64,000 nucleotides of DNA, from positions 416,057 through 480,056 of the forward strand of contig JAGTJU010000004.1 in NCBI GenBank assembly GCA_022184915.1. Reading direction: 5' to 3'. The position numbers and the translations under genes are program-made. The DNA is from Myxococcales bacterium. Lineage in GTDB: Bacteria > Myxococcota_A > Polyangia > Fen-1088. Position 1 is the first letter of the stretch, and the number at the start of each line of letters is the position of its first letter. Of this stretch, positions 1 through 64,000 are shown one piece after another. Below the pieces are notes generated by a model. The model was not told the origin of the DNA and did no database searches. It worked only from the letters and a program-made list of their open reading frames with translations.

Positions 1-224
1 TTTTGGGCATCGGGCAGAACGAGGTTCTTCTGCACGAACATGATCTCCCCCGTGGCCGAGAAGGACATGAGCAAGAAAATGACCAGCATGGTCATCATGT
101 CGATGTAGGCCACCAGGTTCAGGGCTTCCGAGACCGACTTGCGTCCGCCGTGCGAAAGTTTGGTGCTGACGGTCTCGAGCTTGATCGACCGATACAGTTG
201 GGAATGTGGAGCATGAATGGGCAT
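1..224 (-). CDS. ExbD/TolR-family biopolymer transport protein (continues past window edge)
   Basis: Minus-strand ATG at 224. Translation MPIHAPHSQLYRSIKLETVSTKLSHGGRKSVSEALNLVAYIDMMTMLVIFLL has the characteristic ExbD/TolR N-terminal TM segment. Last gene of the exbB-exbB-exbD-exbD array. Confidence 0.7.
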   Translation of the reverse strand, partial: MPIHAPHSQLYRSIKLETVSTKLSHGGRKSVSEALNLVAYIDMMTMLVIFLLMSFSATGEIMFVQKNLVLPDAQ

Positions 225-257
225 GTGACGTTCCTTCTCGCGTTGCCGCTTATGCCC

Positions 258-734
258 TCACAGGCCGCCGCCCGAACTGCTGTCGATCAGCGAGATGTCC
301 GGGTAGCGTGCCGACAAGGCCGCATCCATGGTCTTCACCAGGATGTCGAACTTGATGGAGTCTTCAGAGGCGACCTGGATGTCGTTCTTGTCGGGGTGCG
401 CTTCTTTGAGCCGCTTGAGCTCGGTCAGAAGGTCCTCGTAGGCGTAGTCGTCACCCTTTTTCTGGATGCGCTTCGAGTTCTCGTCCTCCACCACGTTGTA
501 GCCCTCTTGGTCGACCATGACCATGATTTTGGTCTTGATCTCGCTTGGGTCTACCTGGCCAGCTGCACTCTGCGACTTCTGCTGAACTTCCAGCCGCGCC
601 AGCTGCGTCCACACCGCCGTGATGAGGAGGAACGAGACCATACATGTGAGCAGGTCGATGTAGGGCACCAGGTTGAGGTCGGCCGAAACCGACTTCTTCC
701 CGCTTTTACCCCCCGTATCTACAGAAACGCTCAT
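258..734 (-). CDS. ExbD/TolR-family biopolymer transport protein
   Basis: 158-aa ORF. ADLNLVPYIDLLTCMVSFLLI TM helix plus periplasmic domain typical of ExbD/TolR. Confidence 0.8.
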   Translation of the reverse strand: MSVSVDTGGKSGKKSVSADLNLVPYIDLLTCMVSFLLITAVWTQLARLEVQQKSQSAAGQVDPSEIKTKIMVMVDQEGYNVVEDENSKRIQKKGDDYAYEDLLTELKRLKEAHPDKNDIQVASEDSIKFDILVKTMDAALSARYPDISLIDSSSGGGL

Positions 735-799
735 GGTCTAACTCCGCGTTGGAGGGGGAAGGTCGTGGCCCGCCCCCTACGTTGCTGCTCGGGAGGGAT

Positions 800-1447
800 T
801 TAGCCCTGGGCCTGGTGGTGGGCGGCGGCGTCGCGGCCAGCCACAGCGAGGTTGAGCGCTTCCACGCTGCCTTGGTTGATGCCGTCGAGAATGACCTGCG
901 TTTTTCCGTTGAGCCAGGCGAAGGTGGCCAGGCCCAGGATACCGGTGAAGAGACCGAAGGCCGTGCAGTTCATGGCCTCCGAGATACCGCGGGAGAGCAT
1001 CGTCGCCTTCAGGCTGGGGTCCACACCTGCCACGGATGCGAACGATTTGATGAGACCCGAAATCGTTCCCAGGAGGCCGGCCAGCGTGGCAAGGTTGCCC
1101 AGCATCGCCAGGTAGCCGGTGCGCTTCTCCACCGCGGGCAACTGGCGAAGGGCTTCTTCGTCCATGGCCTGCTGGATGTCGTGTTCGGTCCCTCCGGCGC
1201 GGCGCAGGCCCGCGGCGATGATTTTCGTGAGGGGCGTGCGCTGCTGCTCGCAGGTGCTGACGGCGCCGCGCACGTTGCCCTGGACGATTTGGGCCTTGAT
1301 GGTGCCCATGAGCTTGTTCACGTCCACCTTGGAGCGGGAAAGCACCATCACGCGGTCCACGCAAATGGCCACGATCATGATGAGCATGATCAAGATCGGG
1401 TACATGCCCCAGCCGCCCTCTTCGAACATATCAAGGATGAATCGCAT
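800..1447 (-). CDS. MotA/TolQ/ExbB proton-channel protein
   Basis: 215-aa ORF with 3 TM helices. Conserved YLAMLGNLATLAGLLGTISGLI and EAMNCTAFGLFTGI motifs of the TolQ/ExbB family. Confidence 0.85.
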   Translation of the reverse strand: MRFILDMFEEGGWGMYPILIMLIMIVAICVDRVMVLSRSKVDVNKLMGTIKAQIVQGNVRGAVSTCEQQRTPLTKIIAAGLRRAGGTEHDIQQAMDEEALRQLPAVEKRTGYLAMLGNLATLAGLLGTISGLIKSFASVAGVDPSLKATMLSRGISEAMNCTAFGLFTGILGLATFAWLNGKTQVILDGINQGSVEALNLAVAGRDAAAHHQAQG

Positions 1448-1504
1448 CGCTTCTGTCTCCTTACGAACGAACTTGCTGAAAATGCCTGTGCGGACCCGAC
1501 GTGC

Positions 1505-2146
1505 TCAACCGCGTGCAGCGGCTTTGGCGCTCGCCAGCATGTTGGCCACGTTCTTCCTGACCTCGGCGATGTCGTCGAGGATGTTTTGGGTCTTGCCGTT
1601 GAGCCATGCGTAGGTAGCGAGACCCACGATGCCCGTGAACAACCCGAAAGCGGTGCAGTTCATCGCCTCCGAAATGCCCTTCGAGAGCAAGGTGGCCTTT
1701 TGTGACGGGTCCACACCGGCCACGCCTGCGAACGACTTGATGAGGCCCGAAATGGTTCCCAACAAACCTGCCAAGGTGGCGAGGTTGCCCAGCATCGCCA
1801 GGTACCCCGTACGCTTCTCGATGAGGGGAAGCTCGCGCAGCCCGGCTTCGTCCATGGCAGACGCGATCTCTTCGTCGGACCGATTGGCGCGCATCAGACC
1901 CGCCTGAACGATGCGGGTCATGGGCGTGGCGTTGCCCGAGCAGACCTTGATGGCACCCTGGATGTTCGACTGGGAGATCTGCTGGCGCAGGAGGGAGACC
2001 AGCTTCTCCTTGTCGATGACGGCCTTGCGCAGGTATACGGCGCGTTCGACCACGATCGAGACCGTGAGCGTCAGCATTGCGAGGATTGGCCACATACCCC
2101 ATCCACCCTCGTGGAAGGCATCGGCCAATAGCTTGAGAAAGGTCAT
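1505..2146 (-). CDS. MotA/TolQ/ExbB proton-channel protein (tandem paralog)
   Basis: 213-aa ORF, near-identical core motifs to 800..1447. Confidence 0.85.
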   Translation of the reverse strand: MTFLKLLADAFHEGGWGMWPILAMLTLTVSIVVERAVYLRKAVIDKEKLVSLLRQQISQSNIQGAIKVCSGNATPMTRIVQAGLMRANRSDEEIASAMDEAGLRELPLIEKRTGYLAMLGNLATLAGLLGTISGLIKSFAGVAGVDPSQKATLLSKGISEAMNCTAFGLFTGIVGLATYAWLNGKTQNILDDIAEVRKNVANMLASAKAAARG

Positions 2147-2673
2147 CGGCTCCTCCTGTCGGAAATTCGGCTTCTAGAAGAACGGCTCAAAAAAACTCGA
2201 GGCCCACGCCGTCCGGTCACTGCCCTTCGGCTTCGGGGGTGCCGGCAAGCGGCAACCAAACGAAGGCGGGGGCACCGGGGGGGGCTCGGCGAACGGCAAT
2301 CGAAATACGGCAATCGACGGGTCCAGCGCGCGTGGGTCTACGGAGTTGTGGGCTCGAAGGGCCTACGCGAACGGTGCGAAGGAAAAGCTAATCGCTAGGT
2401 AAGGACCGTAGAAGCACTTTGAATGCCATAGATTTTGCCGTCGTGTAAAGGCAAGAAACACGTGTCGACGTGGCGAAATGCCACACCCCGTGGCAAACGG
2501 TCTCGACCCGGGGGATGTAGTCCCCGGCTTGAGGGGGCGAGTCCTCAGCTCCAACAGCGCAGCAAGGCCTACATCGGTGCCTTGGTGCGCCACCTGCGCG
2601 GCCCGAGAGAGGGGCGGTGTGCGTGGCCTGCGGGTTGTGAAGAGGGCGCGCGGGCGGTACGTTCAGTGCGTTC

Positions 2674-3204
2674 ATGCGTTCCACTCGCCTCGTCGACATC
2701 GTCGTGTTCGTGGTGGTGGCGGTCGCCATCCTGTTGCCGAGACCCGATGTCACCGTCAAGCGCGGCCTGGATCTCACCGAGGCCCAGCGCACGGAGCTTG
2801 CCCTGCTGCAGGCGGAGCTGTCTCGCGCTCCGGGATCGGTCGAGCCCACCTTGCGCCTCTCCAGCTTGCTGCTGGCCGGGGGGCAACCGGAATGGGCCTT
2901 GGCGGCGCTGACCCCGGCGCAGGAGAAGGCACCTTCCGATCACAGGCTTTACGTCCGCGAGAGCCTCGCGTGGGCGGAGCGATTCGAAGGGCAAGCCGCC
3001 CATCGTGCGGCGCAGCGTGCCTTGGCCCTGTGCGAGAGTGGCTCGAGCGAGCCCTGCACCGAGCCCGATCGCGTGCGCCTGCAGATGATCGCCTCGACTC
3101 TCGAACGGGTGAAGGACCTCGATATGCGAGACAACCCGAATGCGGCGAAAGAGCGCATTTTGGAGGCCCTCCGCCCGGGGCACGTGCCTCGCCACACACC
3201 CTGA
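2674..3204 (+). CDS. hypothetical protein with N-terminal membrane anchor
   Basis: 176-aa ORF. N-terminal hydrophobic stretch IVVFVVVAVAILL, helical Ala/Leu-rich remainder. No family recognised. Confidence 0.4.
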   Translation: MRSTRLVDIVVFVVVAVAILLPRPDVTVKRGLDLTEAQRTELALLQAELSRAPGSVEPTLRLSSLLLAGGQPEWALAALTPAQEKAPSDHRLYVRESLAWAERFEGQAAHRAAQRALALCESGSSEPCTEPDRVRLQMIASTLERVKDLDMRDNPNAAKERILEALRPGHVPRHTP

Positions 3205-3381
3205 AAAAGCGAATCGCTCGGGATCGAAAAAATCTCGCGAAACCCGCTTGACAGGGGGCCTCAGGATCCGCCACATTCCCCGCCTACCGACGGGGCGGGC
3301 GGCGGAAAAACTCAATCTTATTCGTGGCGAACCCCTCACCCTCCTGGGGGACTCGCAACGTACCGGACTCGGCAACTTTAT

Positions 3382-3458
3382 GCGCCTGTAGCTCAATTGG
3401 ATAGAGCATCGGCCTTCGAAGCCGAGGGCTGGGGGTTCGATTCCCTCCGGGCGCACCA
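3382..3458 (+). tRNA. tRNA-Arg (anticodon TCG), CCA encoded
   Basis: Cloverleaf by eye. Acceptor GCGCCTG/CGGGCGC, D-arm GCTC-AATTGGATA-GAGC, anticodon stem TCGGC/GCCGA with loop CTTCGAA, T-arm GTTCGATTC, 3' ACCA. Overall resembles bacterial tRNA-Arg. Confidence 0.75.
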
Positions 3459-3495
3459 CACGGACGAAGCTTAACGATCGCAAAACTGAAGATTC

Positions 3496-3568
3496 GGGCG
3501 CGTAGCTCAACTGGTAGAGCAGCGGACTCTTAATCCGTTGGTTCGGGGTTCGATTCCCTGCGCGCCCA
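3496..3568 (+). tRNA. tRNA-Lys (anticodon CTT)
   Basis: Acceptor GGGCGCG/CGCGCCC, D-arm TAGCTCAACTGGTAGAGC, anticodon loop CTCTTAA, T-loop GGTTCGATTCC. CCA not encoded. Confidence 0.8.
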
Positions 3569-3570
3569 CT
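3525..3570 (+). repeat. attL: 46-bp direct repeat, the 3' part of tRNA-Lys
   Basis: GACTCTTAATCCGTTGGTTCGGGGTTCGATTCCCTGCGCGCCCACT is repeated exactly at 9475..9520. Confidence 0.85.
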
Positions 3571-3577
3571 CTCGCAA

Positions 3578-4852
3578 CTACCCGGAATTCTTGGACAATT
3601 CACCCTGACGCAGCGTTTTCGCGGGGTCCGATTCACTCGAAGGTGTGTCGCTTCTGTGTCGCTTGTGCACGGTGCCGGCATCTTCGACGGACGCCAAGTG
3701 AGCGCGCTCGAGCCCCAGGGTCATCCGTCGATTCGCCTCGGTCACCAGGTGCTCTGTGGCCAGGTGGGCGTAGACCGAAGCGGTTAGGTTGGCGCTGGAG
3801 TGGCCCAAGGTCTTCTGAAGGTCCAGGAGGCTTCCGCCAGCCATCACCCACAACGACGCGAACCCATGCCGAAGGTCGTGGACCGTCATCCGCTGAAGCC
3901 CCAGGGCTTCGCAGGCTCGTTCCAGGAGCGTGTTCAGGTGCCAGGCGTCGCGTGGCAAGGGCTTGCCGGTGTCCGGGTGAGGGAACACCAGATCGCCGGG
4001 CTTGGTCTTGCGGCTGGTGGCCAGGTGCTCTTCGAGGATGGTCGCCAGCTCGGACGTCATCGGGACAACGCGGCCCTTGCCAGACTTGGGCAGCGCGTCG
4101 AACGAGCGACGGATCGTCACCACCCTGCGGGATGGGTCGACGTCGCCCCACTGAAGCCCAGCGGCTTCGCCTCTGCGGGCCCCAGTGAGCATCAAGAACC
4201 CCGCGATGGGGTACCACCCGGGCGCCGTTTGCCTGAGGTAGGCCAGGAGCTTGGCCGCTTCGTGGGGGGTCTCAAGCGGCGGGCGCAGCTTGGCCGGGCG
4301 CTCGGCGAGCATGTACGAGCCGCGTCGGAAGCGAGCGATGGGGCTCGTTTGGAGATACCCAGCGGACACCGCGAAGTTCAGGACGCTTCGCAAGAGCGCC
4401 AACACCCTGTTGACCGTCGGGGCGGCGCGACCCTTCGAGAGCCACTCGCGGAAGTCCACGATGCGCCCGTGGGTGAGCTCGTTCACGGCCAGGCGCTCGC
4501 CGAAGTGCTGGACCACCAGCCCCCAGCGCTGAACGTTGTCCTCGTGAGAGCGCAGCTTGGGCTTCGAGTGTGTGCGTAACCACTCGCGGCCGACATCGGC
4601 CAGGGTCGTTTCGCCGGCCCGGTGGGCATCGAGCAGGCCAGACTCAGCCGCAACGCGGACCTTGGCCAAGAACGCCTGGGCTTCGGTCTTCGTCCTGAAC
4701 CCGCGCCGCCCGCGGCGGCGTCCGCCCTCGACCCAGCGAACCGTAAAGCTGGGCGCAGTGGGCGTGCCGGTCGAAACGACCGAGCCAAAGTCTCGTTTCG
4801 AAGCCCTGCGCTTTCGCGGCGCGCGGCGTGGCGTGGTATTGTCGTCGGGCAT
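3578..4852 (-). CDS. int: tyrosine-type site-specific integrase
   Basis: C-terminal catalytic domain with TGARRGE, HDLRH, GH and terminal Tyr (YAHL) signature. Start set at the internal ATG (MPDDNTT) rather than the ORF-track start at 5098, because the upstream part overlaps the att-proximal palindrome. Confidence 0.85.
   Translation of the reverse strand: MPDDNTTPRRAPRKRRASKRDFGSVVSTGTPTAPSFTVRWVEGGRRRGRRGFRTKTEAQAFLAKVRVAAESGLLDAHRAGETTLADVGREWLRTHSKPKLRSHEDNVQRWGLVVQHFGERLAVNELTHGRIVDFREWLSKGRAAPTVNRVLALLRSVLNFAVSAGYLQTSPIARFRRGSYMLAERPAKLRPPLETPHEAAKLLAYLRQTAPGWYPIAGFLMLTGARRGEAAGLQWGDVDPSRRVVTIRRSFDALPKSGKGRVVPMTSELATILEEHLATSRKTKPGDLVFPHPDTGKPLPRDAWHLNTLLERACEALGLQRMTVHDLRHGFASLWVMAGGSLLDLQKTLGHSSANLTASVYAHLATEHLVTEANRRMTLGLERAHLASVEDAGTVHKRHRSDTPSSESDPAKTLRQGELSKNSG
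3644..3664 (+). repeat. two direct TGTGTCGCTT repeats (putative integrase arm-type sites, left end)
   Basis: TGTGTCGCTTcTGTGTCGCTT just inside attL. The same 10-mer occurs three times near attR. Confidence 0.5.
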
Positions 4853-4980
4853 TGGTCGTTCGGTGGGTCGCCGCCCCGGCACGCGTAAAGCTTCGATCCC
4901 TCCGCGCGTGCCGGGGCATCTCTTTCGCCCATCGTGAACGAAGCCCGAACCGCTGTCACGTTCGAGGCGCTTTGACGCGG

Positions 4981-5027
4981 TCAGTAATATTCGGACATCA
5001 TGTCCGGAAATTACCGGGTGCGTCAAT
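4981..5027 (+). promoter_or_regulatory. ~47-bp conserved element containing the near-palindrome CGGACATcATGTCCG, upstream of int
   Basis: TCAGTAATATTCGGACATCATGTCCGGAAATTACCGGGTGCGTCAA. A second copy with 5 mismatches is at 9260..9306. Confidence 0.5.
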
Positions 5028-5250
5028 TGAGGCGAGCTTGGCCGGCCAACGCTTCGACCAAATCGTGGTAAGCCGCGGTGAAGCGTGCTTCGTGGCAATC
5101 GACGCCAGTCACCAGGGCGTGGCCCCCGAGCTCAAGCCATGCGTTCAGCGTGTCGTCCGAAAGGCCAGCGAAGAAGCGCGCGGTGCCCTCGTGCCGGTGC
5201 TCGGCGAAGAGCCCCAGGAACAACACAGCCCGGCCGTGGTCGAAGCTCAC
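5023..5250 (-). CDS. hypothetical small protein (island)
   Basis: 75-aa ORF. Its start overlaps the stop of the upstream gene by 4 nt. Confidence 0.3.
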   Translation of the reverse strand: MSFDHGRAVLFLGLFAEHRHEGTARFFAGLSDDTLNAWLELGGHALVTGVDCHEARFTAAYHDLVEALAGQARLN

Positions 5251-5693
5251 GGCTCCCCCTCGGTGCCGCCGGGCAGCGCTGGCACTTCGGCAACGTCGAT
5301 GGCTTCGTCGGGCTCGCCCCGTCGCTGGCGGGCAAGGGCCAGGAGCTCGGTCAGGCGTGAAGTGAGGCGTTCGGTGGTCTTGTTTTGCAAGGAATCGAGC
5401 AACCTGTTTGCTTGCGTCGTGTCCAGCTCGGCATCGAGGGCCAACGGCTGAATCGGCTTCCCGACGGCGTAGAACAGGATCAGTTCCAGGGCCTTCAGTT
5501 GCTCACGTGGCGAGGGCGGGGCGCCATGGCCAGCCGGTAAGCCGTTTGCGAACCTCACGAGCGCGTCGATAGCATCGGGCGCCGCCCCTCGAAGCGAGTT
5601 TGCAAGTTCATCGCGCCAACGCGGCCGGCCGGCCGGGTTTGGGCTCGGCATGCCCTTCGTCCAGCGGTTGGTCGGCTTCGGAGCGTCAGGCAT
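5247..5693 (-). CDS. hypothetical phage-like protein with NPAGRP motif (DUF5681-like / small-terminase-like)
   Basis: 148-aa ORF with N-terminal KGMPSPNPAGRPRW. This motif is common in phage/satellite proteins of unknown function. Confidence 0.4.
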   Translation of the reverse strand: MPDAPKPTNRWTKGMPSPNPAGRPRWRDELANSLRGAAPDAIDALVRFANGLPAGHGAPPSPREQLKALELILFYAVGKPIQPLALDAELDTTQANRLLDSLQNKTTERLTSRLTELLALARQRRGEPDEAIDVAEVPALPGGTEGEP

Positions 5694-5699
5694 GGCCGC

Positions 5700-6023
5700 T
5701 CACATGAAAAGGCTTGCTTGCTTCGGCGGCTCGGGAGGTGCCACGAGCTTCGGGGTCCGTCGTTCGCGGCGCTTGGCCGGCGGGGCCACGAACGGCACAG
5801 CGGTGGCCCATGTCTGCCGGTCGTGTCCAAGGCGTTTTTGAAGCTCCAAGACTCGAAGCAACGTCCGCACCTCGCTGGGAAACCCCTGCAAAATGCCGCG
5901 AACGGTGGCCGGGCTCGTTCGCAGACGAAGCGCGGTCTTCGCGAGGCCGCACACCGCCACGTGCTCGGCGAGAAACGCCCGAAGCTTGCTCGTCGGCGCA
6001 ACCCCCCTTGAACGTAACTGCAT
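5700..6023 (-). CDS. hypothetical protein (island)
   Basis: 107-aa ORF in the same orientation as the island genes. No family recognised. Confidence 0.3.
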   Translation of the reverse strand: MQLRSRGVAPTSKLRAFLAEHVAVCGLAKTALRLRTSPATVRGILQGFPSEVRTLLRVLELQKRLGHDRQTWATAVPFVAPPAKRRERRTPKLVAPPEPPKQASLFM

Positions 6024-6029
6024 GGCAAA

Positions 6030-6647
6030 TCACGATGCCACCTCGCAGGCCGAGGCGAGCTTTTGAACCCCATCAGCGAGCGCATCGAGCGCCACTTGCG
6101 GCGTGAGGCGGCCAGCCAAGGCATCGCGAATCGTGACTTGCGAAACGCCGCTTGCGGTCGCCAGCTGGGCAGGCGTCCACTTTCGAGCGGCTTCGATAAG
6201 CTCGGGCGGCGCAAACCCGGATGCGCGTGCAACGCTCTGGCTTGGCCCAGGAAGCGCGTCCTCGGTCGCTGGCTGCCCAGGGTCGTCCAAAGGTGCTTTC
6301 GAAGCGCGTGGCGCAGCGGCGGCCCGTTTGGCGAGGTGTTTGGTTCGTGCCGCTCGCCACTTGCGGCGTTGGGCTTCGAGCTCGGTGGGCGTCAGCTCAT
6401 GGGCCAACTTGCGACGTCGCTTAGGCGGCTTCGGCTCGGGCTCGGCCGACGATGCGAGCGGCTCGATGGGGTGCGACTTGATAATTACAAACGCTTTCCG
6501 GCGAGGCCTTCGAGGCTTCGTTGGTGCGGGCGCTTCGGCCACCGGCGGGGCCACGACGGGCACCGAAGCGCTCGCAGAGGCCACTGAGGCTTCGAGCCTC
6601 TCAAGCAAATCGGCGAGGGCGCGAAGTTCATTGGGTCGAAGCATCAC
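6030..6647 (-). CDS. hypothetical protein with C-terminal helix-turn-helix
   Basis: 205-aa ORF. Pro/Lys/Arg-rich linker, then AQLATASGVSQVTIRDALAGR HTH-like segment. Confidence 0.4.
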   Translation of the reverse strand: MMLRPNELRALADLLERLEASVASASASVPVVAPPVAEAPAPTKPRRPRRKAFVIIKSHPIEPLASSAEPEPKPPKRRRKLAHELTPTELEAQRRKWRAARTKHLAKRAAAAPRASKAPLDDPGQPATEDALPGPSQSVARASGFAPPELIEAARKWTPAQLATASGVSQVTIRDALAGRLTPQVALDALADGVQKLASACEVAS

Positions 6648-6949
6648 AACCCCCGAAAGAGCCTGTCGAAGTTCGCGGAAAGTGTCTCGGCGGCGGCATC
6701 GACGCGCCGCTGATGCTCGGCACGCTGGCGGTTGGCTTCGCGCAATTCGGCTTCGCGCTGGGCAGCCTCATCGGCAAGACGTTCAGCCCGGGGCCGTGGG
6801 CGCCGTGGCGACGCGGGCGCTTCACCGGGCGGCGGCCCACCGGCGAAAGCATGCGAAACGCAGGCCTCGAAGTGCCGTCGGCGCGCCAGCTCGTAGCGTT
6901 CCAAAGCGCGGGCGTATTCGACTTCGACGTGGTCAGTTTCGTTCGGCAT
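6644..6949 (-). CDS. hypothetical coiled-coil protein (island)
   Basis: ORF 6644..6997. The internal ATG (MPNETDHVEVEY) is preferred as start. Confidence 0.3.
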   Translation of the reverse strand: MPNETDHVEVEYARALERYELARRRHFEACVSHAFAGGPPPGEAPASPRRPRPRAERLADEAAQREAELREANRQRAEHQRRVDAAAETLSANFDRLFRGL

Positions 6950-7108
6950 CGGTCGGTCCTTTCGTGGTGGCCAAAGTTCACAAGTAACAAGCGACAAGCG
7001 AACTGTTTCGGGCGTGCTCTGAATCCAGTTTCAACGCGCGCCGAAGCAACGCCCAAAGGCGGCGAAGCCTGGAACCGCGGCGGCGTCTCACGAACGTGGC
7101 GACGGCGT

Positions 7109-7891
7109 TCATCGCCCACCTCGCGAAAACCCGTCTGCCGCCGCCTGACGCTTGCGGTCGAACTCGGGCTGGAACGACGCTGCGTTGGCGGCGATGCGCC
7201 GGGCAAGCTCGCGGGTCGCCCGTTCCTCGGCATCGTCCGGGGCTGCCGGTGCCGGTGTCGTCGGGGGCTGTGCCTTGGCCCGCGCCGCGAACCACTCGGC
7301 CTCGACCCGCTCGTCGAACGCCGCGGCGCGAGCGGCCTCGTCGTCCTGCGGCGCCGGCGTCACTGCGGCGTGTATGCCGGTGTCGGTGTCCCGGTGCGTC
7401 GGGGTAGTACTATGACCAGTAGCGTTACTCTGAATAGTACCGTATTCGATGATATCTGAGGCGGACCCATATCGGTCCCCATGTGGGGGGCCAGATGGGT
7501 ACCCACTTGGGGACCCAGATGGGTACCCATCGCCTATGTCCTTGTTTTCATTGGACTTGGGCGTCCAACGGCGCGCTGCGCCCGACCGTCCGCCGTCACG
7601 CTGTGCTCGATACTTCGCCTCAACCGCCGTATCGTAGCCGAGCACGGCGAGATCATCGCCCGACCAGGCCGCGAGGCCCGAGGAGACGAGGCGATCGGCT
7701 TGCGAGCGGTTGATTCCCGGCCCCCGTAGCCAGGCCCGTGGCGCCCACCGGCGAGCCCCGGACAGTACCCCGCCGGTTTCCTGTTCGCCGCAGTGCACAG
7801 CGAGCCGAAGCCACGTGGCGACGTCTGCGTCGCTGGCGGCAGCCATGGCAGGCGAGCGATACCAGCTGTGATCGATTGGGGTGAATCTCAT
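7109..7891 (-). CDS. hypothetical protein with GYPSG tandem repeat (island)
   Basis: Starts at MRFTPIDHSW, with the ATG overlapping the xis stop (ATGA). Contains GYPSGSPSGYPSGPP, encoded by a 22-bp tandem DNA repeat around 7489..7535. The longer ORF-track call (7109..8116) overlaps xis in another frame. Confidence 0.45.
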   Translation of the reverse strand: MRFTPIDHSWYRSPAMAAASDADVATWLRLAVHCGEQETGGVLSGARRWAPRAWLRGPGINRSQADRLVSSGLAAWSGDDLAVLGYDTAVEAKYRAQRDGGRSGAARRWTPKSNENKDIGDGYPSGSPSGYPSGPPHGDRYGSASDIIEYGTIQSNATGHSTTPTHRDTDTGIHAAVTPAPQDDEAARAAAFDERVEAEWFAARAKAQPPTTPAPAAPDDAEERATRELARRIAANAASFQPEFDRKRQAAADGFSRGGR

Positions 7892-8103
7892 CGGGCGCCC
7901 CCGGTCTCGGGCTGGGCGCCGGCAGTGCTGCGAGACTCGACCCATCGGCTCAGCACGGTCTCGGCAACCAACACGCGCCTTCCGATGCGCACGGCATCGA
8001 TTTCGCCCCGTCGAACGGCCTGATACCACCAGGACCTCGACACGTTCGTGAGGCGCGCCACTTCGTCGAGCGGCAGCAACCGGGGCAGTGTGGCGGGTGT
8101 CAT
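7888..8103 (-). CDS. xis: excisionase / AlpA-family HTH DNA-binding protein
   Basis: 71 aa. LLPLDEVARLTNVSRSWWYQAVRRGEIDAVRIGRRVLV matches the Xis/AlpA (HTH_17) fold signature. Confidence 0.75.
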   Translation of the reverse strand: MTPATLPRLLPLDEVARLTNVSRSWWYQAVRRGEIDAVRIGRRVLVAETVLSRWVESRSTAGAQPETGGAR

Positions 8104-8402
8104 CGCGGACCTCCATGCGGCGCCAACTCGTCGAGGCGCTGCCCGGCTACCGCGACGATGTTTCGGACGCAGCCGAGACCCGCCATGAGGCGCGCGATTG
8201 TCGACCGCGACACGCTCAGGAGCTCGGCGGCGCGTGGTTCACCCTCGCGCTGGACCAGGCCGCGCAACACCTCGCGGTGCCTCGGCGAGAGCGGGACCCC
8301 CTTGGCGGCGAATGGCCCGCCGGCTCGGGAGATTCGTTCGTTTGGGTTTGACATGCCCAAACGATGCCGTGGCCCGCGCGCCCCGTGGCCGAGTTCGGAC
8401 AA
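8100..8402 (-). CDS. putative HTH regulator (island)
   Basis: 100-aa ORF. Its stop overlaps the xis start (ATGA). LSPRHREVLRGL...SRSTIARLMA resembles a LuxR/sigma-region-4-like HTH. The true start may be the internal MSNPNERI. Confidence 0.4.
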   Translation of the reverse strand: MSELGHGARGPRHRLGMSNPNERISRAGGPFAAKGVPLSPRHREVLRGLVQREGEPRAAELLSVSRSTIARLMAGLGCVRNIVAVAGQRLDELAPHGGPR

Positions 8403-8437
8403 TTCGGATTTGTCCGAACTTTTGGTACCAATGCGGT

Positions 8438-9097
8438 TTACCTCTTGACTTGTTTCGCTTCGCCGTCAAACAGCCCCTTCGCCCGTCGCTGGCTCATGCC
8501 CATCGCCGCCAAGGCACGGCGAACGTATTCCTCGCCGTCGTAGGCGCTGGCGTCCCGGTCCCGCCACAAGAGCCGCTCGAAGGCGGACGCCACGGCCAAC
8601 GTGAACGCATGCCGCTCGGCGGGCTCATCGAGCACGGACACCTTGGTCCCATCGGCGGCAAGCTGGGCTCGCAGGCATGGGCAGCGGTCGAGCACTTCGC
8701 CCACGAAGGACGCAGCAAGCTCGTGCTCTGTGGCTGGCGAGCGCAACCGGGCCTCGAGGGCGTTCACCAGCGCGGCAAGCTCCACGGGCCGCTCGCTCGC
8801 TCTGCCAGCGCTTGGCGCCACCCGGGCCGCAACTTCGAGGCGCTTGAGCGTGGCGGCGTCGCCGTCGCGAAGTGCTTGCACGAGGCCCGCGAGCACCGAT
8901 GCCACTTGCCGGCTTTCGTGGCCCTCTGGGCGAAACTGCGCTTCGTGGTCGAAGCTCACCCACGCTTCGGCAAGCAGCCCCTTGGCGTCTTCGAGGGCTT
9001 CATCGCCGCCCCACAACGCAAGCGGCTTGCCGTCATCCTCGACTTCGCCAAGCTCGACCAACCCGGCCTTGAGCTCGGCTCGTGGGTCGTAGCCCAT
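8438..9097 (-). CDS. hypothetical protein (island)
   Basis: 219-aa ORF, first gene inside attR. Acidic, helical. No family recognised. Confidence 0.4.
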   Translation of the reverse strand: MGYDPRAELKAGLVELGEVEDDGKPLALWGGDEALEDAKGLLAEAWVSFDHEAQFRPEGHESRQVASVLAGLVQALRDGDAATLKRLEVAARVAPSAGRASERPVELAALVNALEARLRSPATEHELAASFVGEVLDRCPCLRAQLAADGTKVSVLDEPAERHAFTLAVASAFERLLWRDRDASAYDGEEYVRRALAAMGMSQRRAKGLFDGEAKQVKR

Positions 9098-9259
9098 CGG
9101 TGTGCACTCTCTTGCACCCCGGGAAAAGAATCACCGGGTGGCCCGCCGGAGTGCAGACGGCAGGCCCCGTGCGGCTCATGACTTCCGCGCGGTCCCGGTG
9201 CCGCTCAAGCTATTCGCCTTCGTTGCGATCAACAAGCTGCCCTGTGGGATTCACGAGCT

Positions 9260-9306
9260 TCAGTAATAAACGGACATCATGTCCGGAAATTACCGACCGC
9301 GTCAAA
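9260..9306 (+). promoter_or_regulatory. second copy of the 47-bp element with CGGACATcATGTCCG palindrome
   Basis: TCAGTAATAAACGGACATCATGTCCGGAAATTACCGACCGCGTCAA. Compare 4981..5027. Confidence 0.5.
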
Positions 9307-9349
9307 GTGGGCTCACCGGGAGGTGCTCGGTGGGCCTTCGGGAGGCCCG

Positions 9350-9385
9350 TGTGTCGCTTGGGGTGTGTCGCTTGTGTGTCGCTTC
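9350..9385 (+). repeat. three direct TGTGTCGCTT repeats (putative arm-type sites, right end)
   Basis: TGTGTCGCTTggggTGTGTCGCTTgTGTGTCGCTT, same orientation as the left-end copies. Confidence 0.5.
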
Positions 9386-9474
9386 GGAGTGATAATCGGT
9401 GCGATTGATGCGATGTATGCACGAAAAAGTGCAATGAAAACGCACCCATGCAATTGGTGATAACCGGGGGAAAA

Positions 9475-9520
9475 GACTCTTAATCCGTTGGTTCGGGGTT
9501 CGATTCCCTGCGCGCCCACT
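9475..9520 (+). repeat. attR: 46-bp duplicate of the tRNA-Lys 3' end
   Basis: Exact copy of 3525..3570. Flanking sequence differs on both sides. Confidence 0.85.
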
Positions 9521-9811
9521 TTCTGTCGGACCGGTTCCCGGTTACTCCCTTCGACGAAGCGGGGCCTACACGAAACGGCCGCCCCGCACGCGGAGGGGCT
9601 AAGGGCCTGTCGTCGGGCGAAGCCGAGCGGCACGCGTCTTGAAGACGCTTTCACTATGAAGCCGCGGCTGGAGGATGAGGGGGAGGGCCAAGTCAGAGGG
9701 GCCGCTCGCGTGACACAGGTGAAGGGGCGCCCGAGGCCGGCACAGCGGGCAGGCCGGGCCGCCCCGGGGCGCGCGCCTGATCCCCCGCGGCAGTCGGCGG
9801 CGCGGCGCTAC

Positions 9812-10918
9812 ATGCAGCGGCCGCTGCGCTGGGCCGTGGTGGGTATGGGGCACTTCGCCCAGACCCACGTTCTGCCCGCGTTTCGCGCCCGGGGTGCCGG
9901 TGAGTTGCGCTTCATCGTGACCGAAGATCCCACGAAGGCGCGCGCCCTCAGCCGGGCGTACGACACCGAGGCGATCGACTACGACCATCTCGAAAGCATG
10001 CTCAGGTCCGACGAGGTCGACGTGGTCTACGTGACCGTGCCGAACCACCGCCACCGTGAGCTCACGGTGCGAGCGCTGCGGGCGGGCAAACACGTGCTGT
10101 GCGAAAAGCCCATGGCCGTGTCCGTGAGGGAGTGTCGGGAGATGGCGCAGGCCGCGGAGGAAGCCGGTGTGAAGTTGATGATCGGCTACCGCCTGCACTT
10201 CGAGAAGGCCAATCTGGCCGCCGTCGACCTGATACGAGCCGGTCGCCTGGGTGAGCCGCGCTTTTTCAGCTCGGCGTTCTCGTTTCAGGTGGAGCCTGAC
10301 AACGTGCGGACCCTGCCCACACACGAGGGAGGTGGTGTGCTCTACGATGTGGGCGTCTACTGCATCAACGCGGCTCGCTCGCTCTTTGGCGAGGAGCCTG
10401 TGTGCGCGACCGCGGTGTCCGCCAGCCGCCCGGGGGACGGCCGCTTCGAGGACAATCCCGAGCAAGTCTCGGCCGTGCTCGAGTTTCCCGAGGGCAAGCT
10501 CGCGAGCTTCGTCGTGTCTTTCGGCGCCGCCAGCGTGAACTTCTATACGGTGGCAGGCACCGAGGGGTCTCTGTCTCTCGAGCCCGCGTATAGCCTGGCC
10601 TCGCCCATGCACCTGGTGATGACCACGCGCAAGGGACGCAACGTCAACCGCCGCATCGACAAACACGATCAGGTCGCGGCCGAGCTCGTGTACTTCAACG
10701 AGTGCATTCGTGATGACGTGGAGCCCGAGCCCTCGGCAGAGGAGGGCATCGCGGACGTGGCCATCGTGGAAGCGATCTTGCGTTCGGCTCGCGAGGGGCG
10801 CCCGATCCCCCTCGGCCTGTCGCCTCGCAAGCACCCCACGGGGGCGCAGGCGCGGCAAAGGCGTGCCCCTGCCAAAACCCCGAAGGTGGTGAGCGCCTCC
10901 GGGCCAGGTTCATCGTAG
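9812..10918 (+). CDS. Gfo/Idh/MocA-family NAD(P)-dependent oxidoreductase
   Basis: N-terminal Rossmann RWAVVGMGHFAQTHVLPAF, EKP motif (HVLCEKPMA), C-terminal alpha/beta domain. Start chosen at MQRPLRW because the ORF-track start lies inside attR. Confidence 0.75.
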   Translation: MQRPLRWAVVGMGHFAQTHVLPAFRARGAGELRFIVTEDPTKARALSRAYDTEAIDYDHLESMLRSDEVDVVYVTVPNHRHRELTVRALRAGKHVLCEKPMAVSVRECREMAQAAEEAGVKLMIGYRLHFEKANLAAVDLIRAGRLGEPRFFSSAFSFQVEPDNVRTLPTHEGGGVLYDVGVYCINAARSLFGEEPVCATAVSASRPGDGRFEDNPEQVSAVLEFPEGKLASFVVSFGAASVNFYTVAGTEGSLSLEPAYSLASPMHLVMTTRKGRNVNRRIDKHDQVAAELVYFNECIRDDVEPEPSAEEGIADVAIVEAILRSAREGRPIPLGLSPRKHPTGAQARQRRAPAKTPKVVSASGPGSS

Positions 10919-10936
10919 GTCGCGACGGGCGGGGCG

Positions 10937-12154
10937 GTGTCTCGGTGTCACGTGGCGGTGGGCGTCCTTGCCAGGGCCACTCTGGCGGGGCTGATCTGCC
11001 TTGCGGGCGTTCCGGCCGCGGCGAAGACGACCGAATTTGGGGCGGTGCCGCTCGTGGGCGGTGACAGCGACAATGGGTTCGGCTTTGGGGGCATCGCCAG
11101 TGTGGCGGCGCCCGACCCGCAGCGCCCGCCTTATCGCTGGAGCCTGGAGGCGGGCGGATTCATCACCTTCGACACACGGGATGACCGCCCGGCGAGCCCC
11201 TACCAGGATCTCTACCTGCGCTGGGTGGCGCCCCGGCTCGGGGGCGGCAGGCTGTGGGCCGAGGCCCGGGGCTCGTGGACCCGCGAAAACGCGCTCGACT
11301 ACTACGGCATCGGCAACGCCAGCGTGCGGCCCGCCGACAGCGATTCCGATCGAGATGCCTATGCGCGCCGCCATCCGGAGGTGTATCTGAGGGTGCGGCT
11401 GCGGCTTTGGGGCCCGTGGGCGCTGGCACTTGGCCAAACCTTCGCCCACAACGGGCTGGCCATTCCTTCGCGCAGCTTCGTCGCCCGGGACCTGAGGGCA
11501 CCGCCCGAAGGTTTTGCGGCCGCCTTCCGCACGGTGGGGGACCACGGGGTGGCGCGCAGCGAAGGCGGCGTGGTCTTCGACACGCGCGACACCGAACTTT
11601 CGCCCACGAAGGGCCAGTTTCACGTGCTCAGGGCACGGGTCAGCCCCCGCCTGGGAGAGGCGCTGCCTTACGGCTACCAGCAACTCAATCTGACCCTGCG
11701 CGGGTACCGTGCGCTGGGCGCGCCCACGCGGGTGTTGGCCGGCCGCCTGGTGGGCGATGTGTTGTTCGGGGATGCGCCGTTTTACGAGCTGACCCGCTTC
11801 GACGATACCAACGCCGTGGGAGGGCCCAAGGGCGTGCGCGGGGTGCCCGCGCAGCGGTTCTACGGCAAGGTGAAGCTGTTCTCGAACCTCGAGCTGCGTG
11901 CGCTGCTGCTGCGTTTTCGCCTCGCGGGCAAGGCGTTTTCGCTCGGCAGTGTGACGTTCTTCGATGTGGGGCGGGTGTGGTCGGATCTTTCGCCCAGCCG
12001 CGCGCTGGACGGCACGGGGCTGGGGCTTCACTACGGTCTCGGCGCGGGTCTGCGCCTCACGCAGGGAAGCACCTTTGTCGTGCGGGCCGATCTCGCCTGG
12101 TCGCCCGACGCGCGCCCGCTGGGGGCCTACGTGAGTGCAGGGCAGGTGTTTTGA
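10937..12154 (+). CDS. Omp85/BamA-family (bacterial surface antigen) outer-membrane beta-barrel protein
   Basis: Signal peptide. Alternating beta-strand pattern. C-terminal GLGLHYGLGAGLRLTQGSTFVVRADLAW...F typical of the D15/Omp85 barrel. Confidence 0.65.
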   Translation: MSRCHVAVGVLARATLAGLICLAGVPAAAKTTEFGAVPLVGGDSDNGFGFGGIASVAAPDPQRPPYRWSLEAGGFITFDTRDDRPASPYQDLYLRWVAPRLGGGRLWAEARGSWTRENALDYYGIGNASVRPADSDSDRDAYARRHPEVYLRVRLRLWGPWALALGQTFAHNGLAIPSRSFVARDLRAPPEGFAAAFRTVGDHGVARSEGGVVFDTRDTELSPTKGQFHVLRARVSPRLGEALPYGYQQLNLTLRGYRALGAPTRVLAGRLVGDVLFGDAPFYELTRFDDTNAVGGPKGVRGVPAQRFYGKVKLFSNLELRALLLRFRLAGKAFSLGSVTFFDVGRVWSDLSPSRALDGTGLGLHYGLGAGLRLTQGSTFVVRADLAWSPDARPLGAYVSAGQVF

Positions 12155-12164
12155 GGCGGACGGG

Positions 12165-13091
12165 TCAAAGCCACAGGTCCGTCAGCGTGGCCACCAAAAA
12201 GGCGACCGACACGTACCCGTTCAGGTTGAAAAACGCCATGTCGAGCCGGGACAGATCCGAGGGGCGCAGGATGCTGTGCTCCCACACGAGGATGCCCGCG
12301 ATCACGGCGAGGCCTGCGAAGTAGATGGCCTGCAGGCCGCCCGAAAGCCCCGTGAACACGAGCGCAACGAGCGTCACCCCGTGCAGCCCGCCCGAGATCC
12401 ACAGCGCGCCTTTCACGCCGAAGCGCACCGGGATCGAGCGCAGCTGGGCGCTTTCATCGAAGCCCCGATCGGCCAGGGCGTAAAGGATGTCGAAGCCTCC
12501 GATCCAGGTGGTGACCGCCAGCATCAGCCACAGGGCGGGCGCGGCCAGGCCCCCCGTGACGGCGATCCAGGCGCCTGCGGGTCCGGCCGCGATCGCAAAG
12601 CCCAGCACGAGGTGGCAAAGCCAGGTGAAGCGCTTGGTGTAGGAGTAGCCCAGCACCAAGCCCAGGGCCACCGGGCTTAGCGCCAGGCACAGGGGTCCCA
12701 GGTAGGCCGACACGGCGATGAAGATCGCGCTCGAGAGCAGCACGAGGGCCACGGCCGTACGGAGAGGAACGAGGCCGCGGGGGATCTCACGGTTCGCCGT
12801 ACGTGGGTTGCGGGCGTCGAAGTGCCGATCGACGATGCGGTTCCAGCCCATAGCGGCGGTGCGGGCGGCGGCCATCGCCACCACGATCGCACCCAATCGA
12901 GGCCAGGTGAGCGCGTGGGTGCGCGAGGCCATCGCCGCCGCGGCCAAGGCAAAGGGCAGGGCGAAGACGGTGTGGCTGAACTTGATCATGCGCCCGAAGG
13001 TCCTCACCTGGGCGAGGACGCCGCGAGGCGGGGTGACAGGATCGGGCAGGGAGAGGCTAGGGGGGGCGGAGGTCGGCTTCATGTCATCCAT
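12165..13091 (-). CDS. UbiA-family prenyltransferase (likely 1,4-dihydroxy-6-naphthoate polyprenyltransferase of the futalosine pathway)
   Basis: 308 aa from MDDMKPTS (alternative start M at 13082, which forms an ATGA overlap with the upstream gene). Multi-TM, with NRIVDRHFDARNPRTANREIP and YALADRGFD Asp-rich motifs of the UbiA superfamily. Sits in the mqn cluster. Confidence 0.75.
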   Translation of the reverse strand: MDDMKPTSAPPSLSLPDPVTPPRGVLAQVRTFGRMIKFSHTVFALPFALAAAAMASRTHALTWPRLGAIVVAMAAARTAAMGWNRIVDRHFDARNPRTANREIPRGLVPLRTAVALVLLSSAIFIAVSAYLGPLCLALSPVALGLVLGYSYTKRFTWLCHLVLGFAIAAGPAGAWIAVTGGLAAPALWLMLAVTTWIGGFDILYALADRGFDESAQLRSIPVRFGVKGALWISGGLHGVTLVALVFTGLSGGLQAIYFAGLAVIAGILVWEHSILRPSDLSRLDMAFFNLNGYVSVAFLVATLTDLWL

Positions 13092-14320
13092 TCCACAGAG
13101 GTCGGCGCGCCCTGGACGAGGGTGCGGAGCAAAGCTTCGGCGTGGGGCGCTTCGACGGGCACCGCGAGCACCCCCGGGCGTTGGCCAGGCGTAAGCGAGC
13201 CCAACCAGGGCCTTTCGAGGGCGATGGCGCCCCCGTGGGTGGCGGCTTCGAGCCACAGGTGGGGCGGCAGCGCGGGAAAGGCACCGGCCAGGGCCTTCAT
13301 TTCGTCCCAGAGGGAGAGCGAGGCCACCGACGCCAGGCTGTCGGTGCCGAGCGCCAGGGTCAGCCCGGCATCGACCATCGCGGGCACGGGTGGTGCGCGG
13401 CCGCTGATGTGTTGGTTCGAGCGCAGGCAGAGCACCACGGGCGCGGCGGCGGCGCGCGCCCTGACGATCTCCGGCTCGCCCGCCAGACACATGTGCACGA
13501 GCAAGGGCGCCGGGGGGCCCGCGAAGGCGCCGAGCCGCTCGAGGTAGGGGCCCGGGCCCATGCCGGGGGTGCGGCTGCCGGGCGGCACACCCAGGCGCGC
13601 GAGCACGGGCGCCCAGGCCCCGACGCCCGTCTCGAGCAGCGCGAGCTCGTCGGTGTCCTCGGCGAGGTGGATCGTGGTGCGTTGCCCGGCCGCCTGCGCG
13701 GCCGCGAACAGCCGCGCCAGCAGCGCGGGGCCACCCGAGTAGGGCGCGTGGGGGGCCTGCACGTAGCGGAACCGCAGCGGCCAGTGGCCCGCCCGCACGA
13801 GCGCTTCTTGCTCGGCCCGCAAGGCCTCGAGGCCCGCGCCGCTTCCGTCGTCGCGGGAGCCCAGGATCTCGTGAAAAAAACTGCCTTCCAGGGGGACCTG
13901 CCCGAGCGCCTCGACGCATCCAAGACCGTTGCCCACGTCCCCAAGCGCGATCGTTCCCGCCCGATGCGCAGACGCAGCGGCCCTGTGAGCCGCGGCCAGG
14001 CGCGCGGCGTCGGCCACGTCGCCGGCCGCCCGCTGCAGGCGCCCCACCCAGGGCACGAGGCCCTCGCCCCCGGGCACGCCGCCTGCGAGCGCCGAAAGTT
14101 CGAGGTGGGTGTGCGCGTTCACCAGGGCGGGCAAGAGGGTGCCGTGCACGTGCCGCTGCCGCGCGGGCCCTGCCTGTTTTGCGAGGACCTCGGCGGGCCC
14201 CACGGCCACGATGCTTCCCTCGGCGTCCAGCCACACGGCGCCCTCACGCAAGGGCGGAGCCGTGATGGGCACCACCCAGGAGGCGCTCACCAGTTGGCCC
14301 GTGCGGCCCTCGTGCGCCAT
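13079..14320 (-). CDS. amidohydrolase-family protein (candidate aminodeoxyfutalosine deaminase)
   Basis: 413 aa. HxH metal motif (VNAHTHLELS) plus later His/Asp ligands of the amidohydrolase fold. Position in the mqn cluster. Confidence 0.6.
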   Translation of the reverse strand: MAHEGRTGQLVSASWVVPITAPPLREGAVWLDAEGSIVAVGPAEVLAKQAGPARQRHVHGTLLPALVNAHTHLELSALAGGVPGGEGLVPWVGRLQRAAGDVADAARLAAAHRAAASAHRAGTIALGDVGNGLGCVEALGQVPLEGSFFHEILGSRDDGSGAGLEALRAEQEALVRAGHWPLRFRYVQAPHAPYSGGPALLARLFAAAQAAGQRTTIHLAEDTDELALLETGVGAWAPVLARLGVPPGSRTPGMGPGPYLERLGAFAGPPAPLLVHMCLAGEPEIVRARAAAAPVVLCLRSNQHISGRAPPVPAMVDAGLTLALGTDSLASVASLSLWDEMKALAGAFPALPPHLWLEAATHGGAIALERPWLGSLTPGQRPGVLAVPVEAPHAEALLRTLVQGAPTSVEWMT

Positions 14321-14332
14321 CTTTTCCGCTCC

Positions 14333-16303
14333 TCAGCGCTGCGACGAGGGCAAAAGCTCGTAGCGCATGTTTCGGCGGCGCGGGAGAAAGCCCGCCTCGC
14401 GCACGTAGCGTTCGATGTCCTGCGCCGAGAGCTTGAACACCGCGCCGGCTTGCGACACCACGTTTTCCTCGATCATCGCGCTGCCGAAGTCGTTGCCGCC
14501 GAAGCGCAGCGCCACCTGGCCCACCTCGGGACCCATCGTGGGCCACGAGACCTGCAAACTGGGAAAGTTGTCGAGGTAAAGCCGCGACAGCGCGAACACC
14601 CGCAAGTAACGCATGGCCGTGGTGTCGTCCTTGAGCTTGAGGCGGGTGCCTTCGGCCTGGAAGGGCCAGCAGATGTACGCGGTAAAACCGCCCGTTTCGT
14701 CCTGCAGCGCCCGCAGATGTTCGAGGTGGTTGAAGATGTGCTGCGGGGTCTCGCCAAAGCCGAACACCAACGTGCCCGTGGTGCGCAGCCCGAGCGCGTG
14801 CGCCTGGCGCATGACCTCGAGCCAGGTCTCCGTCGAGCACTTGAGCGGCGAGATGCGCTCGCGGATCTCGTCGTCGAGGATCTCGGCGCCGCCGCCCGGA
14901 ATGGAATCGAGGCCGGCGTCCACGAGCCGTTCGATCACGGCCCGCAGCGACAGGTTTTCGAGCTCGGCGATGTAACGGATCTCCTCGGGCGACAGCCCAT
15001 GGATCGCCAGAGGAAAGTTGGCCTTCATCCAGCGGAAGAGATCCTCGTAGTACGCAAGCGGTAGATCGGGGTTCAAGCCCCCCTGCAGCAGGATCTGAAC
15101 ACCGCCGAGATCGACCGTTTCCTTGAGCTTCTGCGCCAGCACGTCCTTGGGCAAGGTGTAGCCGTCGGCGCGGCCCGGTGGGCGGTAGAAGTTGCAGAAC
15201 TTGCACCGGGTCACGCACACGTTCGTGTAGTTGACGTTCCGATCGATGATGTACGTCACCACGCCATCGCCGTGCAGGGACTTGCGGCGCAGGTCGGCGG
15301 CCGCGCCGAGATCCAGCGTGGGGGCTTCGGCATAGAGCCGAAGCGCGTCCTCGTACCCCAAGCGCTGGCCCGCGGCGGCGTCCGTGAGAAGGGCATCAAT
15401 CGATTTGTTCGGGTGGTCCACGCCCGTGCGGGGCACGGGCAAAGGCGCAGCCGTGCGGACCGTGGTGATGGGGCGCTCGGGGCGGCCATCGTCGAAGAAA
15501 CGCAACGGTGGTTTGCGGGGCAAAAGGCCTGCCGCGTGAGCCCGCGTGAAAAACGCCGTGGCGCCCGAAAGTTCTTCGGCCCCGAGCTGGTAGCGGATGT
15601 TGCGGGTGAGATAGGCCTCGCAGGCCTCGGGAGAAAGATGCGAGTTTTCGGCCCAGCCGCGGGCGATCTCGGCCCGGTGTTCGAGCCCCTGACGAAGGCT
15701 CTCCTTGAGCAGCGCCACCGCTTCACCCTCCACCGCGCCCGGCCGCCCGGCCCACACGGCGTAGACGAAGGGCAGGCCCACCCAGCGCGTCCATTCGGTG
15801 CCGAGATCGTAGACGTAGGGGAAGCGCTCGGCGGCTGCGAACGCGGGGTCACCGATCATCAGTGCGCCCCGGCGGCCCTGCACGCTGTCCACCAAGGTCT
15901 CGTGTGCGGTGAGCGCGAAGCCCGGGGAGAGCCCGCGCTCGTGGGACAGCAGCTTGACCAGCGTCGCCGACGTCCGCGACGCGCTGTCGGTGCCGATGAA
16001 CTCCATCTCTTCCCATGGCACTTCGCCGACCAACAACACCGTGCGCACGGGGCCCTTGCCCGCCACCGCCACGCCCGGCACCACGCGCAGCTCACCCTCG
16101 ATGGTCGCGAGCGAGGCGGTGGGCAGCAGCGCCAGATCCACCTCGCCGTGCGCGAGCCTGTCGGCGCAGCGCGAGGGCAGATCGTAGGTGAGCTCGAAGC
16201 GTTCGCCCATCCGGCCCAGGCCCCGCTCGAGCGCGTACGTGATGGGCCGCGCGTTCAGAAACGAAACGGCGGCCAGGCGCAGCTTGCGGTCAGGCGCGCT
16301 CAT
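14333..16303 (-). CDS. MqnA (chorismate dehydratase)-like domain fused to a MqnE/MqnC-type radical-SAM enzyme
   Basis: 656-aa single ORF. N-terminal ~275 aa has the MqnA-like signature (LRLAAVSFLNARPITYAL). C-terminal ~370 aa carries the radical-SAM CxxxCxFC motif (NYTNVCVTRCKFCNF) and GGAEIL motifs of the MqnC/MqnE family. Confidence 0.7.
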   Translation of the reverse strand: MSAPDRKLRLAAVSFLNARPITYALERGLGRMGERFELTYDLPSRCADRLAHGEVDLALLPTASLATIEGELRVVPGVAVAGKGPVRTVLLVGEVPWEEMEFIGTDSASRTSATLVKLLSHERGLSPGFALTAHETLVDSVQGRRGALMIGDPAFAAAERFPYVYDLGTEWTRWVGLPFVYAVWAGRPGAVEGEAVALLKESLRQGLEHRAEIARGWAENSHLSPEACEAYLTRNIRYQLGAEELSGATAFFTRAHAAGLLPRKPPLRFFDDGRPERPITTVRTAAPLPVPRTGVDHPNKSIDALLTDAAAGQRLGYEDALRLYAEAPTLDLGAAADLRRKSLHGDGVVTYIIDRNVNYTNVCVTRCKFCNFYRPPGRADGYTLPKDVLAQKLKETVDLGGVQILLQGGLNPDLPLAYYEDLFRWMKANFPLAIHGLSPEEIRYIAELENLSLRAVIERLVDAGLDSIPGGGAEILDDEIRERISPLKCSTETWLEVMRQAHALGLRTTGTLVFGFGETPQHIFNHLEHLRALQDETGGFTAYICWPFQAEGTRLKLKDDTTAMRYLRVFALSRLYLDNFPSLQVSWPTMGPEVGQVALRFGGNDFGSAMIEENVVSQAGAVFKLSAQDIERYVREAGFLPRRRNMRYELLPSSQR

Positions 16304-17451
16304 GGCACCACCTCCAGCGCGCGGCGGCTCACGTTGCGGCGGAAGGGCTTTTGCGGGACCAGGGCGTCGCCTTCGGCGATCACGTTGTAGAGCGTGTCGC
16401 GCTCGACAGGGGTGCGCCCGGCGTTGACGATGAGGCGCACGATCTCGTCGGGGGCCAGGGTCTGCGGCGTCTCCGCACCGGCCATGTGATAGATCTTTTC
16501 CTCTTGCACGGTGCCATCGAGATCATCGGCACCGAACCAAAGCGCCGTTTGCGCCGTCTTCACCCCCAGCATCACCCAGTACGCCTTGAGGTGCGGGATG
16601 TTGTCCAGAAGCAACCGGGCCACCGCGTACGTGCGCAGGTCTTCGATGCCCGTGGGCGCAGGCAGCTTCATGAGGGCGTTGTTGTCGGGGTGGAAGGCCA
16701 GGGGGATGAAGGTCTGAAAGCCGCCTGTTTCGTCTTGCAGGGCGCGCAGCGCGAGCATGTGGTCCACACGTTCTTCCAGGGTCTCGATGTGCCCGTAGAG
16801 CATCGTGCAGTTCGATCGCATGCCCATCTGGTGGGCCGTGCGGTGTACGGCCAGCCATTCTTCGGCGTTGCACTTGTCGTCGCACACCTTCTTGCGCACC
16901 CGCGGGGCAAAGATCTCGGCGCCGCCGCCCGGCAGGGAATCGAGACCGGCGGCCCGCAGCTGCTCCAGCACCTCCTTTACGGAGAGTCCGTAGCGCTGGT
17001 GGTAGTAGTGCACTTCCACCGCCGTAAAGGCCTTGAGATGGATGTCCGGCTTGATGCGCTTGAGACCCGCGAGGAGGTCCGTGTAGTAGGAAAACGGCAG
17101 GCCCGGGTGAAGGCCATTGACGATATGGATCTCCGTCACGGGCTCGCCCACGTCCACGCGCCTTTGCAGACGGCCGAGGGCTTCTTCGAGCGAAAGGGTC
17201 TGCGCCTGGGGGCTGCCCTCCTCGAGCCGCGCGAACGAGCAGAACCGGCAGCTGGCCACACAGACGTTCGTGGCGTTGATGTGGAAGTTCCGGTTGAAGT
17301 ACGTGCGCGCGCCGTGCATCCGCTCCCGGACCTCATTGGCCAGGGCGCCGAGCTCCATCAGGTTGGCGTGATCGAAGAGCGCGACACCGTCCTCGAAGGA
17401 CAGAGGCTCGCCGTCTTTGACTTTGTCGCGAATGCGGGAAAACGTGCTCAT
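16300..17451 (-). CDS. MqnC/MqnE-type radical-SAM enzyme (menaquinone via futalosine)
   Basis: 383 aa. NATNVCVASCRFCSF Cys triad. Paralogous to the C-terminal half of 14333..16303. ATGA overlap with the upstream gene. Confidence 0.7.
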   Translation of the reverse strand: MSTFSRIRDKVKDGEPLSFEDGVALFDHANLMELGALANEVRERMHGARTYFNRNFHINATNVCVASCRFCSFARLEEGSPQAQTLSLEEALGRLQRRVDVGEPVTEIHIVNGLHPGLPFSYYTDLLAGLKRIKPDIHLKAFTAVEVHYYHQRYGLSVKEVLEQLRAAGLDSLPGGGAEIFAPRVRKKVCDDKCNAEEWLAVHRTAHQMGMRSNCTMLYGHIETLEERVDHMLALRALQDETGGFQTFIPLAFHPDNNALMKLPAPTGIEDLRTYAVARLLLDNIPHLKAYWVMLGVKTAQTALWFGADDLDGTVQEEKIYHMAGAETPQTLAPDEIVRLIVNAGRTPVERDTLYNVIAEGDALVPQKPFRRNVSRRALEVVP

Positions 17452-18194
17452 GGGGTCACCTCTTCGAGCCGGCCGCCTGCCAGGCGTTCCACCGGCTGGA
17501 GCTGCGCGCCTGCAATGAAAACCACGACCTCCTTGCGGGTCATGGCGGGGTTGTTGGCGTTGGCGCCCAGGCGCAGGGCGCGTTCCGAAACGATGGGGCC
17601 ATAAAGCCCGTTGGCCCCGAAGCCGAGCGCCATCTGCGCCAGCCGGTGGCCGAGGCGCGCGAAGTCGGCCACCACGGCCGTGCCCGCGAAGCGAACGCCG
17701 CAGGCGGCGAAGTGGGCCAGGGTATCGAGGCCCATGGGCTCGCCCGTGGGCGTGGGGATCACCGCTTCCACGGGGGTACCACGCTCACGGCAGGCGTGGA
17801 GGAACGCTTCCACGGCGTTCAGGCGCTCCTCGCGCGTGGCGGGGGCTTCACCGGCTTCGTAGGGCACCCGCAGCTGACCCCGCATCCCCAGCGCGAGCGC
17901 CGCGCTCATGGTGGGCAGGGACGCGCCCACGAACACCTGCGCGCCCGCGGCCCAGGCCGCATCGAGCCCGCCCAGCGCCGGCAGGTCGCTTTCTTCGACC
18001 ACGCTGTCGGCGGCATCCTTCGGGCCCTGCCACGTGCCCGTACCAAGCAGACGGCGGCTGCGGGCGAAGACGCATCGATTGCCGCCCAGGCGCTGGCGAA
18101 GCTCGTTGGCCGTGCGGGCCTGTGCGAACAGATCCGCGGGTGGCATGTCGGCGCACGGGACGGTTGGGGGCGAGACGCTGTCGTGGGTGTGCAT
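17448..18194 (-). CDS. hypothetical protein, translationally coupled to ubiX
   Basis: 248 aa from MHTHDSV. Its ATG overlaps the ubiX stop (TGATG). The ORF-track N-terminal extension to 18635 is Arg/Gly-rich and overlaps ubiX. No family recognised. Confidence 0.45.
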   Translation of the reverse strand: MHTHDSVSPPTVPCADMPPADLFAQARTANELRQRLGGNRCVFARSRRLLGTGTWQGPKDAADSVVEESDLPALGGLDAAWAAGAQVFVGASLPTMSAALALGMRGQLRVPYEAGEAPATREERLNAVEAFLHACRERGTPVEAVIPTPTGEPMGLDTLAHFAACGVRFAGTAVVADFARLGHRLAQMALGFGANGLYGPIVSERALRLGANANNPAMTRKEVVVFIAGAQLQPVERLAGGRLEEVTP

Positions 18195-18790
18195 CAGACC
18201 AGGGTTCCTTCCGGGCCCTCGCCCCACCGGGGCATCAGGCGGTTGTCGAGGCCCAGGTGATCCAGCACCCGGGCGTTCACGGTGTCGACCAGGGCCTCGA
18301 CCCCGCGGGGCTGGCTGTAGAACGAAGGGCTCGCGGGCAACACCACGGCGCCCGCGCGCGTGACGGCCGCCATGTTCTCGATGTGCAGCAGCGACAAGGG
18401 GGTCTCGCGGAACACGAGCACCAGCTTGCGTCGCTCCTTGAGCATCACGTCCGCCGCCCGGCCCACGAGGTCGTCCGAGATGCCGTGAGCGATGCGCGCG
18501 AGGCCACCCGCTGAACACGGCACCACCACCATGGCGTGCCAGCCCGCCGAGCCCGAGGCGAACGGGGCCGAAAAGTCCGAACGTTCGTAGCGACGAAACG
18601 GCAGGTCCGGGGGGCCACCCAGCTCGTGCTTCCACACCTGCTCACCGGCGCGCGAGAAGCAGACACCCACCTCCAGGGGCTCGCCCGCGTCCCGAAGCGC
18701 AGCCAGGCTGAGCAGCAGGCGTTGTGCGTAGATCGCGCCCGAGGCGCCGCCCACGGCCACCACGATTTTGCGGGGGCCCGGGCGCATCAT
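18194..18790 (-). CDS. ubiX: UbiX/Pad1-family flavin prenyltransferase
   Basis: 198 aa. KIVVAVGGASGAIYAQRLL flavin-binding N-terminus typical of UbiX. Confidence 0.8.
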   Translation of the reverse strand: MMRPGPRKIVVAVGGASGAIYAQRLLLSLAALRDAGEPLEVGVCFSRAGEQVWKHELGGPPDLPFRRYERSDFSAPFASGSAGWHAMVVVPCSAGGLARIAHGISDDLVGRAADVMLKERRKLVLVFRETPLSLLHIENMAAVTRAGAVVLPASPSFYSQPRGVEALVDTVNARVLDHLGLDNRLMPRWGEGPEGTLV

Positions 18791-19509
18791 TGCGCCACCA
18801 CCAGCGACGCCACGCCGGCCGGAAACAGCTCCCGCCCCGTCACGGAGGCAAAGCCCGCGGCCTCGAGCTCGCCTTGTACCTCGCGGCGGCTGGCGAAGGC
18901 CGCGATGGAGTCCGGCAGGTACCGATAAGCGTCGCGGTCACCCGTCACCGCCCACCCGACCAGGGGCAGGATGTGCTTGTTGTACAAACGGTCGAAGAAA
19001 AAGCGCGGGCGCTCGGGGCGGAAGAACTCCAGCACCACGAGGCGGGCACCGGGCTTGAGCACGCGCCGCAGCTCCGCAAAGGCCTGCGGGCGGTTCACGA
19101 GGTTCCGTACGCAAAACGCGCTGAACGCCCCATCGAAGACCTGCGCCCGGTAGGGCAGGTGGTGCCCGTCCGCCCCGTGTGGGGCCACGCAGGCTGGGGC
19201 TGGCACCTTGCCCACGCCCACCCGCAGCATCTGCTGGGCAAAGTCGGCGGCCGCCACCCGCGCACCGGGCGCGCGGCGTGCGATCTCGATCGAGCCGTCC
19301 AGCGTGCCCGCGCCGAGGTCCAGCAGGCAGGGCGCGGCGCCCGCGGTCTCGAGAAGCGGCAGGAGCGCTTGCTTGCGCCAGCGCTTGTCCACCCCGGCGG
19401 ACATCACCCGGTTGGCGGCATCGTAACGGCCCGCGATCCGATCGAACATACCGCGCACGTCGGTGCGCGCGGCCAACGAGGGTGGGGGAGGGGCGCTCGC
19501 GGCGGGCAT
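18787..19509 (-). CDS. UbiE/MenG-family (demethyl)menaquinone methyltransferase
   Basis: 240 aa. FDRIAGRYDAANRVMSAGVDKRWRK and LDLGAGT SAM-binding motif. Confidence 0.8.
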   Translation of the reverse strand: MPAASAPPPPSLAARTDVRGMFDRIAGRYDAANRVMSAGVDKRWRKQALLPLLETAGAAPCLLDLGAGTLDGSIEIARRAPGARVAAADFAQQMLRVGVGKVPAPACVAPHGADGHHLPYRAQVFDGAFSAFCVRNLVNRPQAFAELRRVLKPGARLVVLEFFRPERPRFFFDRLYNKHILPLVGWAVTGDRDAYRYLPDSIAAFASRREVQGELEAAGFASVTGRELFPAGVASLVVAQ

Positions 19510-20550
19510 TCAGACCACCCGCTCCACGGAGAGCCAGGCCAACGCCGAGAGGGCCTGCCGATAGGGGCTGTCGGGCAAAGCGCCGAGAGCCGCCTGTGCT
19601 TGCTCCACCAGCCGGTGGGCGTGGCGCCGCGCGGCTTCGACGCCTCCGCAGCGCTGCACCAGCCTCAGCACCTCGGCCGTGGCGGGCGCGGCCATACCCG
19701 TGTCCGTCATGTGCCGGGCCAGCGCCTGCTGTACGGCGGGGTCGAGCTCGGCGGCCAACAAGACCGGCAAGGTCAGTTTGCCCTCGGCCAGGTCGTGGCC
19801 CACCGACTTGCCGGCCGTGGCTTCGTCCACCGCGCAGTCGAGGATGTCGTCGGCGATTTGGAAGGCGCGGCCCACCATGCGCCCGTAGGTCGTCATGGCT
19901 TCGAGGGGCCCTGGGTCCAGTGCGTCACCAACGCGTGCGCACCATGAGATGAGCGAGCCCGTCTTGCGGTCGATGACGTCCATGTATCCCGAAACCGTAA
20001 CGTCCACCCGTCCCGCACGTTCCAACTGCGAAACCTCACCCTCCGCCATCTCCGTGACTGTCGCGGCCAGGGACTGGACGACCGGCAGGTGACCGGTGGC
20101 GCTGACCAACGCCAGAGCCCGGGCCAGGCAGAAGTCGCCCACCAGAACGACGACGCCGTTGCCGAACACCATGCGGGCGGCCGGGCGTCCGCGGCGGACA
20201 CGCCCGTCGTCCACGACGTCGTCGTGAAAGAGCGTGGCGCTGTGAATCAACTCGGCGGCTACGCCCACTGCGATGCCCAACTCGACCGGGGCATGAGCGG
20301 CGCGGGCAGCGAGCACCGCCAGCAAGGGTCGGAGCCGCTTTCCGCCCGCCGCCAGCAGATGCTCCCCCACCTTTGGGATCGGCCCTACCTGGCTTTCCAT
20401 CGCCGCGGACAGACGCTCGTCCACGTGTTTCATTTCTTCGGCCACCAGGGCCAAACCTCGCTCGAGGGCAGCGGACGTGCTCATACCCGCGGCCATCGGG
20501 GGCGCCGAAGGGGAGGCGGGTTGAACGTTGACGCGGGCGGTTTCGCTCAT
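19510..20550 (-). CDS. all-trans polyprenyl diphosphate synthase (IspB-like)
   Basis: 346 aa. First and second Asp-rich motifs LFHDDVVD and FQIADDILD. Confidence 0.8.
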   Translation of the reverse strand: MSETARVNVQPASPSAPPMAAGMSTSAALERGLALVAEEMKHVDERLSAAMESQVGPIPKVGEHLLAAGGKRLRPLLAVLAARAAHAPVELGIAVGVAAELIHSATLFHDDVVDDGRVRRGRPAARMVFGNGVVVLVGDFCLARALALVSATGHLPVVQSLAATVTEMAEGEVSQLERAGRVDVTVSGYMDVIDRKTGSLISWCARVGDALDPGPLEAMTTYGRMVGRAFQIADDILDCAVDEATAGKSVGHDLAEGKLTLPVLLAAELDPAVQQALARHMTDTGMAAPATAEVLRLVQRCGGVEAARRHAHRLVEQAQAALGALPDSPYRQALSALAWLSVERVV

Positions 20551-20849
20551 GAATCACCGGGTTGCAAAGCGTTTCGATGCTGCTCCGTCAGCGCCTTGCG
20601 GGGGAAATATTCAAAAAAAAATGAACGCCGGCAACCGCAAAGGGTGCGCCTTTCGGCCACACGGAGGGCCGATACCGGCCCGACCAGGAGCAAACCCCTC
20701 TGTGGTAGCGTGTGGGGTCGATTCACCTTGACACTTTGGCGGGGACGATACAGTACTTTTGCGTCCGTGTTTGACGGCTCACGGCAAGGCAGGTGCCTAC
20801 ACCTCCGCGCTGGGGTCGTCTCGGCGGCAAGGGTCTCGGGAGAGGTTCC

Positions 20850-21158
20850 ATGGCCACGTACATCACAGAGGAATGCATCAACTGCGGCGCCTGCGAGCCC
20901 GAATGCCCGAACGAGGCAATCAGCGAAGGCGACTCGATTTACGTGATCGACCCGAACCTGTGCACCGAATGCGTGGGCTTTCACGACCACGAGGCCTGCC
21001 AGGCCGTATGCCCGGTCGAATGCTGTCTGCCCGATCCCAATCACGCCGAAGCCGAAGCGGAGTTGCTGGCGCGCGCTCGTGCGCTGCACCCCGGACAAGC
21101 CTTTCCCGATCTCGACGTGCTGCCCGCCAGCCTGTCGCGGTTCAGAAAGCTCGGCTAG
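20850..21158 (+). CDS. 4Fe-4S dicluster ferredoxin (YfhL-like)
   Basis: Starts MATYITEECINCGACEPECP with a second cluster motif CTECVGFHDHEACQAVCP. GGGAGAGG Shine-Dalgarno upstream. Confidence 0.75.
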   Translation: MATYITEECINCGACEPECPNEAISEGDSIYVIDPNLCTECVGFHDHEACQAVCPVECCLPDPNHAEAEAELLARARALHPGQAFPDLDVLPASLSRFRKLG

Positions 21159-21213
21159 CGATGCCTCCTGGCGACCTGGGCGCCGCCCCCGGCATCTACG
21201 GGAGGCGAAGCCC

Positions 21214-21813
21214 ATGAAGCTCACCTCTCAGGAAGAGTACGGCCTGCGCTGCTTGCTGCAGATCGCTTCGGCCCCTGCGTGTTTCCTCACGATCCCCGAG
21301 GTGGCGCGCCGGGAGGCTTTGTCCACAGCGTACGTGGCGAAACTCATGCGCATCTTGCGCAGGGCGGGCTTCGTGCGGAGCGTGCGTGGGCAAAAGGGTG
21401 GCTTCGAGTTGGCGGTGGCCCCGATGCAGATCAACGTGGGCGCGGTTCTCGACGCTCTCGGGGGCCGGCTGTATTCGCCGGCGTTCTGCGAAGCCCATGC
21501 CGGCGAGCGCTGCGTCTGCGTGCACAGCGTGGACTGTTCCTTACGATCGCTTTGGACCAACGTGGACGCGGCGATTCAGGGCGTGCTCAACCGCACACAG
21601 CTCGGTCATCTGATTCGGGTGGGAGGCGCGGGGGCAAGTGGTCCGGGCTGCGGACTCTTGGACGCTCGGCGGGATCGGGGTGGGCCTGAGGAGAAGAAGC
21701 TGGTCAGTGGATTGCAAGCGGGTTCGGCGGGTCACGTCGCGGAGGCTCTTTGTCTTCGCGTCCACGGCCAAGACGACGCGAACAATCAGACGCAGCAAGA
21801 AAGCGAGGCTTGA
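21214..21813 (+). CDS. Rrf2-family transcriptional regulator (IscR/NsrR-like) with C-terminal extension
   Basis: MKLTSQEEYGLRCLLQIA winged-helix N-terminus. Three-Cys cluster CEAHAGERCVCVHSVDC. GGGAGG Shine-Dalgarno upstream. Confidence 0.7.
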   Translation: MKLTSQEEYGLRCLLQIASAPACFLTIPEVARREALSTAYVAKLMRILRRAGFVRSVRGQKGGFELAVAPMQINVGAVLDALGGRLYSPAFCEAHAGERCVCVHSVDCSLRSLWTNVDAAIQGVLNRTQLGHLIRVGGAGASGPGCGLLDARRDRGGPEEKKLVSGLQAGSAGHVAEALCLRVHGQDDANNQTQQESEA

Positions 21814-22078
21814 GGGAATGGAACGCAGTCAAGGCGGGTTGCGGGGGAGGTTCCCAAAGCTGGGTTCGGCAAAAAGGTTGCATAGCGGGGCGCGGAGAAG
21901 GTTGCAAACGCGCCGCGCTTCGGATAATCCGGTCGCGCTCGAAAGGCGTCGTCCGAACAACGTAGGGCCGGATGGCGGCCAGGTGGGGTCAGGGCGGGGG
22001 GGCACCGGAGGGCGCTGAAGCGCCTCGAGGGGTTCCGGGCGGTCAACATCGAGACATCAAAGTGGACTTGGGCAAGAC

Positions 22079-23659
22079 ATGAGACTGGTTAGAGTCAAAA
22101 AGAAGGTGAAGGCTCCGGTGCCAACGGCACCCGTGGCTCCGGCCGCGGACGTGCAGGAAGACGAGGCATCGGATTTCGACAATGACAGCGACGAAGCCAC
22201 AGAAGACTTCGACGCCAGCGCCGATGCCGAGGTGGAGGAGCGCGTCGCCGCGCCCGCGAAGGCCACCAAGAAGGCGAAGGCCTCGAAGTCGACCAGCAGC
22301 GACGGCGATCGCGATCAAAGCCTGTTCCGTCGCTACCTGCGCGACGTGAACGGCCTCGACGTGATGGCGCCGGAGCAAGAGTTCGCGATGGCGCGTCGGA
22401 TCGAGTCGCTCAAGCTCGAGCTGTGGAACGTGATCCTCGGACACGGCCCTGCGGGAGCTCTCATCGTCGAATCGATCGAGCGCCTGATGGAGAACAAGTT
22501 CGAGGACTGGGAAGGCTACCGCAAGCTCCTGGTCAAAGAGCTCGCCACGGCTGCCAAGGCCAAGCCGGCTTCGCGGGCCAAGGATCCAGGCCCGCTCGCC
22601 AAGGTGGCCAAAGCCGCCAAGGCCGCAGCCAAGGCCTCGGGCGCCAAGAGCCCCAGGGCCTCGAGCCACGACGAGGGCCCCGTGCGCTCACCCGCGCTCG
22701 AGAAGCGTCTCGACTTCTACGTGGACGCTGCCGGCACCGCCGATCCGGAAGGAACGGCCGTGGAGGCGATCGTCGACTATCTGTCCTCGTTGCCCCCGTC
22801 TCGCACCACCGGGATCCAGGGCTTCGACGCCTACATGTCGAGCCTGCGCCGGGCGCGCTCCTCCCTGCGGACCGCCAAGAACGACTTCGTCAGTGCCAAC
22901 CTCAGGTTGGTGGTGGCCGTGGCCGCCCGCTACAGCCGCGAGCTCCTCACGTTCGAGGATCTGGTGCAGGAGGGCAACATCGGCCTGATGAAGGCGGTGG
23001 ACCGTTTCGACTACCGGAAGGGTTTCCGTTTCTCCACGTACGCCTCGTGGTGGATCCGCCATGCCATCGGGCGCGCACTTGCCGACAAGGCGCGGCTCGT
23101 GCGGTTGCCGGTGCACGTGCTGGATGCGCAACAGAAGGTGGAGAAGACCCGCCGGGCCCTCACCGCGCAGCTGGGTCGCAAGCCCACGCCGGCCGAGATC
23201 GCCAAGGAGACGGGCCTCGATCAAGAAGAGGTGGAGCGCATCAACGCCCTGCCATCTTCGAGCCCACTGTCTCTCGACGAGCCGTTCTCGGACGAAGACG
23301 ACGACCGTTCGCGCATGGACACCCTTGCCGATCCCGAACCCGGGCCCGAGCCGGTGGATCGTCTCGCGCAGACGGAGACGGAAAAGGCGATGATCAGCCT
23401 GATGGCTCAGCTCAAGCCCGTCGAGGTGGATATCCTGCGCAAGCGCTTCGGCCTTCACGATGGCCGCGAGCGGACGCTGCAGGAGATCGGCGACGAGCAC
23501 CGGCTCTCGCGCGAGCGCATCCGTCAGGTGCAAGATCGTGCGCTCAACAAGCTGCGAGGCGCCTTGAACCAGTACCTCGCCACGGGCAACGCCGCGAGCA
23601 CACCCGCTGCCGCCCCGGCACGCGGTCAGGCTTCGGCCCAGGCCCGCGGCCAACTCTGA
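22079..23659 (+). CDS. RNA polymerase sigma-70 factor, RpoD family (group 1/2)
   Basis: 526 aa. Acidic N-terminal region, region 2 (FEDLVQEGNIGLMKAVDRFD, STYASWWIRHAI), region 3, region 4 (TLQEIGDEHRLSRERIRQV). Confidence 0.85.
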   Translation: MRLVRVKKKVKAPVPTAPVAPAADVQEDEASDFDNDSDEATEDFDASADAEVEERVAAPAKATKKAKASKSTSSDGDRDQSLFRRYLRDVNGLDVMAPEQEFAMARRIESLKLELWNVILGHGPAGALIVESIERLMENKFEDWEGYRKLLVKELATAAKAKPASRAKDPGPLAKVAKAAKAAAKASGAKSPRASSHDEGPVRSPALEKRLDFYVDAAGTADPEGTAVEAIVDYLSSLPPSRTTGIQGFDAYMSSLRRARSSLRTAKNDFVSANLRLVVAVAARYSRELLTFEDLVQEGNIGLMKAVDRFDYRKGFRFSTYASWWIRHAIGRALADKARLVRLPVHVLDAQQKVEKTRRALTAQLGRKPTPAEIAKETGLDQEEVERINALPSSSPLSLDEPFSDEDDDRSRMDTLADPEPGPEPVDRLAQTETEKAMISLMAQLKPVEVDILRKRFGLHDGRERTLQEIGDEHRLSRERIRQVQDRALNKLRGALNQYLATGNAASTPAAAPARGQASAQARGQL

Positions 23660-23702
23660 GCCGCCCTGGCGTCACGAAAGACCGTCGCAACGCGCGTGGA
23701 TG

Positions 23703-24320
23703 TCACGCGCGGGGCGGCGGTCGCTTCGTTGCGGGGCTCTCGTCGCGCGGCTCGGCCGCCGGCTGAGGCTGACGGGAGCGGAACACCTCGCGAAACCTGC
23801 CGATGTCCAGTGACAGCTCGCCCAGCAACATGTCGAGCAGTGTCTCACCCACCTGGCACACGGCCTGAAGCTGGGTGAGCCGCTCGAGGGCGAAGGCGGC
23901 CTCTTTGCGTTCGGCGCCGCTGGCTTGTCTCCGCGCCGCCCGGGCGTGGCGACAGGCGCGATCGACGTAGCCCACCGCCGCGTGGATCTCCTTGCGCTCG
24001 CGCTCGTTGAGCACGCTCGAGATCATGTGCCAGAAGTCGGTTTCGGCCTCGTAGTGATCCTGGCGCGAGCCCGGGGGGCGCAGCTTCTTTACCACCCCCC
24101 AGCGCACGAGCGCCGCCAGGGTCATCGAAGCGTTCCCGGCCGAGATGTGCAGGCGCTTCTGCACGTCCAGCCGGGAAAGGGGCTCGGGGGCCAGGTAAAG
24201 CAGGCCAAACGCACGACCCATCGTGCGGGTGAAGCCCCAAAAGGCGGCAATGCGCCCACAGGTTTCGATCCCCAGGCTGCGGGCCTGTGCGAGATCGCTT
24301 TCGTCCACCGGCCCCGCCAT
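23703..24320 (-). CDS. MarR/GbsR-type winged-helix transcriptional regulator
   Basis: Starts at MAGPVDES. GRIAAFWGFTRTMGRAFGLLYLAPEPLSRLDVQKRL wHTH core. The upstream ORF-track extension is Arg-rich and not protein-like. Confidence 0.6.
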   Translation of the reverse strand: MAGPVDESDLAQARSLGIETCGRIAAFWGFTRTMGRAFGLLYLAPEPLSRLDVQKRLHISAGNASMTLAALVRWGVVKKLRPPGSRQDHYEAETDFWHMISSVLNERERKEIHAAVGYVDRACRHARAARRQASGAERKEAAFALERLTQLQAVCQVGETLLDMLLGELSLDIGRFREVFRSRQPQPAAEPRDESPATKRPPPRA

Positions 24321-24331
24321 GACGTTGGAAC

Positions 24332-25456
24332 TTAAGGGGTGGCCCGTGTGCGCAGCGCCTGGGCCAGCGACACGTCCACGTCTTTGCGGGGCGCGGGGGC
24401 CCGGGCTGCCAGCTGGCCGCAGGCTGCGTCGATGTCGTCGCCCCGGGGCATGCGAATGTACACCTGAATGCCCCGGGCGCGGAGGCGCCCCTGGAACGAC
24501 AACACGCGTTCGGTGCTGGGGCGCTGGAACTGCGGACCGTTGAAAGGGTTCCAGGGGATGAGATTCACCATGCTGGGCAGGCCGCTCACCAGGCGCACCA
24601 GACGGTCGGCGTCCGCGTCGGCGTCGTTGACGCCCGCCAGCAGCACGTACTCGAAGGTGATCTTGCGCCCGTGACCCAGGGGAAAGCGCTTCACCGCGGC
24701 CATCAGCGTGGCGATCGGCCACTTGCGGTTGATCGGCATGATCTGGTCCCGCACCTCGTCCGACGAGGCATTGAGGGAGATGGCCAGGTTGGGCACGTGT
24801 TCGAGCGCGGCCAATTTCTCGATGCCGGTGACCAGGCCCGACGTGCTGATGGTGATCCGACGGGGCGAAAACGCCGCACCCCAGGGGTGGCAGAGCAGCT
24901 CGAAGGCGCGCTTGACGTTGTCGAAGTTGTGCAGCGGTTCACCCATGCCCATGAACACGATGTTCGTGGGGCGGCGGCCCGCCAGCTCCGTGGCCCAGTA
25001 GACCTGCGAGACGATCTCGCCGGCGCTGAGGTTGCGGCCAAAGCCCAGTGTGGCCGTGGCGCAGAACTTACAGTCGATGGCGCACCCCACTTGCGAGGAA
25101 ATGCAGAGGGTGAGTCGGTCCCGCTCCTGGTTGTCGTCAGGGATCAGCACGGCCTCGATGGAACGGCCGTCGTGGGTCGAGAAGGCAAACTTACGGGTGC
25201 CATCGCGCGCGCTCTGCTCGACGGCCAGCCCCAAAGCGGACGGGGCGGCCTCGGCCGCCAAGATCTCGCGCAGGGCGGCGGGCACGTTGCAGGGGGCGTT
25301 GAGGTCCCGCACGGCGCCCACGCCACCAGCCCCCGGGCCGTGCAGCCACCGAAACACCTGTTCGGCCCTGTAGGGCGGGTGTCCGGCGGCCACGACCCGG
25401 GGCTTGAGCTCGGCGGGGGTGAGGTCTCTGAGATCCACGGCGCCCAGTTGTAGCAT
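24332..25456 (-). CDS. rlmN: 23S rRNA/tRNA adenine-C2 methyltransferase RlmN (radical SAM)
   Basis: 374 aa. CAIDCKFCAT radical-SAM motif. Conserved RlmN layout (YRAEQVFRWLH N-terminus, MGMGEP, IPWNP). Confidence 0.85.
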   Translation of the reverse strand: MLQLGAVDLRDLTPAELKPRVVAAGHPPYRAEQVFRWLHGPGAGGVGAVRDLNAPCNVPAALREILAAEAAPSALGLAVEQSARDGTRKFAFSTHDGRSIEAVLIPDDNQERDRLTLCISSQVGCAIDCKFCATATLGFGRNLSAGEIVSQVYWATELAGRRPTNIVFMGMGEPLHNFDNVKRAFELLCHPWGAAFSPRRITISTSGLVTGIEKLAALEHVPNLAISLNASSDEVRDQIMPINRKWPIATLMAAVKRFPLGHGRKITFEYVLLAGVNDADADADRLVRLVSGLPSMVNLIPWNPFNGPQFQRPSTERVLSFQGRLRARGIQVYIRMPRGDDIDAACGQLAARAPAPRKDVDVSLAQALRTRATP

Positions 25457-25526
25457 GCGCCTTCCTTCGGTTCCGCTTCACCCGCACGCGGGCGGGCGCG
25501 CCGGGGCGGCCCCAAGGGCGCACAGC

Positions 25527-28187
25527 CTAGCGGCGCCGTCGCCGCAGCCGGAAAGCGCCCCCCAGCGCCAGCAGCACGAGAGCTCCGGCGCCCGTGGGGG
25601 CGTCGCCGCCGTGGCCAAGCGCGCAGGAACAGCCGCCCCCCTCCGTGCGCACCGTGCGGGTCACGCGGGTGTCGGGGCAGTCGCTGCGGGGGAGGCACTG
25701 CGGGATGCCATCGGCCGTGAGCGTGCACGCAAAACAGCCGTTGCTGGGGCAGGTGACCGTCTTGCAGGGATCGTCCTTGCATTGGCCTGTGAGGGGCACG
25801 CAGGCCTGCCCCGGGCATACCCTGAGAAGACAGGCGTTCGCCTGGCACTGGCCGGTGGCCGGATCGCAGACCTGACCGCTGGCGCAGGCGATGCCACTGC
25901 AGGCGTCCGCTTCACAGGAGCCCTTCACGCACCGCTGGCCTCCCGGGCAGGCCGTGGCGCAGTTGTCGATGCACTGGCCCTCCTGGCAGTACTGGTTAGC
26001 CGCGCAGGCCACGCCCGCGCAGGGATCCGCCGCGCACGCGCCGGCGAGACAGAGCTGACCCGGCTGGCAGAGGCTGGGCACCGTGCGGCAGTCGTTGCAC
26101 ACGCCGTTGACGCAGCGGGCGGGGGCCTGGCAGACCACACCCTGGCAAGGATCTTCGCAGGCGCCCGAGCCCGGGTTGCAGCGGAAGCCGGGCATGCAGG
26201 TGACGTCGCGGCACTTGGTGGAAAGGCACACCTCGACCGCGGCATCGTCCACCGAGCGCCGCCCCTCGTTGCACGCGAAGCCCGGTGGGCACGGGAACTC
26301 GCCGCTGCTGCACGGCAACTCGCACTTGGCGGGCACGAGATCGACCACGGGATCCTTCTTCACGCAGATGCGTCCGTTCGGGCAGATTATCTCACCGTCA
26401 TCGGTGAGGCCATCGCAGTCGTTGTCTTTGCCGTCGCAGGTCTCGTCCCGCGGGGGCACGCAGCCCTGGCACGAAAGCCCCAAGGCGCCCGCACACACCT
26501 GCTTGCCCTTGCGGCACTCGCCCGTGCTGAGCTGCTCGAGGGTGAAGGGTTCACAGGCGCAGTCGGCGCCGCCCAGGCCTTCATCGGTCTGGCCGTTGCA
26601 GTCGTTGTCCTTGCCGTCGCAAAGCTCGGGCATGGGGGTGTTGACCTGCACGCACACCAGCGCGCCCCCGCGGCAGGCAAACGCGCCCGCCTTGCATTCA
26701 CCCACGGCCACACCGCAGGGCTCGCCTTCCCCGGGCAGCGTCGTTTGCCCCTCGGGCGGTTCGTCAACCATGCCGTCGCAGTCGTCGTCCACGTTGTTGC
26801 AAAGCTCGGGGGTGCCGGCCACCGGAGGGGCGTCGCACACCGTGCCCAGGCCGTTCGGCGCGCACACCTTGGTGCCGGCACGGAAGCAGGCGCCCCGGCC
26901 GCCGTTGTTGCAGGCGGCGCCAAGGTCGAAGCCCTCGTCGATCTGGCCGTTGCAGTTGTTGTCTTTCCCGTCGCAGATCTCGCTTGCCGGACCCTGGCAG
27001 CCGTTGCAGGCGAGGGCGCCCGCCGTACATGCGGTGACACCCAGCCGGCACATGCCCTTGCCGTCCTGCTCGGGGGTGACGAGCCCGTTGCAGGTGCAGC
27101 TTTCGCCCGCCCCGGGCAGGGGGGCTTCGTCGACGAGGCCATCGCAGTCGTCGTCGACGCCGTTGCAGATCTCCGCGGGGGGCACGGTCTGCGCGATGAT
27201 GCCCACGAGCTCGCGCTTGATCTCGTCGCTGTTGGTGAAGTCGACGCCGATGGCCTTCGTGGTGCCGCCACTGGCGGCGATGGCATCCAGGGGGTTGCTG
27301 GCGCCCCCCAGCAGGCTTCTGTCCGTGAGGACGTAAACGGGCACCTGTGAGTTTTGGAAGAGTGTGCTGGCCTGGGTGCGCGGGTTGAAGGGGGAAAGCT
27401 CCGCTTCGTCGCACTTCTCGATGCCGTCGGTCACCAGGATCACCAGGTTCTTGCGGCACTGGCCCTTCGGGTCCACGAAGGCCGCGCCGTTTTTCCGGCG
27501 CACATAGTTGTCGTAGTAGAGTCGGGCGTAAAAGAGTGAACGGCCAAGCGGCGTGGCGAAACCCAGCTCGGGGTTGTTGCCCTTGCCCGTACCGCCGGCC
27601 CGGATCTCCGGATCCGTGATCACCCCACCCGAAGCCGCTTCGGTCAGGTTGATCCATCGCAGGAGCTCGGCCACGTTGCCGTCGGCCGGATCGTAATCGC
27701 CAGGGGCCGGTTTGCCCGTGTTGGCTTTGTTGGTCACGGGAACCACGATGGCCTCGCGGTAGGCGCTATCGAACCAGGCGCCGTATTCGGTCTGGTTGCT
27801 GTTGTGGGTAGTGAGCTGGCAGCCGACGCGGGTGCTGTTGTCGTTGAAGTAGCGGCCGCGGGGACATACGGGGCTGCTGTTCGGCGCTTCCTTTTGCGGG
27901 TAGCGCATGAGCCCGAAGTTCGCCTCATCGGTGCCCACCTGCGCAAGCGTCTCGCGGAGGGCCTGTTTGAGCAGAAAAATGCGCCTGTTGGTGCCCTGGC
28001 CCCCGCAGAGCGGAGAGCCATCGAGGCGGTTGAGGGTGTTCCACTCGTCGTTGTCCGCCATCGACCCCGACGTGTCGAAGACGATGAGGATGTTGGGCTT
28101 GAGCGCCTGTGCGTGCGCAGGGCTGGCGGTGGCCAGCGCCGCAGCGCCTGCTGCCAGGACGACCCACGAGCGTTTCACGAAAGCCAT
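25527..28187 (-). CDS. secreted VWA-domain protein with myxobacterial Cys-rich repeats and MYXO-CTERM sorting tail
   Basis: Starts MAFVKRSWVVLAAGAAALATASPAHA (signal peptide; GAGGAA Shine-Dalgarno upstream). VWA MIDAS ILIVFDTSGSM. Over 10 CxGxDxDCDGxxDE-type repeats. C-terminal GGCSCA...ALVLLALGGAFRLRRRRR. Confidence 0.75.
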   Translation of the reverse strand: MAFVKRSWVVLAAGAAALATASPAHAQALKPNILIVFDTSGSMADNDEWNTLNRLDGSPLCGGQGTNRRIFLLKQALRETLAQVGTDEANFGLMRYPQKEAPNSSPVCPRGRYFNDNSTRVGCQLTTHNSNQTEYGAWFDSAYREAIVVPVTNKANTGKPAPGDYDPADGNVAELLRWINLTEAASGGVITDPEIRAGGTGKGNNPELGFATPLGRSLFYARLYYDNYVRRKNGAAFVDPKGQCRKNLVILVTDGIEKCDEAELSPFNPRTQASTLFQNSQVPVYVLTDRSLLGGASNPLDAIAASGGTTKAIGVDFTNSDEIKRELVGIIAQTVPPAEICNGVDDDCDGLVDEAPLPGAGESCTCNGLVTPEQDGKGMCRLGVTACTAGALACNGCQGPASEICDGKDNNCNGQIDEGFDLGAACNNGGRGACFRAGTKVCAPNGLGTVCDAPPVAGTPELCNNVDDDCDGMVDEPPEGQTTLPGEGEPCGVAVGECKAGAFACRGGALVCVQVNTPMPELCDGKDNDCNGQTDEGLGGADCACEPFTLEQLSTGECRKGKQVCAGALGLSCQGCVPPRDETCDGKDNDCDGLTDDGEIICPNGRICVKKDPVVDLVPAKCELPCSSGEFPCPPGFACNEGRRSVDDAAVEVCLSTKCRDVTCMPGFRCNPGSGACEDPCQGVVCQAPARCVNGVCNDCRTVPSLCQPGQLCLAGACAADPCAGVACAANQYCQEGQCIDNCATACPGGQRCVKGSCEADACSGIACASGQVCDPATGQCQANACLLRVCPGQACVPLTGQCKDDPCKTVTCPSNGCFACTLTADGIPQCLPRSDCPDTRVTRTVRTEGGGCSCALGHGGDAPTGAGALVLLALGGAFRLRRRRR

Positions 28188-28213
28188 GGCGGGTTCCTCG
28201 AGGTTGCGAAGGG

Positions 28214-30127
28214 TCACAGCACACCGTCCTTGCAGCAGCGAAAGCCCACCGAGGGCAGCCGCACGGCGATGTCGGGGCAGGGAGCTTGTGGGCTGCACGC
28301 CTGGCCGTTCGGGCAGCTGCCGTTTTTGCATTCGGCGGGCCCGGGGGCGGGGGTGTTGCCATCGCAACGAAGCCCCGGGGCCACCCGCCGCATGGCGGTG
28401 CAGGGCTCGGACGTGCACGAGGGATCCGGCTGCAAGTAGCTGGTGTTGTTGTAGGCGCCCCCCCGCAGCTCGAACCCCAGCGGGGTGGCCGTGGGCAAGG
28501 TGGTGAGCACCCACTCCTTGAGGTTGCCGCTCATGTCGAAGAGATCGTCGGTGACGGCCGGGTCACCCTGGTCCGACAGGCACATGACCGCGTTGCCCAC
28601 GGGCAGGGGGGCCGGCGTGGCCTGGAAGTCCGCCCCGTTGCACTTGGCGCCGTCGTAGAGGTTTCCGTAGGGGAAGGCGCTGTTGCCGCCGCCGTTGCAG
28701 GCGTCCAGCCATTCCTCTTTCGTGCACAACCGCCAGCCCGCGCCGATCGTCTGGCAGGCCGCTTGCGCTTCTTCCTTGGTGACGTTGCCCCAGGGCTGTC
28801 GGCCCTTGACGCTGCAGGGACGCCTGTTCGAGACCATACCCGGTGTGGTGGTGTTGGCGTCGTGCCGCGAGGCCTCGTAGGCGAACATGGTGACGGTCCG
28901 GCCCGCAGGGCTGAGCACCACCAGCCTGTCGTCGCTGGTTTTGTCCATGGCCGAGAGCAGCTCGTCGGTTTTGCCATCGCAATCGTTGTCGAAGCCGTCG
29001 CAGGTCTCGGCCCCGGGGGCGCCTGGTGGGGTGTCGCATTCGGTGCCGGTTTTGTCCGCCTTGCAGCGCAGCCGGCCTTGCCGCACGCACTCGCCGAACA
29101 CCTTTTGCCCCTGGGCATCCGTGTCGGCCACACAGGCGGCCCCCACGCGGAAGCCTTCATCGACGAGCCCATCGCAGTCGTTGTCCAGGCCATCACAGCC
29201 CTTGGCCATGTCTTCGCCGCTTTCCTGGTAAAGCGAAGCCGGGTAGGGGCACGACCAGGTGGTCACCACCACGTTGGCCATGGCTGCGTCCTTTCCGATG
29301 ATTACGGGGCCACACACCGGCGTCACGCCGGCGCAGACGCCCATGCCCCGGCAGGTGATGGTGGGCGTGACCCCATCATCGATCAGGCCGTTGCAATCGT
29401 TGTCGACGCCGTCGCAGAGTTCAACGCCGCCGTTGGTCTTCTGGCATTCGCAGCCGGCTTTGGTGGGGTCGCTGTCGCTGAAGCCGGGCTGGCAATCGGT
29501 TTGTTTGCACACGCCCTGATCGCACCGTGCGAGGGCGAACGGGAAGCTGCACAGGCGGTTGCAGGCGCCGCAGTGCTTGAGGTCGGCGTCGAGGTCGAAG
29601 CCTTCGTCGGTTTTGCCGTCGCAGTCGTTGTCGAGGCCATCGCAGGCGGCTTCGGGTTTGTCGCCGGCCGTGTCGCGCTCCGCACCGACCAGGATGCACT
29701 CGCAGCCGTTGGTGGCCCCGTTGTCGATGTCGATGGCGCCGGTCACGCAGGAATAGCCACAGGTGCCGGCCTGGCAGGTGGTGAGCGCGTTCGGGCGGTC
29801 CTGGCACACGTTGTTGCACGAGCCACACGATTCGGTGCGGGTCAGCACCTCGGCCGCGACGTCATCGATGGTGCCGTTGCAGTCGTCGTCGATGCCGTTG
29901 CACAGCTCGGTCGTGGGCGTGCACGCGTCCATGCGGGGGGGCGCGGTGTCCAGCTTGGGTGCCGCATCGAGCTTCGGGGCGTTGGCATCGGCGGGCGTGG
30001 GCCCGGCGTCTTGCTCACCCGGCGGCGATCCGATGGTGATCGGCAGCTCACGCTCTGCGCAACCAGGGAGGCACATGAGTGTGGGGGCCATCAGGAAAAC
30101 GAGAAGAGCTCTCTTTAAGTTCGGCAT
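28214..30127 (-). CDS. lipoprotein with Cys-rich (DNDCDG) repeats and C-terminal FGE-sulfatase (SUMF1-like) domain
   Basis: Lipobox LMCLPGC. Repeated CDGxDNDCDGxxDEGF modules. The C-terminal domain resembles the formylglycine-generating-enzyme fold (NLKEWV, RGGAYNN). Confidence 0.65.
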   Translation of the reverse strand: MPNLKRALLVFLMAPTLMCLPGCAERELPITIGSPPGEQDAGPTPADANAPKLDAAPKLDTAPPRMDACTPTTELCNGIDDDCNGTIDDVAAEVLTRTESCGSCNNVCQDRPNALTTCQAGTCGYSCVTGAIDIDNGATNGCECILVGAERDTAGDKPEAACDGLDNDCDGKTDEGFDLDADLKHCGACNRLCSFPFALARCDQGVCKQTDCQPGFSDSDPTKAGCECQKTNGGVELCDGVDNDCNGLIDDGVTPTITCRGMGVCAGVTPVCGPVIIGKDAAMANVVVTTWSCPYPASLYQESGEDMAKGCDGLDNDCDGLVDEGFRVGAACVADTDAQGQKVFGECVRQGRLRCKADKTGTECDTPPGAPGAETCDGFDNDCDGKTDELLSAMDKTSDDRLVVLSPAGRTVTMFAYEASRHDANTTTPGMVSNRRPCSVKGRQPWGNVTKEEAQAACQTIGAGWRLCTKEEWLDACNGGGNSAFPYGNLYDGAKCNGADFQATPAPLPVGNAVMCLSDQGDPAVTDDLFDMSGNLKEWVLTTLPTATPLGFELRGGAYNNTSYLQPDPSCTSEPCTAMRRVAPGLRCDGNTPAPGPAECKNGSCPNGQACSPQAPCPDIAVRLPSVGFRCCKDGVL

Positions 30128-30285
30128 CGGCGAAAGGGTTCCTCATTCACACGGAGCGAAGGGGCCGCGCGCACCCGAACGGCTTGGGGCGTCTCAGCAA
30201 GGGCATCATAGGGAAACGGCCCGGAAAACCACAGAGGTTTGTGGGCAGCTCCTGCCGAGGTCCGGGGGCAGCGCGGCGACGTTCG

Positions 30286-30321
30286 AAAGCAAAAACGGCG
30301 CCGACCGTGGGGTCAGGCGCC
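30286..30321 (-). terminator. putative rho-independent terminator downstream of ndk
   Basis: GGCGCCGACC-gtgg-GGTCAGGCGCC hairpin, followed on the minus strand by a T-run (plus-strand AAAAA at 30291-30295). Confidence 0.45.
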
Positions 30322-30373
30322 GCCTGTGCGAGCCAAGTCTCAATGGCTCTATCTTGGTGGGCCGAAGGCTGGC

Positions 30374-30802
30374 TCAGCCCTGCAGGCCCAGGTCCGATCC
30401 ACGGAAGAACCAGCCGAGCTCGAACTGGGCGGTATCGGGCCCGTCGCTGCCGTGAACGGCGTTGCGTTCGATGTTCGTGCCGAACTTGTGACGAATGGTT
30501 CCTTCCGGTGCCTTGGCGGCGTCGGTGGGGCCCATCAGCTGCCGGTAGCGGGCGATGGCGTCCTCACCCTCGAGGGCCATCAGCACACAGGGGCCGGAGG
30601 TCATGAAGCCGATGAGGTCCTTGAAGAAGGGCCGCGCCTTGTGCACTGCGTAGAAGCCTTCGGCTTCGTGCACTGACATCCGGGTCATGCGCAGGCTCAG
30701 AAGTTTGAAGCCTGCGCCTTCGACCATGGACAGGATGCCGCCCGTGGAGCCGCTTGCGACGGCGTCGGGTTTGATGATTCCAAAAGTGCGTTCGATTGCC
30801 AT
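30374..30802 (-). CDS. ndk: nucleoside diphosphate kinase
   Basis: 142 aa. ERTFGIIKPDAV, NAVHGSD active-site His motif. Confidence 0.9.
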   Translation of the reverse strand: MAIERTFGIIKPDAVASGSTGGILSMVEGAGFKLLSLRMTRMSVHEAEGFYAVHKARPFFKDLIGFMTSGPCVLMALEGEDAIARYRQLMGPTDAAKAPEGTIRHKFGTNIERNAVHGSDGPDTAQFELGWFFRGSDLGLQG

Positions 30803-30820
30803 GAACGAGGGACTCCGATT

Positions 30821-31690
30821 CTAGAACAGCGACGCGACGGTTGTGCCGAGCTCGGCGGGGGTGGCGGCCACCTTGATGCCGGCTTCCTGCATGGCGGCGA
30901 TCTTGTCGCCCGCGCCGCCCTTGCCGCCACTGATGATGGCGCCGGCGTGGCCCATGCGGCGTCCGGGAGGGGCGGTGACACCGGCGATGAAGCCGGCGAC
31001 GGGCTTGGACATGTGATCCTTGACGAAGCGGGCGGCCTGCTCCTCGGAGGAGCCCCCGATCTCGCCAATCATCAGCACGGCCTTGGTGTCGGGATCGGCC
31101 TCGAAGAGCTGGAGGGCTTCGATGAAGTCCATGCCCTTGACGGGGTCACCGCCGATGCCGATGCAGGTGGTTTGCCCGAGGCCGAGCTGCGTGAGCTGGT
31201 GGGCGGCTTCGTAGGTCAGCGTGCCCGAGCGGCTGACCACACCCACCTTGCCGGGGGTGTGGATGTAGCCGGGCATGATGCCGATCTTGCACTGGCCGGG
31301 CGTGATCACGCCGGGGCAGTTCGGGCCCACGAGGCGCGTTTTGGGGAAGGCGTCGAGCGCGCGCTTGGTCTTCACCATGTCGAGCGTGGGGATGCCTTCG
31401 GTGATGCACACCACCAGCTCGATGCCGGCAAACGCGGCTTCCACGATGGCGTCGGCGGCGCCGGGCGGGGGCACATAGATGACGGACGCGTTGGCGCCCG
31501 TTTTGGCCACGGCTTCGGCCACGGTGTCGAAGACGGGGAAGCCTTCGTGGACGAGGCCGCCTTTGCCCGGGGTCACACCGCCCACGACCTGGGTGCCGTA
31601 TTCACGCATTTGCTTGGCGTGAAAGGTGCCGGCCGACCCGGTGAGGCCCTGAACGATGAGCTTGGTGTTCTTGCTGACGAGAACGGACAT
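30821..31690 (-). CDS. sucD: succinyl-CoA synthetase alpha subunit
   Basis: 289 aa from [15 protein letters not shown]. CoA-binding and phospho-His loop ([14 protein letters not shown]) motifs. The ORF-track N-terminal extension is Arg-rich and was rejected. Confidence 0.9.
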
Positions 31691-31695
31691 GACGT

Positions 31696-33899
<2,204 letters not shown>

Positions 33900-33990
33900 C
33901 TACATCGGGCAGGCGGGCCCGGGACCCCTCCGCAGGGGCGAACAAGTTGAACGGCGGCTTGCTGGTCGTTACCATCCGTGCCAAGCCATC

Positions 33991-34635
33991 ATGATGACCG
34001 CACGCGCTCACGGCCGGGCAGAAGCGAAGGTGAAGAGCGCTGGTCTGCAACCAGTACCCGACGTTTACATATCGACGGACATCGAGACGGACGGGCCCAT
34101 CCCCGGGCCGTTTTCGATGTTGTCGTTTGCCTTCGTCGAGATTGGAACCTTCGATGGGGCGCGCCTCTGCCGACCGCAGACGCCGCGCACCTTCTATCGG
34201 GAGCTGCGGCCCATTTCTGATCGCTTCGAGAACGAGGCGTTGGCGGTAAACGGGCTGGACCGTGGCAGGCTGCTCCGTGAGGGAACGGATCCTTCCACCG
34301 CGATGGAGGAGGCGCGCCACTTCGTCTCCGAACTGGCCGGGGGAGGAACTCCTGTTTTGGTGGCGTATCCGCTCTCGTTCGATTGGAGCTTCCTCTACTG
34401 GTACTTCGTGAGTTTTGGGGGCAGGTCGCCGTTCAACCATTCCCGGTGCTTCGACTTGAAGACGGCCGTGGCTGTAAAGGGGCGGCGCACGATCCTACGC
34501 GCGGGGCGGGATCAGCTGCCGGCTTCGCTGCAGAGTCGGATGAGTCACACGCACCACGCGTTGGACGATGCGATGGAGCAGGCCGATATTTTCGCACGCG
34601 TTTTCGATTGGGACGGTGCAGATGACGACGAATGA
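33991..34635 (+). CDS. DEDDh-type 3'-5' exonuclease (DnaQ/RNase T-like) of unknown role
   Basis: 214 aa. Exo I ISTDIETDG, Exo II YPLSFDWSFL, Exo III HHALDDAMEQ. Its 3' end overlaps the next gene by 14 nt. Confidence 0.65.
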   Translation: MMTARAHGRAEAKVKSAGLQPVPDVYISTDIETDGPIPGPFSMLSFAFVEIGTFDGARLCRPQTPRTFYRELRPISDRFENEALAVNGLDRGRLLREGTDPSTAMEEARHFVSELAGGGTPVLVAYPLSFDWSFLYWYFVSFGGRSPFNHSRCFDLKTAVAVKGRRTILRAGRDQLPASLQSRMSHTHHALDDAMEQADIFARVFDWDGADDDE

Positions 34636-35662
34636 CGAGTTCTTCACCGAACGAGCGAAGAATACGGCCGCGAGGGTGGCGGAGTGGTCGGCGGCATTCG
34701 AGGAGGAGCTTGGGGTCGACGGCAGGTCGGCGTTGTCCGACGGATGTGTGTACGCGGTGGGGTCTGCCGGAAGGGGCGAGCTTGGTGGGTCAAGTGACCT
34801 CGATGTCTTCATTGTGACGAACGGCGAACCATCCCGAGTGAATGAAGCGCTCGTGCAGGCCCCGCTCATAAGGATGATGCGGCGTTTCAAGTTGCCGCCC
34901 CCCTCTAACGACGCCACTTTCTTGAGACTGCATGGCGCCTCAGAGTTGGAGCACCGCCTCGGCGCCGTGAATGACGACTCGCCTCAGAACACGTTCACGG
35001 CAAGAATGCTCTTGCTTCTCGAGAGCAGGCCCTTTTACGGCCAGGAGGCCTATAAAGCCTTGCTCCGACGGGTTGTTCAAGCGTATTGGCGAAACGAACA
35101 AGCTCACGCGGATCATTACCTCCCCATGGTGCTGGTCAATGACATCGTTCGTTACTGGCGGGTCGTCCTGCTCAATTACGAAGCCAAGTTCGCCAGCAAA
35201 GAGCGTGAAGCCAAGACGTCAGGGGAGCTGGAGCAGGTGCGGCTGGCCAAGTGGCTGGCGAGCTACAAGCTCAGATTCGCCCGCTGCATGACGTGTTACT
35301 CGATGATCATCGTGCTGCTTTGGCAAACGAGAGAACAAGAGGGCAAGCTCCCTCACGTAAGTCAAGACATGATGCTCGAGCTGATCGGCCTGACACCCGT
35401 GCAGCGACTACAAGCCGTTCTGGCGGAAGCGACGGGCGCTGGTGCGGGTGGTGTTGTCACTCTCGTGGATGAATTGCTCGCGCTGTATGCCGGCTATCTC
35501 GCGTCGCGCACGATGCGGGATGACGAGTTGAAGGGCAAATTGCGCGACCGCTCGAACGGACCGTCTTTGTTCGAACGCGCAGACACGTTCGGCGACAAGA
35601 TGGCGCAATTGGTGCAGGAGCTGGGAAGGTCATCGCGATTGATCCGATATGTGGTGGTCTGA
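34622..35662 (+). CDS. Pol-beta-superfamily nucleotidyltransferase with helical C-terminal domain (CD-NTase/OAS/SMODS-like)
   Basis: 346 aa from MTTNDEFF. GSAGRGELGGSSDLDVFIV matches the GS...(D/E)hD nucleotidyltransferase signature. A ~280-aa helical domain follows. Confidence 0.6.
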   Translation: MTTNDEFFTERAKNTAARVAEWSAAFEEELGVDGRSALSDGCVYAVGSAGRGELGGSSDLDVFIVTNGEPSRVNEALVQAPLIRMMRRFKLPPPSNDATFLRLHGASELEHRLGAVNDDSPQNTFTARMLLLLESRPFYGQEAYKALLRRVVQAYWRNEQAHADHYLPMVLVNDIVRYWRVVLLNYEAKFASKEREAKTSGELEQVRLAKWLASYKLRFARCMTCYSMIIVLLWQTREQEGKLPHVSQDMMLELIGLTPVQRLQAVLAEATGAGAGGVVTLVDELLALYAGYLASRTMRDDELKGKLRDRSNGPSLFERADTFGDKMAQLVQELGRSSRLIRYVVV

Positions 35663-35693
35663 CGCAATGACTGAGAGCTTCTGGCGCCACATG

Positions 35694-35972
35694 AAGCTCC
35701 GCGTTGTCGGCGCACTTTTCACGCTTCTGCTCGTGGCGAATGGCGGCTGCATAAAGGCGGCGCCATCGGCTCCTGTCGATGTGGCCCCGCCAGCGCTTCC
35801 ACCTACCGCCGCTGTTGTGCCTGCGGATGGTTTCCAAGATACTGCACCTCCGTCGGACTCTGTCCCGGCACACCCCATCTTCAACTCATGCGTGCTTCAT
35901 GCGGGGGACGCGTCTGTTCGTCGCCGACAGCCATTGTTGCCAGACGGCAGCCTTGGCCCAGAGACCACGCTA
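35694..35972 (+). pseudogene. 5' part of a Cys-rich lipoprotein gene interrupted by IS630 (the reading frame resumes at 37475..37822)
   Basis: MKLRVVGALFTLLLVANGGC signal/lipobox-like N-terminus. The frame reads into the IS terminal repeat and stops. After removing the IS plus one TA, the same frame continues for ~115 codons (…CIQVKRRVTPCDGF…). Confidence 0.4.
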
Positions 35973-37472
35973 GTTCAACGGATCCTAAATTCGTTCCGGG
36001 TTTGAGATCGTCCAGGGGAACTGGGAGACGACAATTTCGAGAAGGGCGTCGAGTTGTCCTCTGAAGAGCGTGGACTCCCAGCGCCCACGGTGGTCAGCAA
36101 AGTCGAGTCGCCACAGATGAACTGTATCGCGGCGAACCCTGAAGTGATTGAGGGGCTCGGAGTGCGGACCAGACTCCACGATGACGGCCGTTCCCCGCTT
36201 TCTTGCGCGCAGGCCATCGAATCCCCGCTTTGCGAGAAAGTCGAGGATCTGGTCGGGATGGTGGTCTTGGGCTTGAGGCGCAGGCATGTCGCGTCAGGCA
36301 GCACGGGCCTGACGCTTGGGATTCTGCCGGCTATCGCACCGCCATGTCCACCGGAAGGGATGCTTCTCGTGCCCATTCCAGTGCCGGATGAACTTGAGGA
36401 CTTGCGCCCGCTGATCCTTCAAGGAGGCAAAGCTGCCGTATCGCAGAATGCGGCGGTGCAGTATCGAGAACCAGATCTCTACTTGGTTCATCCAGGAGGC
36501 GTGCTTGGGCGTGTAGATGAACCGGAAGCGGCCCCCGTGCTGACGGTTGAATCGGGTCCACCGCTTGTCGCGGCCGTCGTAGTGGATATTGAGATTGTCC
36601 CAGACGACGTAGATTCGGCCCCGGGGGTGTTCCCGCGCGACCTGCTTGAGGAAGTCCAACAGTGCGTCGGCGCTTCGATGTGGGACGACCGATGCGACGA
36701 CATTGCCGTCACTGATATCGAAGGCAGCGAGAAGCGACTGGGTTCCGTGACGTTTGTACTCGAACTCAAACCGCACCGAAGCGTCTGTCGGGCTCAAGTG
36801 GGTAGGATGAAGTCTTTGCAACGCCTGCAAAGGCTTCTCGTCGATGCAGAGCACGACGCCGTCGTTGGGCGGGTTCAGATACAACTGGCAGATCTTCTTT
36901 GCCTTCGCAGAGAAGGCAGGATCTGGGCTGTGCAGCCACTGCTTTACGTTGTGAGGGCGCAGCTCGGCGAACCGCAGAATGCGACCGACTTCGCTGATGC
37001 TGATCTGCACGCCCGTGCGCCTCTTCAGTTCGTCGGCCAAAGCGCCATAGGACCAAACATCGCGAAACTTCGTCCTTTTCTCGTCGATACGCTCGCAGGC
37101 TATGCGCACGAGCTCGCAACGGACGTGGAGCGCAATGCGGGCGGGGCGCCCAGCGCGCGGCCGGTCATCGAGACAGCCAAGTGTCTGCTCGGCAGCGAAC
37201 CGCGCTTTCCATTTCCGAACGCACCGATCCGAGCACCCGAGCCGCCGTCCAATTTCGGGAGCGCTGACGCCACGCCGGGCCATCAAGAGCATTCGACACC
37301 GCTGTGCGACGGCGTTCGGGACCCTTGGTCTCTTGACCATCACTCGCAACTGACGGTGGACAGCTCGAGAAATCTTGAACTCTTCGGGCGCAGGGCCGCG
37401 GGCCATACTCTGAAGATCAACCCCGGCCCGCTTTTATTCCCAAACCCGGAACGAATTTCCGGCACGTTGAAC
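35973..37472. mobile_element. IS630-family insertion sequence with TA target duplication
   Basis: Imperfect ~35-bp terminal inverted repeats (GTTCAACGgatcctAAATTCGTTCCGGGTTTG / CAAACCCGGAACGAATTTccggcaCGTTGAAC). Flanking TA at 35971-2 and 37473-4. Single DDE transposase gene. Confidence 0.75.
36294..37406 (-). CDS. IS630-family DDE transposase
   Basis: 370 aa. N-terminal HTH (RMLLMARRGVSAPEIGRRLGCSDRCVRKW). C-terminal DDE domain (CIDEKP...WDNLNIH...HASWMNQVEIWF). Confidence 0.85.
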   Translation of the reverse strand: MARGPAPEEFKISRAVHRQLRVMVKRPRVPNAVAQRCRMLLMARRGVSAPEIGRRLGCSDRCVRKWKARFAAEQTLGCLDDRPRAGRPARIALHVRCELVRIACERIDEKRTKFRDVWSYGALADELKRRTGVQISISEVGRILRFAELRPHNVKQWLHSPDPAFSAKAKKICQLYLNPPNDGVVLCIDEKPLQALQRLHPTHLSPTDASVRFEFEYKRHGTQSLLAAFDISDGNVVASVVPHRSADALLDFLKQVAREHPRGRIYVVWDNLNIHYDGRDKRWTRFNRQHGGRFRFIYTPKHASWMNQVEIWFSILHRRILRYGSFASLKDQRAQVLKFIRHWNGHEKHPFRWTWRCDSRQNPKRQARAA

Positions 37473-38215
37473 TAGCGTCGTGTTCTTTCAGCGCTGAATG
37501 CATCCAGGTGAAGCGGAGAGTCACGCCGTGCGACGGCTTCGTCAGCATGAACTGCCACCATGAAAGCTGCGTTTGTTCTTTCGATCCGATGGCCCCGAAG
37601 GATGCGGCTACTTCCTTCTCGTTTCAAGCTGACGAAGCCTGTGCGTCCGGTGAGGTTGCTGAGCGCCTGTTTCGTCGTTGGTGTCTATCAGGAAGCGAAA
37701 AAGGAAGGTGGCCTTCACGTCAGGGGGCGGCTTCGTGGAAACTCCGAGGAGGAAGCGCTTCGGCCACATCACACGGCCATCGTGGAGGCCGCGCTTGGCG
37801 ACGGCCGGCTAAGAACCCTTGAGCAGCATGTGAAGCCGCTCGGCAAGAAGGTGCAGAGCCCCATCATCTATTGGCGTTCGGCGAAGATCCCACCTTGGAC
37901 GTTTCCCGAGACGATTCGTGACAACGCCGACCGCCGCACGCCCGCCATGGTCACCGAGGAAGTGGAGGTGCTCGTGACGGGAAGCATTTGGGCATACCGG
38001 CCGCGGGCGAAGTAGGGGGCGTGGTCCTCCTCGCGATGAGACCGCTAGACTTGACCTAATCCTTAAAGCCAATCTGCCGGTAGATCAAATCCGGACCGGC
38101 CTTTGCGAGGTAAGAACCGTGGGCGGTACAACGGTGTCATTGGAATGGCATCCACGCCGCAGCGGCCCCGAGTAGAGTCGAAGAGGTTCGCTTTGCCGAG
38201 TTCCCATCTCTTCCT

Positions 38216-40309
38216 ATGGTCACCATGCCCCCATCCCCCGCTTGGTTCTCCAGCACCCGCGCCACCTTCGTCGGCGCCGCCACTGAATCCGTGGTCGCCC
38301 AGCTCGCCTCGGGCGCCACGCGCGAAGGCTGGCTCGTAGAGCCCGAGCAGCACGACGAGTGGACCTCCAGCGTTGAAGCCCTCAAGCACGAGCTTGCGGC
38401 CGACGCCTGGCCCGCCGAGGGCCAGCAGGGTGGGGCGGCAAAGGCCGAGACCGTCGACACGCTGAGGGCGGCGTTGGCCCAAGCCGGCCTCGAGAGCTTT
38501 CGCCATGTGATTCTCGAGTACAACATGCGGCGCCGCGGTCTGCGTGTGGATTGCGTGCTGCTGGGGGAGGGCATCATCGCCGTGATCGAGTTCAAGCGCA
38601 GCCGCCCCAGCGCCGCCGATCGCGACCAGGTGATGAACTACGCTGTGAACCTGTGCGAGTTCCACGCCGAGACCCAGCGCGCGCTGGACCAAGGCGCCAT
38701 CCTGGTGCCCATCGTCGTGGCCACCCAGCAAGACACGCCGCTGCGCCTCGGCCAAGCGTTTCACGCCGCCCCGTGGAGCCGGGTGCTACAAGCGCCCCTC
38801 GAGGGCAGCGCCCGTGACCTTGCCCAAGCCTTGCGCCACGCCCTCGCGCTGCGGCCCAGTTCGGCCACCCCCGTGACCATCGACCGCGACACCTGGCTCG
38901 CTGCAAAGTTCTCGCCCTCATCAACCATCCTCGACGCCGCCATCTCGCTCTACGGCGCCCACGATGTTTCCGCCATCTCCGAACACGCCGCCCCCATCGA
39001 GGTGCTGGAGGCCTGTGCTACCGAAGCCATGGCCCAGATCGAAGACGCCCTGCAAACCGGCCAGCGGCGCATCGTGTTCGTCTCGGGCGCGCCCGGCGCA
39101 GGCAAGACCCTTGTGGGGCTCAAGCTGGCCTTCAGCGCCCAGCTTCGCGAGCAGTCTGTGTTCGTCACCGGCAACGCCCCCCTCGTCGATGTGCTTTGCC
39201 ACGCCCTGCAGGGCTCGTACAAGCGGGCCTCGCGTCGCGCTGGCATCAGCGGCTATGCCAAGGAGCAGGCCCGGCACGTGCTGGGCAACGCCACCTTCAA
39301 GATCGTCAAAGCCCACAACTACCTGGGCGACCGCGGCCGTCACCTCGACACCGCCCAAGAGCGCGTGGTCATCTTCGACGAAGCCCAGCGCACCTACGAG
39401 AAGGGCCGCACCGTGCTTCGTCAGCGCCTGGCCAACCACGAAGCCGACCTGATCCTCGAAAGCCTGGAACAATCGTTTCCTGGCGGCACCGTCGTGGTCG
39501 CCTTGCTGGGACACAACCAAGCCATCAACAGCGGCGAACGTGGCGCCGTGGCCTGGTTGGAAGCCGCCGCCCGTCGCCACTGGCAGTTCGCCATAGGCGA
39601 AGAAACTCTGGCCCTCACCGAACTGGCCTCCCACAGCCACCACGGAACCCATGCCCTTCGGCGCTCCTTGCAGCGCGGGCACCTGGCCCATTCTCTGCGC
39701 TACTACCGCAACGCCAGCGTCGAGAGGTGGGCCCACGCCGTGCTCGAAAACCAACCCACCACCGCCCGCAAGATTGCCGCCGAGCTCGATGCCCATGGCC
39801 ACACCGTGTATCTGACCCGCTCGCTGGCCCACGCCAAACGATGGGCCCAAGAACGGCGTGTGGGCGCCGAACGCGCCGGCGTCATCGCCTCGGCCCAGGG
39901 CCGGCGCCTATCCGCCGTGGGCATCCACGTGCAGTACAAGCCCGACATCTCCGACTGGATGCTCACACCCAGTGGCGACGTGCGGTCCTCGAACATGCTC
40001 GAGACCGCCCAGAACCAGTACCAGATCCAGGGGTTGGAACTGGACCACACCATCGTTTGCTGGGACCTGGACCTCCGCCGCAGCCCCCAGGGCTGGCAAG
40101 CGTTCAAGATGCAAGGCACCACCTGGAAATGCGACAAAGCCCAAGACATCGCCCGCAACGGCTACCTGGTGCTGCTGACCCGCGCCCGCAAGGGCATGAT
40201 CCTGGTTGTACCCGAAGGCGACGAGGGCGATCCCACGAGACCGCCCGGGGCGTACGGCGAGCTGGCGGCCTACCTGCGGGCTTGCGGGGCGGAGGAGGGC
40301 GGGCCATAG
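38216..40309 (+). CDS. NERD/PD-(D/E)xK nuclease-like N-domain fused to DUF2075-type SF1-helicase-like P-loop ATPase
   Basis: 697 aa. N-terminal FRHVILEYNM...RVDCVLLGEGIIAVIEFK (D...ExK). Walker A VSGAPGAGKT. Walker B VIFDEAQR. C-terminal GYLVLLTRARKGMILV (helicase motif VI-like). Confidence 0.7.
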   Translation: MVTMPPSPAWFSSTRATFVGAATESVVAQLASGATREGWLVEPEQHDEWTSSVEALKHELAADAWPAEGQQGGAAKAETVDTLRAALAQAGLESFRHVILEYNMRRRGLRVDCVLLGEGIIAVIEFKRSRPSAADRDQVMNYAVNLCEFHAETQRALDQGAILVPIVVATQQDTPLRLGQAFHAAPWSRVLQAPLEGSARDLAQALRHALALRPSSATPVTIDRDTWLAAKFSPSSTILDAAISLYGAHDVSAISEHAAPIEVLEACATEAMAQIEDALQTGQRRIVFVSGAPGAGKTLVGLKLAFSAQLREQSVFVTGNAPLVDVLCHALQGSYKRASRRAGISGYAKEQARHVLGNATFKIVKAHNYLGDRGRHLDTAQERVVIFDEAQRTYEKGRTVLRQRLANHEADLILESLEQSFPGGTVVVALLGHNQAINSGERGAVAWLEAAARRHWQFAIGEETLALTELASHSHHGTHALRRSLQRGHLAHSLRYYRNASVERWAHAVLENQPTTARKIAAELDAHGHTVYLTRSLAHAKRWAQERRVGAERAGVIASAQGRRLSAVGIHVQYKPDISDWMLTPSGDVRSSNMLETAQNQYQIQGLELDHTIVCWDLDLRRSPQGWQAFKMQGTTWKCDKAQDIARNGYLVLLTRARKGMILVVPEGDEGDPTRPPGAYGELAAYLRACGAEEGGP

Positions 40310-40583
40310 GCCCGTGCCGACGTCATCCCCAGTTGCCGCCGTCGATCGAGGACGGCGCGGCGTGATGGTTCTGGGCGGGAGACCTTCGGGTGCGATCACC
40401 AGCAACTTCCAGGCGACCCCAGCCGATATACTGGGTAAAGAAGGACCATGGCTGACGCCCTCGAGACATTCAACGCGCCCCCCGCCGGTGCCAAAGTTCC
40501 GACGGCGCGAGAGCTACGGGCTGCTGCAGCTCGAATGTACATGGAGCCGAGGAGCCATCGTGTACAGCTGATGAACCACATAG

Positions 40584-41390
40584 GTGAGCCCCTCGGAATT
40601 CCAGCGGGGGGCTGGATTAGTGGGGATTAGTGGTCAATCCCGCTTGATGCAGAACGGGGATGTGCGTGTGGTTTGGTTGCTGCGCCAGCTGTCCCGGTCT
40701 TCGACGGCGGAGGCAGCGTCCAGAAACCTCGCGCGGGCTGTGCAATTCGTAAACGCTGAGGTTATGTTAACCCTGATCACAGCCTCACGTGAATCGAGTT
40801 CGTCGATAGCCGCGACGTCTGACGAGCCAGTCAATACTTTCGCTCAAGGTGGCCTCGACTTTCTTGGGGGGGAGTATCACAGCCTAGGCCTTCCGCGCTC
40901 CGTCACAGCTTCCTGGGAATCACGGGCGCGCATACGAAATGCCGAGTCCGGGAACTTCATACAGCCCGCGAATATTCCGGCGAAGGATCAGGTGCTCGCG
41001 TACGCGGCGCAGATGAACGCCTCGTTCGACAGGAACTTTCTCAAATTCTTGAGAGCGATCTTGGGCGCTGCCGCGGGCGACGCTGTGACCAAGACGTCAC
41101 GCGCTGCCCTTCTGGTTTGGAAAGCTTTCGCGTTTCTTTCCCCTGCCGGAAAAGCATATGACCCCAAAAAAGGTCTCGACTCGCAGCTTAACATGCGGTT
41201 CGGAATCAGGACCTGCCTGGAGTACCTTCATGCGAAGGTGGATCAAGCTCTGCCTCTAGACCTCCTCCTTTCGCATCAGCCCTTGAACCGCAGCGAAAGG
41301 ATCCAGATCGCGAAGGCAAGAGTCGCGGAAGCTCTCTTCTTGGAGCGCGCACTTTCCACGACGCGCGACCTTCTGGAGCCATCCGTTTGA
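40584..41390 (+). CDS. hypothetical protein (lower-GC insert)
   Basis: 268-aa ORF. GC clearly below the neighbourhood. No family recognised. The start may be an internal Met. Confidence 0.35.
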   Translation: MSPSEFQRGAGLVGISGQSRLMQNGDVRVVWLLRQLSRSSTAEAASRNLARAVQFVNAEVMLTLITASRESSSSIAATSDEPVNTFAQGGLDFLGGEYHSLGLPRSVTASWESRARIRNAESGNFIQPANIPAKDQVLAYAAQMNASFDRNFLKFLRAILGAAAGDAVTKTSRAALLVWKAFAFLSPAGKAYDPKKGLDSQLNMRFGIRTCLEYLHAKVDQALPLDLLLSHQPLNRSERIQIAKARVAEALFLERALSTTRDLLEPSV

Positions 41391-41399
41391 GGGCGTAGC

Positions 41400-42386
41400 A
41401 TGATCGCTCGAATCGTGTGTGTGGCAACCCTCTTGGCGATCTCAGCCGCCCCGCGCAAGCCAGACGGGAACTGGGAAAGACTATTCGAGTTGCCAGAAGG
41501 CCAAGCTTGGCTCGAAACCGTTTGGGCGGACGGAAAATATGGCTGGGTGGCGGGAGGACGGGACGTCATCATTTTCAACCGCGCAAAAGAAACGGACGAG
41601 GTGAGCGTTTCTGCTATCCCAGGGCTTGCCGTCACCGCTCTCGGCGCCACATCGAGAGGCGTTTATGGAGTGGGATCTCACGGTGCTATCTGGAGGATTG
41701 ACCGCGACCGGGCGCACCTAGAGCATCAGGAGCGGCCCACCGAAAAGAGGAGGTTGCGAGACCCTGACCAGCTCCTTCAGGTGGGTGACGCGGTCGTCGC
41801 AGGTAAGGCGGGCGTGCTTGCCGTGGGTACGCGTGCTCTCTTCAGCTCGAGGCTTGGCGAGTGGGCGGCTGTCGCTGGCCCCACAGGCGGGCAGCTGGTA
41901 GAGGATCGGCTGTTCGGCCATTGGTTCTCCCGCCCCAAGGGGTGCGACTCCATCACGTGGCTCGTGTCCGCACGTTCTCACCGCGAGGGCGTGCTGGTTT
42001 GTGGGGACCGGCGGGTCTTTGGGGTAAGGGATCAGGATGTGAAGCCGCTTCCACCTCTTCCAAAGGGATGCGCAGAGGTCTGGCATGCCGCAGGCGGCGC
42101 CACATGGGGTACGACCATTCTGTGTGGCGGTAAAGGCTTGGTCTGGAAGCAAGATGGTCCTGCGGCTTGGTCGCAGGTGCCCGCGCCTGCGAACCTCGAC
42201 AATATCGCGGCCACCGAAAGCTGCATCTTCGCGGTGTCCAGAAGAAGCTTGTGGCGGCGCTGTGAGGTAAAGGTGTCGGCGGCGCCAGAGTCTGGGCCTG
42301 AAAGTCCCGTCGTTCAGCCTCCCAAGCTGGCGGCGCCAGAGCCACGTCCCACCCGCGATGCGCGCGGATGTTCCACTCGCCTCTAG
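41400..42386 (+). CDS. hypothetical secreted protein (signal peptide; possible beta-propeller)
   Basis: 328-aa ORF 10 nt after the previous gene. N-terminal MIARIVCVATLLAISAAP signal. Gly/Trp-rich repeats. Confidence 0.4.
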   Translation: MIARIVCVATLLAISAAPRKPDGNWERLFELPEGQAWLETVWADGKYGWVAGGRDVIIFNRAKETDEVSVSAIPGLAVTALGATSRGVYGVGSHGAIWRIDRDRAHLEHQERPTEKRRLRDPDQLLQVGDAVVAGKAGVLAVGTRALFSSRLGEWAAVAGPTGGQLVEDRLFGHWFSRPKGCDSITWLVSARSHREGVLVCGDRRVFGVRDQDVKPLPPLPKGCAEVWHAAGGATWGTTILCGGKGLVWKQDGPAAWSQVPAPANLDNIAATESCIFAVSRRSLWRRCEVKVSAAPESGPESPVVQPPKLAAPEPRPTRDARGCSTRL

Positions 42387-42903
42387 CAACGATGGGTCCT
42401 TGACCCGATGCCCCTTCAGCCAGATGCCGTGTCGGCGGTGCCCTTGCGAGTGCCGCTGCCATGAAGAAGGCCCCCGTCTACGCCTTGGTCTTAGATGTCT
42501 TCATCGATGCTAAGAACGCCTACTACGCGTTCTATATCTGTCCCGACTTCTGGGGCTGGACTGTGGAGGCCCAACAGCACGACCGACTGCGCAGCATCGA
42601 TCGCAGCGAGGCCGAGCTTCACGCAGGCAGCCCAAGAATGACCTCGTCGTGTGGGTAAAGCAGGCAGTCCCTGCTGGCTTCTTTTGCGGTACCCAGGCAA
42701 AGCACATGCTCGAGGCGTACGCAGAGATTTCCCTCTCGGGCCAACGCAGCACGCAGTATCTCGATTGCGCGAAGGCGAGGTTCGCCACCGAGGCCGACGG
42801 GTGGTTCGTCGCGTATTCCTTTAACACGCTTCGGAGCTTGCCGCGAAGCTCGACCTTCGCTCGAAGGGGGCTCTGTCGCACCGCCGTCTATTCAAGCGGC
42901 GGG

Positions 42904-43218
42904 TTATCGGAGGAGGCAACCCTCCGGAAAACAGCTTCGGCGAATACCGGCGTGAGTGCGACCGGGATGGTTGTCGCCAGCGAAGGCGAGGTCCAGGTCG
43001 CGGGTCGCTCGATGTGGCTTGCCCGTCCAGAGCGTGAACAGTGCCGCGCCCTTCAGCACGAACCGCTGCGCGTGCCGCGACGATGCGAGGCGGAACAGCA
43101 GGCGCTCGTTCGCGTAGCGCGTGAGCACGAGCTGAAAGTCCTTGCCCCGCTCCCGGGACAAGCGCGCGAGGCGTGCGCGCACCGACGCGCCGATGTCCTT
43201 GGGTGGGCTCTTCGTCAC
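42904..43218 (-). pseudogene. AbiEii/DUF1814 nucleotidyltransferase toxin, truncated after ~75 homologous residues
   Basis: GTG start overlaps the AbiEi stop (GTGA). KDIGASVRARLARLSRERGKDFQLVLTRYANERLLFRLASS...FVLKGAALFTLW matches the AbiEii N-terminus. Then it diverges and stops. A full-length family member is ~300 aa. Confidence 0.55.
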
Positions 43219-43823
43219 GCGAGCGCCTCGAGGTACGGCCGCATGAACGAATAGATGCGATCGGCGCGGGCGGCTTCGACGAGCGCATCGATGCTGCCCT
43301 TGTGCTTTCGCAGGTAGTCCTTGAGCGCCGCGAGCGCGACCTCGAGCCCGACGTGACGGCGGAAGCGAAAGCAGTCGGCGACGGTTTTCGCGGGGGTCGT
43401 GAGCTGCACCTTTACACCGTCGATGACGCGCGTCTCGACACCATGCTCCAGGGCCTTCTCGCTCGCGCGGACGACCTCGAGCGCCGGTGCGGTGACCTTG
43501 GGCATGCGTGCGTGCCGGTCGATGAGCACCCAGACAGCGTGTGGGACCTCAGTCGTCATGCCGTGGGCCTGCAGCGCACTGAGCAGGCAGATGACCGCGT
43601 GCGGGACGCGCTTGCTCACCTCGGCAAGCGAGCTCTGCTCGGTCACCGGCGCGTCGGCGAGCCGGTAGAGCCCGCGGTCGATCTGCTCGAGCAGGCCGCG
43701 GTCGCAGAGCCGCTTGAGGTAGGCCCGCGGGATGGCGGCGGCGTCGAGGTCCCGAGCGCGCACCGGCCCCTTTCGAGCGAGCCGGAGGAGGGTCGTGGTC
43801 TTGTTCGCGGCGCCGGGTGGCAT
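43215..43823 (-). CDS. AbiEi-family antitoxin/transcriptional regulator (type IV TA)
   Basis: Start chosen at MPPGAANK. N-terminal wHTH TTLLRLARKGPVRARDLDAAAIPRAYLKRLCDRGLLEQIDRGLY plus the AbiEi C-terminal domain. An identical second copy is at 51658..52314. Confidence 0.7.
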   Translation of the reverse strand: MPPGAANKTTTLLRLARKGPVRARDLDAAAIPRAYLKRLCDRGLLEQIDRGLYRLADAPVTEQSSLAEVSKRVPHAVICLLSALQAHGMTTEVPHAVWVLIDRHARMPKVTAPALEVVRASEKALEHGVETRVIDGVKVQLTTPAKTVADCFRFRRHVGLEVALAALKDYLRKHKGSIDALVEAARADRIYSFMRPYLEALA

Positions 43824-44176
43824 GATACGGAACGTCGTTCTCGAATATCGCGGGCAGACGATTCGTATCACACCATGCCGCCGCCTTCAAGCTTTTGCCC
43901 CCGCGCCTGCCCGTAAGGCTGGAATGGGCGGTGCGGCAAGAACCGCTGGAGATCCTTCGTGACCTGAGGCTGGATAGGCGAGGATGGCGAACGATGAGAA
44001 TTGGGCGGCGATATTTGTTGGGTGCTCTGTAAGCCCGTTACGCCCAGCCTGATGGTGAGCGAGGGACCGGACGGGTAGCCTCCATGGGGACGATCTGGGC
44101 GCGGGTCGCGTAGGGTCAGGGGCGACAACTCGGCCCCGAAACGGAGCCGCGAGGCTCGACAGAGGCCCAGGCCGGC

Positions 44177-45901
44177 TCAGCTGGCAGTGCGGGACTGTGC
44201 CGCCCAGGCGTCCGGGGTCAGCTCGCTGAGTCGGCGTACCGGCCAGCCGTTGCGGATCTTTCCGAGTACGTCGATGAGGTACGCGCGAGTGTCGATGCCC
44301 AGGTTCCGGCAGGACAAGATCAGCGTGTACACCGCCGCGAGTCGCTCGCCGCCTTTGACCGATCCAGTGAACAGATAGTTGCGGCGACCAACCGCGGGCC
44401 GCCGGATCTCGCGCTCGGTCTTGCCGTTGTCGATCTCGAAGTGACCATCAGAGAAGCATCGTTCGACGAAGACCTTCTGAGCAATGGCGTAGCGAACCGC
44501 CTTGGCAAACTTCGACGTCTTGCCAACGGCATCGCCGTAGCTCTCGATCTCCTTGTAAAGCTGCTCGAGAATGGGCAAGGACTTTTCGCGTCGGAGACAG
44601 AGGCGTTGGTCTGGCGACATGTCCTGCGCTTTTGCAGAGGCTTCGACCTCGTAGAGCGCCTTGATCAACGCCACTGGCCGCGCAGCACGTTTGTCGTTCA
44701 TCTCGAACGCCTCGTAAAAGCGGCGTCTCACGTGCATCATGCAGCCCAAGCGCCTGTCGTGTGGGATCAGAGGTCCTTCTCCACGTTCGGGATGCTCTAT
44801 GATGGCGCTGTAGCCTTTGTAGTCGTCCACCTGGATGAAGCCCGTCGCCGCGCCGATCCACGGCGCGATCTCCTCGTGGCTCCATGTCTCAGTGAACCGG
44901 AAACCAGTCAGTGGACCTGTGTTCGTGATGCACCAAAGATGCCCGCGCGACTTTTGGTCACCCTTCTTGTTGCCGAGGACCATGAGCCCGGTGTCGTCCA
45001 TCGCGACCACGTGGTCGTCGAGAATCTTTCCGACGGTTGCGTCGGCGATCGCGAGCAGAAGATCCGCAGCGAAGGCCCAGTAACGCAGGAGGGTATCGTA
45101 GGAAACCGGCCAGCCAAGGCGTTTGAAGCGATCGGCCTGCCGATTGATGGGCAGCGCATCTTCACCCTTGCCGTCGAGGAGCGCGGCGAGGAAGGAATTG
45201 CCGACTCGGACATCAGTGTTCATGTTTTCACGAGCAGCGGTAGCGATGTCACCCTGACAAGCTCGGCAGGCAAGTTTTTCCCGGCGCTCGACGTGAACCA
45301 CGAGCTTCTCCGGCACGTGCTCCACCGTCTCGTGCTCCACAGGCGCGATCGGCGTCATGGGCTTGCCACAGCACTTGCACTGCCGCTCCTCCTCCGCAAC
45401 GGGAATCTCCTTCACGATGCGCTCGAGACTGGGCGGCAGTGGCGTTCGTCCCTTGTGCGTTGGCCTTTTTCGCTTACCCTTTGAAGTTCCCTCGGCTCCC
45501 TGGATTTCATCGCAAGCGGGATCTTCGACAGCAGGAAGCTCTGGGTCATTCTTCGCATCTTCGGCGGGTACGCCGAGCGCGAGGCTCAACTGCTCCAAGT
45601 CGTCAGGCGTAAGCTTTTCGCTACGCCGTCCGTACAACAGGCGCACAAGATGTTTGATGTGCACCGCCTTCGTCCGCGCGTCTTCCTCGGCAGCATCACA
45701 TCGGTTTGCCATCTCAGCGTTCTGCTTCGCCATGTCGGCGTTCTGCTTCGCCATATCCATGGCCAAGTCCGCCAACCCAGCAACGTCCTTCGCCTCCGCG
45801 AGCGACTTGATGAATGCGACGAAGTCTCTGTTGGATGCCGTGGACATGAAAGAGGCGGTGGACTGCAAAGCCAGCAGTACCACCGCCGATCGACGTTGCA
45901 A
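44177..45901 (-). CDS. IS66-family transposase TnpC
   Basis: 574 aa. Zn-finger CKCCGK...CRAC, DDE core, typical IS66 TnpC length. Confidence 0.8.
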   Translation of the reverse strand: MQRRSAVVLLALQSTASFMSTASNRDFVAFIKSLAEAKDVAGLADLAMDMAKQNADMAKQNAEMANRCDAAEEDARTKAVHIKHLVRLLYGRRSEKLTPDDLEQLSLALGVPAEDAKNDPELPAVEDPACDEIQGAEGTSKGKRKRPTHKGRTPLPPSLERIVKEIPVAEEERQCKCCGKPMTPIAPVEHETVEHVPEKLVVHVERREKLACRACQGDIATAARENMNTDVRVGNSFLAALLDGKGEDALPINRQADRFKRLGWPVSYDTLLRYWAFAADLLLAIADATVGKILDDHVVAMDDTGLMVLGNKKGDQKSRGHLWCITNTGPLTGFRFTETWSHEEIAPWIGAATGFIQVDDYKGYSAIIEHPERGEGPLIPHDRRLGCMMHVRRRFYEAFEMNDKRAARPVALIKALYEVEASAKAQDMSPDQRLCLRREKSLPILEQLYKEIESYGDAVGKTSKFAKAVRYAIAQKVFVERCFSDGHFEIDNGKTEREIRRPAVGRRNYLFTGSVKGGERLAAVYTLILSCRNLGIDTRAYLIDVLGKIRNGWPVRRLSELTPDAWAAQSRTAS

Positions 45902-45929
45902 GCATTTTCAGCTTGCCTGTGCGCATTCT

Positions 45930-46295
45930 TCAGTCTGTTGTCTTCTTCTCTCTCCGATAGCGCCTCCGCCGCTTGATCTTGTCGGCGTCGACGCCCTCAA
46001 GAAGCATCGCCATCTCGGCGTTGTCGAGCTCGAGGTGACCTCCGGGATCCTCATCGAACACGTCCCGGAATGTTCCCGCTTCGAGGCGCTTCATCACCAG
46101 CCAGTACCCACTGCCGTCCCAAAACAGCATCCTGACCTGCGTGCGTCGCTTGTTGAAAAACGCAAACAGATCGCCGGACATCGATCCCCCCGGATCAAAG
46201 CCCTCCACCATCGCGGCGAGGCCGTCGAAGCTTCGACGCAGGTCCGCAGGCTTCGTGGCGATGAACATCCGCCGCGGCATCTTCGTCAACCACAT
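45930..46295 (-). CDS. IS66-family accessory protein TnpB (Orf2)
   Basis: 121 aa. DLRRSFDGLAAMVEG and LFWDGSGYWLVMKRLE motifs. Confidence 0.75.
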   Translation of the reverse strand: MWLTKMPRRMFIATKPADLRRSFDGLAAMVEGFDPGGSMSGDLFAFFNKRRTQVRMLFWDGSGYWLVMKRLEAGTFRDVFDEDPGGHLELDNAEMAMLLEGVDADKIKRRRRYRREKKTTD

Positions 46296-46505
46296 CGCGA
46301 CAAAGCTCGCAACGCAAGAACGAGGGTGGTTTCGTCGGTTCCCCCATCGACGACCACAGTGAGACCACTGGGGCGGAACGTGTCAACGATTTAGAGACAG
46401 AAGGTTTTGGAAATATGTGTAGCGCCGCTGCAGCACGGCTCTGGCAATCTGCCCACAACCGCACAGCGTCGCTGGTCATGTGAGGACCTACGACCGCTGT
46501 GCACA

Positions 46506-55653: not shown

Positions 55654-56364
55654 TCACGAAAGCCCTCGACGAAGCCCTGGCATCCGCGTTCGAGCATCAT
55701 CGCCCGTCGCTGATGGGACTGGCCTATCGCCTATTGGGATCGACATGACGTCTCCTACGCCCTGCTCCTGACCCTGGACCGGTTGACACCCACCGAACGA
55801 GCCGCGTTTCTGCTTCACGACGTGTTCGATCTATCATTTTCGGAAGTGGCGGAGGCCATCTCGCAGGAAGAGGCGACCTGTCGCCAACTCGCCGCGCGTG
55901 CACGCCAGCGTCTGCTGGCACTCGGGCCCCGCTTCACTCCGCCACCCGGGGACGCGAAACGCCTGGTCGAGAGCTTTTTGTACGCCGTCGCCACAGGCGA
56001 TCTGGGCAGCGTCAAGAGTCTGCTGTCGGAGGATGCCGTGATGTACTCGGACGGCGGCGGCAAGGTGCAAGCCGCTTTGAAGCCCGTCGAGGGGGCCGAT
56101 CGCATCAGCCGCTTCTTCGTTGGCATTCGTGCCAAGTACCCATCGGTTAGGGTTGCCTTCCGTGCCGTGTGGGTCAACGGCCTGCCAGGCATCGTGCTTT
56201 ACCGTGAAGGCGAGCTGGACCAAGTCCTGGCGTTCCAGTTCGATCCCACCGGGGCGATCGAGGCGATCTACGTCACCCGGAATCCCGAAAAGCTCGCGCA
56301 CACCTCGCTTCGCCCTGGCGGAGCCCCGATCGACGCTCGCGGTCCCGCACCGCTGTCGAAGTAG
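55650..56364 (+). pseudogene. ECF41-type sigma factor (SnoaL-like C-terminal extension), disrupted by an internal deletion/frameshift
   Basis: N-terminal FEHHRPSLMGLAYRLLGS then an immediate stop. A different frame continues with region 4 (LTPTERAAFLLHDVFDLSFSEVAEAI) and the ECF41 C-terminal extension (DGGGK, YVTRNPEKL). Regions 2.2 to 3 are missing. Confidence 0.6.
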
Positions 56365-56508
56365 GGCGCGAAACTACAGGCACCCATAGGCCTGCTCCAC
56401 ACGCTCCCCTCGGCTGAGCCTCGTCGTTCCTCCTGGCCCTGCGCTCTGCCCTGAAGATTCTCATGCGACTTTCCGCGAAACGGTCGTCTCAGTGAGCAGA
56501 GAGACTGC

Positions 56509-59058
56509 GTGCCCATGACGAATGCAAGGGAAGTGAGCGAGTTGGCGACGAGGAGACAGCCCCATGGCAAAGTGATACGGACTGCGGCGAAACCCGCGGC
56601 GTACCTACTGATGGCAGCCGCGATGGCCGCCACGGCCGCTTGCAACGGAGCGACGGGGGGCGTTCTCGATGATCCCCATACCCACGGCGCGATCGACAAC
56701 ATCAACGCCACTCAGCAAGGCCGGCGCTCCGGGGGCCTTGAGCTCCACACGGGCGCGCTGACCAGCCTGGGTGATGGCGCCTTTTTTGTGGCTCCCATCC
56801 CGGGCGTCGTGAGGCCGCTCGGCCAAGATACGTTCCGCATCGAAGCCTCCGGCGGGCCCTCCGTGATCGGTTTCGAGCTCCGGTCCCAGGACTTCGCGCT
56901 CTCGGGCGTGGGCGACGGCCGATTCGTGGACGACGGCACGGGGGCCGATCGCGTTGCGGGAGATCGTGTCTTCACGCTGGGACCGCTCGCGTACGGGGGA
57001 GCAATGAACCAAGCCTCCTTGTACGGGAACCCGCACAGCCCGATGGGGATGAATTTTGCCGAAGTCGGTCCGCTGACGGTTCGCTATGCGGATGGCTCTA
57101 CGAGTGAATCGCTCTTGGATGTTCAAGTTGGACTTCTCGGGAGCGACGTCGAGTTGGTACGCCCGGTGCAGCTTGGCACGCAGCTGCAGACCTCGCCCCA
57201 CTTCATCAACGTAAAGACGGCGGCCGGAAGCGAGATTCAATCCTCCTTGCGGCAATTCGGCGGGCAGGTGGAGCTCGTCACCGAGGCCATCTACGAGCAC
57301 TTCCCCGACGTCTTCGACTATTTTCAACTCGTTTCGACGTACAGGGTAGAGCTCTTGCCACAGCTCTCGGGCTCGAACTTCACCGCCGGCCTTTTCATAC
57401 GGGTCGGCGTCGACTTTGATGGCACCGGCCTTTGGCGGTTCAACTCTGCCGCGGCGTATGGCAGCGCCGGACGGCTCAAGGGACTCAGTCACCTGGACGC
57501 CTGGAGCCGCGGGGTCACTGCGCAAAACTCCCTGCACGAAATCTTGCATCAGTGGGCCGCATACGTGTCCGGTCCACTGATAGAGTCAGGAGGCCACTAT
57601 GTGCCTCGCAGCAGCGTGGGTTCTCTCGTGGGCGGCTTCCGCTGGCTCGACAACGGCGATGGGACGTTTACCCGCGACTCCACGGTGGGACGCAACGGCG
57701 CCTACGAGGCTTCGCCTTTGGACAAGTACCTGGCCGGCTGGATTGGTCCAGAATCGGTGCCGCCGATGAGGGTGTCAAGCAGCGCGCTCCCGGTGAGCGA
57801 AGCGCTGATTCGGCAAGAGGACATCGCCGCGACCGTGACGATCGATGACATCATCGCCGCGCATGGGCCGCGCATACCGGGTCCCGCCCAGGCGCAACGC
57901 CACTTCGGTGTCGGGTTCGTGGCCGAGACCGCCGACCGCTTCATGACAGACGTGGAAATGACCTTTTACGACCGGCTCGCCATGCACTGGGGAATGGCGC
58001 CGACATCGTCTTCCCCCCCTCTGGCGGAGCAGCGCGCATGGGTGCCTGCGGCCGGGTTCTTTGGCGAAGGCACGACGTGGACGACACAACTTCCCCCTCC
58101 GATCGCACGGGGAGACGTGTTCCAAGAAACGAACGGTCTCGTGGTTTTCGAGGCAGAATCGGAAGCCGCCACGGCGACGAAGGGTACAAACGGAGCTGCC
58201 TGGAAGCTTGACACCACCCTCGCAGGATTTTCGGGCCCGGGCTACATGACGACAGATCCTGCCGTCACAGGGCTTGGCACTGCGTCGGCGGAGTCTCTGA
58301 CCTACAAAGTCGCGATATCGAGCCCGGGTGACTACTTCCTGTGGGCCCGTCGCCAAAGTCAGGGCGGCGGCTCCAACTCGATGTGGGTCGAAATCGATGG
58401 GGTGCGCGCGGGCAACGAATTCGACAACGGCTACCGCAGCCCGACCTTCACCTGGCACAAGCATCCGGTTGCCGTGCCGCTCACGGCTGGTGAGCACTAC
58501 GTAACGATTCGCCGACGTGAATCCGGCTACGCCGTCGACCGCCTGCTGCTTTCGAACGCTCCCTCGTACGCGCCGACCGGAACAGGCCCGGCCTCGAGCC
58601 CCACCGTCGAATCGAAACCACTCGAGGTATCCATGGTGAGGGTCGTGACGGGCAAGAGCTATCAAGCGATAGCTGGCGGGGTCGCGCCCAATCAAGCCAT
58701 GTACATCGATCGGGCGTTTGGACTCGGCATCAGCGCGGATGATCCGCTGGTGGGTGCGACGCTCCTGAGGACTGCCAACAGCGACAAGCTCTCGACCAGC
58801 AACGCCCACCTGTCGTTCGTCGTCAACAAGCGGGCTTCGGTCATCATCGCGATGGACGCGCGCCTCTCGCCGCCAATCTGGCTCGACACCTTCGAGGCCA
58901 TGGGGCGTGCCATCAGTGGCGGGAGTGCAGGAACCCTCAACCTCTACCGCCGCACGTATCCAGCGGGTCAGGTCGTGCTGGGCGGCAATGCCGGCGTGAG
59001 TGCCGGTAGCATGTACTTCGTCATGCTCGAGGAAGCACCCGTTCCCGACAGCCCCTAG
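56509..59058 (+). CDS. secreted lipoprotein zinc metallopeptidase (HExxH) with C-terminal carbohydrate-binding-like domains
   Basis: 849 aa. Lipoprotein signal LLMAAAMAATAAC; the true start may be the internal GTG at ~56572. NSLHEILHQW zinc motif. C-terminal VVFEAESEAAT...AAWKLDT and GDYFLWARR resemble CBM/malectin-like beta-sandwich domains. Confidence 0.6.
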   Translation: MPMTNAREVSELATRRQPHGKVIRTAAKPAAYLLMAAAMAATAACNGATGGVLDDPHTHGAIDNINATQQGRRSGGLELHTGALTSLGDGAFFVAPIPGVVRPLGQDTFRIEASGGPSVIGFELRSQDFALSGVGDGRFVDDGTGADRVAGDRVFTLGPLAYGGAMNQASLYGNPHSPMGMNFAEVGPLTVRYADGSTSESLLDVQVGLLGSDVELVRPVQLGTQLQTSPHFINVKTAAGSEIQSSLRQFGGQVELVTEAIYEHFPDVFDYFQLVSTYRVELLPQLSGSNFTAGLFIRVGVDFDGTGLWRFNSAAAYGSAGRLKGLSHLDAWSRGVTAQNSLHEILHQWAAYVSGPLIESGGHYVPRSSVGSLVGGFRWLDNGDGTFTRDSTVGRNGAYEASPLDKYLAGWIGPESVPPMRVSSSALPVSEALIRQEDIAATVTIDDIIAAHGPRIPGPAQAQRHFGVGFVAETADRFMTDVEMTFYDRLAMHWGMAPTSSSPPLAEQRAWVPAAGFFGEGTTWTTQLPPPIARGDVFQETNGLVVFEAESEAATATKGTNGAAWKLDTTLAGFSGPGYMTTDPAVTGLGTASAESLTYKVAISSPGDYFLWARRQSQGGGSNSMWVEIDGVRAGNEFDNGYRSPTFTWHKHPVAVPLTAGEHYVTIRRRESGYAVDRLLLSNAPSYAPTGTGPASSPTVESKPLEVSMVRVVTGKSYQAIAGGVAPNQAMYIDRAFGLGISADDPLVGATLLRTANSDKLSTSNAHLSFVVNKRASVIIAMDARLSPPIWLDTFEAMGRAISGGSAGTLNLYRRTYPAGQVVLGGNAGVSAGSMYFVMLEEAPVPDSP

Positions 59059-59508
59059 AAGGCCCAAAGACACATCTGACGGTCGCCCCAAGGTGCGTGA
59101 GCGTGCTCGTGCGCTTCACCTGAATGTTCACGATGTCGCAAACGCTTCGGCACGACACCGTGATTCAAGTGGTCATGGCTACGTTGACGAAGGCTCTCGT
59201 CTGAGTCAGTTTTCGACCATGTTGCGTGGGCTGCTCGAGAGGTGGTTCGGTCGGCAGACCGTCTCGACAAGGCTGTCAATTCTTGAAGCCATAGCCATCG
59301 CACGGGCGGCTGTCCCAGAGGCCGAGCGTGATCTTCTTGAGACAGCCACTCCCTGCGTGGTGGACCAAAGAACGGTCTGGGTGGTCTCCCAGGCGGCGAT
59401 AGGACACGTCCTGGTCGTCCAGATCGATGACGAGACCGGAAACGTCTCGAGCGCGAGGCGCGTAGGCGTTCGCTGACGCCGTTCCGCGGTCCGAGCCCCC
59501 CAGCGCCG

Positions 59509-60936
59509 TCACCGCCGTTGCCGCGCCCAACGAAGAGGTCGCACGATCCGATGCAGCTGCTCTTGAGATACGGCGGGTGCGCGAGCAGGCGGGTCAGCGC
59601 TCGTTTTGAGGGCAAGCGGCGACGGCCGCCCCGGCAAGTAGAGCAACTCTTCGGGGAACTCGGGTCTTGGGATGCTGTTGTTGGGCCGGCGAAGGGCGTG
59701 TAAACGGCGAAGCGCTTCGGCGCCATCGAACGGTTCGTGCGGCATGATCTTCGAGAGCAAACGCACGACCAGCGGGGCCGCGAAGCTGGTTCCGAATTGT
59801 GGCATCCACCAATCTCCGGGAACCGGAGCGGCAACCGCCTCCCCGGGGGCGAAAACATCCACGCAGGGTCCAAAGTTGGTGAAGTCGCTTTTTTGGCCCG
59901 TGGGCCCGTAGCTTCCCACCAGCGAGAACAGAGGACGGGCACCGCGACAGTCGAAGCCATCGCCGGAGTCCATGAGGTAGGCACCCTCGTTGCCGGCCGC
60001 CCGGATCACCAGCGCCCGGGGCGTTGGCAGGTAGGCGTCCGCATCAGCGGTCAGGTCGCTCAGGGCCGCAAAATACGGGCGAAGCTCGAGCGCTTTTTTG
60101 CAACCCACCGCGGTCAGGAGCTGCTCGAACCCATAACGCGACAGAGGACCAAAACTTTGGTTCACGAGATCGACCCGGTGGTCGATCATGGCCTGTACCA
60201 AAGCGCGCTCGCTCTGGCCCCGGGGTTGGATGGTGGCGGCACGACGAATCTCGGGATCGGTGAGGAGCGCCGTCGCCAGGTCAATCTCTGATTGCTCCGG
60301 GCACCCCAGCGAAGAGGCAATTTCGCCGATGTCGGCGAACCGACGATTCACGAGCACCAACCTCACCGATGCATTGTCGTGCGCGATGATGCCTGCCGTG
60401 CTGGTGCCGTGAAAAGCGCCATCGGCCAGCCGCTCGTCGGCGATCGCGAGGAGGGGATCCTCCGTGATGTCCACGTCGGTCCGCACCTTCCTGTTCCATG
60501 CGCTCCGTTGCGCTTCCTGGTCCGCCAGGGGCGACCCGATCGCGTCGAGTCCCGGGGACAAACGGCAGCTCTCGTCCGGTACCATGAGGGCCTTCAGGAT
60601 GGCCGCCTTGAGATCCTCGCGTCCTTCACCCCCGCCACCATCGACGGAAGCGCCGCCATCGCTGGCGCCGGCGTCTGGACTCGAGGCGGACGCATCTGGG
60701 TTGGCCTGACCGGCAAAGGGATCTGGGAAGCCGGAGGCCTCTGCCTGCTCGACGCAGGAGAGGGTGTAGCCGGCAACCGTCTTCCCTTGAAACGCCGGCA
60801 GTTGCGGGTCGATGCCCTGGTCCACCACCAGCACCGTGAGGGCGCCGGGGCTGCCGGCCACGTTTTCATCGTCGCCACATCCCGCCCAAAGAGCGAGCCA
60901 TGGGAGCATCCGCATCAGCGTTCGGGCGTTGCGCAT
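59509..60936 (-). CDS. subtilisin-like serine peptidase (S8 family) lipoprotein
   Basis: 475 aa. Lipobox LALWAGC. Catalytic triad motifs VLVVDQGID (Asp), HGTSTAGIIA (His), GTSFAAPLV (Ser). Confidence 0.75.
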   Translation of the reverse strand: MRNARTLMRMLPWLALWAGCGDDENVAGSPGALTVLVVDQGIDPQLPAFQGKTVAGYTLSCVEQAEASGFPDPFAGQANPDASASSPDAGASDGGASVDGGGGEGREDLKAAILKALMVPDESCRLSPGLDAIGSPLADQEAQRSAWNRKVRTDVDITEDPLLAIADERLADGAFHGTSTAGIIAHDNASVRLVLVNRRFADIGEIASSLGCPEQSEIDLATALLTDPEIRRAATIQPRGQSERALVQAMIDHRVDLVNQSFGPLSRYGFEQLLTAVGCKKALELRPYFAALSDLTADADAYLPTPRALVIRAAGNEGAYLMDSGDGFDCRGARPLFSLVGSYGPTGQKSDFTNFGPCVDVFAPGEAVAAPVPGDWWMPQFGTSFAAPLVVRLLSKIMPHEPFDGAEALRRLHALRRPNNSIPRPEFPEELLYLPGRPSPLALKTSADPPARAPAVSQEQLHRIVRPLRWARQRR

Positions 60937-60983
60937 CCTTGCTTCGCAAGATAGCGCTTCTGTGCTAAGGCGGTAGTGTCGTT

Positions 60984-62096
60984 ATGCAAAAGTATCTCTG
61001 CGCCCTGCTGCTGGCTCTGGCCTCCGTCACGTGTGGCGGTGGGTCCGATGATGGCCCCTACGGCAAGAAGGTCGCCGTCGAGCCCGCGGTGTGCGCGGGC
61101 GGGTGGCAGTCCGTCCAGGTCTTGCCCCAAAGTGGGGTCGCTTCGATCTACGAGATGGCATGGCTCTCCGATCATCTCCATTACTTCCGGCCGAACACCG
61201 TCTTTCCCTTTGGAACCACGCTCGTGACGATCGCCAGCGATCGTACGATCACGTCCGTTCCTGCGATCGACGGTTACCCTTTCACGAACGATGGCCAAAA
61301 GCTGGCGACCTTCCGTGGGCTCGATGATGGCACCCGCCAGCTTTGGACGAAATCGGTCGACGCGCAGGACTGGACACTGGAAACGACGTTTGCGTTCGCG
61401 GGTGTGACGGCATCGGCATATCCCTTTCAGACTCTCCTGACGGCAGAGGCAATCTATGCCGGCGTCCCTACGGAAGACGCTTACCTGATCTCCCGATTCG
61501 ATCGCGCCACCGGCGCTGAACAGCGATTGGCGGCCGTGCGGTTCCCGGGCTTCGGGCCGGACGGCGTCTCCACCGACTACTTCGGACGAGTGGCATTGTG
61601 GACCGATTGGCTTTTCTTCGACGGGGCTTCCGGGTCAGGTACCACGTTCTCTCTTCCCCTCACGGGCGGCGAGCCCGTGTTCATGTTGCGTGCCTCCGGC
61701 AACTCGTTCGGTCCCTTGGCGATGTCGTCTTCGGGCCAGGTGCTCTTCCAGGTGCGGGACTCGGAAAGGACCAGTTTCCTCGCTGTTGCACCCGTGGGCA
61801 CGCCCGGACCACCGGTGCGATGGGGCACCGACTTGCCCAGAGAACTTTTCACCACCGCGGCCTTCGACGACGGAAAGGGCGGGTGGGTGTTGACCGGAAT
61901 CGAGCGTCTGGCGGACGGCGCCGAGCATACCACCGTATTCACGGTCGACGCGGCGGGGCGTTCACGCCGCATCGCCTGCGACCCGGAGGTGGGCCGAAGC
62001 GCATCGAAAGGTGTGCTTTCGCCGCAGGGCCTTTACCTGGCGCCTCTCCAGCTCGACCCCATCCACAACGAGACCGTCTTTGTGCCGCTGCCCTGA
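60984..62096 (+). CDS. hypothetical lipoprotein (beta-propeller-like)
   Basis: 370 aa. Lipobox LALASVTCGG. Divergent from the S8 peptidase gene across a 47-bp gap. Confidence 0.5.
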   Translation: MQKYLCALLLALASVTCGGGSDDGPYGKKVAVEPAVCAGGWQSVQVLPQSGVASIYEMAWLSDHLHYFRPNTVFPFGTTLVTIASDRTITSVPAIDGYPFTNDGQKLATFRGLDDGTRQLWTKSVDAQDWTLETTFAFAGVTASAYPFQTLLTAEAIYAGVPTEDAYLISRFDRATGAEQRLAAVRFPGFGPDGVSTDYFGRVALWTDWLFFDGASGSGTTFSLPLTGGEPVFMLRASGNSFGPLAMSSSGQVLFQVRDSERTSFLAVAPVGTPGPPVRWGTDLPRELFTTAAFDDGKGGWVLTGIERLADGAEHTTVFTVDAAGRSRRIACDPEVGRSASKGVLSPQGLYLAPLQLDPIHNETVFVPLP

Positions 62097-62580
62097 GTCT
62101 GAAGACATACCTTCCACGTTGCCGTTGGCTTTTGACCTCGACGGTGACGGCGACCACGACGTCGTGCTGGGGCACGCGCGCTCCCTCTCGGGCGTGCCGC
62201 GTGCGTTTCGCCCCACCTGGGCCGCAAAGCTCGAGGAGAGCCCCACCGTCCTGTGGCTCGAGAACCATTGAACGGTTGGTTGCCGTTGCGCTGCCGCAGG
62301 GTCCCGCAGGGGCGGACTGGACGTCGTCACGTGCGAGACGCCAGGTCCGCCAACATGGCGTCGCAACGGATTCGACGCCTGGAAGCAGACCACACGAAAC
62401 GGCCGTGTCGTAAATCTGAGGCCGGAGTCTCGGTTTTCTGAGGAGTTTAGGGGCTGAGAACGCAGGACACCCTCGTCACATCGAGGGGTTAGCGCCACCG
62501 CTCGGTGCGGCGCGAAAGTTGCTACCGTGTGCGCCTGCGCTCCCCGACACCCCGGTGATCCGCAAGCCCCAGTGTTCACC

Positions 62581-63813
62581 ATGATGACGCCCCCGCGCCG
62601 TTTGCCCATCGCGCCCCACGCTTCACCCGGAGCCCGGCATTTGCCGTTGCTGGCCGAAGCGCGGGCGCTCGATCGCGAGACGAGGCCCATCTACGCGGTC
62701 TGGGAGATCACGCTTCGCTGTGATCTGGCCTGCCGGCATTGCGGGTCGCGCGCGGGCCACGAGCGCCCCGATGAGCTCGACACCCAGGGCTGCCTGGACC
62801 TCGTGGCGCAGATGGCGGCGCTGGGCGTGATGGAGGTGACGCTCATTGGCGGTGAAGCGTACCTCCGGCCCGACTGGCTCGAGATCGTGAGCGCCGTCAG
62901 GGCCGCGGGCATGACGTGTGGCATGACCACCGGCGGCCGTAGCTTCGACGAAGCGCGCGCGCAAGCGGCCGCCAAGGCCGGGCTGCAATCGGTGAGTGTG
63001 TCGATTGATGGCCTGGAAGCCACCCATGATCGCTTGCGGGGCGTGAGCGGTTCTCACCGTGCGGCGATCGCCGCGCTTGCCCGGGTGCGCGAGGCGGGCA
63101 TGGCGGCGTCCGTGAACACCCAAATCAACCGCTTGTCCCTGCCCGAGCTTCCCCAGATCCTGGAAAGCGTGATCGCCGCAGGTGCAAAGGCCTGGCAACT
63201 TCAGCTCACGGTGGCGATGGGGCGAGGCGCTGACGATCCGGACCTCCTCCTTCAACCCTACGAGCTGCTCGCGCTGTTTCCCGTGCTCGCCGCCTGCAAG
63301 CGGCGCTGCGACGAAGCCGGTGTTCGCCTTTTCCCCGGCAACAACATCGGATACTTCGGACCTTACGAGACGGTGCTCCGCGGGGCCTACCCCAAGGGGC
63401 ACGCCGCTTCTTGTGGGGCGGGCTGTGGCACCTTGGGCATCGAAGCCAATGGCGCCATCAAGGGCTGCCCGTCGCTGCATTCCGAGCCCTGGACCGGGGG
63501 CAACATTCGCGACCACAGCCTGCGCGACATCTGGGAACGCTCGGCGCGCTTGCGCTACATCCGGGATCGGACCGTGGACGACCTCTGGGGCTTTTGCCGG
63601 ACCTGCTATTACGCCGACGATTGCCGTGCAGGTTGCACCTGGACCAGCACGAGCCTCCTCGGACGTCCCGGGAACAACCCCCTGTGCCATCACCGCGCGC
63701 TCGAGCACCAGAAGTTGGGCCAGCGAGAGCGCCTCGTTCAGATAGAGTCTGCCCCCGGTCAGCCCTTCGACCACGGCCGCTTCGAAATCATTGTGGAGAC
63801 CCTTGACCCATGA
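62581..63813 (+). CDS. radical SAM / SPASM-domain peptide-modifying enzyme
   Basis: Start at MMTPPRR. Radical-SAM CDLACRHCGS. C-terminal twitch/SPASM cysteines CGAGCG...GCPS...CRTCYYADDCRAGC. Confidence 0.7.
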   Translation: MMTPPRRLPIAPHASPGARHLPLLAEARALDRETRPIYAVWEITLRCDLACRHCGSRAGHERPDELDTQGCLDLVAQMAALGVMEVTLIGGEAYLRPDWLEIVSAVRAAGMTCGMTTGGRSFDEARAQAAAKAGLQSVSVSIDGLEATHDRLRGVSGSHRAAIAALARVREAGMAASVNTQINRLSLPELPQILESVIAAGAKAWQLQLTVAMGRGADDPDLLLQPYELLALFPVLAACKRRCDEAGVRLFPGNNIGYFGPYETVLRGAYPKGHAASCGAGCGTLGIEANGAIKGCPSLHSEPWTGGNIRDHSLRDIWERSARLRYIRDRTVDDLWGFCRTCYYADDCRAGCTWTSTSLLGRPGNNPLCHHRALEHQKLGQRERLVQIESAPGQPFDHGRFEIIVETLDP

Positions 63814-64000
63814 ACCACGTCCTCATCGCTTGCTCTTCCTGCCAACGTCACATGCGCAACACCGAAGCGCACTGTCCTTTTTGCGGCCAGATAGCGACGG
63901 TCGGCGCCCCTCGCAGCCCCGCGCCCACGAGGCGCATGAGCCGTGCCGCCCTGGTGGCGCTGGGGGCCACGCTGGCGATGGGCTCGGCCAGCTGCGACGA
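63810..64000 (+). CDS. small Cys-rich protein (zinc-ribbon-like CxxC...CxxC followed by a hydrophobic segment), 3'-partial at window edge
   Basis: ATG overlaps the radical-SAM stop (ATGA). MNHVLIACSSCQRHMRNTEAHCPFCGQ... then RRMSRAALVALGATLAMGSASC. Open to the end of the window. Confidence 0.4.
   Translation, partial: MNHVLIACSSCQRHMRNTEAHCPFCGQIATVGAPRSPAPTRRMSRAALVALGATLAMGSASCD

Follow-up and report, generated by a model that had tools for sequence, protein, structure and literature searches.

A 5.95-kb site-specific integrative element with a probable replication initiator in a tRNA-Lys gene of an uncultured myxobacterium

The 64,000-nt stretch of DNA analysed here (the window) comes from the metagenome-assembled genome of an uncultured myxobacterium (Myxococcales) and carries, in a tRNA-Lys gene, a site-specific integrative element of 5,950 bp. 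The features of the locus, in window coordinates, are as follows.

3496-3569, plus strand: tRNA-Lys(CTT), intact, the integration target on the attL side (ARAGORN; Rfam RF00005, 73.3 bits)
3525-3570: attL core, a 46-bp identity block that starts in the anticodon stem and reaches the 3' end of the tRNA
3578-4852, minus strand: tyrosine integrase, 424 aa (PF00589, 2.5e-24; phrog_1, 3.7e-71; GC3 about 0.85)
3643-3664, plus strand: two tandem arm-type sites, (G/C)TGTGTCGCTT, of the P' arm
4970-5026, minus strand: promoter-palindrome module, copy 1, upstream of int; promoter-like TTGACG-18-CATGAT overlapped by a palindrome of approximately 31 bp
5023-5250, minus strand: 75-aa ORF (MCG5054628.1; GC3 0.82), with a 4-nt overlap between its start and the stop of the gene upstream
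5247-5693, minus strand: 148-aa ORF with an N-terminal NPAGRP motif
5700-6023, minus strand: 107-aa ORF judged HTH-like only by eye; its GC3 phase fits a coding frame
6030-6647, minus strand: 204/205-aa ORF with a weak C-terminal XRE-type HTH, a candidate regulator (HTH_31, 1e-3; HTH_3, 2e-3; both below cutoff)
6644-6997, minus strand: coiled-coil-like ORF of 101-117 aa, starting at 6997 (TTG) or 6949 (ATG)
6950-7108: AT-richer internal gap, GC 0.55
7109-7891, minus strand: probable replication initiator (O-like or replisome-organiser-like), 260 aa
7400-7530: candidate origin inside the rep gene, with three 24-bp repeats (7463-7530) and an AT-richer patch (7400-7460)
7888-8103, minus strand: excisionase or recombination directionality factor (HTH_17, MerR/AlpA-like), 71 aa (HTH_17, 1.4e-11; TIGR01764, 40.9 bits against a cutoff of 28.8)
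8100-8402, minus strand: small HTH protein, 100 aa (GC3 0.78-0.86 in this frame)
8438-9097, minus strand: 219-aa ORF, first gene of the operon
9260-9307, minus strand: promoter-palindrome module, copy 2, upstream of the early operon
9349-9384, plus strand: three arm-type sites GTGTGTCGCTT of the P arm, then an AT-rich stretch (9385-9474)
9475-9520: attR core, a displaced copy of the 3' half of tRNA-Lys

The first-pass annotation had counted nine co-oriented genes; all ORFs do lie on the minus strand, with coding backed by third-position GC, while their number is 10, possibly 11, and includes the 75-aa ORF that is also present in the NCBI annotation. They form a compact operon with ATGA/GTGA start-stop overlaps and coding-like GC3 throughout. 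The same annotation had described a small integrative element with integrase, excisionase and arm-type repeats, bracketed by a perfect 46-bp duplication of the tRNA-Lys 3' end and with its integrase abutting the intact tRNA, and each of these points was borne out. The direct repeat (3525-3570 and 9475-9520) is identical at 46/46 positions, spans the tRNA from position 30 in the anticodon stem to the 3' end and does not extend leftward (counted over 49 nt, 48/49 are identical), and the integrase stop codon lies 8 nt from the tRNA end.

An unoccupied site, which had been proposed as a check in relatives, is present in a 99%-identical strain from another metagenome (L011), where the tRNA is joined directly to the flank beginning at 9521: its sequence corresponds to window positions 2335-3573 fused to 9475-10860, with identities of 99.6% and 98.0% and a single att copy. 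Because a near-identical strain has an unoccupied site, the element is a recent and precise insertion. Integration took place in the 3' half of tRNA-Lys(CTT); the tRNA was restored in the process and the 46-bp duplicate stayed behind. With a tRNA and its displaced 3' repeat, a tyrosine integrase adjoining the tRNA and an unoccupied site, the locus has all three hallmarks of a tDNA-integrated genomic island of the Islander type. Its proteins are all singletons in 90% clusters, found in one assembly only, whereas a host flanking protein occurs on 8-9 contigs from several samples, in the others of which the element is missing. A 5,964-bp Logan contig is no evidence of a circular form: it consists of the element and, from each repeat, k-1 = 30 nt, and reflects a break in the de Bruijn graph.

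The small size and the many ORFs without homologues, which might be degraded genes, could suggest an immobile, fixed remnant of a prophage or island. However, the two att copies match perfectly, none of int, xis and rep is disrupted, the genes are tightly packed and coding-like in GC3, and the element is absent both from the L011 site and from other samples carrying the host flank. The empty site by itself already largely refutes a fixed remnant, and we regard this explanation as extremely unlikely.

The integration machinery appears to be that of an arm-binding tyrosine recombinase. The integrase has a weak N-terminal match to an arm-binding domain (Arm-DNA-bind_4, 0.0024), and its C-terminal tail overlaps the P' arm sites. 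The arm-type repeats are genuine: of the seven matches to GTGTGTCGCTT (at most one mismatch) in the 64 kb, where 1.27 were expected, five flank the two att cores. A sixth copy of the arm-site core, TGTCGCTT, lies inverted at 6989-6996 inside the AT-richer gap. The excisionase gene overlaps each of its two neighbours by ATGA and its product is 39% identical to the L020 xis. The ORF at 8100-8402 shares 46% identity over 57 aa with a 55-aa gene upstream of that xis, and a small HTH gene directly upstream of xis is conserved in related elements.

There are 73 integrase homologues at E<=1e-20, and the closest (about 50, at 50-58% identity) are Myxococcota/Polyangia metagenome proteins encoded in elements of 6-9 kb at other tRNAs. 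These elements have in common the order small HTH gene, xis, replication gene and int at tRNA genes, and one is bounded by a 58-bp tRNA-Leu repeat with copies 8.5 kb apart. The clade switches tRNA targets, which among the relatives here are Lys, Phe and Leu.

The first-pass statement that the element has no replication genes proved wrong, since ORF 7109-7891 is one of a large family of proteins resembling phage replication initiators or replisome organisers and contains iteron-like repeats. It consists of an N-terminal winged helix (residues 1-110; AF2 pLDDT about 97), a disordered linker and a C-terminal helical hairpin. The N-terminal domain is common to 1,234 homologues and is homologous to annotated initiators, a fragment of it matching phrog_3926 (1.4e-5) and phrog_2447 (7.5e-4), two profiles with the annotation "replication initiation protein"; members of the family match replisome-organiser, DnaD-like and O-like PHROGs, and its BFVD matches include "replisome organizer" and DUF1376 proteins. 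The family is otherwise found in phages, and in two Akkermansia phages and one IMG/VR contig the gene lies directly upstream of a DnaB helicase. This helicase association holds for the phage homologues, while in related elements the equivalent position is taken by a DnaB, Prim-Pol or AAA_25 gene; the element itself encodes no helicase or primase.

Phage lambda O and the replisome-organiser (DnaD-like, DUF1376) initiators likewise combine an N-terminal winged-helix DNA-binding domain with a flexible linker and a C-terminal interaction domain; the genes of these initiators also adjoin a DnaB-type helicase gene in phages and have an iteron array and AT-rich patch in their linker-coding part. The likeness of ORF 7109-7891 to these initiators runs through PHROG profiles and fold only: it has 0 Pfam families, Phage_rep_O, Phage_rep_org_N and DnaD included, and no replication-related Pfam family was found among 77 members of its family. 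We consider it probable that this ORF is a phage O-like or replisome-organiser-like initiator. The three repeats within the gene, each centred around ATGGGTACCCAT (TRF score 85, period 24, 2.8 copies), together with the neighbouring patch of GC 0.54 (0.70-0.77 around it), likely form the origin, as judged from sequence, and short repeats occur at the same intragenic position in rep homologues. However, they encode a repetitive peptide (GYPSG) and may thus represent low-complexity coding sequence instead of iterons.

Islands that are small, carry int and xis and sit at tRNA genes often prove to be integrative mobilizable elements (IMEs), in some of which Rep-like initiators also serve as relaxases, so the element could be an IME moved by a conjugative element, with a relaxase or oriT among its ORFs without assignment. 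Nevertheless, neither a relaxase family nor MobC, coupling-protein or FtsK/Tra domains were detected in the element ORFs in Pfam and NCBIfam, the initiator is of the winged-helix O/DnaD-like type rather than HUH or Rep_trans, and no more than 10 ICEs/IMEs turned up in a survey covering 3,229 myxobacterial genomes. We thus think mobilization of this kind very unlikely. AICEs depend on a Tra protein that is FtsK/SpoIIIE-like and generally have a rolling-circle Rep; the element differs from them in having domains of neither kind (no FtsK_SpoIIIE match in its ORFs) and in its host, which is not an actinomycete. pSAM2-type AICEs do resemble it in being small, high-GC elements at a tRNA 3' end with a long att identity block, and in excision followed by circle replication, which for our element is proposed (PMC2440964).

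For six of the ten or eleven ORFs neither homologues nor a family could be detected, and so a transfer or packaging function may be hidden among them. The ORF at 5023-5250 gave no match in family searches, that at 5700-6023 none in Pfam, PHROGs or NCBIfam, and the operon's first gene (8438-9097) none in Pfam, PHROGs, NCBIfam, PADLOC, phages or the PDB. Three HTH-like proteins had been claimed; one (6030-6647) has weak Pfam matches, HTH_31 and HTH_3 at about 1e-3, and another (8100-8402) a conserved homologue, while the third (5700-6023) is such by eye only. The 148-aa protein found only itself among 5.8 billion proteins, with no homologue in phages or the PDB, and its single-sequence AlphaFold model (pLDDT 51) was too poor for a structure search. 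The NPAGRP motif, earlier called typical of phages, owes that description solely to a sub-threshold match to DUF5681 (E 0.008, 17 bits against a cutoff of 27.5, 22 residues).

In the element ORFs, Pfam, PHROGs and NCBIfam detected no terminase, capsid, relaxase or FtsK-like gene, in agreement with the earlier remark that capsid genes are absent. The labels of phage-like cargo and of a satellite or PICI-like island, however, found no positive evidence: TerS, capsid, Ppi/Cpm and primase families were not detected, and the DUF5681 match is sub-threshold. PICIs are about 10-20 kb long and usually possess a Pri-Rep primase-helicase as well as a master repressor that is transcribed divergently. Neither was detected here, all genes being co-oriented; as regards a pri-rep module with its own ori, the element has a probable O-like initiator and iteron-like repeats, and no primase or helicase. 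PICIs also carry a terS, capsid or packaging-redirection module, for which (terS, ppi/cpm, rpp, capsid) we found no match in Pfam, PHROGs or NCBIfam, and the markers of P4-like satellites (alpha primase-helicase, sid, psu, delta) gave no Pfam or PHROG match. The element is like the PICI/SaPI type in its site-specific integrase, xis/alpA gene, candidate replication module with a putative ori of its own and predicted repressor-operator control of the operon.

A precedent is offered by the PICMIs (phage-inducible chromosomal minimalist islands) of Vibrionaceae, whose defining traits are a primase with DUF3987/DUF5906 and an insertion site next to fis (PMC10803314). Like the element, they comprise about 6 kb and a handful of genes, including a tyrosine integrase, an AlpA/HTH_17-type excision factor and their own replication gene, and lack capsid-remodelling and packaging genes; the element differs in its O-like initiator, lack of a primase, tRNA-Lys site and Myxococcota host. 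Of the PICMI markers, the integrase (PF00589) and AlpA (PF05930 or PF12728) are present through matches to PF00589 and PF12728, whereas no ORF matches DUF3987 (PF13148) or DUF5906 (PF19263) at E<=0.1, and instead of adjoining fis (PF02954) the element sits in tRNA-Lys and has no HTH_8 match. Among the relatives, L024, L025 and L032 carry a DUF3987/DUF5906-type primase, and several combine three of the four PICMI-defining markers (int, HTH_17 and a primase of the DUF3987 or Prim-Pol kind) with HTH_8, a Fis-type gene within the element.

A satellite-like logic is a plausible and reasonable hypothesis by analogy with PICMIs. A stronger proposal makes the element a phage satellite in the full sense, a minimalist island of the PICI/PICMI kind in which a helper myxophage would de-repress a shared operator, leading to excision, replication and packaging of concatemers in helper capsids, and in which an ORF such as the 148-aa protein might redirect packaging. 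The int-xis-rep logic, small size and co-oriented operon fit known satellites, a roughly 6-kb satellite without capsid or packaging genes exists among PICMIs, the rep family is otherwise from phages, and the relatives just described and the weak DUF5681 hint point the same way. However, the element ORFs yielded no gene for TerS, capsid, Cpm/Ppi, Sid/Psu or interference; phage records and IMG/VR contigs gave no match at the DNA or protein level except to rep; the arm and operator motifs gave no meaningful matches in viral contigs; there is no known helper phage, and no prophage stood out within the window; and the literature searched shows no link between Myxococcota and phage satellites. We regard this proposal as possible rather than probable.

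Tycheposons of Prochlorococcus offer a different comparison: they too have a tyrosine recombinase at the 3' part of a tRNA, an excisionase and a small replication module, lack transfer genes and belong to an integrase clade that switches tRNA targets (bioRxiv 10.1101/2020.12.28.424599). They probably differ in integrase clade, and they do differ in host, in replication genes that are primases or helicases and in usually carrying metabolic cargo or terS/MCP. For the cargo type, phage-free spread by way of vesicles has been proposed, and vesicles show an enrichment of those tycheposons that have the same two modules (bioRxiv 10.1101/2020.12.28.424599). The element, with its integration and replication modules, small regulators and no packaging genes, might similarly be an integrative plasmid or cargo-less selfish element spreading by vesicles, natural transformation or myxobacterial outer-membrane exchange and lysis, but it has no evident beneficial cargo that would favour its retention, and this account seems unlikely.

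We favour, at a probability of roughly 70%, an integrative element that excises and replicates itself and, because it has no recognisable transfer apparatus, is a helper-dependent hitcher. For such an element, the integrase would bridge the core (anticodon stem-loop region) and the five GTGTGTCGCTT arm sites, with the HTH_17 protein acting as directionality factor when the element excises. On the excised circle, the O-like initiator would bind the three 24-bp iterons within its own gene, open the adjacent AT-richer patch and recruit the host replicative helicase, so that the circle would be amplified. The duplicated 46-nt module, with its palindrome core CGGACAT-N-ATGTCCG and one copy each before the early operon and int, would put the early operon (the 219-aa and 100-aa ORFs, xis, rep and onwards) and int under one DNA-binding regulator. 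Transfer between cells would have to use outside machinery, capture by a helper myxophage being the likeliest route.

The element is thus a genomic hitch-hiker of an ordinary kind, and what is unusual is its host. In logic it resembles PICIs, PICMIs or tycheposons, and it probably belongs to none of these families. More doubtful is the proposition that, together with its integrase relatives, it constitutes the first phage satellite family in Myxococcota, comprising 6-9 kb tRNA-integrated elements of Polyangia/Myxococcales without packaging genes that are moved by myxophages. If that were true, the primase-helicase usual in the family would in this member have given way to an O-like initiator whose origin lies inside its gene.

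We read the 5.95-kb element in tRNA-Lys(CTT) as probably a self-excising, self-replicating, helper-dependent integrative element, and put the probability of this reading at roughly 0.7. At its left boundary, ARAGORN and Rfam agree on two tRNA genes:

3382-3458, plus strand, tRNA-Arg
3496-3569, plus strand, tRNA-Lys(CTT)

The end of the tRNA-Lys region is duplicated as a perfect 46-bp direct repeat (3525-3570 and 9475-9520), leaving 5,904 bp for the element proper (3571-9474), or 5,950 bp when counted between the starts of the two repeats. Because the repeat begins at tRNA position 30, it spans the anticodon stem-loop to the 3' end, as is usual for integrases that regenerate the tRNA and have their crossover, as is probable here, at or close to the anticodon loop. 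On the left the identity ends abruptly; on the right it extends to 48 of 49 positions, with a single C/T mismatch at position 47. The G+C content of the element (0.63-0.70 in 500-nt windows) lies inside the range of its surroundings.

The empty site was located by searching for exact copies of the left-flank protein (2674-3204; seen on 8-9 contigs), which gave nine contigs from several sequencing runs. One of these, L011 (2,576 bp; listed for two samples), matches 2335-3573 at 99.6% and then passes directly into 9475-10860 at 98.0%, carrying one att copy only, i.e., an unoccupied site. The first-pass annotation had proposed comparison with an empty site in a relative, and this contig with its single att copy supplies it. 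The element is a real, recent insertion. That it is instead a dead remnant, the only rival that is an alternative to our reading rather than a refinement of it, is the least probable of the rivals considered, a slim chance (our weights for all of them are rough estimates); its occupied and empty sites are both known and its att copies are still identical. Position 47, just beyond the core (3571 and 9521; 1237 in L011), reads C both in attL and in the empty site but T in attR, which would fit either a strain SNP or a crossover at the far right end of the identical stretch. A scan of genome contigs with the right-flank oxidoreductase returned no close relative (best 48%) and thereby no empty site.

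All element proteins form singleton clusters (90% identity) among ∼15 billion proteins, and their only sources were the NCBI MAG ("Myxococcales bacterium", locus tags KA712_168xx, 806-kb contig) and one run's Logan assembly. Logan contig L001 (5,964 bp) was considered as a circular form but is no evidence for a circle, since it consists of exactly the element with 30 nt (k-1) of each repeat, and the contigs flanking it end symmetrically. Two contigs from other samples, L009 and L010 (99.0-99.5% to the left flank), both stop at 3541, inside tRNA-Lys, while the left-flank contig of the element-bearing sample stops at 3554; the former could mean that another occupant, with a longer att repeat, sits there, or that those metagenomes contain a further tRNA-Lys gene. 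Downstream of the element, 10937-20550 holds an Omp85-family gene and a cluster resembling the futalosine route of menaquinone biosynthesis (VitK2_biosynth/radical-SAM, UbiA, UbiE-type methyltransferase and polyprenyl synthase), and is ordinary host context.

The machinery for integration, excision and replication comprises the following:

3578-4852, minus strand, tyrosine recombinase integrase of 424 aa, int (PF00589, 2.5e-24; phrog_1, 3.7e-71)
6950-7108, internal gap, AT-richer, that separates rep from the next gene and contains the 6989-6996 copy of TGTCGCTT
7109-7891, minus strand, putative replication initiator of 260 aa, rep (family profiles, fold and gene neighbours of homologues)
7888-8103, minus strand, excisionase-family protein, xis (HTH_17/TIGR01764, over curated cutoffs)

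Residues 53-77 of the integrase give a weak match to Arm-DNA-bind_4, and an arm-type 11-mer, GTGTGTCGCTT, has two copies in the 3' end of int, 73-94 nt inside attL, and three copies 90-125 nt inside attR, all with the same orientation. These copies make up five of the seven matches (at most one mismatch) in the 64-kb window, with 1.27 expected. Its core 8-mer, TGTCGCTT, has six copies in the window, every one within the element; the sixth (6989-6996, minus strand) is inverted, lies beside a partial second copy and may serve integrase binding or regulation within the element. What the first-pass annotation had observed (tRNA repeat, integrase, Xis and arm-type repeats) is thus borne out by repeats, domains and motif counts. 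Elsewhere in the window, an arm-like 11-mer with one mismatch at 46141 appears coincidental; it lies near a 93-nt 'tRNA-Asn' called by ARAGORN (46209-46301, minus strand), which has no Rfam tRNA match, sits inside long ORFs and is probably a false positive.

The rep protein has no match in Pfam or NCBIfam, and a word-indexed homologue search returned nothing, its list being saturated by low-complexity words. Exhaustive HMMER, used instead, found 1,234 representatives (50% clustering, E≤1e-3), all sharing the N-terminal ∼110 residues. The N-domain motif of this family, which has no Pfam entry, reads W-x-R-L...ENGG-x-I...GL-x-x-W-x-GDDL-x-V-x-GYD, and the family looks like an uncurated replication-initiator domain of phages or elements. 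Its members match PHROGs described as replication initiation protein, primosomal protein, DnaD-like helicase loader, replisome organizer and O-like, and the isolated N-domain of rep itself matches phrog_3926 (1.4e-5) and phrog_2447 (7.5e-4), both "replication initiation protein". In the AlphaFold model (77 homologues), residues 1-110 (pLDDT ∼97) form a winged helix and then a long helix, followed by a disordered linker and a helical hairpin; Foldseek against viral models retrieved "replisome organizer", DUF1376 and "replication initiator" proteins. Searches that included a scan with a 10-sequence N-domain alignment showed homologues in Akkermansia phages Chambord and Chantilly and on an IMG/VR contig of 87 kb, where they lie directly upstream of a DnaB-type helicase. 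The statement that the element has no replication genes was therefore wrong, as profiles, fold and DnaB neighbourhood all put rep in an initiator-like family. The public MAG annotation keeps only the last 84 aa of the 260 (MCG5054633.1), which is why the N-terminal domain is unannotated in the record; likewise, MCG5054629.1 is 103 of the 148 aa of o148 (5247-5693).

The linker-coding part of rep contains three 24-bp tandem repeats (7463-7530; TRF score 85), each centred on the palindrome ATGGGTACCCAT, and the adjoining patch at 7400-7460 has the lowest G+C of the gene (0.54 versus 0.70-0.77 around it). Phage homologues carry short tandem repeats at the equivalent intragenic position. In phage lambda, ori is located within gene O, and since the layout of repeats and AT-richer patch matches that arrangement, we regard the two together as a candidate origin inside rep, with the caveat that the repeats also code for a repetitive GYPSG peptide.

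Expression appears to be organized around two copies of a 46-nt module:

4981-5026, minus-strand promoter, module copy upstream of int
9260-9305, minus-strand promoter, module copy upstream of the first operon gene

Both contain a sigma-70-like TTGACG-18-CATGAT on the minus strand, with the -10 element at the centre of a ∼31-bp palindrome (core CGGACAT-N-ATGTCCG). Only three promoter-like sites occur in the region (0.3 expected), all within the two modules, and we infer that one regulator, a small HTH protein or a host or helper factor, acts on both promoters. In IMG/VR, the arm motif had no match and the operator two, on unrelated contigs (GC 48% and 59%) without protein similarity, consistent with chance. 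Start-stop overlaps (ATGA/GTGA) join o100 to xis to rep, o117 (6644-6997) to o204, and o148 to o75 (5023-5250), and third-position G+C favours the minus-strand frames, including 8100-8402. Two of the remaining ORFs can be described further:

6030-6647, o204, with a weak C-terminal XRE-type HTH
8100-8402, minus strand, o100, sharing 46% identity with a 55-aa gene that in the related element L020 also directly precedes xis

A plus-strand gene at 8115-8351, proposed by the Logan gene caller, was rejected because both GC3 and the L020 homologue back this minus-strand frame.

As a single-protein query against metagenome and viral contigs, the integrase had distant relatives or none. Approximately 50 homologues share 50-58% identity with it, nearly all from soil- or sediment-type metagenomes and some labelled Polyangia. 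Genomic contexts were retrieved for nine related integrases, and in seven the integrase adjoins the 3' end of a tRNA gene (Phe-GAA, Leu-CAA or Lys-TTT); one element, L025, has a 58-bp tRNA-Leu repeat at both ends, 8.5 kb apart. The five contexts that show enough of the element (two others show parts only) share a co-oriented order of unknown genes, small HTH, HTH_17 Xis, replication gene, small ORFs, often HTH_8, and int. The replication gene differs (Prim-Pol/DUF3987, DnaG-like plus DUF3987, DnaB, or AAA_25 helicase), and int is in some relatives 2-4 tandem recombinase genes. From the shared gene order and tRNA sites we conclude that the element is one of a group of small integrative replicons of Myxococcota that has not been described before; in this member an O-like initiator takes the primase/helicase slot. 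The closest integrase relatives are often part of tandem tyrosine-recombinase arrays (L020 6654-9033, L022 6734-11164, L026 6585-11158 and L016 4492-6682), which abut tRNA-Phe or tRNA-Lys(TTT) on Polyangia-type contigs and recall 'recombinase in trio' arrangements or stacked islands. Many relatives also carry a Fis-type HTH_8 gene (42-93 aa) directly upstream of int (L032 4981-5262; L024/L025 9677-9901; L018 1181-1309), where the window element has the 75-aa o75 instead.

As for transfer functions, the searches of its ORFs turned up no gene for a terminase, capsid, relaxase, FtsK-like protein, primase or helicase, and a DNA search with the whole element found nothing in phage and plasmid collections. 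Nothing significant was found for o219 (8438-9097), o148, o107 (5700-6023), o117 or o75 in Pfam, PHROGs, NCBIfam and PADLOC; o219 was likewise without a match in the phage collection, PDB and PADLOC. The NPAGRP motif of o148, taken by the first-pass annotation as phage-typical, led only to a sub-threshold DUF5681 match, and the DUF5681 literature was uninformative. A protein search with o148 found only itself, neither tblastn against phages nor the PDB gave a match, and its single-sequence AF2 model (pLDDT 51) was unusable and left out of the fold search. Of the earlier interpretation, integration thus stands and the absence of replication genes does not, while phage-like cargo or a satellite lifestyle is not proven.

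With PICMI, PICI and tycheposons the element shares an integrase, an AlpA/Xis-type factor, its own replication and the use of outside machinery for transfer, and a phage satellite is a possible, though doubtful, refinement of our reading. However, it lacks the DUF3987/DUF5906 primase and the fis target of PICMI (fis being their chromosomal target, outside the element; PMC10803314), shows no detectable packaging or capsid module as in PICI, and has none of the sid, psu, delta and alpha genes of P4-like satellites. Two further refinements are spread by vesicles or a transformation-type route, which we consider unlikely, and conjugative mobilisation, which has very little chance, the element having neither the FtsK-like Tra protein of an AICE nor the relaxase of an IME. 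It belongs to none of PICMI, PICI, P4-like satellites, AICE and IME, failing each on a defining feature.

Small tRNA-targeting islands with int, xis and rep are a well-known class of mobile element, so this one is unsurprising by itself. A survey of 3,229 myxobacterial genomes reported only 10 ICEs/IMEs, and our literature search found no paper connecting Myxococcota with phage satellites. In that phylum descriptions of integrative elements are very few and those of phage satellites are lacking; a cleanly bounded element there that seems to be active, and whose occupied and empty sites are both known, is of modest value. It also links a very large, unannotated protein family without a Pfam entry (>1,200 representatives) to replication initiation, and its att, int, xis, rep and ori could form a compact integration/shuttle toolkit for hard-to-engineer myxobacteria. 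If helper-phage dependence were demonstrated, minimalist satellites would reach beyond Vibrio.

Follow-up and report, generated by a model that had tools for sequence, protein, structure and literature searches.

A predicted MqnA-MqnC fusion protein encoded in a futalosine-pathway menaquinone operon of an uncultured Myxococcota bacterium

A 656-aa ORF in which an MqnA-like domain runs on into a radical-SAM domain raises three questions: whether the gene is real, which enzyme of menaquinone biosynthesis has been joined to MqnA, and what such a union would do. The ORF lies in a window of 64,000 nt (the whole stretch of DNA analysed here) from an uncultured, Polyangia-like member of the Myxococcota, in which positions 12165-20550 form a translationally coupled menaquinone operon of the futalosine (aminofutalosine) route. 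A sequence-only reading had described this segment as a futalosine-pathway cluster of eight co-oriented genes, several of them overlapping. The family assignments obtained with Pfam and NCBIfam confirm the pathway, and all eight ORFs are present on the minus strand at these coordinates, most of them overlapping:

19510-20550, minus strand: long-chain polyprenyl diphosphate synthase, IspB-like (PF00348, 197.9 bits); operon gene 1
18787-19509, minus strand: UbiE/MenG-type (demethyl)menaquinone methyltransferase (TIGR01934, 176.1 bits, above the cut-off of 158.35; PF01209, 123 bits)
18194-18790, minus strand: UbiX-family flavin prenyltransferase (TIGR00421, 187.4 bits, above the cut-off of 108.9)
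17448-18194, minus strand: 248-aa protein with an MqnE-like fold, lacking CxxxCxxC and GGE (nothing in Pfam)
16300-17451, minus strand: MqnE, stand-alone radical SAM aminofutalosine synthase (TIGR03700, 511.6 bits, above the cut-off of 434.55)
14333-16303, minus strand: predicted MqnA::MqnC fusion ORF, 656 aa (PF02621, Radical_SAM and CofH_C)
15518-16303, minus strand: predicted MqnA (chorismate dehydratase) domain of the fusion, residues 1 to ~262 (PF02621 at residues 8-256, 170.7 bits)
15404-15517, minus strand: linker of ~38 residues, from the MqnA C-terminal 'LRFF' to the MqnC N-terminal helix, in frame and stop-free
14333-15403, minus strand: predicted MqnC radical-SAM domain of the fusion, residues 301-656 plus stop (TIGR03699, 452.2 bits)
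13079-14320, minus strand: amidohydrolase (structure matches to aminofutalosine deaminases; operon position)
12165-13082, minus strand: UbiA-family prenyltransferase, MqnP-like (TIGR01475, 282.2 bits, above the cut-off of 180.8); last operon gene

The genes are joined by four ATGA overlaps, one TGATG, one TGAATG and one spacer of 12 nt carrying GGAG: the stop of the ispB-like gene abuts the ubiE start (TGAATG), ubiX shares an ATGA overlap with ubiE, mqnE overlaps each of its neighbours in the same manner, and the ubiA gene, which starts at 13082, shares another ATGA with the stop of the amidohydrolase gene. For the first gene, NCBIfam gives octaprenyl diphosphate synthase as the best match, at 235 bits and thus short of the equivalog cut-off, and the UbiX protein would take an MqnM-like role. 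The amidohydrolase is probably the aminofutalosine deaminase of the pathway. Its top PDB matches are DR_0824 (E 1.4e-24), the 'aminofutalosine deaminase' 7lkj (E 3e-18) and 3v7p, its position after mqnC is kept in Acidobacteriota loci, and on NF006269 it scores 109.4 bits, short of the cut-off of 320. The UbiA protein passes the general UbiA-like model and fails the MqnP-specific NCBIfam models (283-286 bits against cut-offs of 420-430), so that its putative MqnP role is read from the operon context. MqnB and MqnD had been reported as missing from the cluster, and this holds: among the 38 window ORFs scanned with Pfam, the cluster and its immediate flanks included, none matched an MqnB (or MTAN), MqnD or UbiD family, and an HMM scan of the whole window returned no second PF02621 copy that could be MqnD.

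Within the 656-aa protein, Pfam places Radical_SAM at residues 357-529 (79.7 bits) and CofH_C at residues 539-652 (120.9 bits). The PF02621 match bears out the earlier description of an MqnA-like N-terminal half, and the frame is open with 0 stops over positions 15400-15580, where that half had been said to run into a CofH/MqnC/MqnE-type domain. The sequence-only reading called this second domain MqnC/E-type and argued from it as MqnE; its family stands, and the NCBIfam equivalogs assign it to MqnC, the TIGR03699 match spanning residues 314-650 and passing the cut-off of 428.1. MqnE was rejected as its identity, since on TIGR03700 it reaches 311.4 bits and fails the cut-off of 434.55. The adjoining upstream gene, previously labelled an MqnC/E paralogue, is likewise radical SAM and resolves as MqnE, with 361.9 bits on the MqnC model, below its cut-off. 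The CxxxCxxC cysteines of the MqnC domain (C363/C367/C370) are invariant in 71 homologues. The linker varies in length and sequence among homologues, and its position matches that of the stop codon and short spacer of unfused relatives. In the full-length AF2 model (pTM 0.82, with no error map) the linker is well ordered (pLDDT 88-96), which is compatible with a fixed arrangement of the domains. We therefore read the gene as a genuine two-domain protein, MqnA plus MqnC, with both enzymatic activities predicted from family membership, and give this explanation as a whole a probability of about 0.8.

One alternative is that the long ORF stems from an error of sequencing or assembly, in which the loss of a stop or a frameshift made one gene out of separate mqnA and mqnC. 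It deserves to be weighed because a single in-frame stop divides the two genes in other phyla, so that one wrong base could give the appearance of a fusion; moreover, in L002, a related locus of long-read style, other parts of the cluster are plainly broken up by frameshifts. Against this, both domains lie in one frame with 0 stops in 14 independent Myxococcota assemblies, which answers both the concern about a hidden stop or frameshift at the junction and the question of conservation in other Myxococcota, a 15th locus (L013) having a degenerate N-domain fused to MqnC. The three-domain architecture recurs in at least 120 protein clusters, the 120 top-ranked ones (68-100% identity) coming from NCBI, JGI, ENA and Logan assemblies; MCG5054641.1, an NCBI entry that falls in one 90% cluster with this protein, is equally long, and the ~38-residue linker, missing from unfused genes, is kept among close relatives. 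The fusion is thus a real, lineage-wide gene, and an artefact is extremely improbable. Public databases in fact already hold the fused proteins, named MqnC only, with the MqnA domain unmentioned. The gene order ispB-ubiE-ubiX-unk-mqnE-mqnA::mqnC-amidohydrolase-ubiA is also kept in loci L001-L011, the amidohydrolase being missing in a few.

A different doubt concerns the N-terminal domain, which might be MqnD, or a non-catalytic ligand-binding module such as a chorismate or product sensor regulating MqnC. The PF02621 Venus-flytrap fold is common to MqnA and MqnD, and the cluster has no MqnD. In ScMqnA the active site comprises Asn17, Ser86, the Ser109-Arg110-Thr111-Ser112 loop, Gly151 and Tyr242, and Ser86 is reportedly conserved without exception and needed for activity, which the S86A variant lacks (PMC9672406). 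In the Polyangia-type fusions Ser86 is replaced by Thr88, which keeps the hydroxyl; unfused relatives, and L030 among the fused loci, have Ser at this position. Furthermore, the paralogous copy in L013 (one MAG) is still fused to MqnC in spite of an N-domain reduced to 57 bits and without the FLNARP motif, which shows that such a domain can be retained after its MqnA features are gone. The rest of the evidence nevertheless favours MqnA. The top PDB match of the N-domain is ScMqnA (E 2e-25), the N-domain taken as a single sequence finds no entries other than MqnA at E<=1, and a profile of 14 N-domains scores 223.7 bits (E 2.4e-65) against ScMqnA and 33.5 bits (E 2.7e-7) against the MqnD TTHA1568, so that by sequence the domain is nearer to characterised MqnA than to its paralogue. 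The fusion keeps N17, S109, R110, T111, S112, G151 and Y231 (the equivalent of ScMqnA Tyr242), the HMM scan found no other mqnA in the window, and most loci of all phyla have no MqnD near the cluster, the related ones mostly encoding it elsewhere; L030 has it as a separate gene. An MqnD or sensor domain accordingly seems improbable, and we retain MqnA as the predicted identity.

What would such a fusion achieve? MqnA yields 3-enolpyruvyl-benzoate, and MqnC cyclises dehypoxanthinyl futalosine; between them stand MqnE and a deaminase/hydrolase or nucleosidase step. The predicted protein would combine the chorismate dehydratase with the cyclase that converts dehypoxanthinyl futalosine to cyclic dehypoxanthinyl futalosine. 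It was originally proposed that the radical-SAM half is MqnE and that the fusion, by joining consecutive steps (chorismate to 3-enolpyruvyl-benzoate to aminofutalosine), channels an unstable intermediate. In favour of this, MqnC is closely paralogous to MqnE, the only solved relative of the fused domain is MqnE 6xi9 (E 2.9e-56, the sole solved chain that this search returned), and true MqnE::MqnA fusions occur elsewhere (P0298, P0335). The HMM scores nevertheless contradict the MqnE reading, and with a dedicated MqnE next door the genome needs no second one, which makes it very unlikely. Since MqnA and MqnC act at the first and the fourth step, direct channelling from MqnA to MqnE fails as a rationale. 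An MqnA-MqnC protein would more probably act by fixing a 1:1 stoichiometry and co-localising early enzymes of the pathway, possibly within an MqnA/MqnE/MqnC assembly to which the directly upstream mqnE would contribute as a separate gene. A stronger version, in which the fusion reflects an obligate complex of MqnA::MqnC, MqnE and the cluster-less MqnE paralogue, with MqnA beside MqnE and channelling indirect, has several points in its favour: public sequences contain every pairwise and triple combination of the three enzymes (MqnE::MqnA, MqnE::MqnC and MqnA::MqnE::MqnC besides the present one), the operon genes are translationally coupled, within this sub-clade the gene of the MqnE-derived paralogue comes immediately before mqnE, tight retention of product could be something that a partner relieves, and the pTM of the two-domain model points the same way. 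However, support for the idea is limited to Rosetta-stone reasoning and a pTM that comes without an error map, the other fusion types are represented mainly by lone or small clusters from metagenomes, some of which could be artefacts, and simple drift fusion of overlapping operon genes fits the data equally well. We regard the obligate complex as a tentative proposal, with the odds against it.

The 248-aa paralogue is a more novel item of this locus than the fusion. It has no Pfam match, and its homologous clusters, at least 561, are all annotated 'hypothetical'. With hhalign it matches the MqnE of the window with a probability of 97.2% (E 3.8e-11), as against E 3.8e-6 for MqnC, and the top Foldseek match of its AF2 model (pLDDT 90.4) is MqnE 6xig (E 3e-11, TM 0.70). 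No cysteine is invariant among 30 homologues and CxxxCxxC is absent; where MqnE has the motif 'GGGAEIF', the aligned residues are 'AAGAQVF', and GGE, the motif for SAM binding, is absent as well. The protein thus belongs to a conserved, previously undescribed family outside Pfam, an MqnE copy of MqnE-like fold that has no iron-sulfur site, and its gene is syntenic in L001-L011 only.

The origin of the fusion can be read from unfused relatives. In most Acidobacteriota, Gemmatimonadota and Calditrichota loci mqnA lies directly upstream of mqnC as a separate gene, which shows that the adjacency of the two is ancestral, and in Acidobacteriota and Gemmatimonadota often just one in-frame stop and 0-5 codons separate them (for instance '...RFFEA* MSIQAI...', one stop, same frame). 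The fusion therefore most likely arose by loss of a stop codon, which in a myxobacterial ancestor would have linked two genes that already adjoined. All fused proteins fall in one clade of a neighbour-joining tree of MqnC; because this tree carries no support values and divergent fused representatives (33-43% identity) are without taxonomic placement, one or several fusion events are possible.

Taken together, the locus is an otherwise ordinary menaquinone (vitamin K2) operon of a known pathway, modestly altered in its architecture, and its parts compare with characterised systems as follows: (i) The N-terminal domain has the same PF02621 Venus-flytrap domain, colinear at 8-255, as MqnA of Streptomyces coelicolor (SCO4506, PDB 2nxo/7ahr) and Deinococcus (2i6e), but unlike ScMqnA it forms the N-terminus of a 656-aa protein, carries the Ser86 to Thr exchange and is only ~30-35% identical. 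(ii) Like MqnC (TIGR03699, for example SCO4550), the fused domain passes the equivalog cut-off and has CxxxCxxC and a CofH_C region, whereas the fusion carries the MqnA domain as an extra ~300 N-terminal residues. (iii) By the measure of TIGR03700, the family of the Pedobacter heparinus MqnE (PDB 6xi9/6xig), the gene at 16300-17451 is a member and the fused domain is not; the 248-aa paralogue shares the fold of this enzyme (TM 0.70) and C-terminal sequence motifs, but is ~130 residues shorter and lacks the Fe-S cysteines and GGE. (iv) The mqnA-mqnC (and mqnE-mqnA-mqnC) operons of Acidobacteriota and Gemmatimonadota have the same order, many continuing with the amidohydrolase, ubiA, ubiX and ubiE, yet they differ in the stop or change of reading frame between mqnA and mqnC and in having no cluster-less MqnE-like paralogue. 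(v) FbiC, the CofG/CofH fusion that acts as a bifunctional FO synthase, offers a curated precedent for fusion within the same CofH-like radical-SAM family, and NF006687 ('bifunctional FO biosynthesis protein CofGH') was indeed matched as a distant relative; in FbiC, however, two radical-SAM halves serve one reaction, whereas here a dehydratase that is not a radical-SAM enzyme would be coupled with a cyclase whose reaction comes several steps further on.

An MqnA::MqnC protein, in which predicted chorismate dehydratase and cyclic DHFL synthase domains share one 656-aa frame, is encoded by one of eight successive ORFs on the minus strand at 12165-20550, whose families were assigned with Pfam and NCBIfam:

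Genes of the cluster and the models that assign them
19510-20550, minus strand, long-chain polyprenyl diphosphate synthase (Pfam/NCBIfam)
18787-19509, minus strand, UbiE/MenG methyltransferase (Pfam/NCBIfam)
18194-18790, minus strand, UbiX flavin prenyltransferase (Pfam/NCBIfam)
17448-18194, minus strand, 248-aa product with no Pfam match
16300-17451, minus strand, CofH-family radical-SAM protein, the stand-alone MqnE (Pfam/NCBIfam)
14333-16303, minus strand, 656-aa ORF, MqnA::MqnC (Pfam/NCBIfam)
13079-14320, minus strand, amidohydrolase (Pfam/NCBIfam)
12165-13082, minus strand, UbiA-family prenyltransferase (Pfam/NCBIfam)

ORF calls, Pfam and NCBIfam recover the ORFs, shared orientation and families of the sequence-only reading. 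The genes meet at four ATGA overlaps, one TGATG, one TGAATG and one 12-nt spacer with GGAG, and the cluster is a translationally coupled operon. The plus-strand genes that flank it are unrelated: an Omp85-like gene lies at one end, and genes for an Rrf2 regulator and a sigma-70 factor lie at the other. A scan for promoters and terminators across the operon gave nothing above chance. The nearest solved relatives of the amidohydrolase are DR_0824, the aminofutalosine deaminase 7lkj and 3v7p; it scores under the NCBIfam equivalog cut-off for the deaminase, and these structural relatives would point to the aminofutalosine-to-futalosine branch. The UbiA protein passes the general UbiA-like NCBIfam model and none of the MqnP-specific ones, and no member of the MqnB, MqnD or UbiD families is present among the 38 window ORFs scanned.

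In the 656-aa protein, Pfam places PF02621 at residues 8-256, Radical_SAM at 357-529 and CofH_C at 539-652. The radical-SAM paralogues MqnC and MqnE (aminofutalosine synthase) are told apart cleanly by the curated NCBIfam equivalog models, with cut-offs of 428.1 bits for MqnC (TIGR03699) and 434.55 bits for MqnE (TIGR03700): the fused C-terminal domain scores 452.2 on TIGR03699 and 311.4 on TIGR03700, and the stand-alone upstream gene 361.9 and 511.6, respectively. Because PF02621 spans both MqnA and MqnD, the N-domain was compared with solved structures. A single-sequence search found chorismate dehydratases only (Streptomyces coelicolor MqnA, ScMqnA, E 2e-25), and a profile from 14 N-domains of fused and unfused relatives gave 223.7 bits with ScMqnA versus 33.5 bits with MqnD (TTHA1568), a comparison on which an MqnD identity was rejected. 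The ligand-binding or catalytically relevant positions of ScMqnA are Asn17, Ser86, the Ser109-Arg110-Thr111-Ser112 loop, Gly151 and Tyr242 (PMC9672406); the fusion N-domain carries N17, S109, R110, T111, S112, G151 and Y231, and the equivalent of Ser86 is Thr88 in the fusion's clade and Ser in unfused relatives. The radical-SAM cysteines C363, C367 and C370 are invariant across 71 homologues. Domain scores and structure comparison therefore identify the protein as MqnA::MqnC. The earlier proposal of MqnA joined to an MqnE/MqnC-type radical-SAM domain was thus right about both halves, the second of which is MqnC, whose cut-off it passes, and not MqnE, whose cut-off it fails.

Read directly, the domain junction translates in frame and free of stops. 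In a conservation scan of one genome per GTDB species, followed by re-analysis of the loci, 14 Myxococcota loci encode both domains in a single stop-free frame. The direct reading and these 14 independent assemblies together rule out the artefact feared for the sequence-only reading, a frameshift or stop at the junction, and the fusion extends to other Myxococcota. In a fifteenth Myxococcota locus (L013), a degenerate N-domain is fused to MqnC: the MqnA-like part scores 57 bits on the MqnA profile and has lost its FLNARP motif, and the MqnC domain is intact. This fused gene, with a second, paralogous mqnE, lies at 7209-9614 (plus strand) of L013, in the same MAG as another compared locus, L010.

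At least 120 protein clusters from NCBI, JGI, ENA and Logan assemblies (the best listed, 68-100% identity) all share this three-domain arrangement, at 579-688 aa, and those given a name are called "cyclic dehypoxanthinyl futalosine synthase". The same 90% cluster as the window protein contains NCBI MCG5054641.1, "dehypoxanthine futalosine cyclase [Myxococcales bacterium]", from an 806-kb contig. Public databases contain MqnA::MqnC proteins in abundance, under the label MqnC alone, and no published description of an MqnA-MqnC fusion was found in the literature searched.

How the fusion may have arisen is suggested by its unfused relatives. Most Acidobacteriota, Gemmatimonadota and Calditrichota loci have a separate mqnA directly upstream of mqnC, in another frame or with stops between; a dozen of them have both genes in the same frame with a single stop between, mqnC starting 0-5 codons after it (for example, "...RFFEA* MSIQAI..."). 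Such same-frame junctions are one point mutation, or stop read-through, short of a fusion; many of those in L015-L029 and L069, loci of Acidobacteriota and Gemmatimonadota, are of this type. The window protein retains the C-terminal "LRFF" motif of MqnA and the N-terminal helix of MqnC, with about 38 residues between them, a linker that differs between homologues in both length and sequence. In a neighbour-joining tree of MqnC domains, which carries no support values, the fused proteins all group into a single Myxococcota clade. On the simplest reading, the stop codon between the adjoining operon genes mqnA and mqnC would have been lost in a myxobacterial ancestor. Among the best 150 matches of a search against 1.84 billion cluster representatives, 18 were colinear full-length MqnA::MqnC proteins, some just 33-43% identical, and with representatives this divergent further independent fusions may exist.

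The same search also yielded other putative fusions, their domains confirmed with Pfam and NCBIfam, all in small clusters of public metagenome or MAG proteins:

Other fusion architectures among public proteins
MqnA::MqnE::MqnC, P0245, 1121 aa
MqnE::MqnC, P0246
MqnE::MqnA, P0298 and P0335
Apparent MqnE::MqnA::MqnC with partial MqnC, P0291/P0398, from a Myxococcota MAG and annotated 'MqnE [Myxococcota bacterium]'

The MqnE::MqnA proteins mean that the MqnA-MqnE fusion first envisaged for this window exists elsewhere, and is absent here. MqnE and the deaminase/hydrolase or nucleosidase steps fall between MqnA and MqnC in the pathway. Direct channelling is therefore excluded for this protein, and the idea that the fusion hands an unstable intermediate from one step to the next fails for a domain that is MqnC. 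A neutral or stoichiometric fusion is our default explanation, and the fusion would ensure that two pathway enzymes are made in equimolar amounts and co-localise. The rival is a complex of MqnA, MqnE and MqnC. Every pairwise combination of the three recurs, in several orders, which is Rosetta-stone evidence of physical association, and the full-length AlphaFold2 model (pTM 0.82, with a well-ordered linker at pLDDT 88-96 and a radical-SAM core poorly modelled near the cluster loop) would be compatible with a fixed domain arrangement. We nevertheless regard such a complex as doubtful and keep the neutral or stoichiometric fusion as default.

At least 561 clusters, each of them annotated hypothetical, make up the family of the 248-aa product, in which many polar residues but no cysteines are invariant. 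In BLASTP and hhalign comparisons, the product is homologous to MqnE over the C-terminal half and the helix that comes before the cluster motif (hhalign probability 97.2%, E 3.8e-11 for MqnE; E 3.8e-6 for MqnC). Its AlphaFold2 model (pLDDT 90.4) best matches the MqnE crystal structure 6xig (E 3e-11, TM 0.70), and opposite the SAM-binding "GGGAE" of MqnE it has "AAGAQ". Homology, fold and lost motifs therefore make it an MqnE-derived barrel incapable of radical-SAM chemistry. Among 82 related loci, only those of the Polyangia type, L001-L011, have the gene, which lies between ubiX and mqnE, directly upstream of mqnE; the other fused Myxococcota loci (L012, L030) and every other phylum examined lack it. 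The protein is strongly conserved and translationally coupled to mqnE, with its Fe-S cluster and SAM-binding motifs lost. It is possible, if unlikely, that it is a functional new pathway component, either a pseudoenzyme subunit organising or activating an MqnA::MqnC-MqnE complex or a repurposed barrel. The latter may perform a step missing from the operon, such as futalosine hydrolysis or an MqnD-type ring conversion. An argument for replacement of MqnD was rejected: the 248-aa gene occurs where the cluster has no MqnD, and MqnD is equally missing beside the cluster in almost every Acidobacteriota and Gemmatimonadota locus without that gene. A true MqnD lies near the cluster in L030 and L018 only, and a search for Myxococcota MqnD found homologues in Myxococcales MAGs without a link to the window's genome; because MqnD is normally encoded away from the cluster, its anti-correlation with the 248-aa gene is uninformative.

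Elsewhere in the window, a direct repeat (43164-43463 and 51607-51906; 96% identity, spacing 8443 bp) bears in each copy an AbiEi-antitoxin-like ORF on the minus strand (43215-43886 and 51658-52329), and an IS66-family element at 44177-46382 is flanked by the two. An IS630-like DDE_3 transposase gene (36294-37433, minus strand) adjoins a Schlafen-group-3-like helicase gene (38114-40309, plus strand), and a phage-type integrase is encoded at 3578-5131; transposase, helicase and integrase suggest mobile or defence islands. Two large proteins encoded at 25527-30142 (minus strand), downstream of an RlmN-like radical-SAM gene (24332-25477), contain MopE-type putative copper-binding repeats, and one of them has an FGE-sulfatase domain as well.

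The main value of these results, which is modest, lies in the hidden MqnA annotation, the network of early-enzyme fusions and the cluster-less MqnE paralogue. Since these proteins of about 650 aa are publicly named MqnC alone, the names conceal the predicted MqnA activity of an entire myxobacterial clade, and surveys of pathway completeness would wrongly count mqnA as missing there. The recurring MqnA, MqnE and MqnC fusions offer a testable hypothesis that the early enzymes of the futalosine pathway, an antibiotic target in Helicobacter, Campylobacter and Chlamydia, act together, and the previously undescribed 248-aa family, for which there is no Pfam model, is a radical-SAM scaffold kept without radical chemistry. 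The cluster itself is routine: the pathway is known, similar operons occur in Acidobacteriota and Gemmatimonadota, and every enzyme family in it had already been described.

Follow-up and report, generated by a model that had tools for sequence, protein, structure and literature searches.

The intact gene at positions 38216-40309 of the window, the whole stretch of 64,000 nucleotides that was analysed, encodes a predicted single-protein nuclease and helicase and is, as judged from its sequence, a member of the Nhi-like family (PADLOC PDC-S41). The family is already described and validated, and the gene adds one member to it, not a new system. The original prediction of a single-gene nuclease-helicase with Nhi-like architecture and a candidate role in immunity was supported in all its testable elements. 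The present analysis goes beyond it by placing the protein, at the level of sequence, within a family that is experimentally verified. The features of the gene are listed here with their positions in the window.

38216..40309, + strand: Nhi-like (PDC-S41) gene, intact, 697 aa plus stop (ORF list, PDC-S41 match)
38216..39001, + strand: N-terminal domain, residues 1-262 (domain model, invariant columns)
38429..38725, + strand: PD-(D/E)xK nuclease core, residues 72-170 (alpha-beta-beta-beta-alpha-beta topology)
38516..38596, + strand: predicted catalytic residues of the nuclease, E101 (38516-38518), D112 (38549-38551), E125 (38588-38590) and K127 (38594-38596)
38909..38989, + strand: motif FSPSSTILDAAISLYGxHDVSAIxxHA (residues 232-258) of the linker that separates nuclease from helicase, mostly invariant among family members
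39065..40213, + strand: DUF2075 / SLFN-g3 helicase of SF1B type, residues 284-666 (Pfam PF09848, E=6e-52, profile positions 1-353 of 354)
39086-39109, 39374-39391 and 40172-40195, + strand: helicase motifs Walker A, Walker B (FDEAQR) and motif VI (LLTRARKG), respectively, invariant in the alignment
40214..40306, + strand: conserved C-terminal tail, residues 667-697 (alignment)

Assignment to the Nhi-like family

The PADLOC search that had been suggested as a check returned a full-length match of the whole window protein to PDC-S41 (E=4.3e-161, residues 9-694). PADLOC-DB v2 lists the Nhi-like family under this name as an 'untested' candidate, and Nhi-like itself (system SG141; Bacillus cereus FSL H8-0482, 611 aa) was verified as defensive (Millman et al. 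2022, 10.1101/2022.05.11.491447). B. cereus WP_262314296 shares 88% identity with the verified FSL H8-0482 sequence across the 399 aa available and matches PDC-S41 in PADLOC with E=9.6e-113. Because an orthologue this close to the verified protein matches the profile, PDC-S41 and the Nhi-like family of Millman et al. 2022 are to be regarded as one family. Residues 98-666 of the window protein align to WP_262314296 by BLASTP with E=4e-41 and 26% identity, and direct alignment to the verified FSL H8-0482 sequence (399 aa available) gave E=1e-24. The window protein shares no more than 26-27% identity with the verified Bacillus member, and the BLASTP alignment to the Bacillus protein, starting at residue 98, leaves the leader unmatched. 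The sequence marks of the Nhi-like family were found, namely similarity to the profile and to the verified protein, a predicted N-terminal nuclease, a DUF2075 helicase with intact Walker A/B and organisation as a single gene.

P0001 is 100% identical to the window protein; the database annotation begins the gene at the alternative start 38225, and its product is currently labelled 'DUF2075 domain-containing protein'. A full-text literature search on the name PDC-S41 gave no match and the PDC paper does not name S41 in its supplements, and a search of the literature on DUF2075, NERD and defense combined found nothing. A PDB sequence search with the full protein returned no meaningful match, only a spurious TetR-like one at E=0.01.

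Domain architecture and conserved residues

The N-terminal domain consists of a conserved leader of about 90 residues followed by the nuclease core and a conserved linker, and its predicted structure has a pLDDT of 83 and a pTM of 0.78. W10, F18, Q45, E48, W49 and S52 are invariant in the leader, and a profile search with the domain gathered 1398 clusters, the full-length ones being mostly about 610-700 aa. The domain had been described originally as PD-(D/E)xK/NERD, of which the first part stands, with a PD-(D/E)xK fold and with E101, D112, E125 and K127 invariant in 35/35 homologues in the alignment, and NERD as a Pfam assignment does not. NERD (Pfam PF08378) had no match in the N-terminus of the window protein even at E up to 10, and Pfam gave no match on the N-terminal 275 aa. 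Among the homologues NERD matched only 4 of 17, with E of 0.03 or weaker and well under the gathering score, while still being the most frequent family match. By fold comparison the nuclease resembles McrC and Shedu SduA. The RVDCVLL...IEFK stretch of the window protein aligns with the RRPD...IECK motif of the B. cereus Nhi-like protein and is paired by hhalign with the conserved EFDLL...IELK nuclease motif of the Nhi family. In the same way the linker motif pairs with the F-x-PS...SPFN motif of Nhi and the EPSPSMLEAARSIL motif of Nhi-like; the pLDDT of the linker is low in the structure models.

The C-terminal DUF2075 helicase with Walker A/B and the motif VI LLTRARKG was predicted correctly, as shown by the PF09848 match and the invariance of the motifs, and its top Foldseek matches are SLFN11, RecD, Upf1 and Dna2. 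In the tail G668, D669, D672, T674, R675, Y680, L687, C690 and G691 are invariant. All catalytic residues of both nuclease and helicase are invariant across the 35 homologues (54-59% identity), and every invariant column of this 35-sequence alignment is kept in the window copy.

Comparison with Nhi-like, Nhi and other systems

The window protein and Nhi-like are both encoded by a single gene and are collinear in PD-(D/E)xK nuclease, linker, DUF2075 helicase and tail. The window protein exceeds the verified Bacillus Nhi-like by 86 aa and differs from it in an extended leader, a unique low-confidence insertion of about 13 aa in the region of residues 61-77 and additional length between helicase motifs I and II (residues 332-380). 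Another member, the proteobacterial PsNhi-like, defended more than 20-fold against 7 of the 11 phages and in vitro degrades DNA of T7, SECphi17 and SPO1 while leaving the chromosomal and plasmid DNA of E. coli intact (10.1101/2025.07.10.664194). Loss of a phage DNA methylase lets phages escape Nhi-like (10.1101/2022.08.27.505566).

Nhi (SERP2475, Staphylococcus epidermidis; Bari et al. 2022) carries a D...ExK nuclease, the F-x-PS linker, GxGKT, DExQR and TRxRK in the same order. It is reported to be a dimer and a bipolar helicase sensitive to phage SSB, which gives escape from it. It requires both nuclease and helicase, and its N-terminal domain has 3'-5' exonuclease and nickase activity, subject to auto-inhibition when the protein is full length (10.1101/776245). 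Remote homology was found in the HHpred-type comparison suggested earlier: hhalign gave 94% probability and E=1.3e-7 over 230 columns that span nuclease, linker and helicase domain 1A as far as Walker B, with no extension into helicase domain 2A. The PADLOC Nhi model matched with E=4.2e-5 over residues 274-315 (Walker A region) only, which leaves the protein outside the Nhi sequence family, and the architecture is that of Nhi, an N-terminal PD-(D/E)xK nuclease and a central DUF2075 helicase in one chain. The C-terminal glyoxalase/bleomycin-resistance domain of Nhi is absent from the window protein, whereas the conserved W/F/QxxEW leader of the window family has no equivalent in Nhi. Nhi and the window family are each present in under 1% of genomes, have spread horizontally and lie in association with islands.

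The helicase family is shared with Schlafen group III (SLFN5/11/13; Pfam SLFN-g3_helicase E=6e-52; best PDB fold match SLFN11 7zel). The window protein has no Pfam match to the Schlafen core (AlbA_2) ahead of the helicase, which sets it apart from Schlafen group III, and its N-terminal fold is closer to restriction-type nucleases than to SLFN11/12. Hachiman HamAB, AbpAB, Hna, Shedu and McrBC also have a restriction-fold nuclease under NTPase control, but they employ SF2 helicases or AAA+ GTPases, mostly as separate polypeptides, and no PADLOC match of the window protein to any of them was found. Hachiman was rejected on the lack of a PADLOC HamA/HamB match, the SF1B-like helicase and the lack of a conserved neighbour gene.

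Genomic context and distribution

The gene lies between an IS630 and an AbiE locus, as first described, within a mobile, island-like context. The elements referred to are listed below.

35964..37481, - strand: IS630-family insertion sequence, upstream, with transposase 36294-37406 (DDE_3 and HTH domains; 44-nt terminal inverted repeats)
42904..43871, - strand: AbiE remnant, a 104-aa AbiEii fragment (42904-43218) and an intact AbiEi (43215-43871) (Pfam, PADLOC)
50377..51479, + strand: decayed second copy of the Nhi-like gene (direct repeats; blastn 92.4% identity; tblastn frames)
51658-52314: second AbiEi copy (Pfam, PADLOC)

The island has a lower GC content (0.62 vs 0.68) and contains a candidate NTase/exonuclease pair, IS630, the decayed AbiE, IS66 and the frameshifted second Nhi-like copy. 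It holds three IS elements, and the gene is flanked by IS630, which lies 735 bp upstream of it, by IS66 and by an rve integrase. A 97% DNA repeat is formed by 43159-43940 and 51604-52384. The decayed paralogue, 11.5 kb from the intact gene, spans residues 228-573 in three reading frames (two frameshifts) and lacks the nuclease domain; residues 574-673 are deleted and 674-696 are kept. The downstream ORFs 40584-41390 and 41400-42386 had no Pfam or PADLOC match and are not conserved beside homologues. A scan without Myxococcota promoter types, and so of little weight for this organism, found no promoter- or terminator-like signals around the gene, sigma-70 included. A 93-nt tRNA-Asn call at 46209-46301 is a probable false positive, and hence no integration site, because it lies almost wholly within the IS66 orf2 CDS (45930-46295).

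A survey of 185,579 species genomes found only 91 relatives, spread across more than 10 phyla at 42-57% identity, and the large Gram-negative and environmental clade that holds the window protein has more than 800 matches at 42-57% identity. Planctomycetes, Verrucomicrobia, Pseudomonas and one Myxococcales genome are already in the family table of Millman et al. (10.1101/2022.05.11.491447). Neighbour clustering of 72 related loci revealed no conserved partner gene, no neighbour family being present in more than 7 of them, and the gene stands alone as a solo gene. Recurrent neighbours are C5 methylases, type IV restriction enzymes, ResIII helicases, NERD+UvrD, Fic, zeta toxin, HNH, PLD and DUF3427, and the enrichment of defence genes is modest, about 9 of the 133 nearest neighbours being restriction or modification genes (raw count). 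Most homologues are chromosomal, and 43 of the 47 plasmid matches are on non-mobilizable megaplasmids. Bacillus megaplasmids and Persicobacter plasmids carry distant homologues, as does one uncultured phage contig.

Discussion

The product of the gene is probably a functional anti-phage enzyme of the Nhi-like family, made as a single polypeptide, that works in the manner proposed here. Homology suggests that its activity would be defensive, that DNA would be its target and that it would discriminate between phage and host. By analogy with characterised relatives the protein would load on invading phage DNA and translocate on it or unwind it using ATP, by means of the SF1B-type DUF2075 helicase/translocase (Walker A K297, Walker B D388/E389, motif VI R656/R658). 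The predicted metal-dependent PD-(D/E)xK nuclease fused N-terminally to the helicase (E101, D112, E125, K127) would nick or degrade the phage DNA and so stop its accumulation. Host DNA would escape because the enzyme would need some feature of phage DNA in order to act, for which the relatives suggest phage-type methylation, replication intermediates or free ends as candidates. At rest, the full-length enzyme may keep its nuclease auto-inhibited.

A housekeeping helicase-nuclease for DNA repair or recombination in this myxobacterium (RecD, AddAB or Dna2-like) would be in keeping with RecD and Dna2 among the structural neighbours and with a weak, sub-threshold NCBIfam recD match on the Walker A region. 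That match is 14.1 bits against a cut-off of 310, however, and no NCBIfam model reaches its cut-off, all matches being sub-threshold P-loop ones. As the relatives are limited to just 91 of 185,579 species genomes, phylogenetically scattered and without shared synteny, as the nearest one is only 57% identical, and as the gene is within an IS-rich island of lower GC, such a role is highly improbable. The same patchy, non-syntenic distribution disposes of the syntenic housekeeping helicase that had been named as the finding that would overturn the original prediction.

An Nhi-like member could instead act mainly in conflict between mobile elements, targeting plasmids or ICEs or serving as element-stabilising cargo, or kill the cell by degrading host DNA in abortive infection. 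The flanking IS630, IS66 and rve integrase, the distant homologues on Bacillus megaplasmids, Persicobacter plasmids and one uncultured phage contig, and the toxicity on induction of one Staphylococcus Nhi homologue all point in this direction. This is nevertheless unlikely, since verified relatives protect from phages with no culture collapse reported, PsNhi-like does not attack the chromosomal or plasmid DNA of E. coli in vitro, and homologues are mostly chromosomal, with the plasmid matches predominantly on non-mobilizable megaplasmids. Recent loss of expression is conceivable because the island is decaying, with AbiEii truncated and the paralogue a pseudogene, and the intact-looking ORF would then be a silenced remnant without current function. 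The IS630 735 bp upstream and the lack of a recognisable sigma-70 promoter, in a scan without Myxococcota promoter types, fit such silencing, but the ORF is full length and keeps its catalytic residues and all invariant columns of the 35-sequence alignment, and the frameshifted and deleted paralogue 11.5 kb away displays how decay looks in this genome; a remnant is accordingly very unlikely.

For a gene that probably encodes an anti-phage enzyme of the Nhi-like family, the main value of the assignment lies in annotation, as PADLOC would call it an untested candidate PDC-S41. Since PDC-S41 belongs to the verified Nhi-like family, PDC-S41 matches in surveys can be read as Nhi-like. The gene opens no new question; it adds a Myxococcota member to a family whose table in Millman et al. 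already has one Myxococcales genome. The window gives a compact view of defence-island turnover, in which an intact gene stands alongside its decayed paralogue, a damaged AbiE and three IS elements. The large and well-conserved environmental clade documented here suits mechanistic work, for example on how phage DNA is discriminated from host DNA.

The gene and its predicted domains

The ORF at 38216-40309 (+) was uninterrupted over 697 codons plus stop, as taken from the ORF list and re-translated. Chance long ORFs are frequent in 68% GC DNA, and several overlap these positions in other frames. A database protein of 694 aa ('MAG: Myxococcales bacterium, DUF2075 domain-containing protein', source contig 806 kb), beginning at ATG 38225, is 100% identical to the window protein, and the database protein search returned >800 homologues beyond this entry, so the ORF is a real gene despite the background of chance ORFs. 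The observation behind the original prediction was confirmed, with every quoted string in place: RVDCVLL (residues 110-116), IEFK (124-127), GAPGAGKT (291-298), FDEAQR (387-392) and LLTRARKG (653-660).

In Pfam, SLFN-g3_helicase (formerly DUF2075) was matched over its whole profile by residues 284-666 (E=6e-52), and residues 1-275 matched no Pfam family. The solved structures nearest to the full-length AlphaFold model (mean pLDDT 73) are SF1B/Upf1-like helicases, namely human SLFN11, RecD within RecBCD, Upf1 and Dna2. Modelled separately, residues 1-262 gave a confident prediction (pLDDT 83, pTM 0.78) in which the core is that of the restriction-endonuclease fold (alpha-beta-beta-beta-alpha-beta), strand two carrying D112 and strand three E125-x-K127. 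Across 35 aligned homologues, which share 54-59% identity with the window protein, the predicted nuclease residues E101, D112, E125 and K127 are invariant, as are Walker A, Walker B, motif VI, the linker motif FSPSSTILDAAISLYGxHDVSAI, the leader residues W10, F18, Q45, E48, W49 and S52, and the C-terminal tail. A ~13-residue Ala/Gly/Gln-rich insertion within residues 61-77 (38396-38446), predicted to be disordered (pLDDT <50), is private to the window protein relative to these homologues. The chain thus joins two parts across a conserved linker: a predicted restriction-fold nuclease, its catalytic set complete and invariant, and an SF1B-type helicase domain with equally complete and invariant ATPase motifs.

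PDC-S41 and Nhi-like as one family

Against PADLOC-DB, the window protein gave a full-length match to the candidate family PDC-S41 (E=4.3e-161). AbiO, DinG, Nhi and mad8 gave weak matches, centred around the P-loop/Walker A region, and membership of the Nhi family was rejected by the PADLOC Nhi model. The PDC systems are 145 'phage defence candidates' selected by their embedding inside BREX, DISARM and type I RM, an approach that followed work on Hma-embedded candidates (HEC) in the same paper (10.1101/2024.01.29.577857). Two tested families of exactly this architecture are found in the literature, Nhi (SERP2475 of Staphylococcus epidermidis; 10.1101/776245) and Nhi-like (10.1101/2022.05.11.491447), the latter described as having a predicted nuclease N-terminal to DUF2075 and as sharing 'no sequence identity' with Nhi.

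The protein of B. cereus FSL H8-0482, marked as the verified Nhi-like member (10.1101/2022.05.11.491447), was compared over the 399 residues given in the supplement of that study, and residues 98-455 of the window protein align to it with E=1e-24 and 27% identity. Its full-length orthologue WP_262314296 (611 aa, B. cereus megaplasmid), 88% identical to the verified sequence, matches PDC-S41 across its whole length (E=9.6e-113) and also matches residues 98-666 of the window protein (E=4e-41). PDC-S41 and Nhi-like are therefore one family, the window protein included. The published Nhi-like family table already has Planctomycetes, Verrucomicrobia, Pseudomonas and one Myxococcales genome (10.1101/2022.05.11.491447).

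Nhi itself was compared by hhalign, using SERP2475 with nine homologues from the supplement of the Nhi paper. The family of the window protein matched this alignment with 94% probability (E=1.3e-7) over 230 collinear columns, which begin at the D...ExK nuclease core, take in the F-x-PS linker and Walker A, and end at Walker B. On this profile evidence Nhi is a remote homologue and more than an analogue.

Distribution and neighbours of the relatives

In a scan of 185,579 species, each represented by one genome, 91 relatives were found and 80 loci retained, at 42-57% identity; the nearest relative of the window protein, by the database protein search, is only 57% identical to it. The retained loci belong to Burkholderiales, Planctomycetota, Verrucomicrobiota, Myxococcota, Acidobacteriota, Gemmatimonas, Elusimicrobia, Lentisphaerae, Armatimonadetes, Turneriella, Cyanobium, Binatia and Smithella. 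The original prediction had named orthology to a syntenic housekeeping helicase as the finding that would speak against it; this was looked at and rejected because of the rarity of the relatives, their scatter across phyla and their flat identity across phyla. A housekeeping function, contradicted by the same features, is very improbable.

When the five ORFs on each side were clustered for 72 loci, no neighbour family occurred in more than 7, and hence there is no partner gene. The recurring neighbours were C5 cytosine methylases, Fic, zeta toxin, HNH and PLD nucleases, DUF3427 proteins, NERD plus UvrD pairs and a ResIII/Helicase_C protein that PADLOC scores as a type IV methyl-directed restriction enzyme. 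Such families are typical of defence islands, and their enrichment, as judged from per-family counts, is modest. The N-terminal domain profile collected 1398 clusters at 50% identity, and since nearly all full-length members carry the domain at the N-terminus of a chain of ~610-700 aa, the architecture is stable. In plasmid and phage collections only distant homologues were found, on Bacillus megaplasmids, on two plasmids of Persicobacter and on a single uncultured phage contig. The window gene is solo and horizontally mobile, and the interpretation as a single-gene nuclease-helicase of Nhi-like architecture is supported by its family membership and the lack of a partner.

Turnover of the island

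The last housekeeping genes, sucC and mdh, end at 33.8 kb, and the island begins right after. It spans ~33.9-52.4 kb, with a GC content of 0.62 versus 0.68 in the preceding 28 kb, and contains:

33991-34635 (+), DEDDh/RNase T-like exonuclease (PADLOC 'Effector Exonuclease', E=1.5e-35)
34568-35662 (+), nucleotidyltransferase overlapping the exonuclease gene (PADLOC candidate PDC-M70A, E=1.3e-28)
35964-37481, IS630 element with 44-nt terminal inverted repeats
38216-40309 (+), intact Nhi-like gene
between the Nhi-like gene and AbiE, two ORFs without recognisable family
42904-43871 (-), AbiE copy 1, a 104-aa AbiEii fragment plus intact AbiEi
44177-46295, IS66 element (transposase and orf2/TnpB_IS66)
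46535-47611, rve-type integrase-core gene
50377-51479 (+), decayed second Nhi-like copy
51658-52314 (-), second AbiEi, 97% identical in DNA to the first

The exonuclease and nucleotidyltransferase pair (33991-35662) may be another candidate defence system. Three insertion-sequence-type elements (IS630, IS66 and the rve integrase-core gene) lie within 12 kb. A 93-nt tRNA-Asn called by ARAGORN at 46209-46301 (-) is a probable false positive, sitting almost wholly within the IS66 orf2 coding sequence (45930-46295).

The decayed Nhi-like copy has 92% DNA identity to 38915-39936 of the intact gene, is without the nuclease domain (residues 1-227), carries frameshifts near 50475 and 50760, and has lost ~300 bp encoding residues 574-673. 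AbiEi and its flank are likewise duplicated (51604-52384 versus 43159-43940, 97% DNA identity). In copy 2, ~120 bp separate the 3' end of the Nhi-like gene from the AbiE repeat; the corresponding stretch of copy 1 (40345-43158, GC 0.62) is 2.8 kb of unrelated DNA whose two ORFs gave no family matches. Of AbiEii, copy 1 retains 104 aa and copy 2 ~60 nt; both AbiE toxin genes are therefore broken, and both antitoxin/regulator genes are intact. The convergent Nhi-like/AbiE arrangement thus occurs twice, in different states of decay, and the 3-11% DNA divergence between the copies argues against an assembly artefact.

Probable function

Immunity by Nhi requires both nuclease and helicase; its N-terminal 230 residues alone are a Mg/Mn-dependent 3'-5' exonuclease and nickase, an activity nearly absent from the full-length protein, which is auto-inhibition (10.1101/776245). 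Nhi dimerises and its helicase unwinds from either overhang; in its presence phage DNA does not accumulate, and phage SSB gives escape (10.1101/776245). The proteobacterial relative PsNhi-like was among the two broadest defenders of 29 nuclease-NTPase operons, and the purified protein degrades T7, SECphi17 and SPO1 DNA and spares E. coli chromosomal and plasmid DNA (10.1101/2025.07.10.664194). From the properties of the window protein together with those of these relatives, it would most likely engage invading DNA, using ATP to move along or unwind it and coupling this to metal-dependent cleavage. Discrimination of self from non-self would depend on some property of phage DNA, which may be modification, ends or replication intermediates.

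The window protein is probably a functional Nhi-like anti-phage nuclease-helicase. A main role in abortive infection, or in conflicts of mobile elements with one another, is unlikely. That the ORF is a silent remnant is quite unlikely. As an anti-phage nuclease-helicase it belongs to a system already known under two names, of which at least two relatives have been validated by experiment, and the double naming could lead surveys to count too many 'candidate' systems. New here are only the identification of PADLOC PDC-S41 as the same family as Nhi-like, the addition of a member from Myxococcota that is part of a large, conserved clade of environmental sequences, and a local picture of island turnover with a pseudogenised paralogue.

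Follow-up and report, generated by a model that had tools for sequence, protein, structure and literature searches.

Background

Does the radical-SAM enzyme encoded near the end of this window (by which we mean the whole stretch of 64,000 nucleotides analysed here, from a Myxococcales bacterium) work together with the small cysteine-rich ORF that begins within its last codons, and if so, on what and by which chemistry? A first-pass annotation of the same DNA had proposed a RiPP-like or protein-crosslinking pair. Our answer is that the two genes probably (we would put it at about 0.65) form a two-gene, binary system of the splicease type, in which the enzyme acts on an X-Tyr-Gly site of the partner protein.

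The prototype splicease, PlpX, belongs to a subclass of SPASM radical-SAM enzymes that takes Nif11/NHLP precursors as substrates and acts at XYG (PMC11002830; PMC11414181), and spliceotides that contain a ketoamide act as inhibitors of Ser and Cys proteases (PMC11626197). Spliceases remove a tyrosine from the backbone of a protein. According to reviews, a native spliceotide has never been isolated and the biological role of the products is unknown (PMC9811515, PMC8868522).

Results and discussion

The gene pair

The features on which the argument depends are as follows (L001 is a public contig described below).

62416..62433, + strand: terminator-like hairpin, then TTTTCT, separating the enzyme gene from the 370-aa gene upstream
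62584..63813, + strand: gene for a radical-SAM/SPASM enzyme, splicease-like, 409 aa (ORF; exact product recorded on the public contig; Pfam)
62719..62742, + strand: CX3CX2C radical-SAM cluster motif (CDLACRHC; C46, C50, C53)
63412..63687, + strand: SPASM auxiliary-cluster cysteines (C277/C281, C295, C338, C341, C347, C351, C368)
63810..63813, + strand: ATGA stop/start overlap from the enzyme gene to the partner gene
63810..64000, + strand: 5' part of the partner gene (63 codons of 165 aa); the ORF leaves the window
63831..63884, + strand: zinc-ribbon motif C8-x2-C11-x10-C22-x2-C25 (CSSCQRHMRNTEAHCPFC), a pattern invariant in partners
63930..63995, + strand: basic RRMSRAA, hydrophobic stretch and lipobox-like Cys62, resembling a signal anchor or lipoprotein signal (conservation, PROSITE pattern)
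L001 11227-11724 (window-equivalent 63810-64307), + strand: full partner gene
L001 11695-11703 (window-equivalent 64278-64286, outside the window): candidate splice site L157-Y158-G159 in LPLYGAPP

The enzyme gene ends with the stop codon 63811-63813 on the + strand and could start at either of two ATGs (62581 and 62584) or at a GTG (62527). The public gene call, of 409 aa, starts at 62584, and in an exact look-up only this version had a public record, the versions from 62581 and 62527 having none. The first-pass annotation had recognised a CxxxCxxC motif together with C-terminal SPASM cysteines, and we find both: CDLACRHC supplies the first, its C46, C50 and C53 being invariant columns in an alignment of 52 sequences of relatives, and the spacing of the C-terminal cysteines (C281-x13-C295, C338-x2-C341-x5-C347-x3-C351, C368) is compatible with SPASM. 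In the same alignment the cysteines C338, C341 and C347 of CxxCx5Cx3C and the final C368 are also invariant, and the Pfam models Radical_SAM (E 1e-19) and SPASM (E 1e-8, residues 278-343) both match above their thresholds. The annotation was equally right that the enzyme stop overlaps the downstream ATG, in an ATGA at 63810-63813. The hairpin at 62416..62433 weakly suggests that the two genes form a transcription unit of their own, terminator-like sites in the scanned region numbering 2 against 1.5 expected from shuffles.

Family placement of the enzyme

The best NCBIfam match of the enzyme is TIGR04103 (nif11-class maturase 3; Nif11/PlpX-type), with 505.8 bits (E 7e-152) over model positions 3-382 of 412, and the second is TIGR03913 (GDL-motif-peptide maturase), with 481.5 bits (E 2e-144); all other models trail these two by some 100 orders of magnitude. 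The enzyme reaches neither of the curated NCBIfam cut-offs, which are 725 bits for TIGR04103 and 591.75 bits for TIGR03913, and its identity to the nearest members of either family is only about 50%, so that as judged from its sequence it is a sister clade of these two XYG-associated families. We equate TIGR04103 with the PlpX family from their matching descriptions, and a literature search on the two accessions gave no match. On this equation, the closest named relatives of the enzyme by sequence are tyramine spliceases. The family is large, with more than 7,700 close homologues scored; the 80 relatives with 60-74% identity all come from Myxococcota MAGs.

That the enzyme might be an anSME, PqqE or MftC was considered and rejected, the TIGR04103 and TIGR03913 models being far better, and neither an anSME model nor a triceptide or GRRM model is found among its best 25 NCBIfam matches. 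The first-pass annotation had named an anaerobic sulfatase maturase beside an unrelated membrane protein as the outcome that would speak against a pair; the NCBIfam results do not bear out the first half, no sulfatase is conserved nearby in related loci, and the second half fails on the recurrence of the partner in 72 of 81 loci. Among solved structures, the closest by sequence are PqqE (E 9e-24) and SkfB (2e-22), and the Foldseek neighbours are SkfB, PqqE, SuiB, anSME and ChlB.

This placement leaves room for another reaction on the same X-Tyr-Gly motif, which is possible for this enzyme clade: the Tyr of YG would be modified without excision, by a C-C or C-O cross-link (triceptide-, PqqE- or darobactin-like), beta-hydroxylation or epimerisation. 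Such chemistry would fit an enzyme that scores under both family cut-offs, the many reactions found among SPASM enzymes of similar fold (SkfB, PqqE, SuiB, anSME and ChlB in Foldseek), and the Gly-rich repeat substrates known for cyclophane-forming enzymes as well. We nevertheless regard it as rather unlikely; the triceptide, PqqE and MftC models fall more than 100 orders of magnitude below the two XYG-associated ones, and the tails of the partners, discussed below, also argue against it.

Conservation of the locus

Of 81 related Myxococcota loci, 72 have partner genes, in one to five copies, beside the enzyme gene, and since the same pairing recurs so widely, the adjacency is not due to chance. 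Two to five copies are present in 28 loci, while three loci with full flanks have no partner within 6 kb. Where a partner lies downstream (64 loci), 26 show the ATGA-type overlap of 4 nt and the remaining ones have gaps of -35 to +358 nt, mostly below 100 nt. The first-pass annotation had remarked that the substrate usually precedes its maturase, and that here the cysteine-rich ORF follows; this order is real in the window and is not a fixed property of the system, since the partner may be upstream of, downstream of or convergent to the enzyme gene and some loci have three to five partner genes 5' of it.

No other neighbour is conserved in 80 related loci, and in particular no third gene for a PlpY-like RRE protein, an accessory of type I systems that binary ones lack; this agrees with a binary organisation. 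We also considered, as further parts of the system, the S8 peptidase, the 370-aa secreted protein, the 849-aa protein, the sigma factors and the amidohydrolase/TonB cluster, and set them aside because related loci do not conserve them. Additional small Cys- or Gly-rich ORFs had been thought worth looking for at 62100-62580, and no conserved small ORF is present there, nor any positionally conserved ORF in the wider region 62000-62600. An FG-GAP-like frame at 62011-62271 is a local remnant.

Anatomy of the partner protein

The downstream ORF opens with MNHVLIACSSCQRHMRNTEAHCPFCGQ, then RRMSRAALVALGATLAMGSASC, and, as had been noticed at first pass, it is rich in Cys, continues with a hydrophobic stretch and runs off the window. 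Its extension past 64000 could be obtained from contig L001 (Logan SRR17687159_84), which is identical to the window over 11,417 nt (0 mismatches) and extends the ORF to its full 165 aa. The protein consists of an N-terminal zinc ribbon, a basic/hydrophobic segment with a lipobox-like Cys, a Gly-rich linker and a C-terminal LPLYGAPP. Searches of Pfam and NCBIfam that allowed E values up to 10 gave no match to it; thus neither a Nif11 nor a nitrile-hydratase-like leader was found at that level, nor a Pfam match to PF08898 (DUF1843). A word-indexed homologue search returned 15 unnamed matches, dominated by Gly-rich candidates. The idea that the partner is an anti-sigma factor was dropped, there being no anti-sigma domain match and no conserved sigma factor nearby.

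The four cysteines of the N-terminus bear on the nature of the pair. One may imagine a sactipeptide- or ranthipeptide-type maturase which would install thioethers or other Cys cross-links on this Cys-rich N-terminus: thioethers are common among SPASM enzymes, the four Cys lie within 18 residues, and maturase models of this kind do match weakly (StsB 3e-29, PapB 4e-13). These models are, however, far under the XYG-associated ones, the cysteines are always spaced CxxC-x10-CxxC, as in a zinc ribbon (C..C.RH.R..E..CPFC does not vary over 62 partners), and a homologous ribbon is fused to the enzymes themselves in relatives. The tails, beyond the lipobox-like Cys, contain 6 Cys in 5,787 residues, so that the core region offers no conserved donor cysteines. 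We consider Cys cross-linking of the partner very improbable. What stands of the original proposal is a modifying enzyme with its likely substrate; what does not is the cross-linking of cysteines, in view of the ribbon, the nearly Cys-free tails and the X-Tyr-Gly motif.

After the ribbon, an R-[LM]-[SG]-R-A-A motif is conserved in more than 90% of the 62 partners, and in 55 of the 62 the core of the PROSITE lipoprotein pattern (here an uncharged hydrophobic stretch, then [LIVMFWSTAG]2-[LIVMFYSTAGCQ]-[AGS]-C) precedes the Cys. The uncharged stretch has a median length of 15 residues and a mean hydropathy of 1.55; in the partner of the window the region reads ...LAMGSAS-C62. Across partners the Cys is at residues 58-76, after a zinc-ribbon extension of about 40 aa, and not at the usual lipoprotein position some 15-35 residues from the N-terminus; likewise the basic n-region is not at the very start, RRMSR being internal. 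A lipobox at residue ~62 behind a folded zinc ribbon is an unusual arrangement.

The Tyr-Gly motif of the tails

The tails of 53 complete partners contain 166 tyrosines, of which 157 have Gly as the next residue where 39 would be expected (binomial P 1e-85), and the consensus around them is [PA]-[LVAP]-Y-G-[AG]-P-P. The X-Tyr-Gly conserved in the tails is the recognition motif of tyramine spliceases, and the consensus resembles the PLYGLP site of PlpA2, whose core PIRPLYGLPI is a validated splice substrate (PMC10533398). The near-invariance of the +1 Gly, a splicease requirement, speaks against modification of the Tyr without excision, as does the variability of the +2 residue: three-residue cyclophanes use this position as acceptor, and here it is Gly, hence devoid of a C-beta, at 28 of 145 sites; nor do the tails conserve a Glu, Lys or Trp that could serve as partner residue.

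It might still be that the partner is no substrate at all. It could be an accessory or regulatory protein, anchored in the membrane and holding the enzyme by its ribbon, or an envelope protein with a structural PxYGxPP repeat; the enzyme would then act on something encoded elsewhere. The tail is indeed predicted to be extracytoplasmic, the partner of the window has a single YG site, and in relatives the ribbon is sometimes part of the enzyme itself. We find this improbable, because no other neighbour is conserved, the one to five copies are reminiscent of RiPP precursors, and the closest characterised enzymes recognise YG; the natural fusions described in the next section, where the YG motif is in cis with the enzyme and AlphaFold2 orders the YG repeats alone, point in the same direction.

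Other XYG partners and shuffling of modules

Relatives of the enzyme are associated with YG-containing partners of other kinds. P0140, a true TIGR03913 member (771 bits), has two DUF1843 genes 3' of it that encode repeated LYGV (locus L082), and the best TIGR04103 scorer, P0146, has a 61-aa peptide ending in ARPLYGVWV encoded 5' of it. In relatives further away, enzyme, anchor and (xYG[IV]P)n are naturally joined in one chain. AlphaFold2 models of two such enzyme-anchor-YG fusions show, as a bump in the confidence values and without coordinates, order in the YG repeat alone within an otherwise disordered tail.

The ribbon itself has moved. Its profile matches the C-terminus of TIGR03913-like enzymes, to which a ribbon is fused, and ribbon and RAA helix together are fused to the N-terminus of enzyme P0139, whose locus contains no YG substrate in the portion of contig covered. 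Because the ribbon is fused to the enzyme in both cases, it may be a docking module for it, by analogy with the activating leader/PlpY helix and with an engineered fusion of RhaX to its leader (PMC11414181), which these natural fusions parallel.

Proposed mechanism

We propose that the cytoplasmic radical-SAM/SPASM enzyme would bind the partner protein, whose N-terminal zinc ribbon, possibly together with the conserved RxxRAA helix, would be the 'leader' that docks on and activates it. The target would be the X-Tyr-Gly formed by L157-Y158-G159 within LPLYGAPP, from which a tyramine equivalent (C8H9NO) would be cut out, if the analogy with PlpX, RasX and RcsX holds. The basic-hydrophobic-lipobox-like segment would send the modified Gly-rich tail over the inner membrane, the protein being probably a lipoprotein cut at Cys62. 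As the predicted topology has the YG tail outside the cytoplasm and the enzyme inside, modification would precede export. The ketoamide would thereby come to be tethered in the cell envelope, its most likely use being that of a protease-inhibitor warhead.

This can be carried one step further, more tentatively and with less confidence than we have in the splicease-type reading itself. The partner could be RiPP precursor and lipoprotein precursor in one, a hybrid with the ribbon as a transferable leader on which the splicease docks, the general lipoprotein pathway (Lgt/LspA) in the role of leader peptidase, and backbone alpha-ketoamide warheads tethered in the envelope. Such a hybrid would appear to be lineage-wide in Polyangia, with related lineages fusing enzyme and substrate into one membrane-spanning polypeptide.

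Comparison with known systems

PlpXY/PlpA and PcpXY/PcpA are described as type I spliceotide systems with cyanobacterial tyramine spliceases (Morinaka et al. 2018, as cited in PMC11002830, PMC11414181 and PMC10533398). They share with the present pair a radical-SAM/SPASM enzyme (Nif11-class TIGR04103 being the best match), an X-Tyr-Gly in a Pro-rich context (PLYGLP in PlpA2, [PA][LV]YG[AGL]P here) and the possibility of several precursor genes per enzyme. Our enzyme differs in scoring 506 against the 725-bit cut-off, in lacking a PlpY-like third gene and in belonging to Myxococcota, and its partner has a zinc ribbon, a signal-anchor/lipobox and a long low-complexity tail instead of the Nif11/NHLP leader. 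RhaX, RasX and RcsX of Rheinheimera are binary (type II) spliceases without a Y protein that yield ketoamide protease inhibitors (PMC11626197, PMC11414181): these too have two components and a substrate whose N-terminal element is proposed to dock on and activate the enzyme. Their substrates, compared by description, are short leader-core peptides with an alpha-helical leader, whereas in the present pair docking is ascribed to a zinc ribbon, alone or with the RAA helix, and the 'core' would be a 100-aa exported tail.

The TIGR03913/DUF1843 (PF08898) systems provide the second-best model (481 bits), about 50% identity (P0140), partners with repeated LYGV and a homologous CxxC-x10-CxxC ribbon. 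There the ribbon belongs to the enzyme, at its C-terminus, and not to the substrate, the DUF1843 partners are helical and lack a membrane anchor, and the window enzyme misses the 591.75 bits of the family. The natural fusions (P0201, P0211, P0216, P0220, P0243, P0262, P0265 and others) are 34-42% identical to the window enzyme and are single polypeptides without ribbon; after the enzyme domain they have the same succession of a basic-hydrophobic-lipobox-like Cys segment, an acidic linker and repeated xYG[IVF]P, with Cys-rich CCxCDYG motifs in some tails. Among solved structures, those of PqqE/PqqA, SkfB, SuiB, anSME and ChlB are the nearest by sequence and by fold, and PqqE also acts on a Tyr, but identity is only 15-25%, no PqqD/RRE partner is present here, and the reactions of these SPASM maturases are different ones (Glu-Tyr, thioether, Lys-Trp, formylglycine, cyclophane).

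Implications

The partner proteins bear their own address label, the signal-anchor/lipobox, from which one may predict that ketoamides are displayed in the cell envelope of Polyangia. If the hybrid-precursor reading is true, this would be the first indication of the destination and purpose of a native spliceotide. A zinc ribbon moving between substrate and enzyme would be the natural counterpart of the engineered splicease-leader fusion and, as a compact docking module, could possibly be reused for the site-specific installation of beta-amino acids or ketoamides in proteins. Scott et al. 2022 (Chem 8:2659) reportedly surveyed 939 predicted splicease systems, which may already include the myxobacterial type. 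Public records annotate the enzymes only as 'radical SAM protein', and the partners as 'hypothetical protein'.

The gene pair and its conservation

The enzyme and its partner occupy the end of the window as follows.

62527 (GTG), 62581 or 62584 (ATG) to 63813, + strand: radical-SAM/SPASM enzyme (candidate starts from the ORF reading)
63810-63813, + strand: ATGA, the stop/start overlap of enzyme and partner

The start at 62584 gives 409 residues, which an exact-sequence look-up identified as the version on record in a public assembly. Pfam recognises Radical_SAM and SPASM domains; the radical-SAM motif is C46-x3-C50-x2-C53, and the C-terminal cysteines (C281-x13-C295, C338-x2-C341-x5-C347-x3-C351 and C368) fit the SPASM pattern. 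The partner ORF opens with MNHVLIACSSCQRHMRNTEAHCPFCGQ, runs on via RRMSRAALVALGATLAMGSASC and leaves the window. The first-pass annotation had described the motif, the SPASM cysteines, the ATGA overlap and the downstream ORF correctly in every detail, and the extension past 64000 that it called for was obtained from L001, a public 67.9-kb contig without a mismatch to the window across 11,417 nt. The full-length partner has 165 residues and is followed by convergent, unrelated genes. Directly upstream of the enzyme, where a further small ORF had been thought worth seeking, a frame at 62011-62271 (+) encodes ...LPLAFDLDGDGDHDVVLGH...PTVLWLENH and resembles a lone FG-GAP/VCBS-type repeat remnant; it is not conserved in the related loci.

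A one-genome-per-species scan yielded 80 loci with enzymes 60-74% identical, every one a Myxococcota MAG (labelled Polyangia, Polyangiaceae, Sandaracinaceae, Labilithrix, Kofleriaceae and others), and none of the window's other neighbours was found again in them. With a profile of its N-terminal region, the partner was detected within 6 kb of the enzyme in at least one copy in 72 of 81 loci and in two to five copies in 28. Of the nine loci that lack it, six are contigs that end early. It lies mostly downstream (with the 4-nt overlap in 26 of 64 cases), three to five copies lie upstream in L068, L077 and L078, and the gene is convergent with that of the enzyme in L065 and L079. That the linkage is kept despite these shifts of order, orientation and copy number is as expected for a maturase and its precursors.

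Placement of the enzyme

Two NCBIfam models are far closer to the enzyme than any other. One is TIGR04103 ('nif11-class peptide radical SAM maturase 3'), at 505.8 bits with E 7e-152; the other is TIGR03913 ('GDL motif peptide-associated radical SAM/SPASM maturase'), at 481.5 bits with E 2e-144. The third-ranked model stands at E 4e-47, those for PqqE, MftC and sactipeptide/ranthipeptide maturases rank below it, and the anSME model is absent from the 25 best matches. Since the enzyme scores under both curated cut-offs (725 bits for TIGR04103, 591.75 for TIGR03913), the profiles place it as a sister of these two XYG-associated families and not as a member of either. Its many homologues are annotated publicly just as 'radical SAM protein', the nearest solved structures (PqqE and SkfB) have low identity, and we found no specific family model for the enzyme or for the partner.

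PlpX, the prototype of the spliceases, which excise a tyramine equivalent at X-Tyr-Gly (XYG), belongs to a previously uncharacterised SPASM subclass occurring with Nif11/NHLP-type precursors (PMC11002830, PMC11414181). As this agrees with the description of TIGR04103, we take the latter to be the PlpX family, an equation made from the two descriptions.

The search of 1.84 billion representatives gave 638 relatives with E < 1e-30. P0140, 50% identical to the enzyme, is a true TIGR03913 member (771 bits), and downstream of it are two DUF1843 genes with repeated [VAP]LYGV[VP]IQDA...GDL units, whose LYGV indicates that the 'GDL motif peptide' carries XYG too. The top TIGR04103 scorer found (P0146, 550 bits) has an upstream 61-aa ORF ending in ARPLYGVWV.

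In many relatives at 34-42% identity, enzyme and tail form one polypeptide, in which the enzyme domain is followed by a basic, hydrophobic segment with a lipobox-like Cys and then by an acidic tail that repeats xYG[IVF]P as many as ten times. Such fusions, the varying copy number of the partner and the lack of any further conserved neighbour in the related loci make it unlikely that the partner is just an anchor or a regulator. In AlphaFold2 models of two fusions (P0220 and P0201) the enzyme domain is predicted with confidence, and the tail, at pLDDT about 40, is disordered except at the YG repeats: residues 441-460 of P0220 (DAYGIPDV repeats, Y440 and Y455) reach pLDDT 70 and 59 with beta-bridges, and residues 530-540 of P0201 (VPIYGMPEP) reach 69. 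As a signal of confidence only, this agrees with the published observation that AlphaFold puts XYG into splicease active sites (PMC11414181). Five other fusions (P0216, P0237, P0249, P0256 and P0284) have Cys-rich C-terminal tails of repeated CCxCDYG[VI]xPPxCC units; the YG between Cys pairs hints at an extra disulfide or metal-bound scaffold at the splice site.

Anatomy of the partner

The window's partner consists of a zinc-ribbon motif (C8, C11, C22, C25), a short linker, a basic RRMSR motif, a hydrophobic stretch closed by a lipobox-like Cys62, an acidic patch, about 85 Gly-rich low-complexity residues and a C-terminal NVLLPLYGAPPNAP. Across the family the N-terminus, C..C.RH.R..E..CPFC, is invariant, and is followed by a variable linker, R-[LM]-[SG]-R-A-A and a hydrophobic stretch that closes with [AGS]-C. 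In front of this Cys, 55 of 62 partners have the core of the PROSITE lipoprotein pattern; the Cys lies at residues 58-76 instead of 15-35 because the ribbon stands ahead of it. The hydrophobic stretch is flanked by basic residues on its N-terminal side and acidic ones on its C-terminal side, which predicts an N-in, C-out topology. In the window's partner (L001 11227-11724), M43 opens a signal-like segment, M43-SRAALVALGATLAMGSAS-C62, and initiation there would yield a ribbon-less, canonical 20-residue lipoprotein signal peptide; position 43 is Leu in most orthologues.

The tails are rich in Gly, Ala, Pro, Asp and Ser, and nearly without Cys, Trp and Lys. The first-pass suggestion of Cys cross-links fails on this near absence of Cys from the tails and on the ribbon geometry of the N-terminal cysteines. 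It is the tyrosines that stand out: Gly comes next after 157 of 166, where composition predicts 39 (P 1e-85), and 143 of these 157 lie in a YGx[PA] context. The consensus is G-G-[VAI]-[VA]-[PA]-[LAVP]-Y-G-[AG]-P-P-[PD]-D, with one to five sites per partner, the last at a median of 10 residues from the C-terminus. In the window's partner there is one such site.

L001 11695-11703, past the window end: L157-Y158-G159

The validated PlpA2 core, PIRPLYGLPI (PMC10533398), shares the P-L-Y-G-x-P context with the partner sites.

Ribbon, leader and proposed reaction

TIGR03913-like enzymes carry a C-terminally fused CxxC-x10-C[PH][HF]C ribbon with spacing identical to that of the partner (P0219 CRGCQRHVRADTKVCPFC, window's partner CSSCQRHMRNTEAHCPFC), and P0139, which clusters with the window enzyme, carries an N-terminal fusion of the ribbon and a GRSGRAAAFLAAAS segment. 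In a test set of 777 sequences, a partner-ribbon profile recovered the fused ribbons with E between 1e-4 and 1e-10. That the ribbon is fused in some lineages and separate in others suggests that it binds the enzyme, perhaps along with the RAA helix. Hundreds of binary splicease systems without the accessory protein PlpY were found later, in which a substrate-leader helix fills the PlpY site on the enzyme (PMC11414181); by analogy, the ribbon may be the functional counterpart of PlpY or of the leader helix of RhaA, a binary-system precursor. P0139 itself is encoded in a different gene cluster (L083 1020-5641), together with another radical-SAM/SPASM gene, one more gene of 315 aa and an APH-type kinase, and no YG substrate was seen near P0139 in the part of L083 examined.

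The proposed system is of a kind already known, a splicease with its XYG substrate. What the sequences show is the gene pair and its conservation, the placement of the enzyme, the modules and the enrichment of YG; the steps below are inferred from them. The cytoplasmic enzyme would bind the partner, while this is nascent or unfolded, by its ribbon or helix and excise a tyramine equivalent at L157-Y158-G159, leaving an alpha-keto-beta-leucine ketoamide. Another reaction on this Tyr is possible, because the clade scores under both the TIGR04103 and TIGR03913 cut-offs; against it speak a Gly that is invariant at +1, a +2 residue that varies and is frequently Gly, and low scores for the cyclophane, PqqE and thioether models. 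After splicing, the tail would be exported by its signal-anchor segment, and Lgt/LspA, acting at Cys62 as 'leader peptidase', would take off ribbon and anchor in one step, so that an electrophilic warhead would be shown in the envelope on a lipid-tethered Gly-rich stalk. As spliceotide ketoamides inhibit Ser and Cys proteases with sub-micromolar to micromolar IC50 (PMC11626197), protease inhibition would be its most likely use.

The zinc-ribbon leader, lipoprotein-like export segment, protein-sized low-complexity core and module shuffling are undescribed in the literature searched, outside of which lies Scott et al. 2022. That survey predicted 939 systems in 189 genera from YG frequency near SPASM enzymes, and the clade of the window enzyme may already be among them.

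Other features of the window

43215-43886 (-) and 51658-52329 (-): near-identical pair of AbiEi_4 antitoxin-domain ORFs
43164-43463 and 51607-51906: 300-nt direct repeat, 96% identical, copies 8,443 nt apart
38114-40309 (+): 731-aa protein with Schlafen group 3 helicase, ResIII and AAA_16 domains
14333-16522 (-): single 729-aa ORF with VitK2_biosynth (MqnA-like), radical-SAM and CofH_C (MqnC-like) domains
25527-28562 (-) and 28214-30142 (-): large ORFs with MopE-type Cu-binding motifs, the second also with an FGE-sulfatase-like domain; frames overlap as listed and boundaries are provisional

The AbiEi_4 ORFs and the repeat may represent an AbiE-type module that was duplicated and brackets an inserted segment, and the nearby Schlafen-type protein might belong to a defence island. 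The 729-aa ORF would fuse two menaquinone steps of the futalosine pathway.
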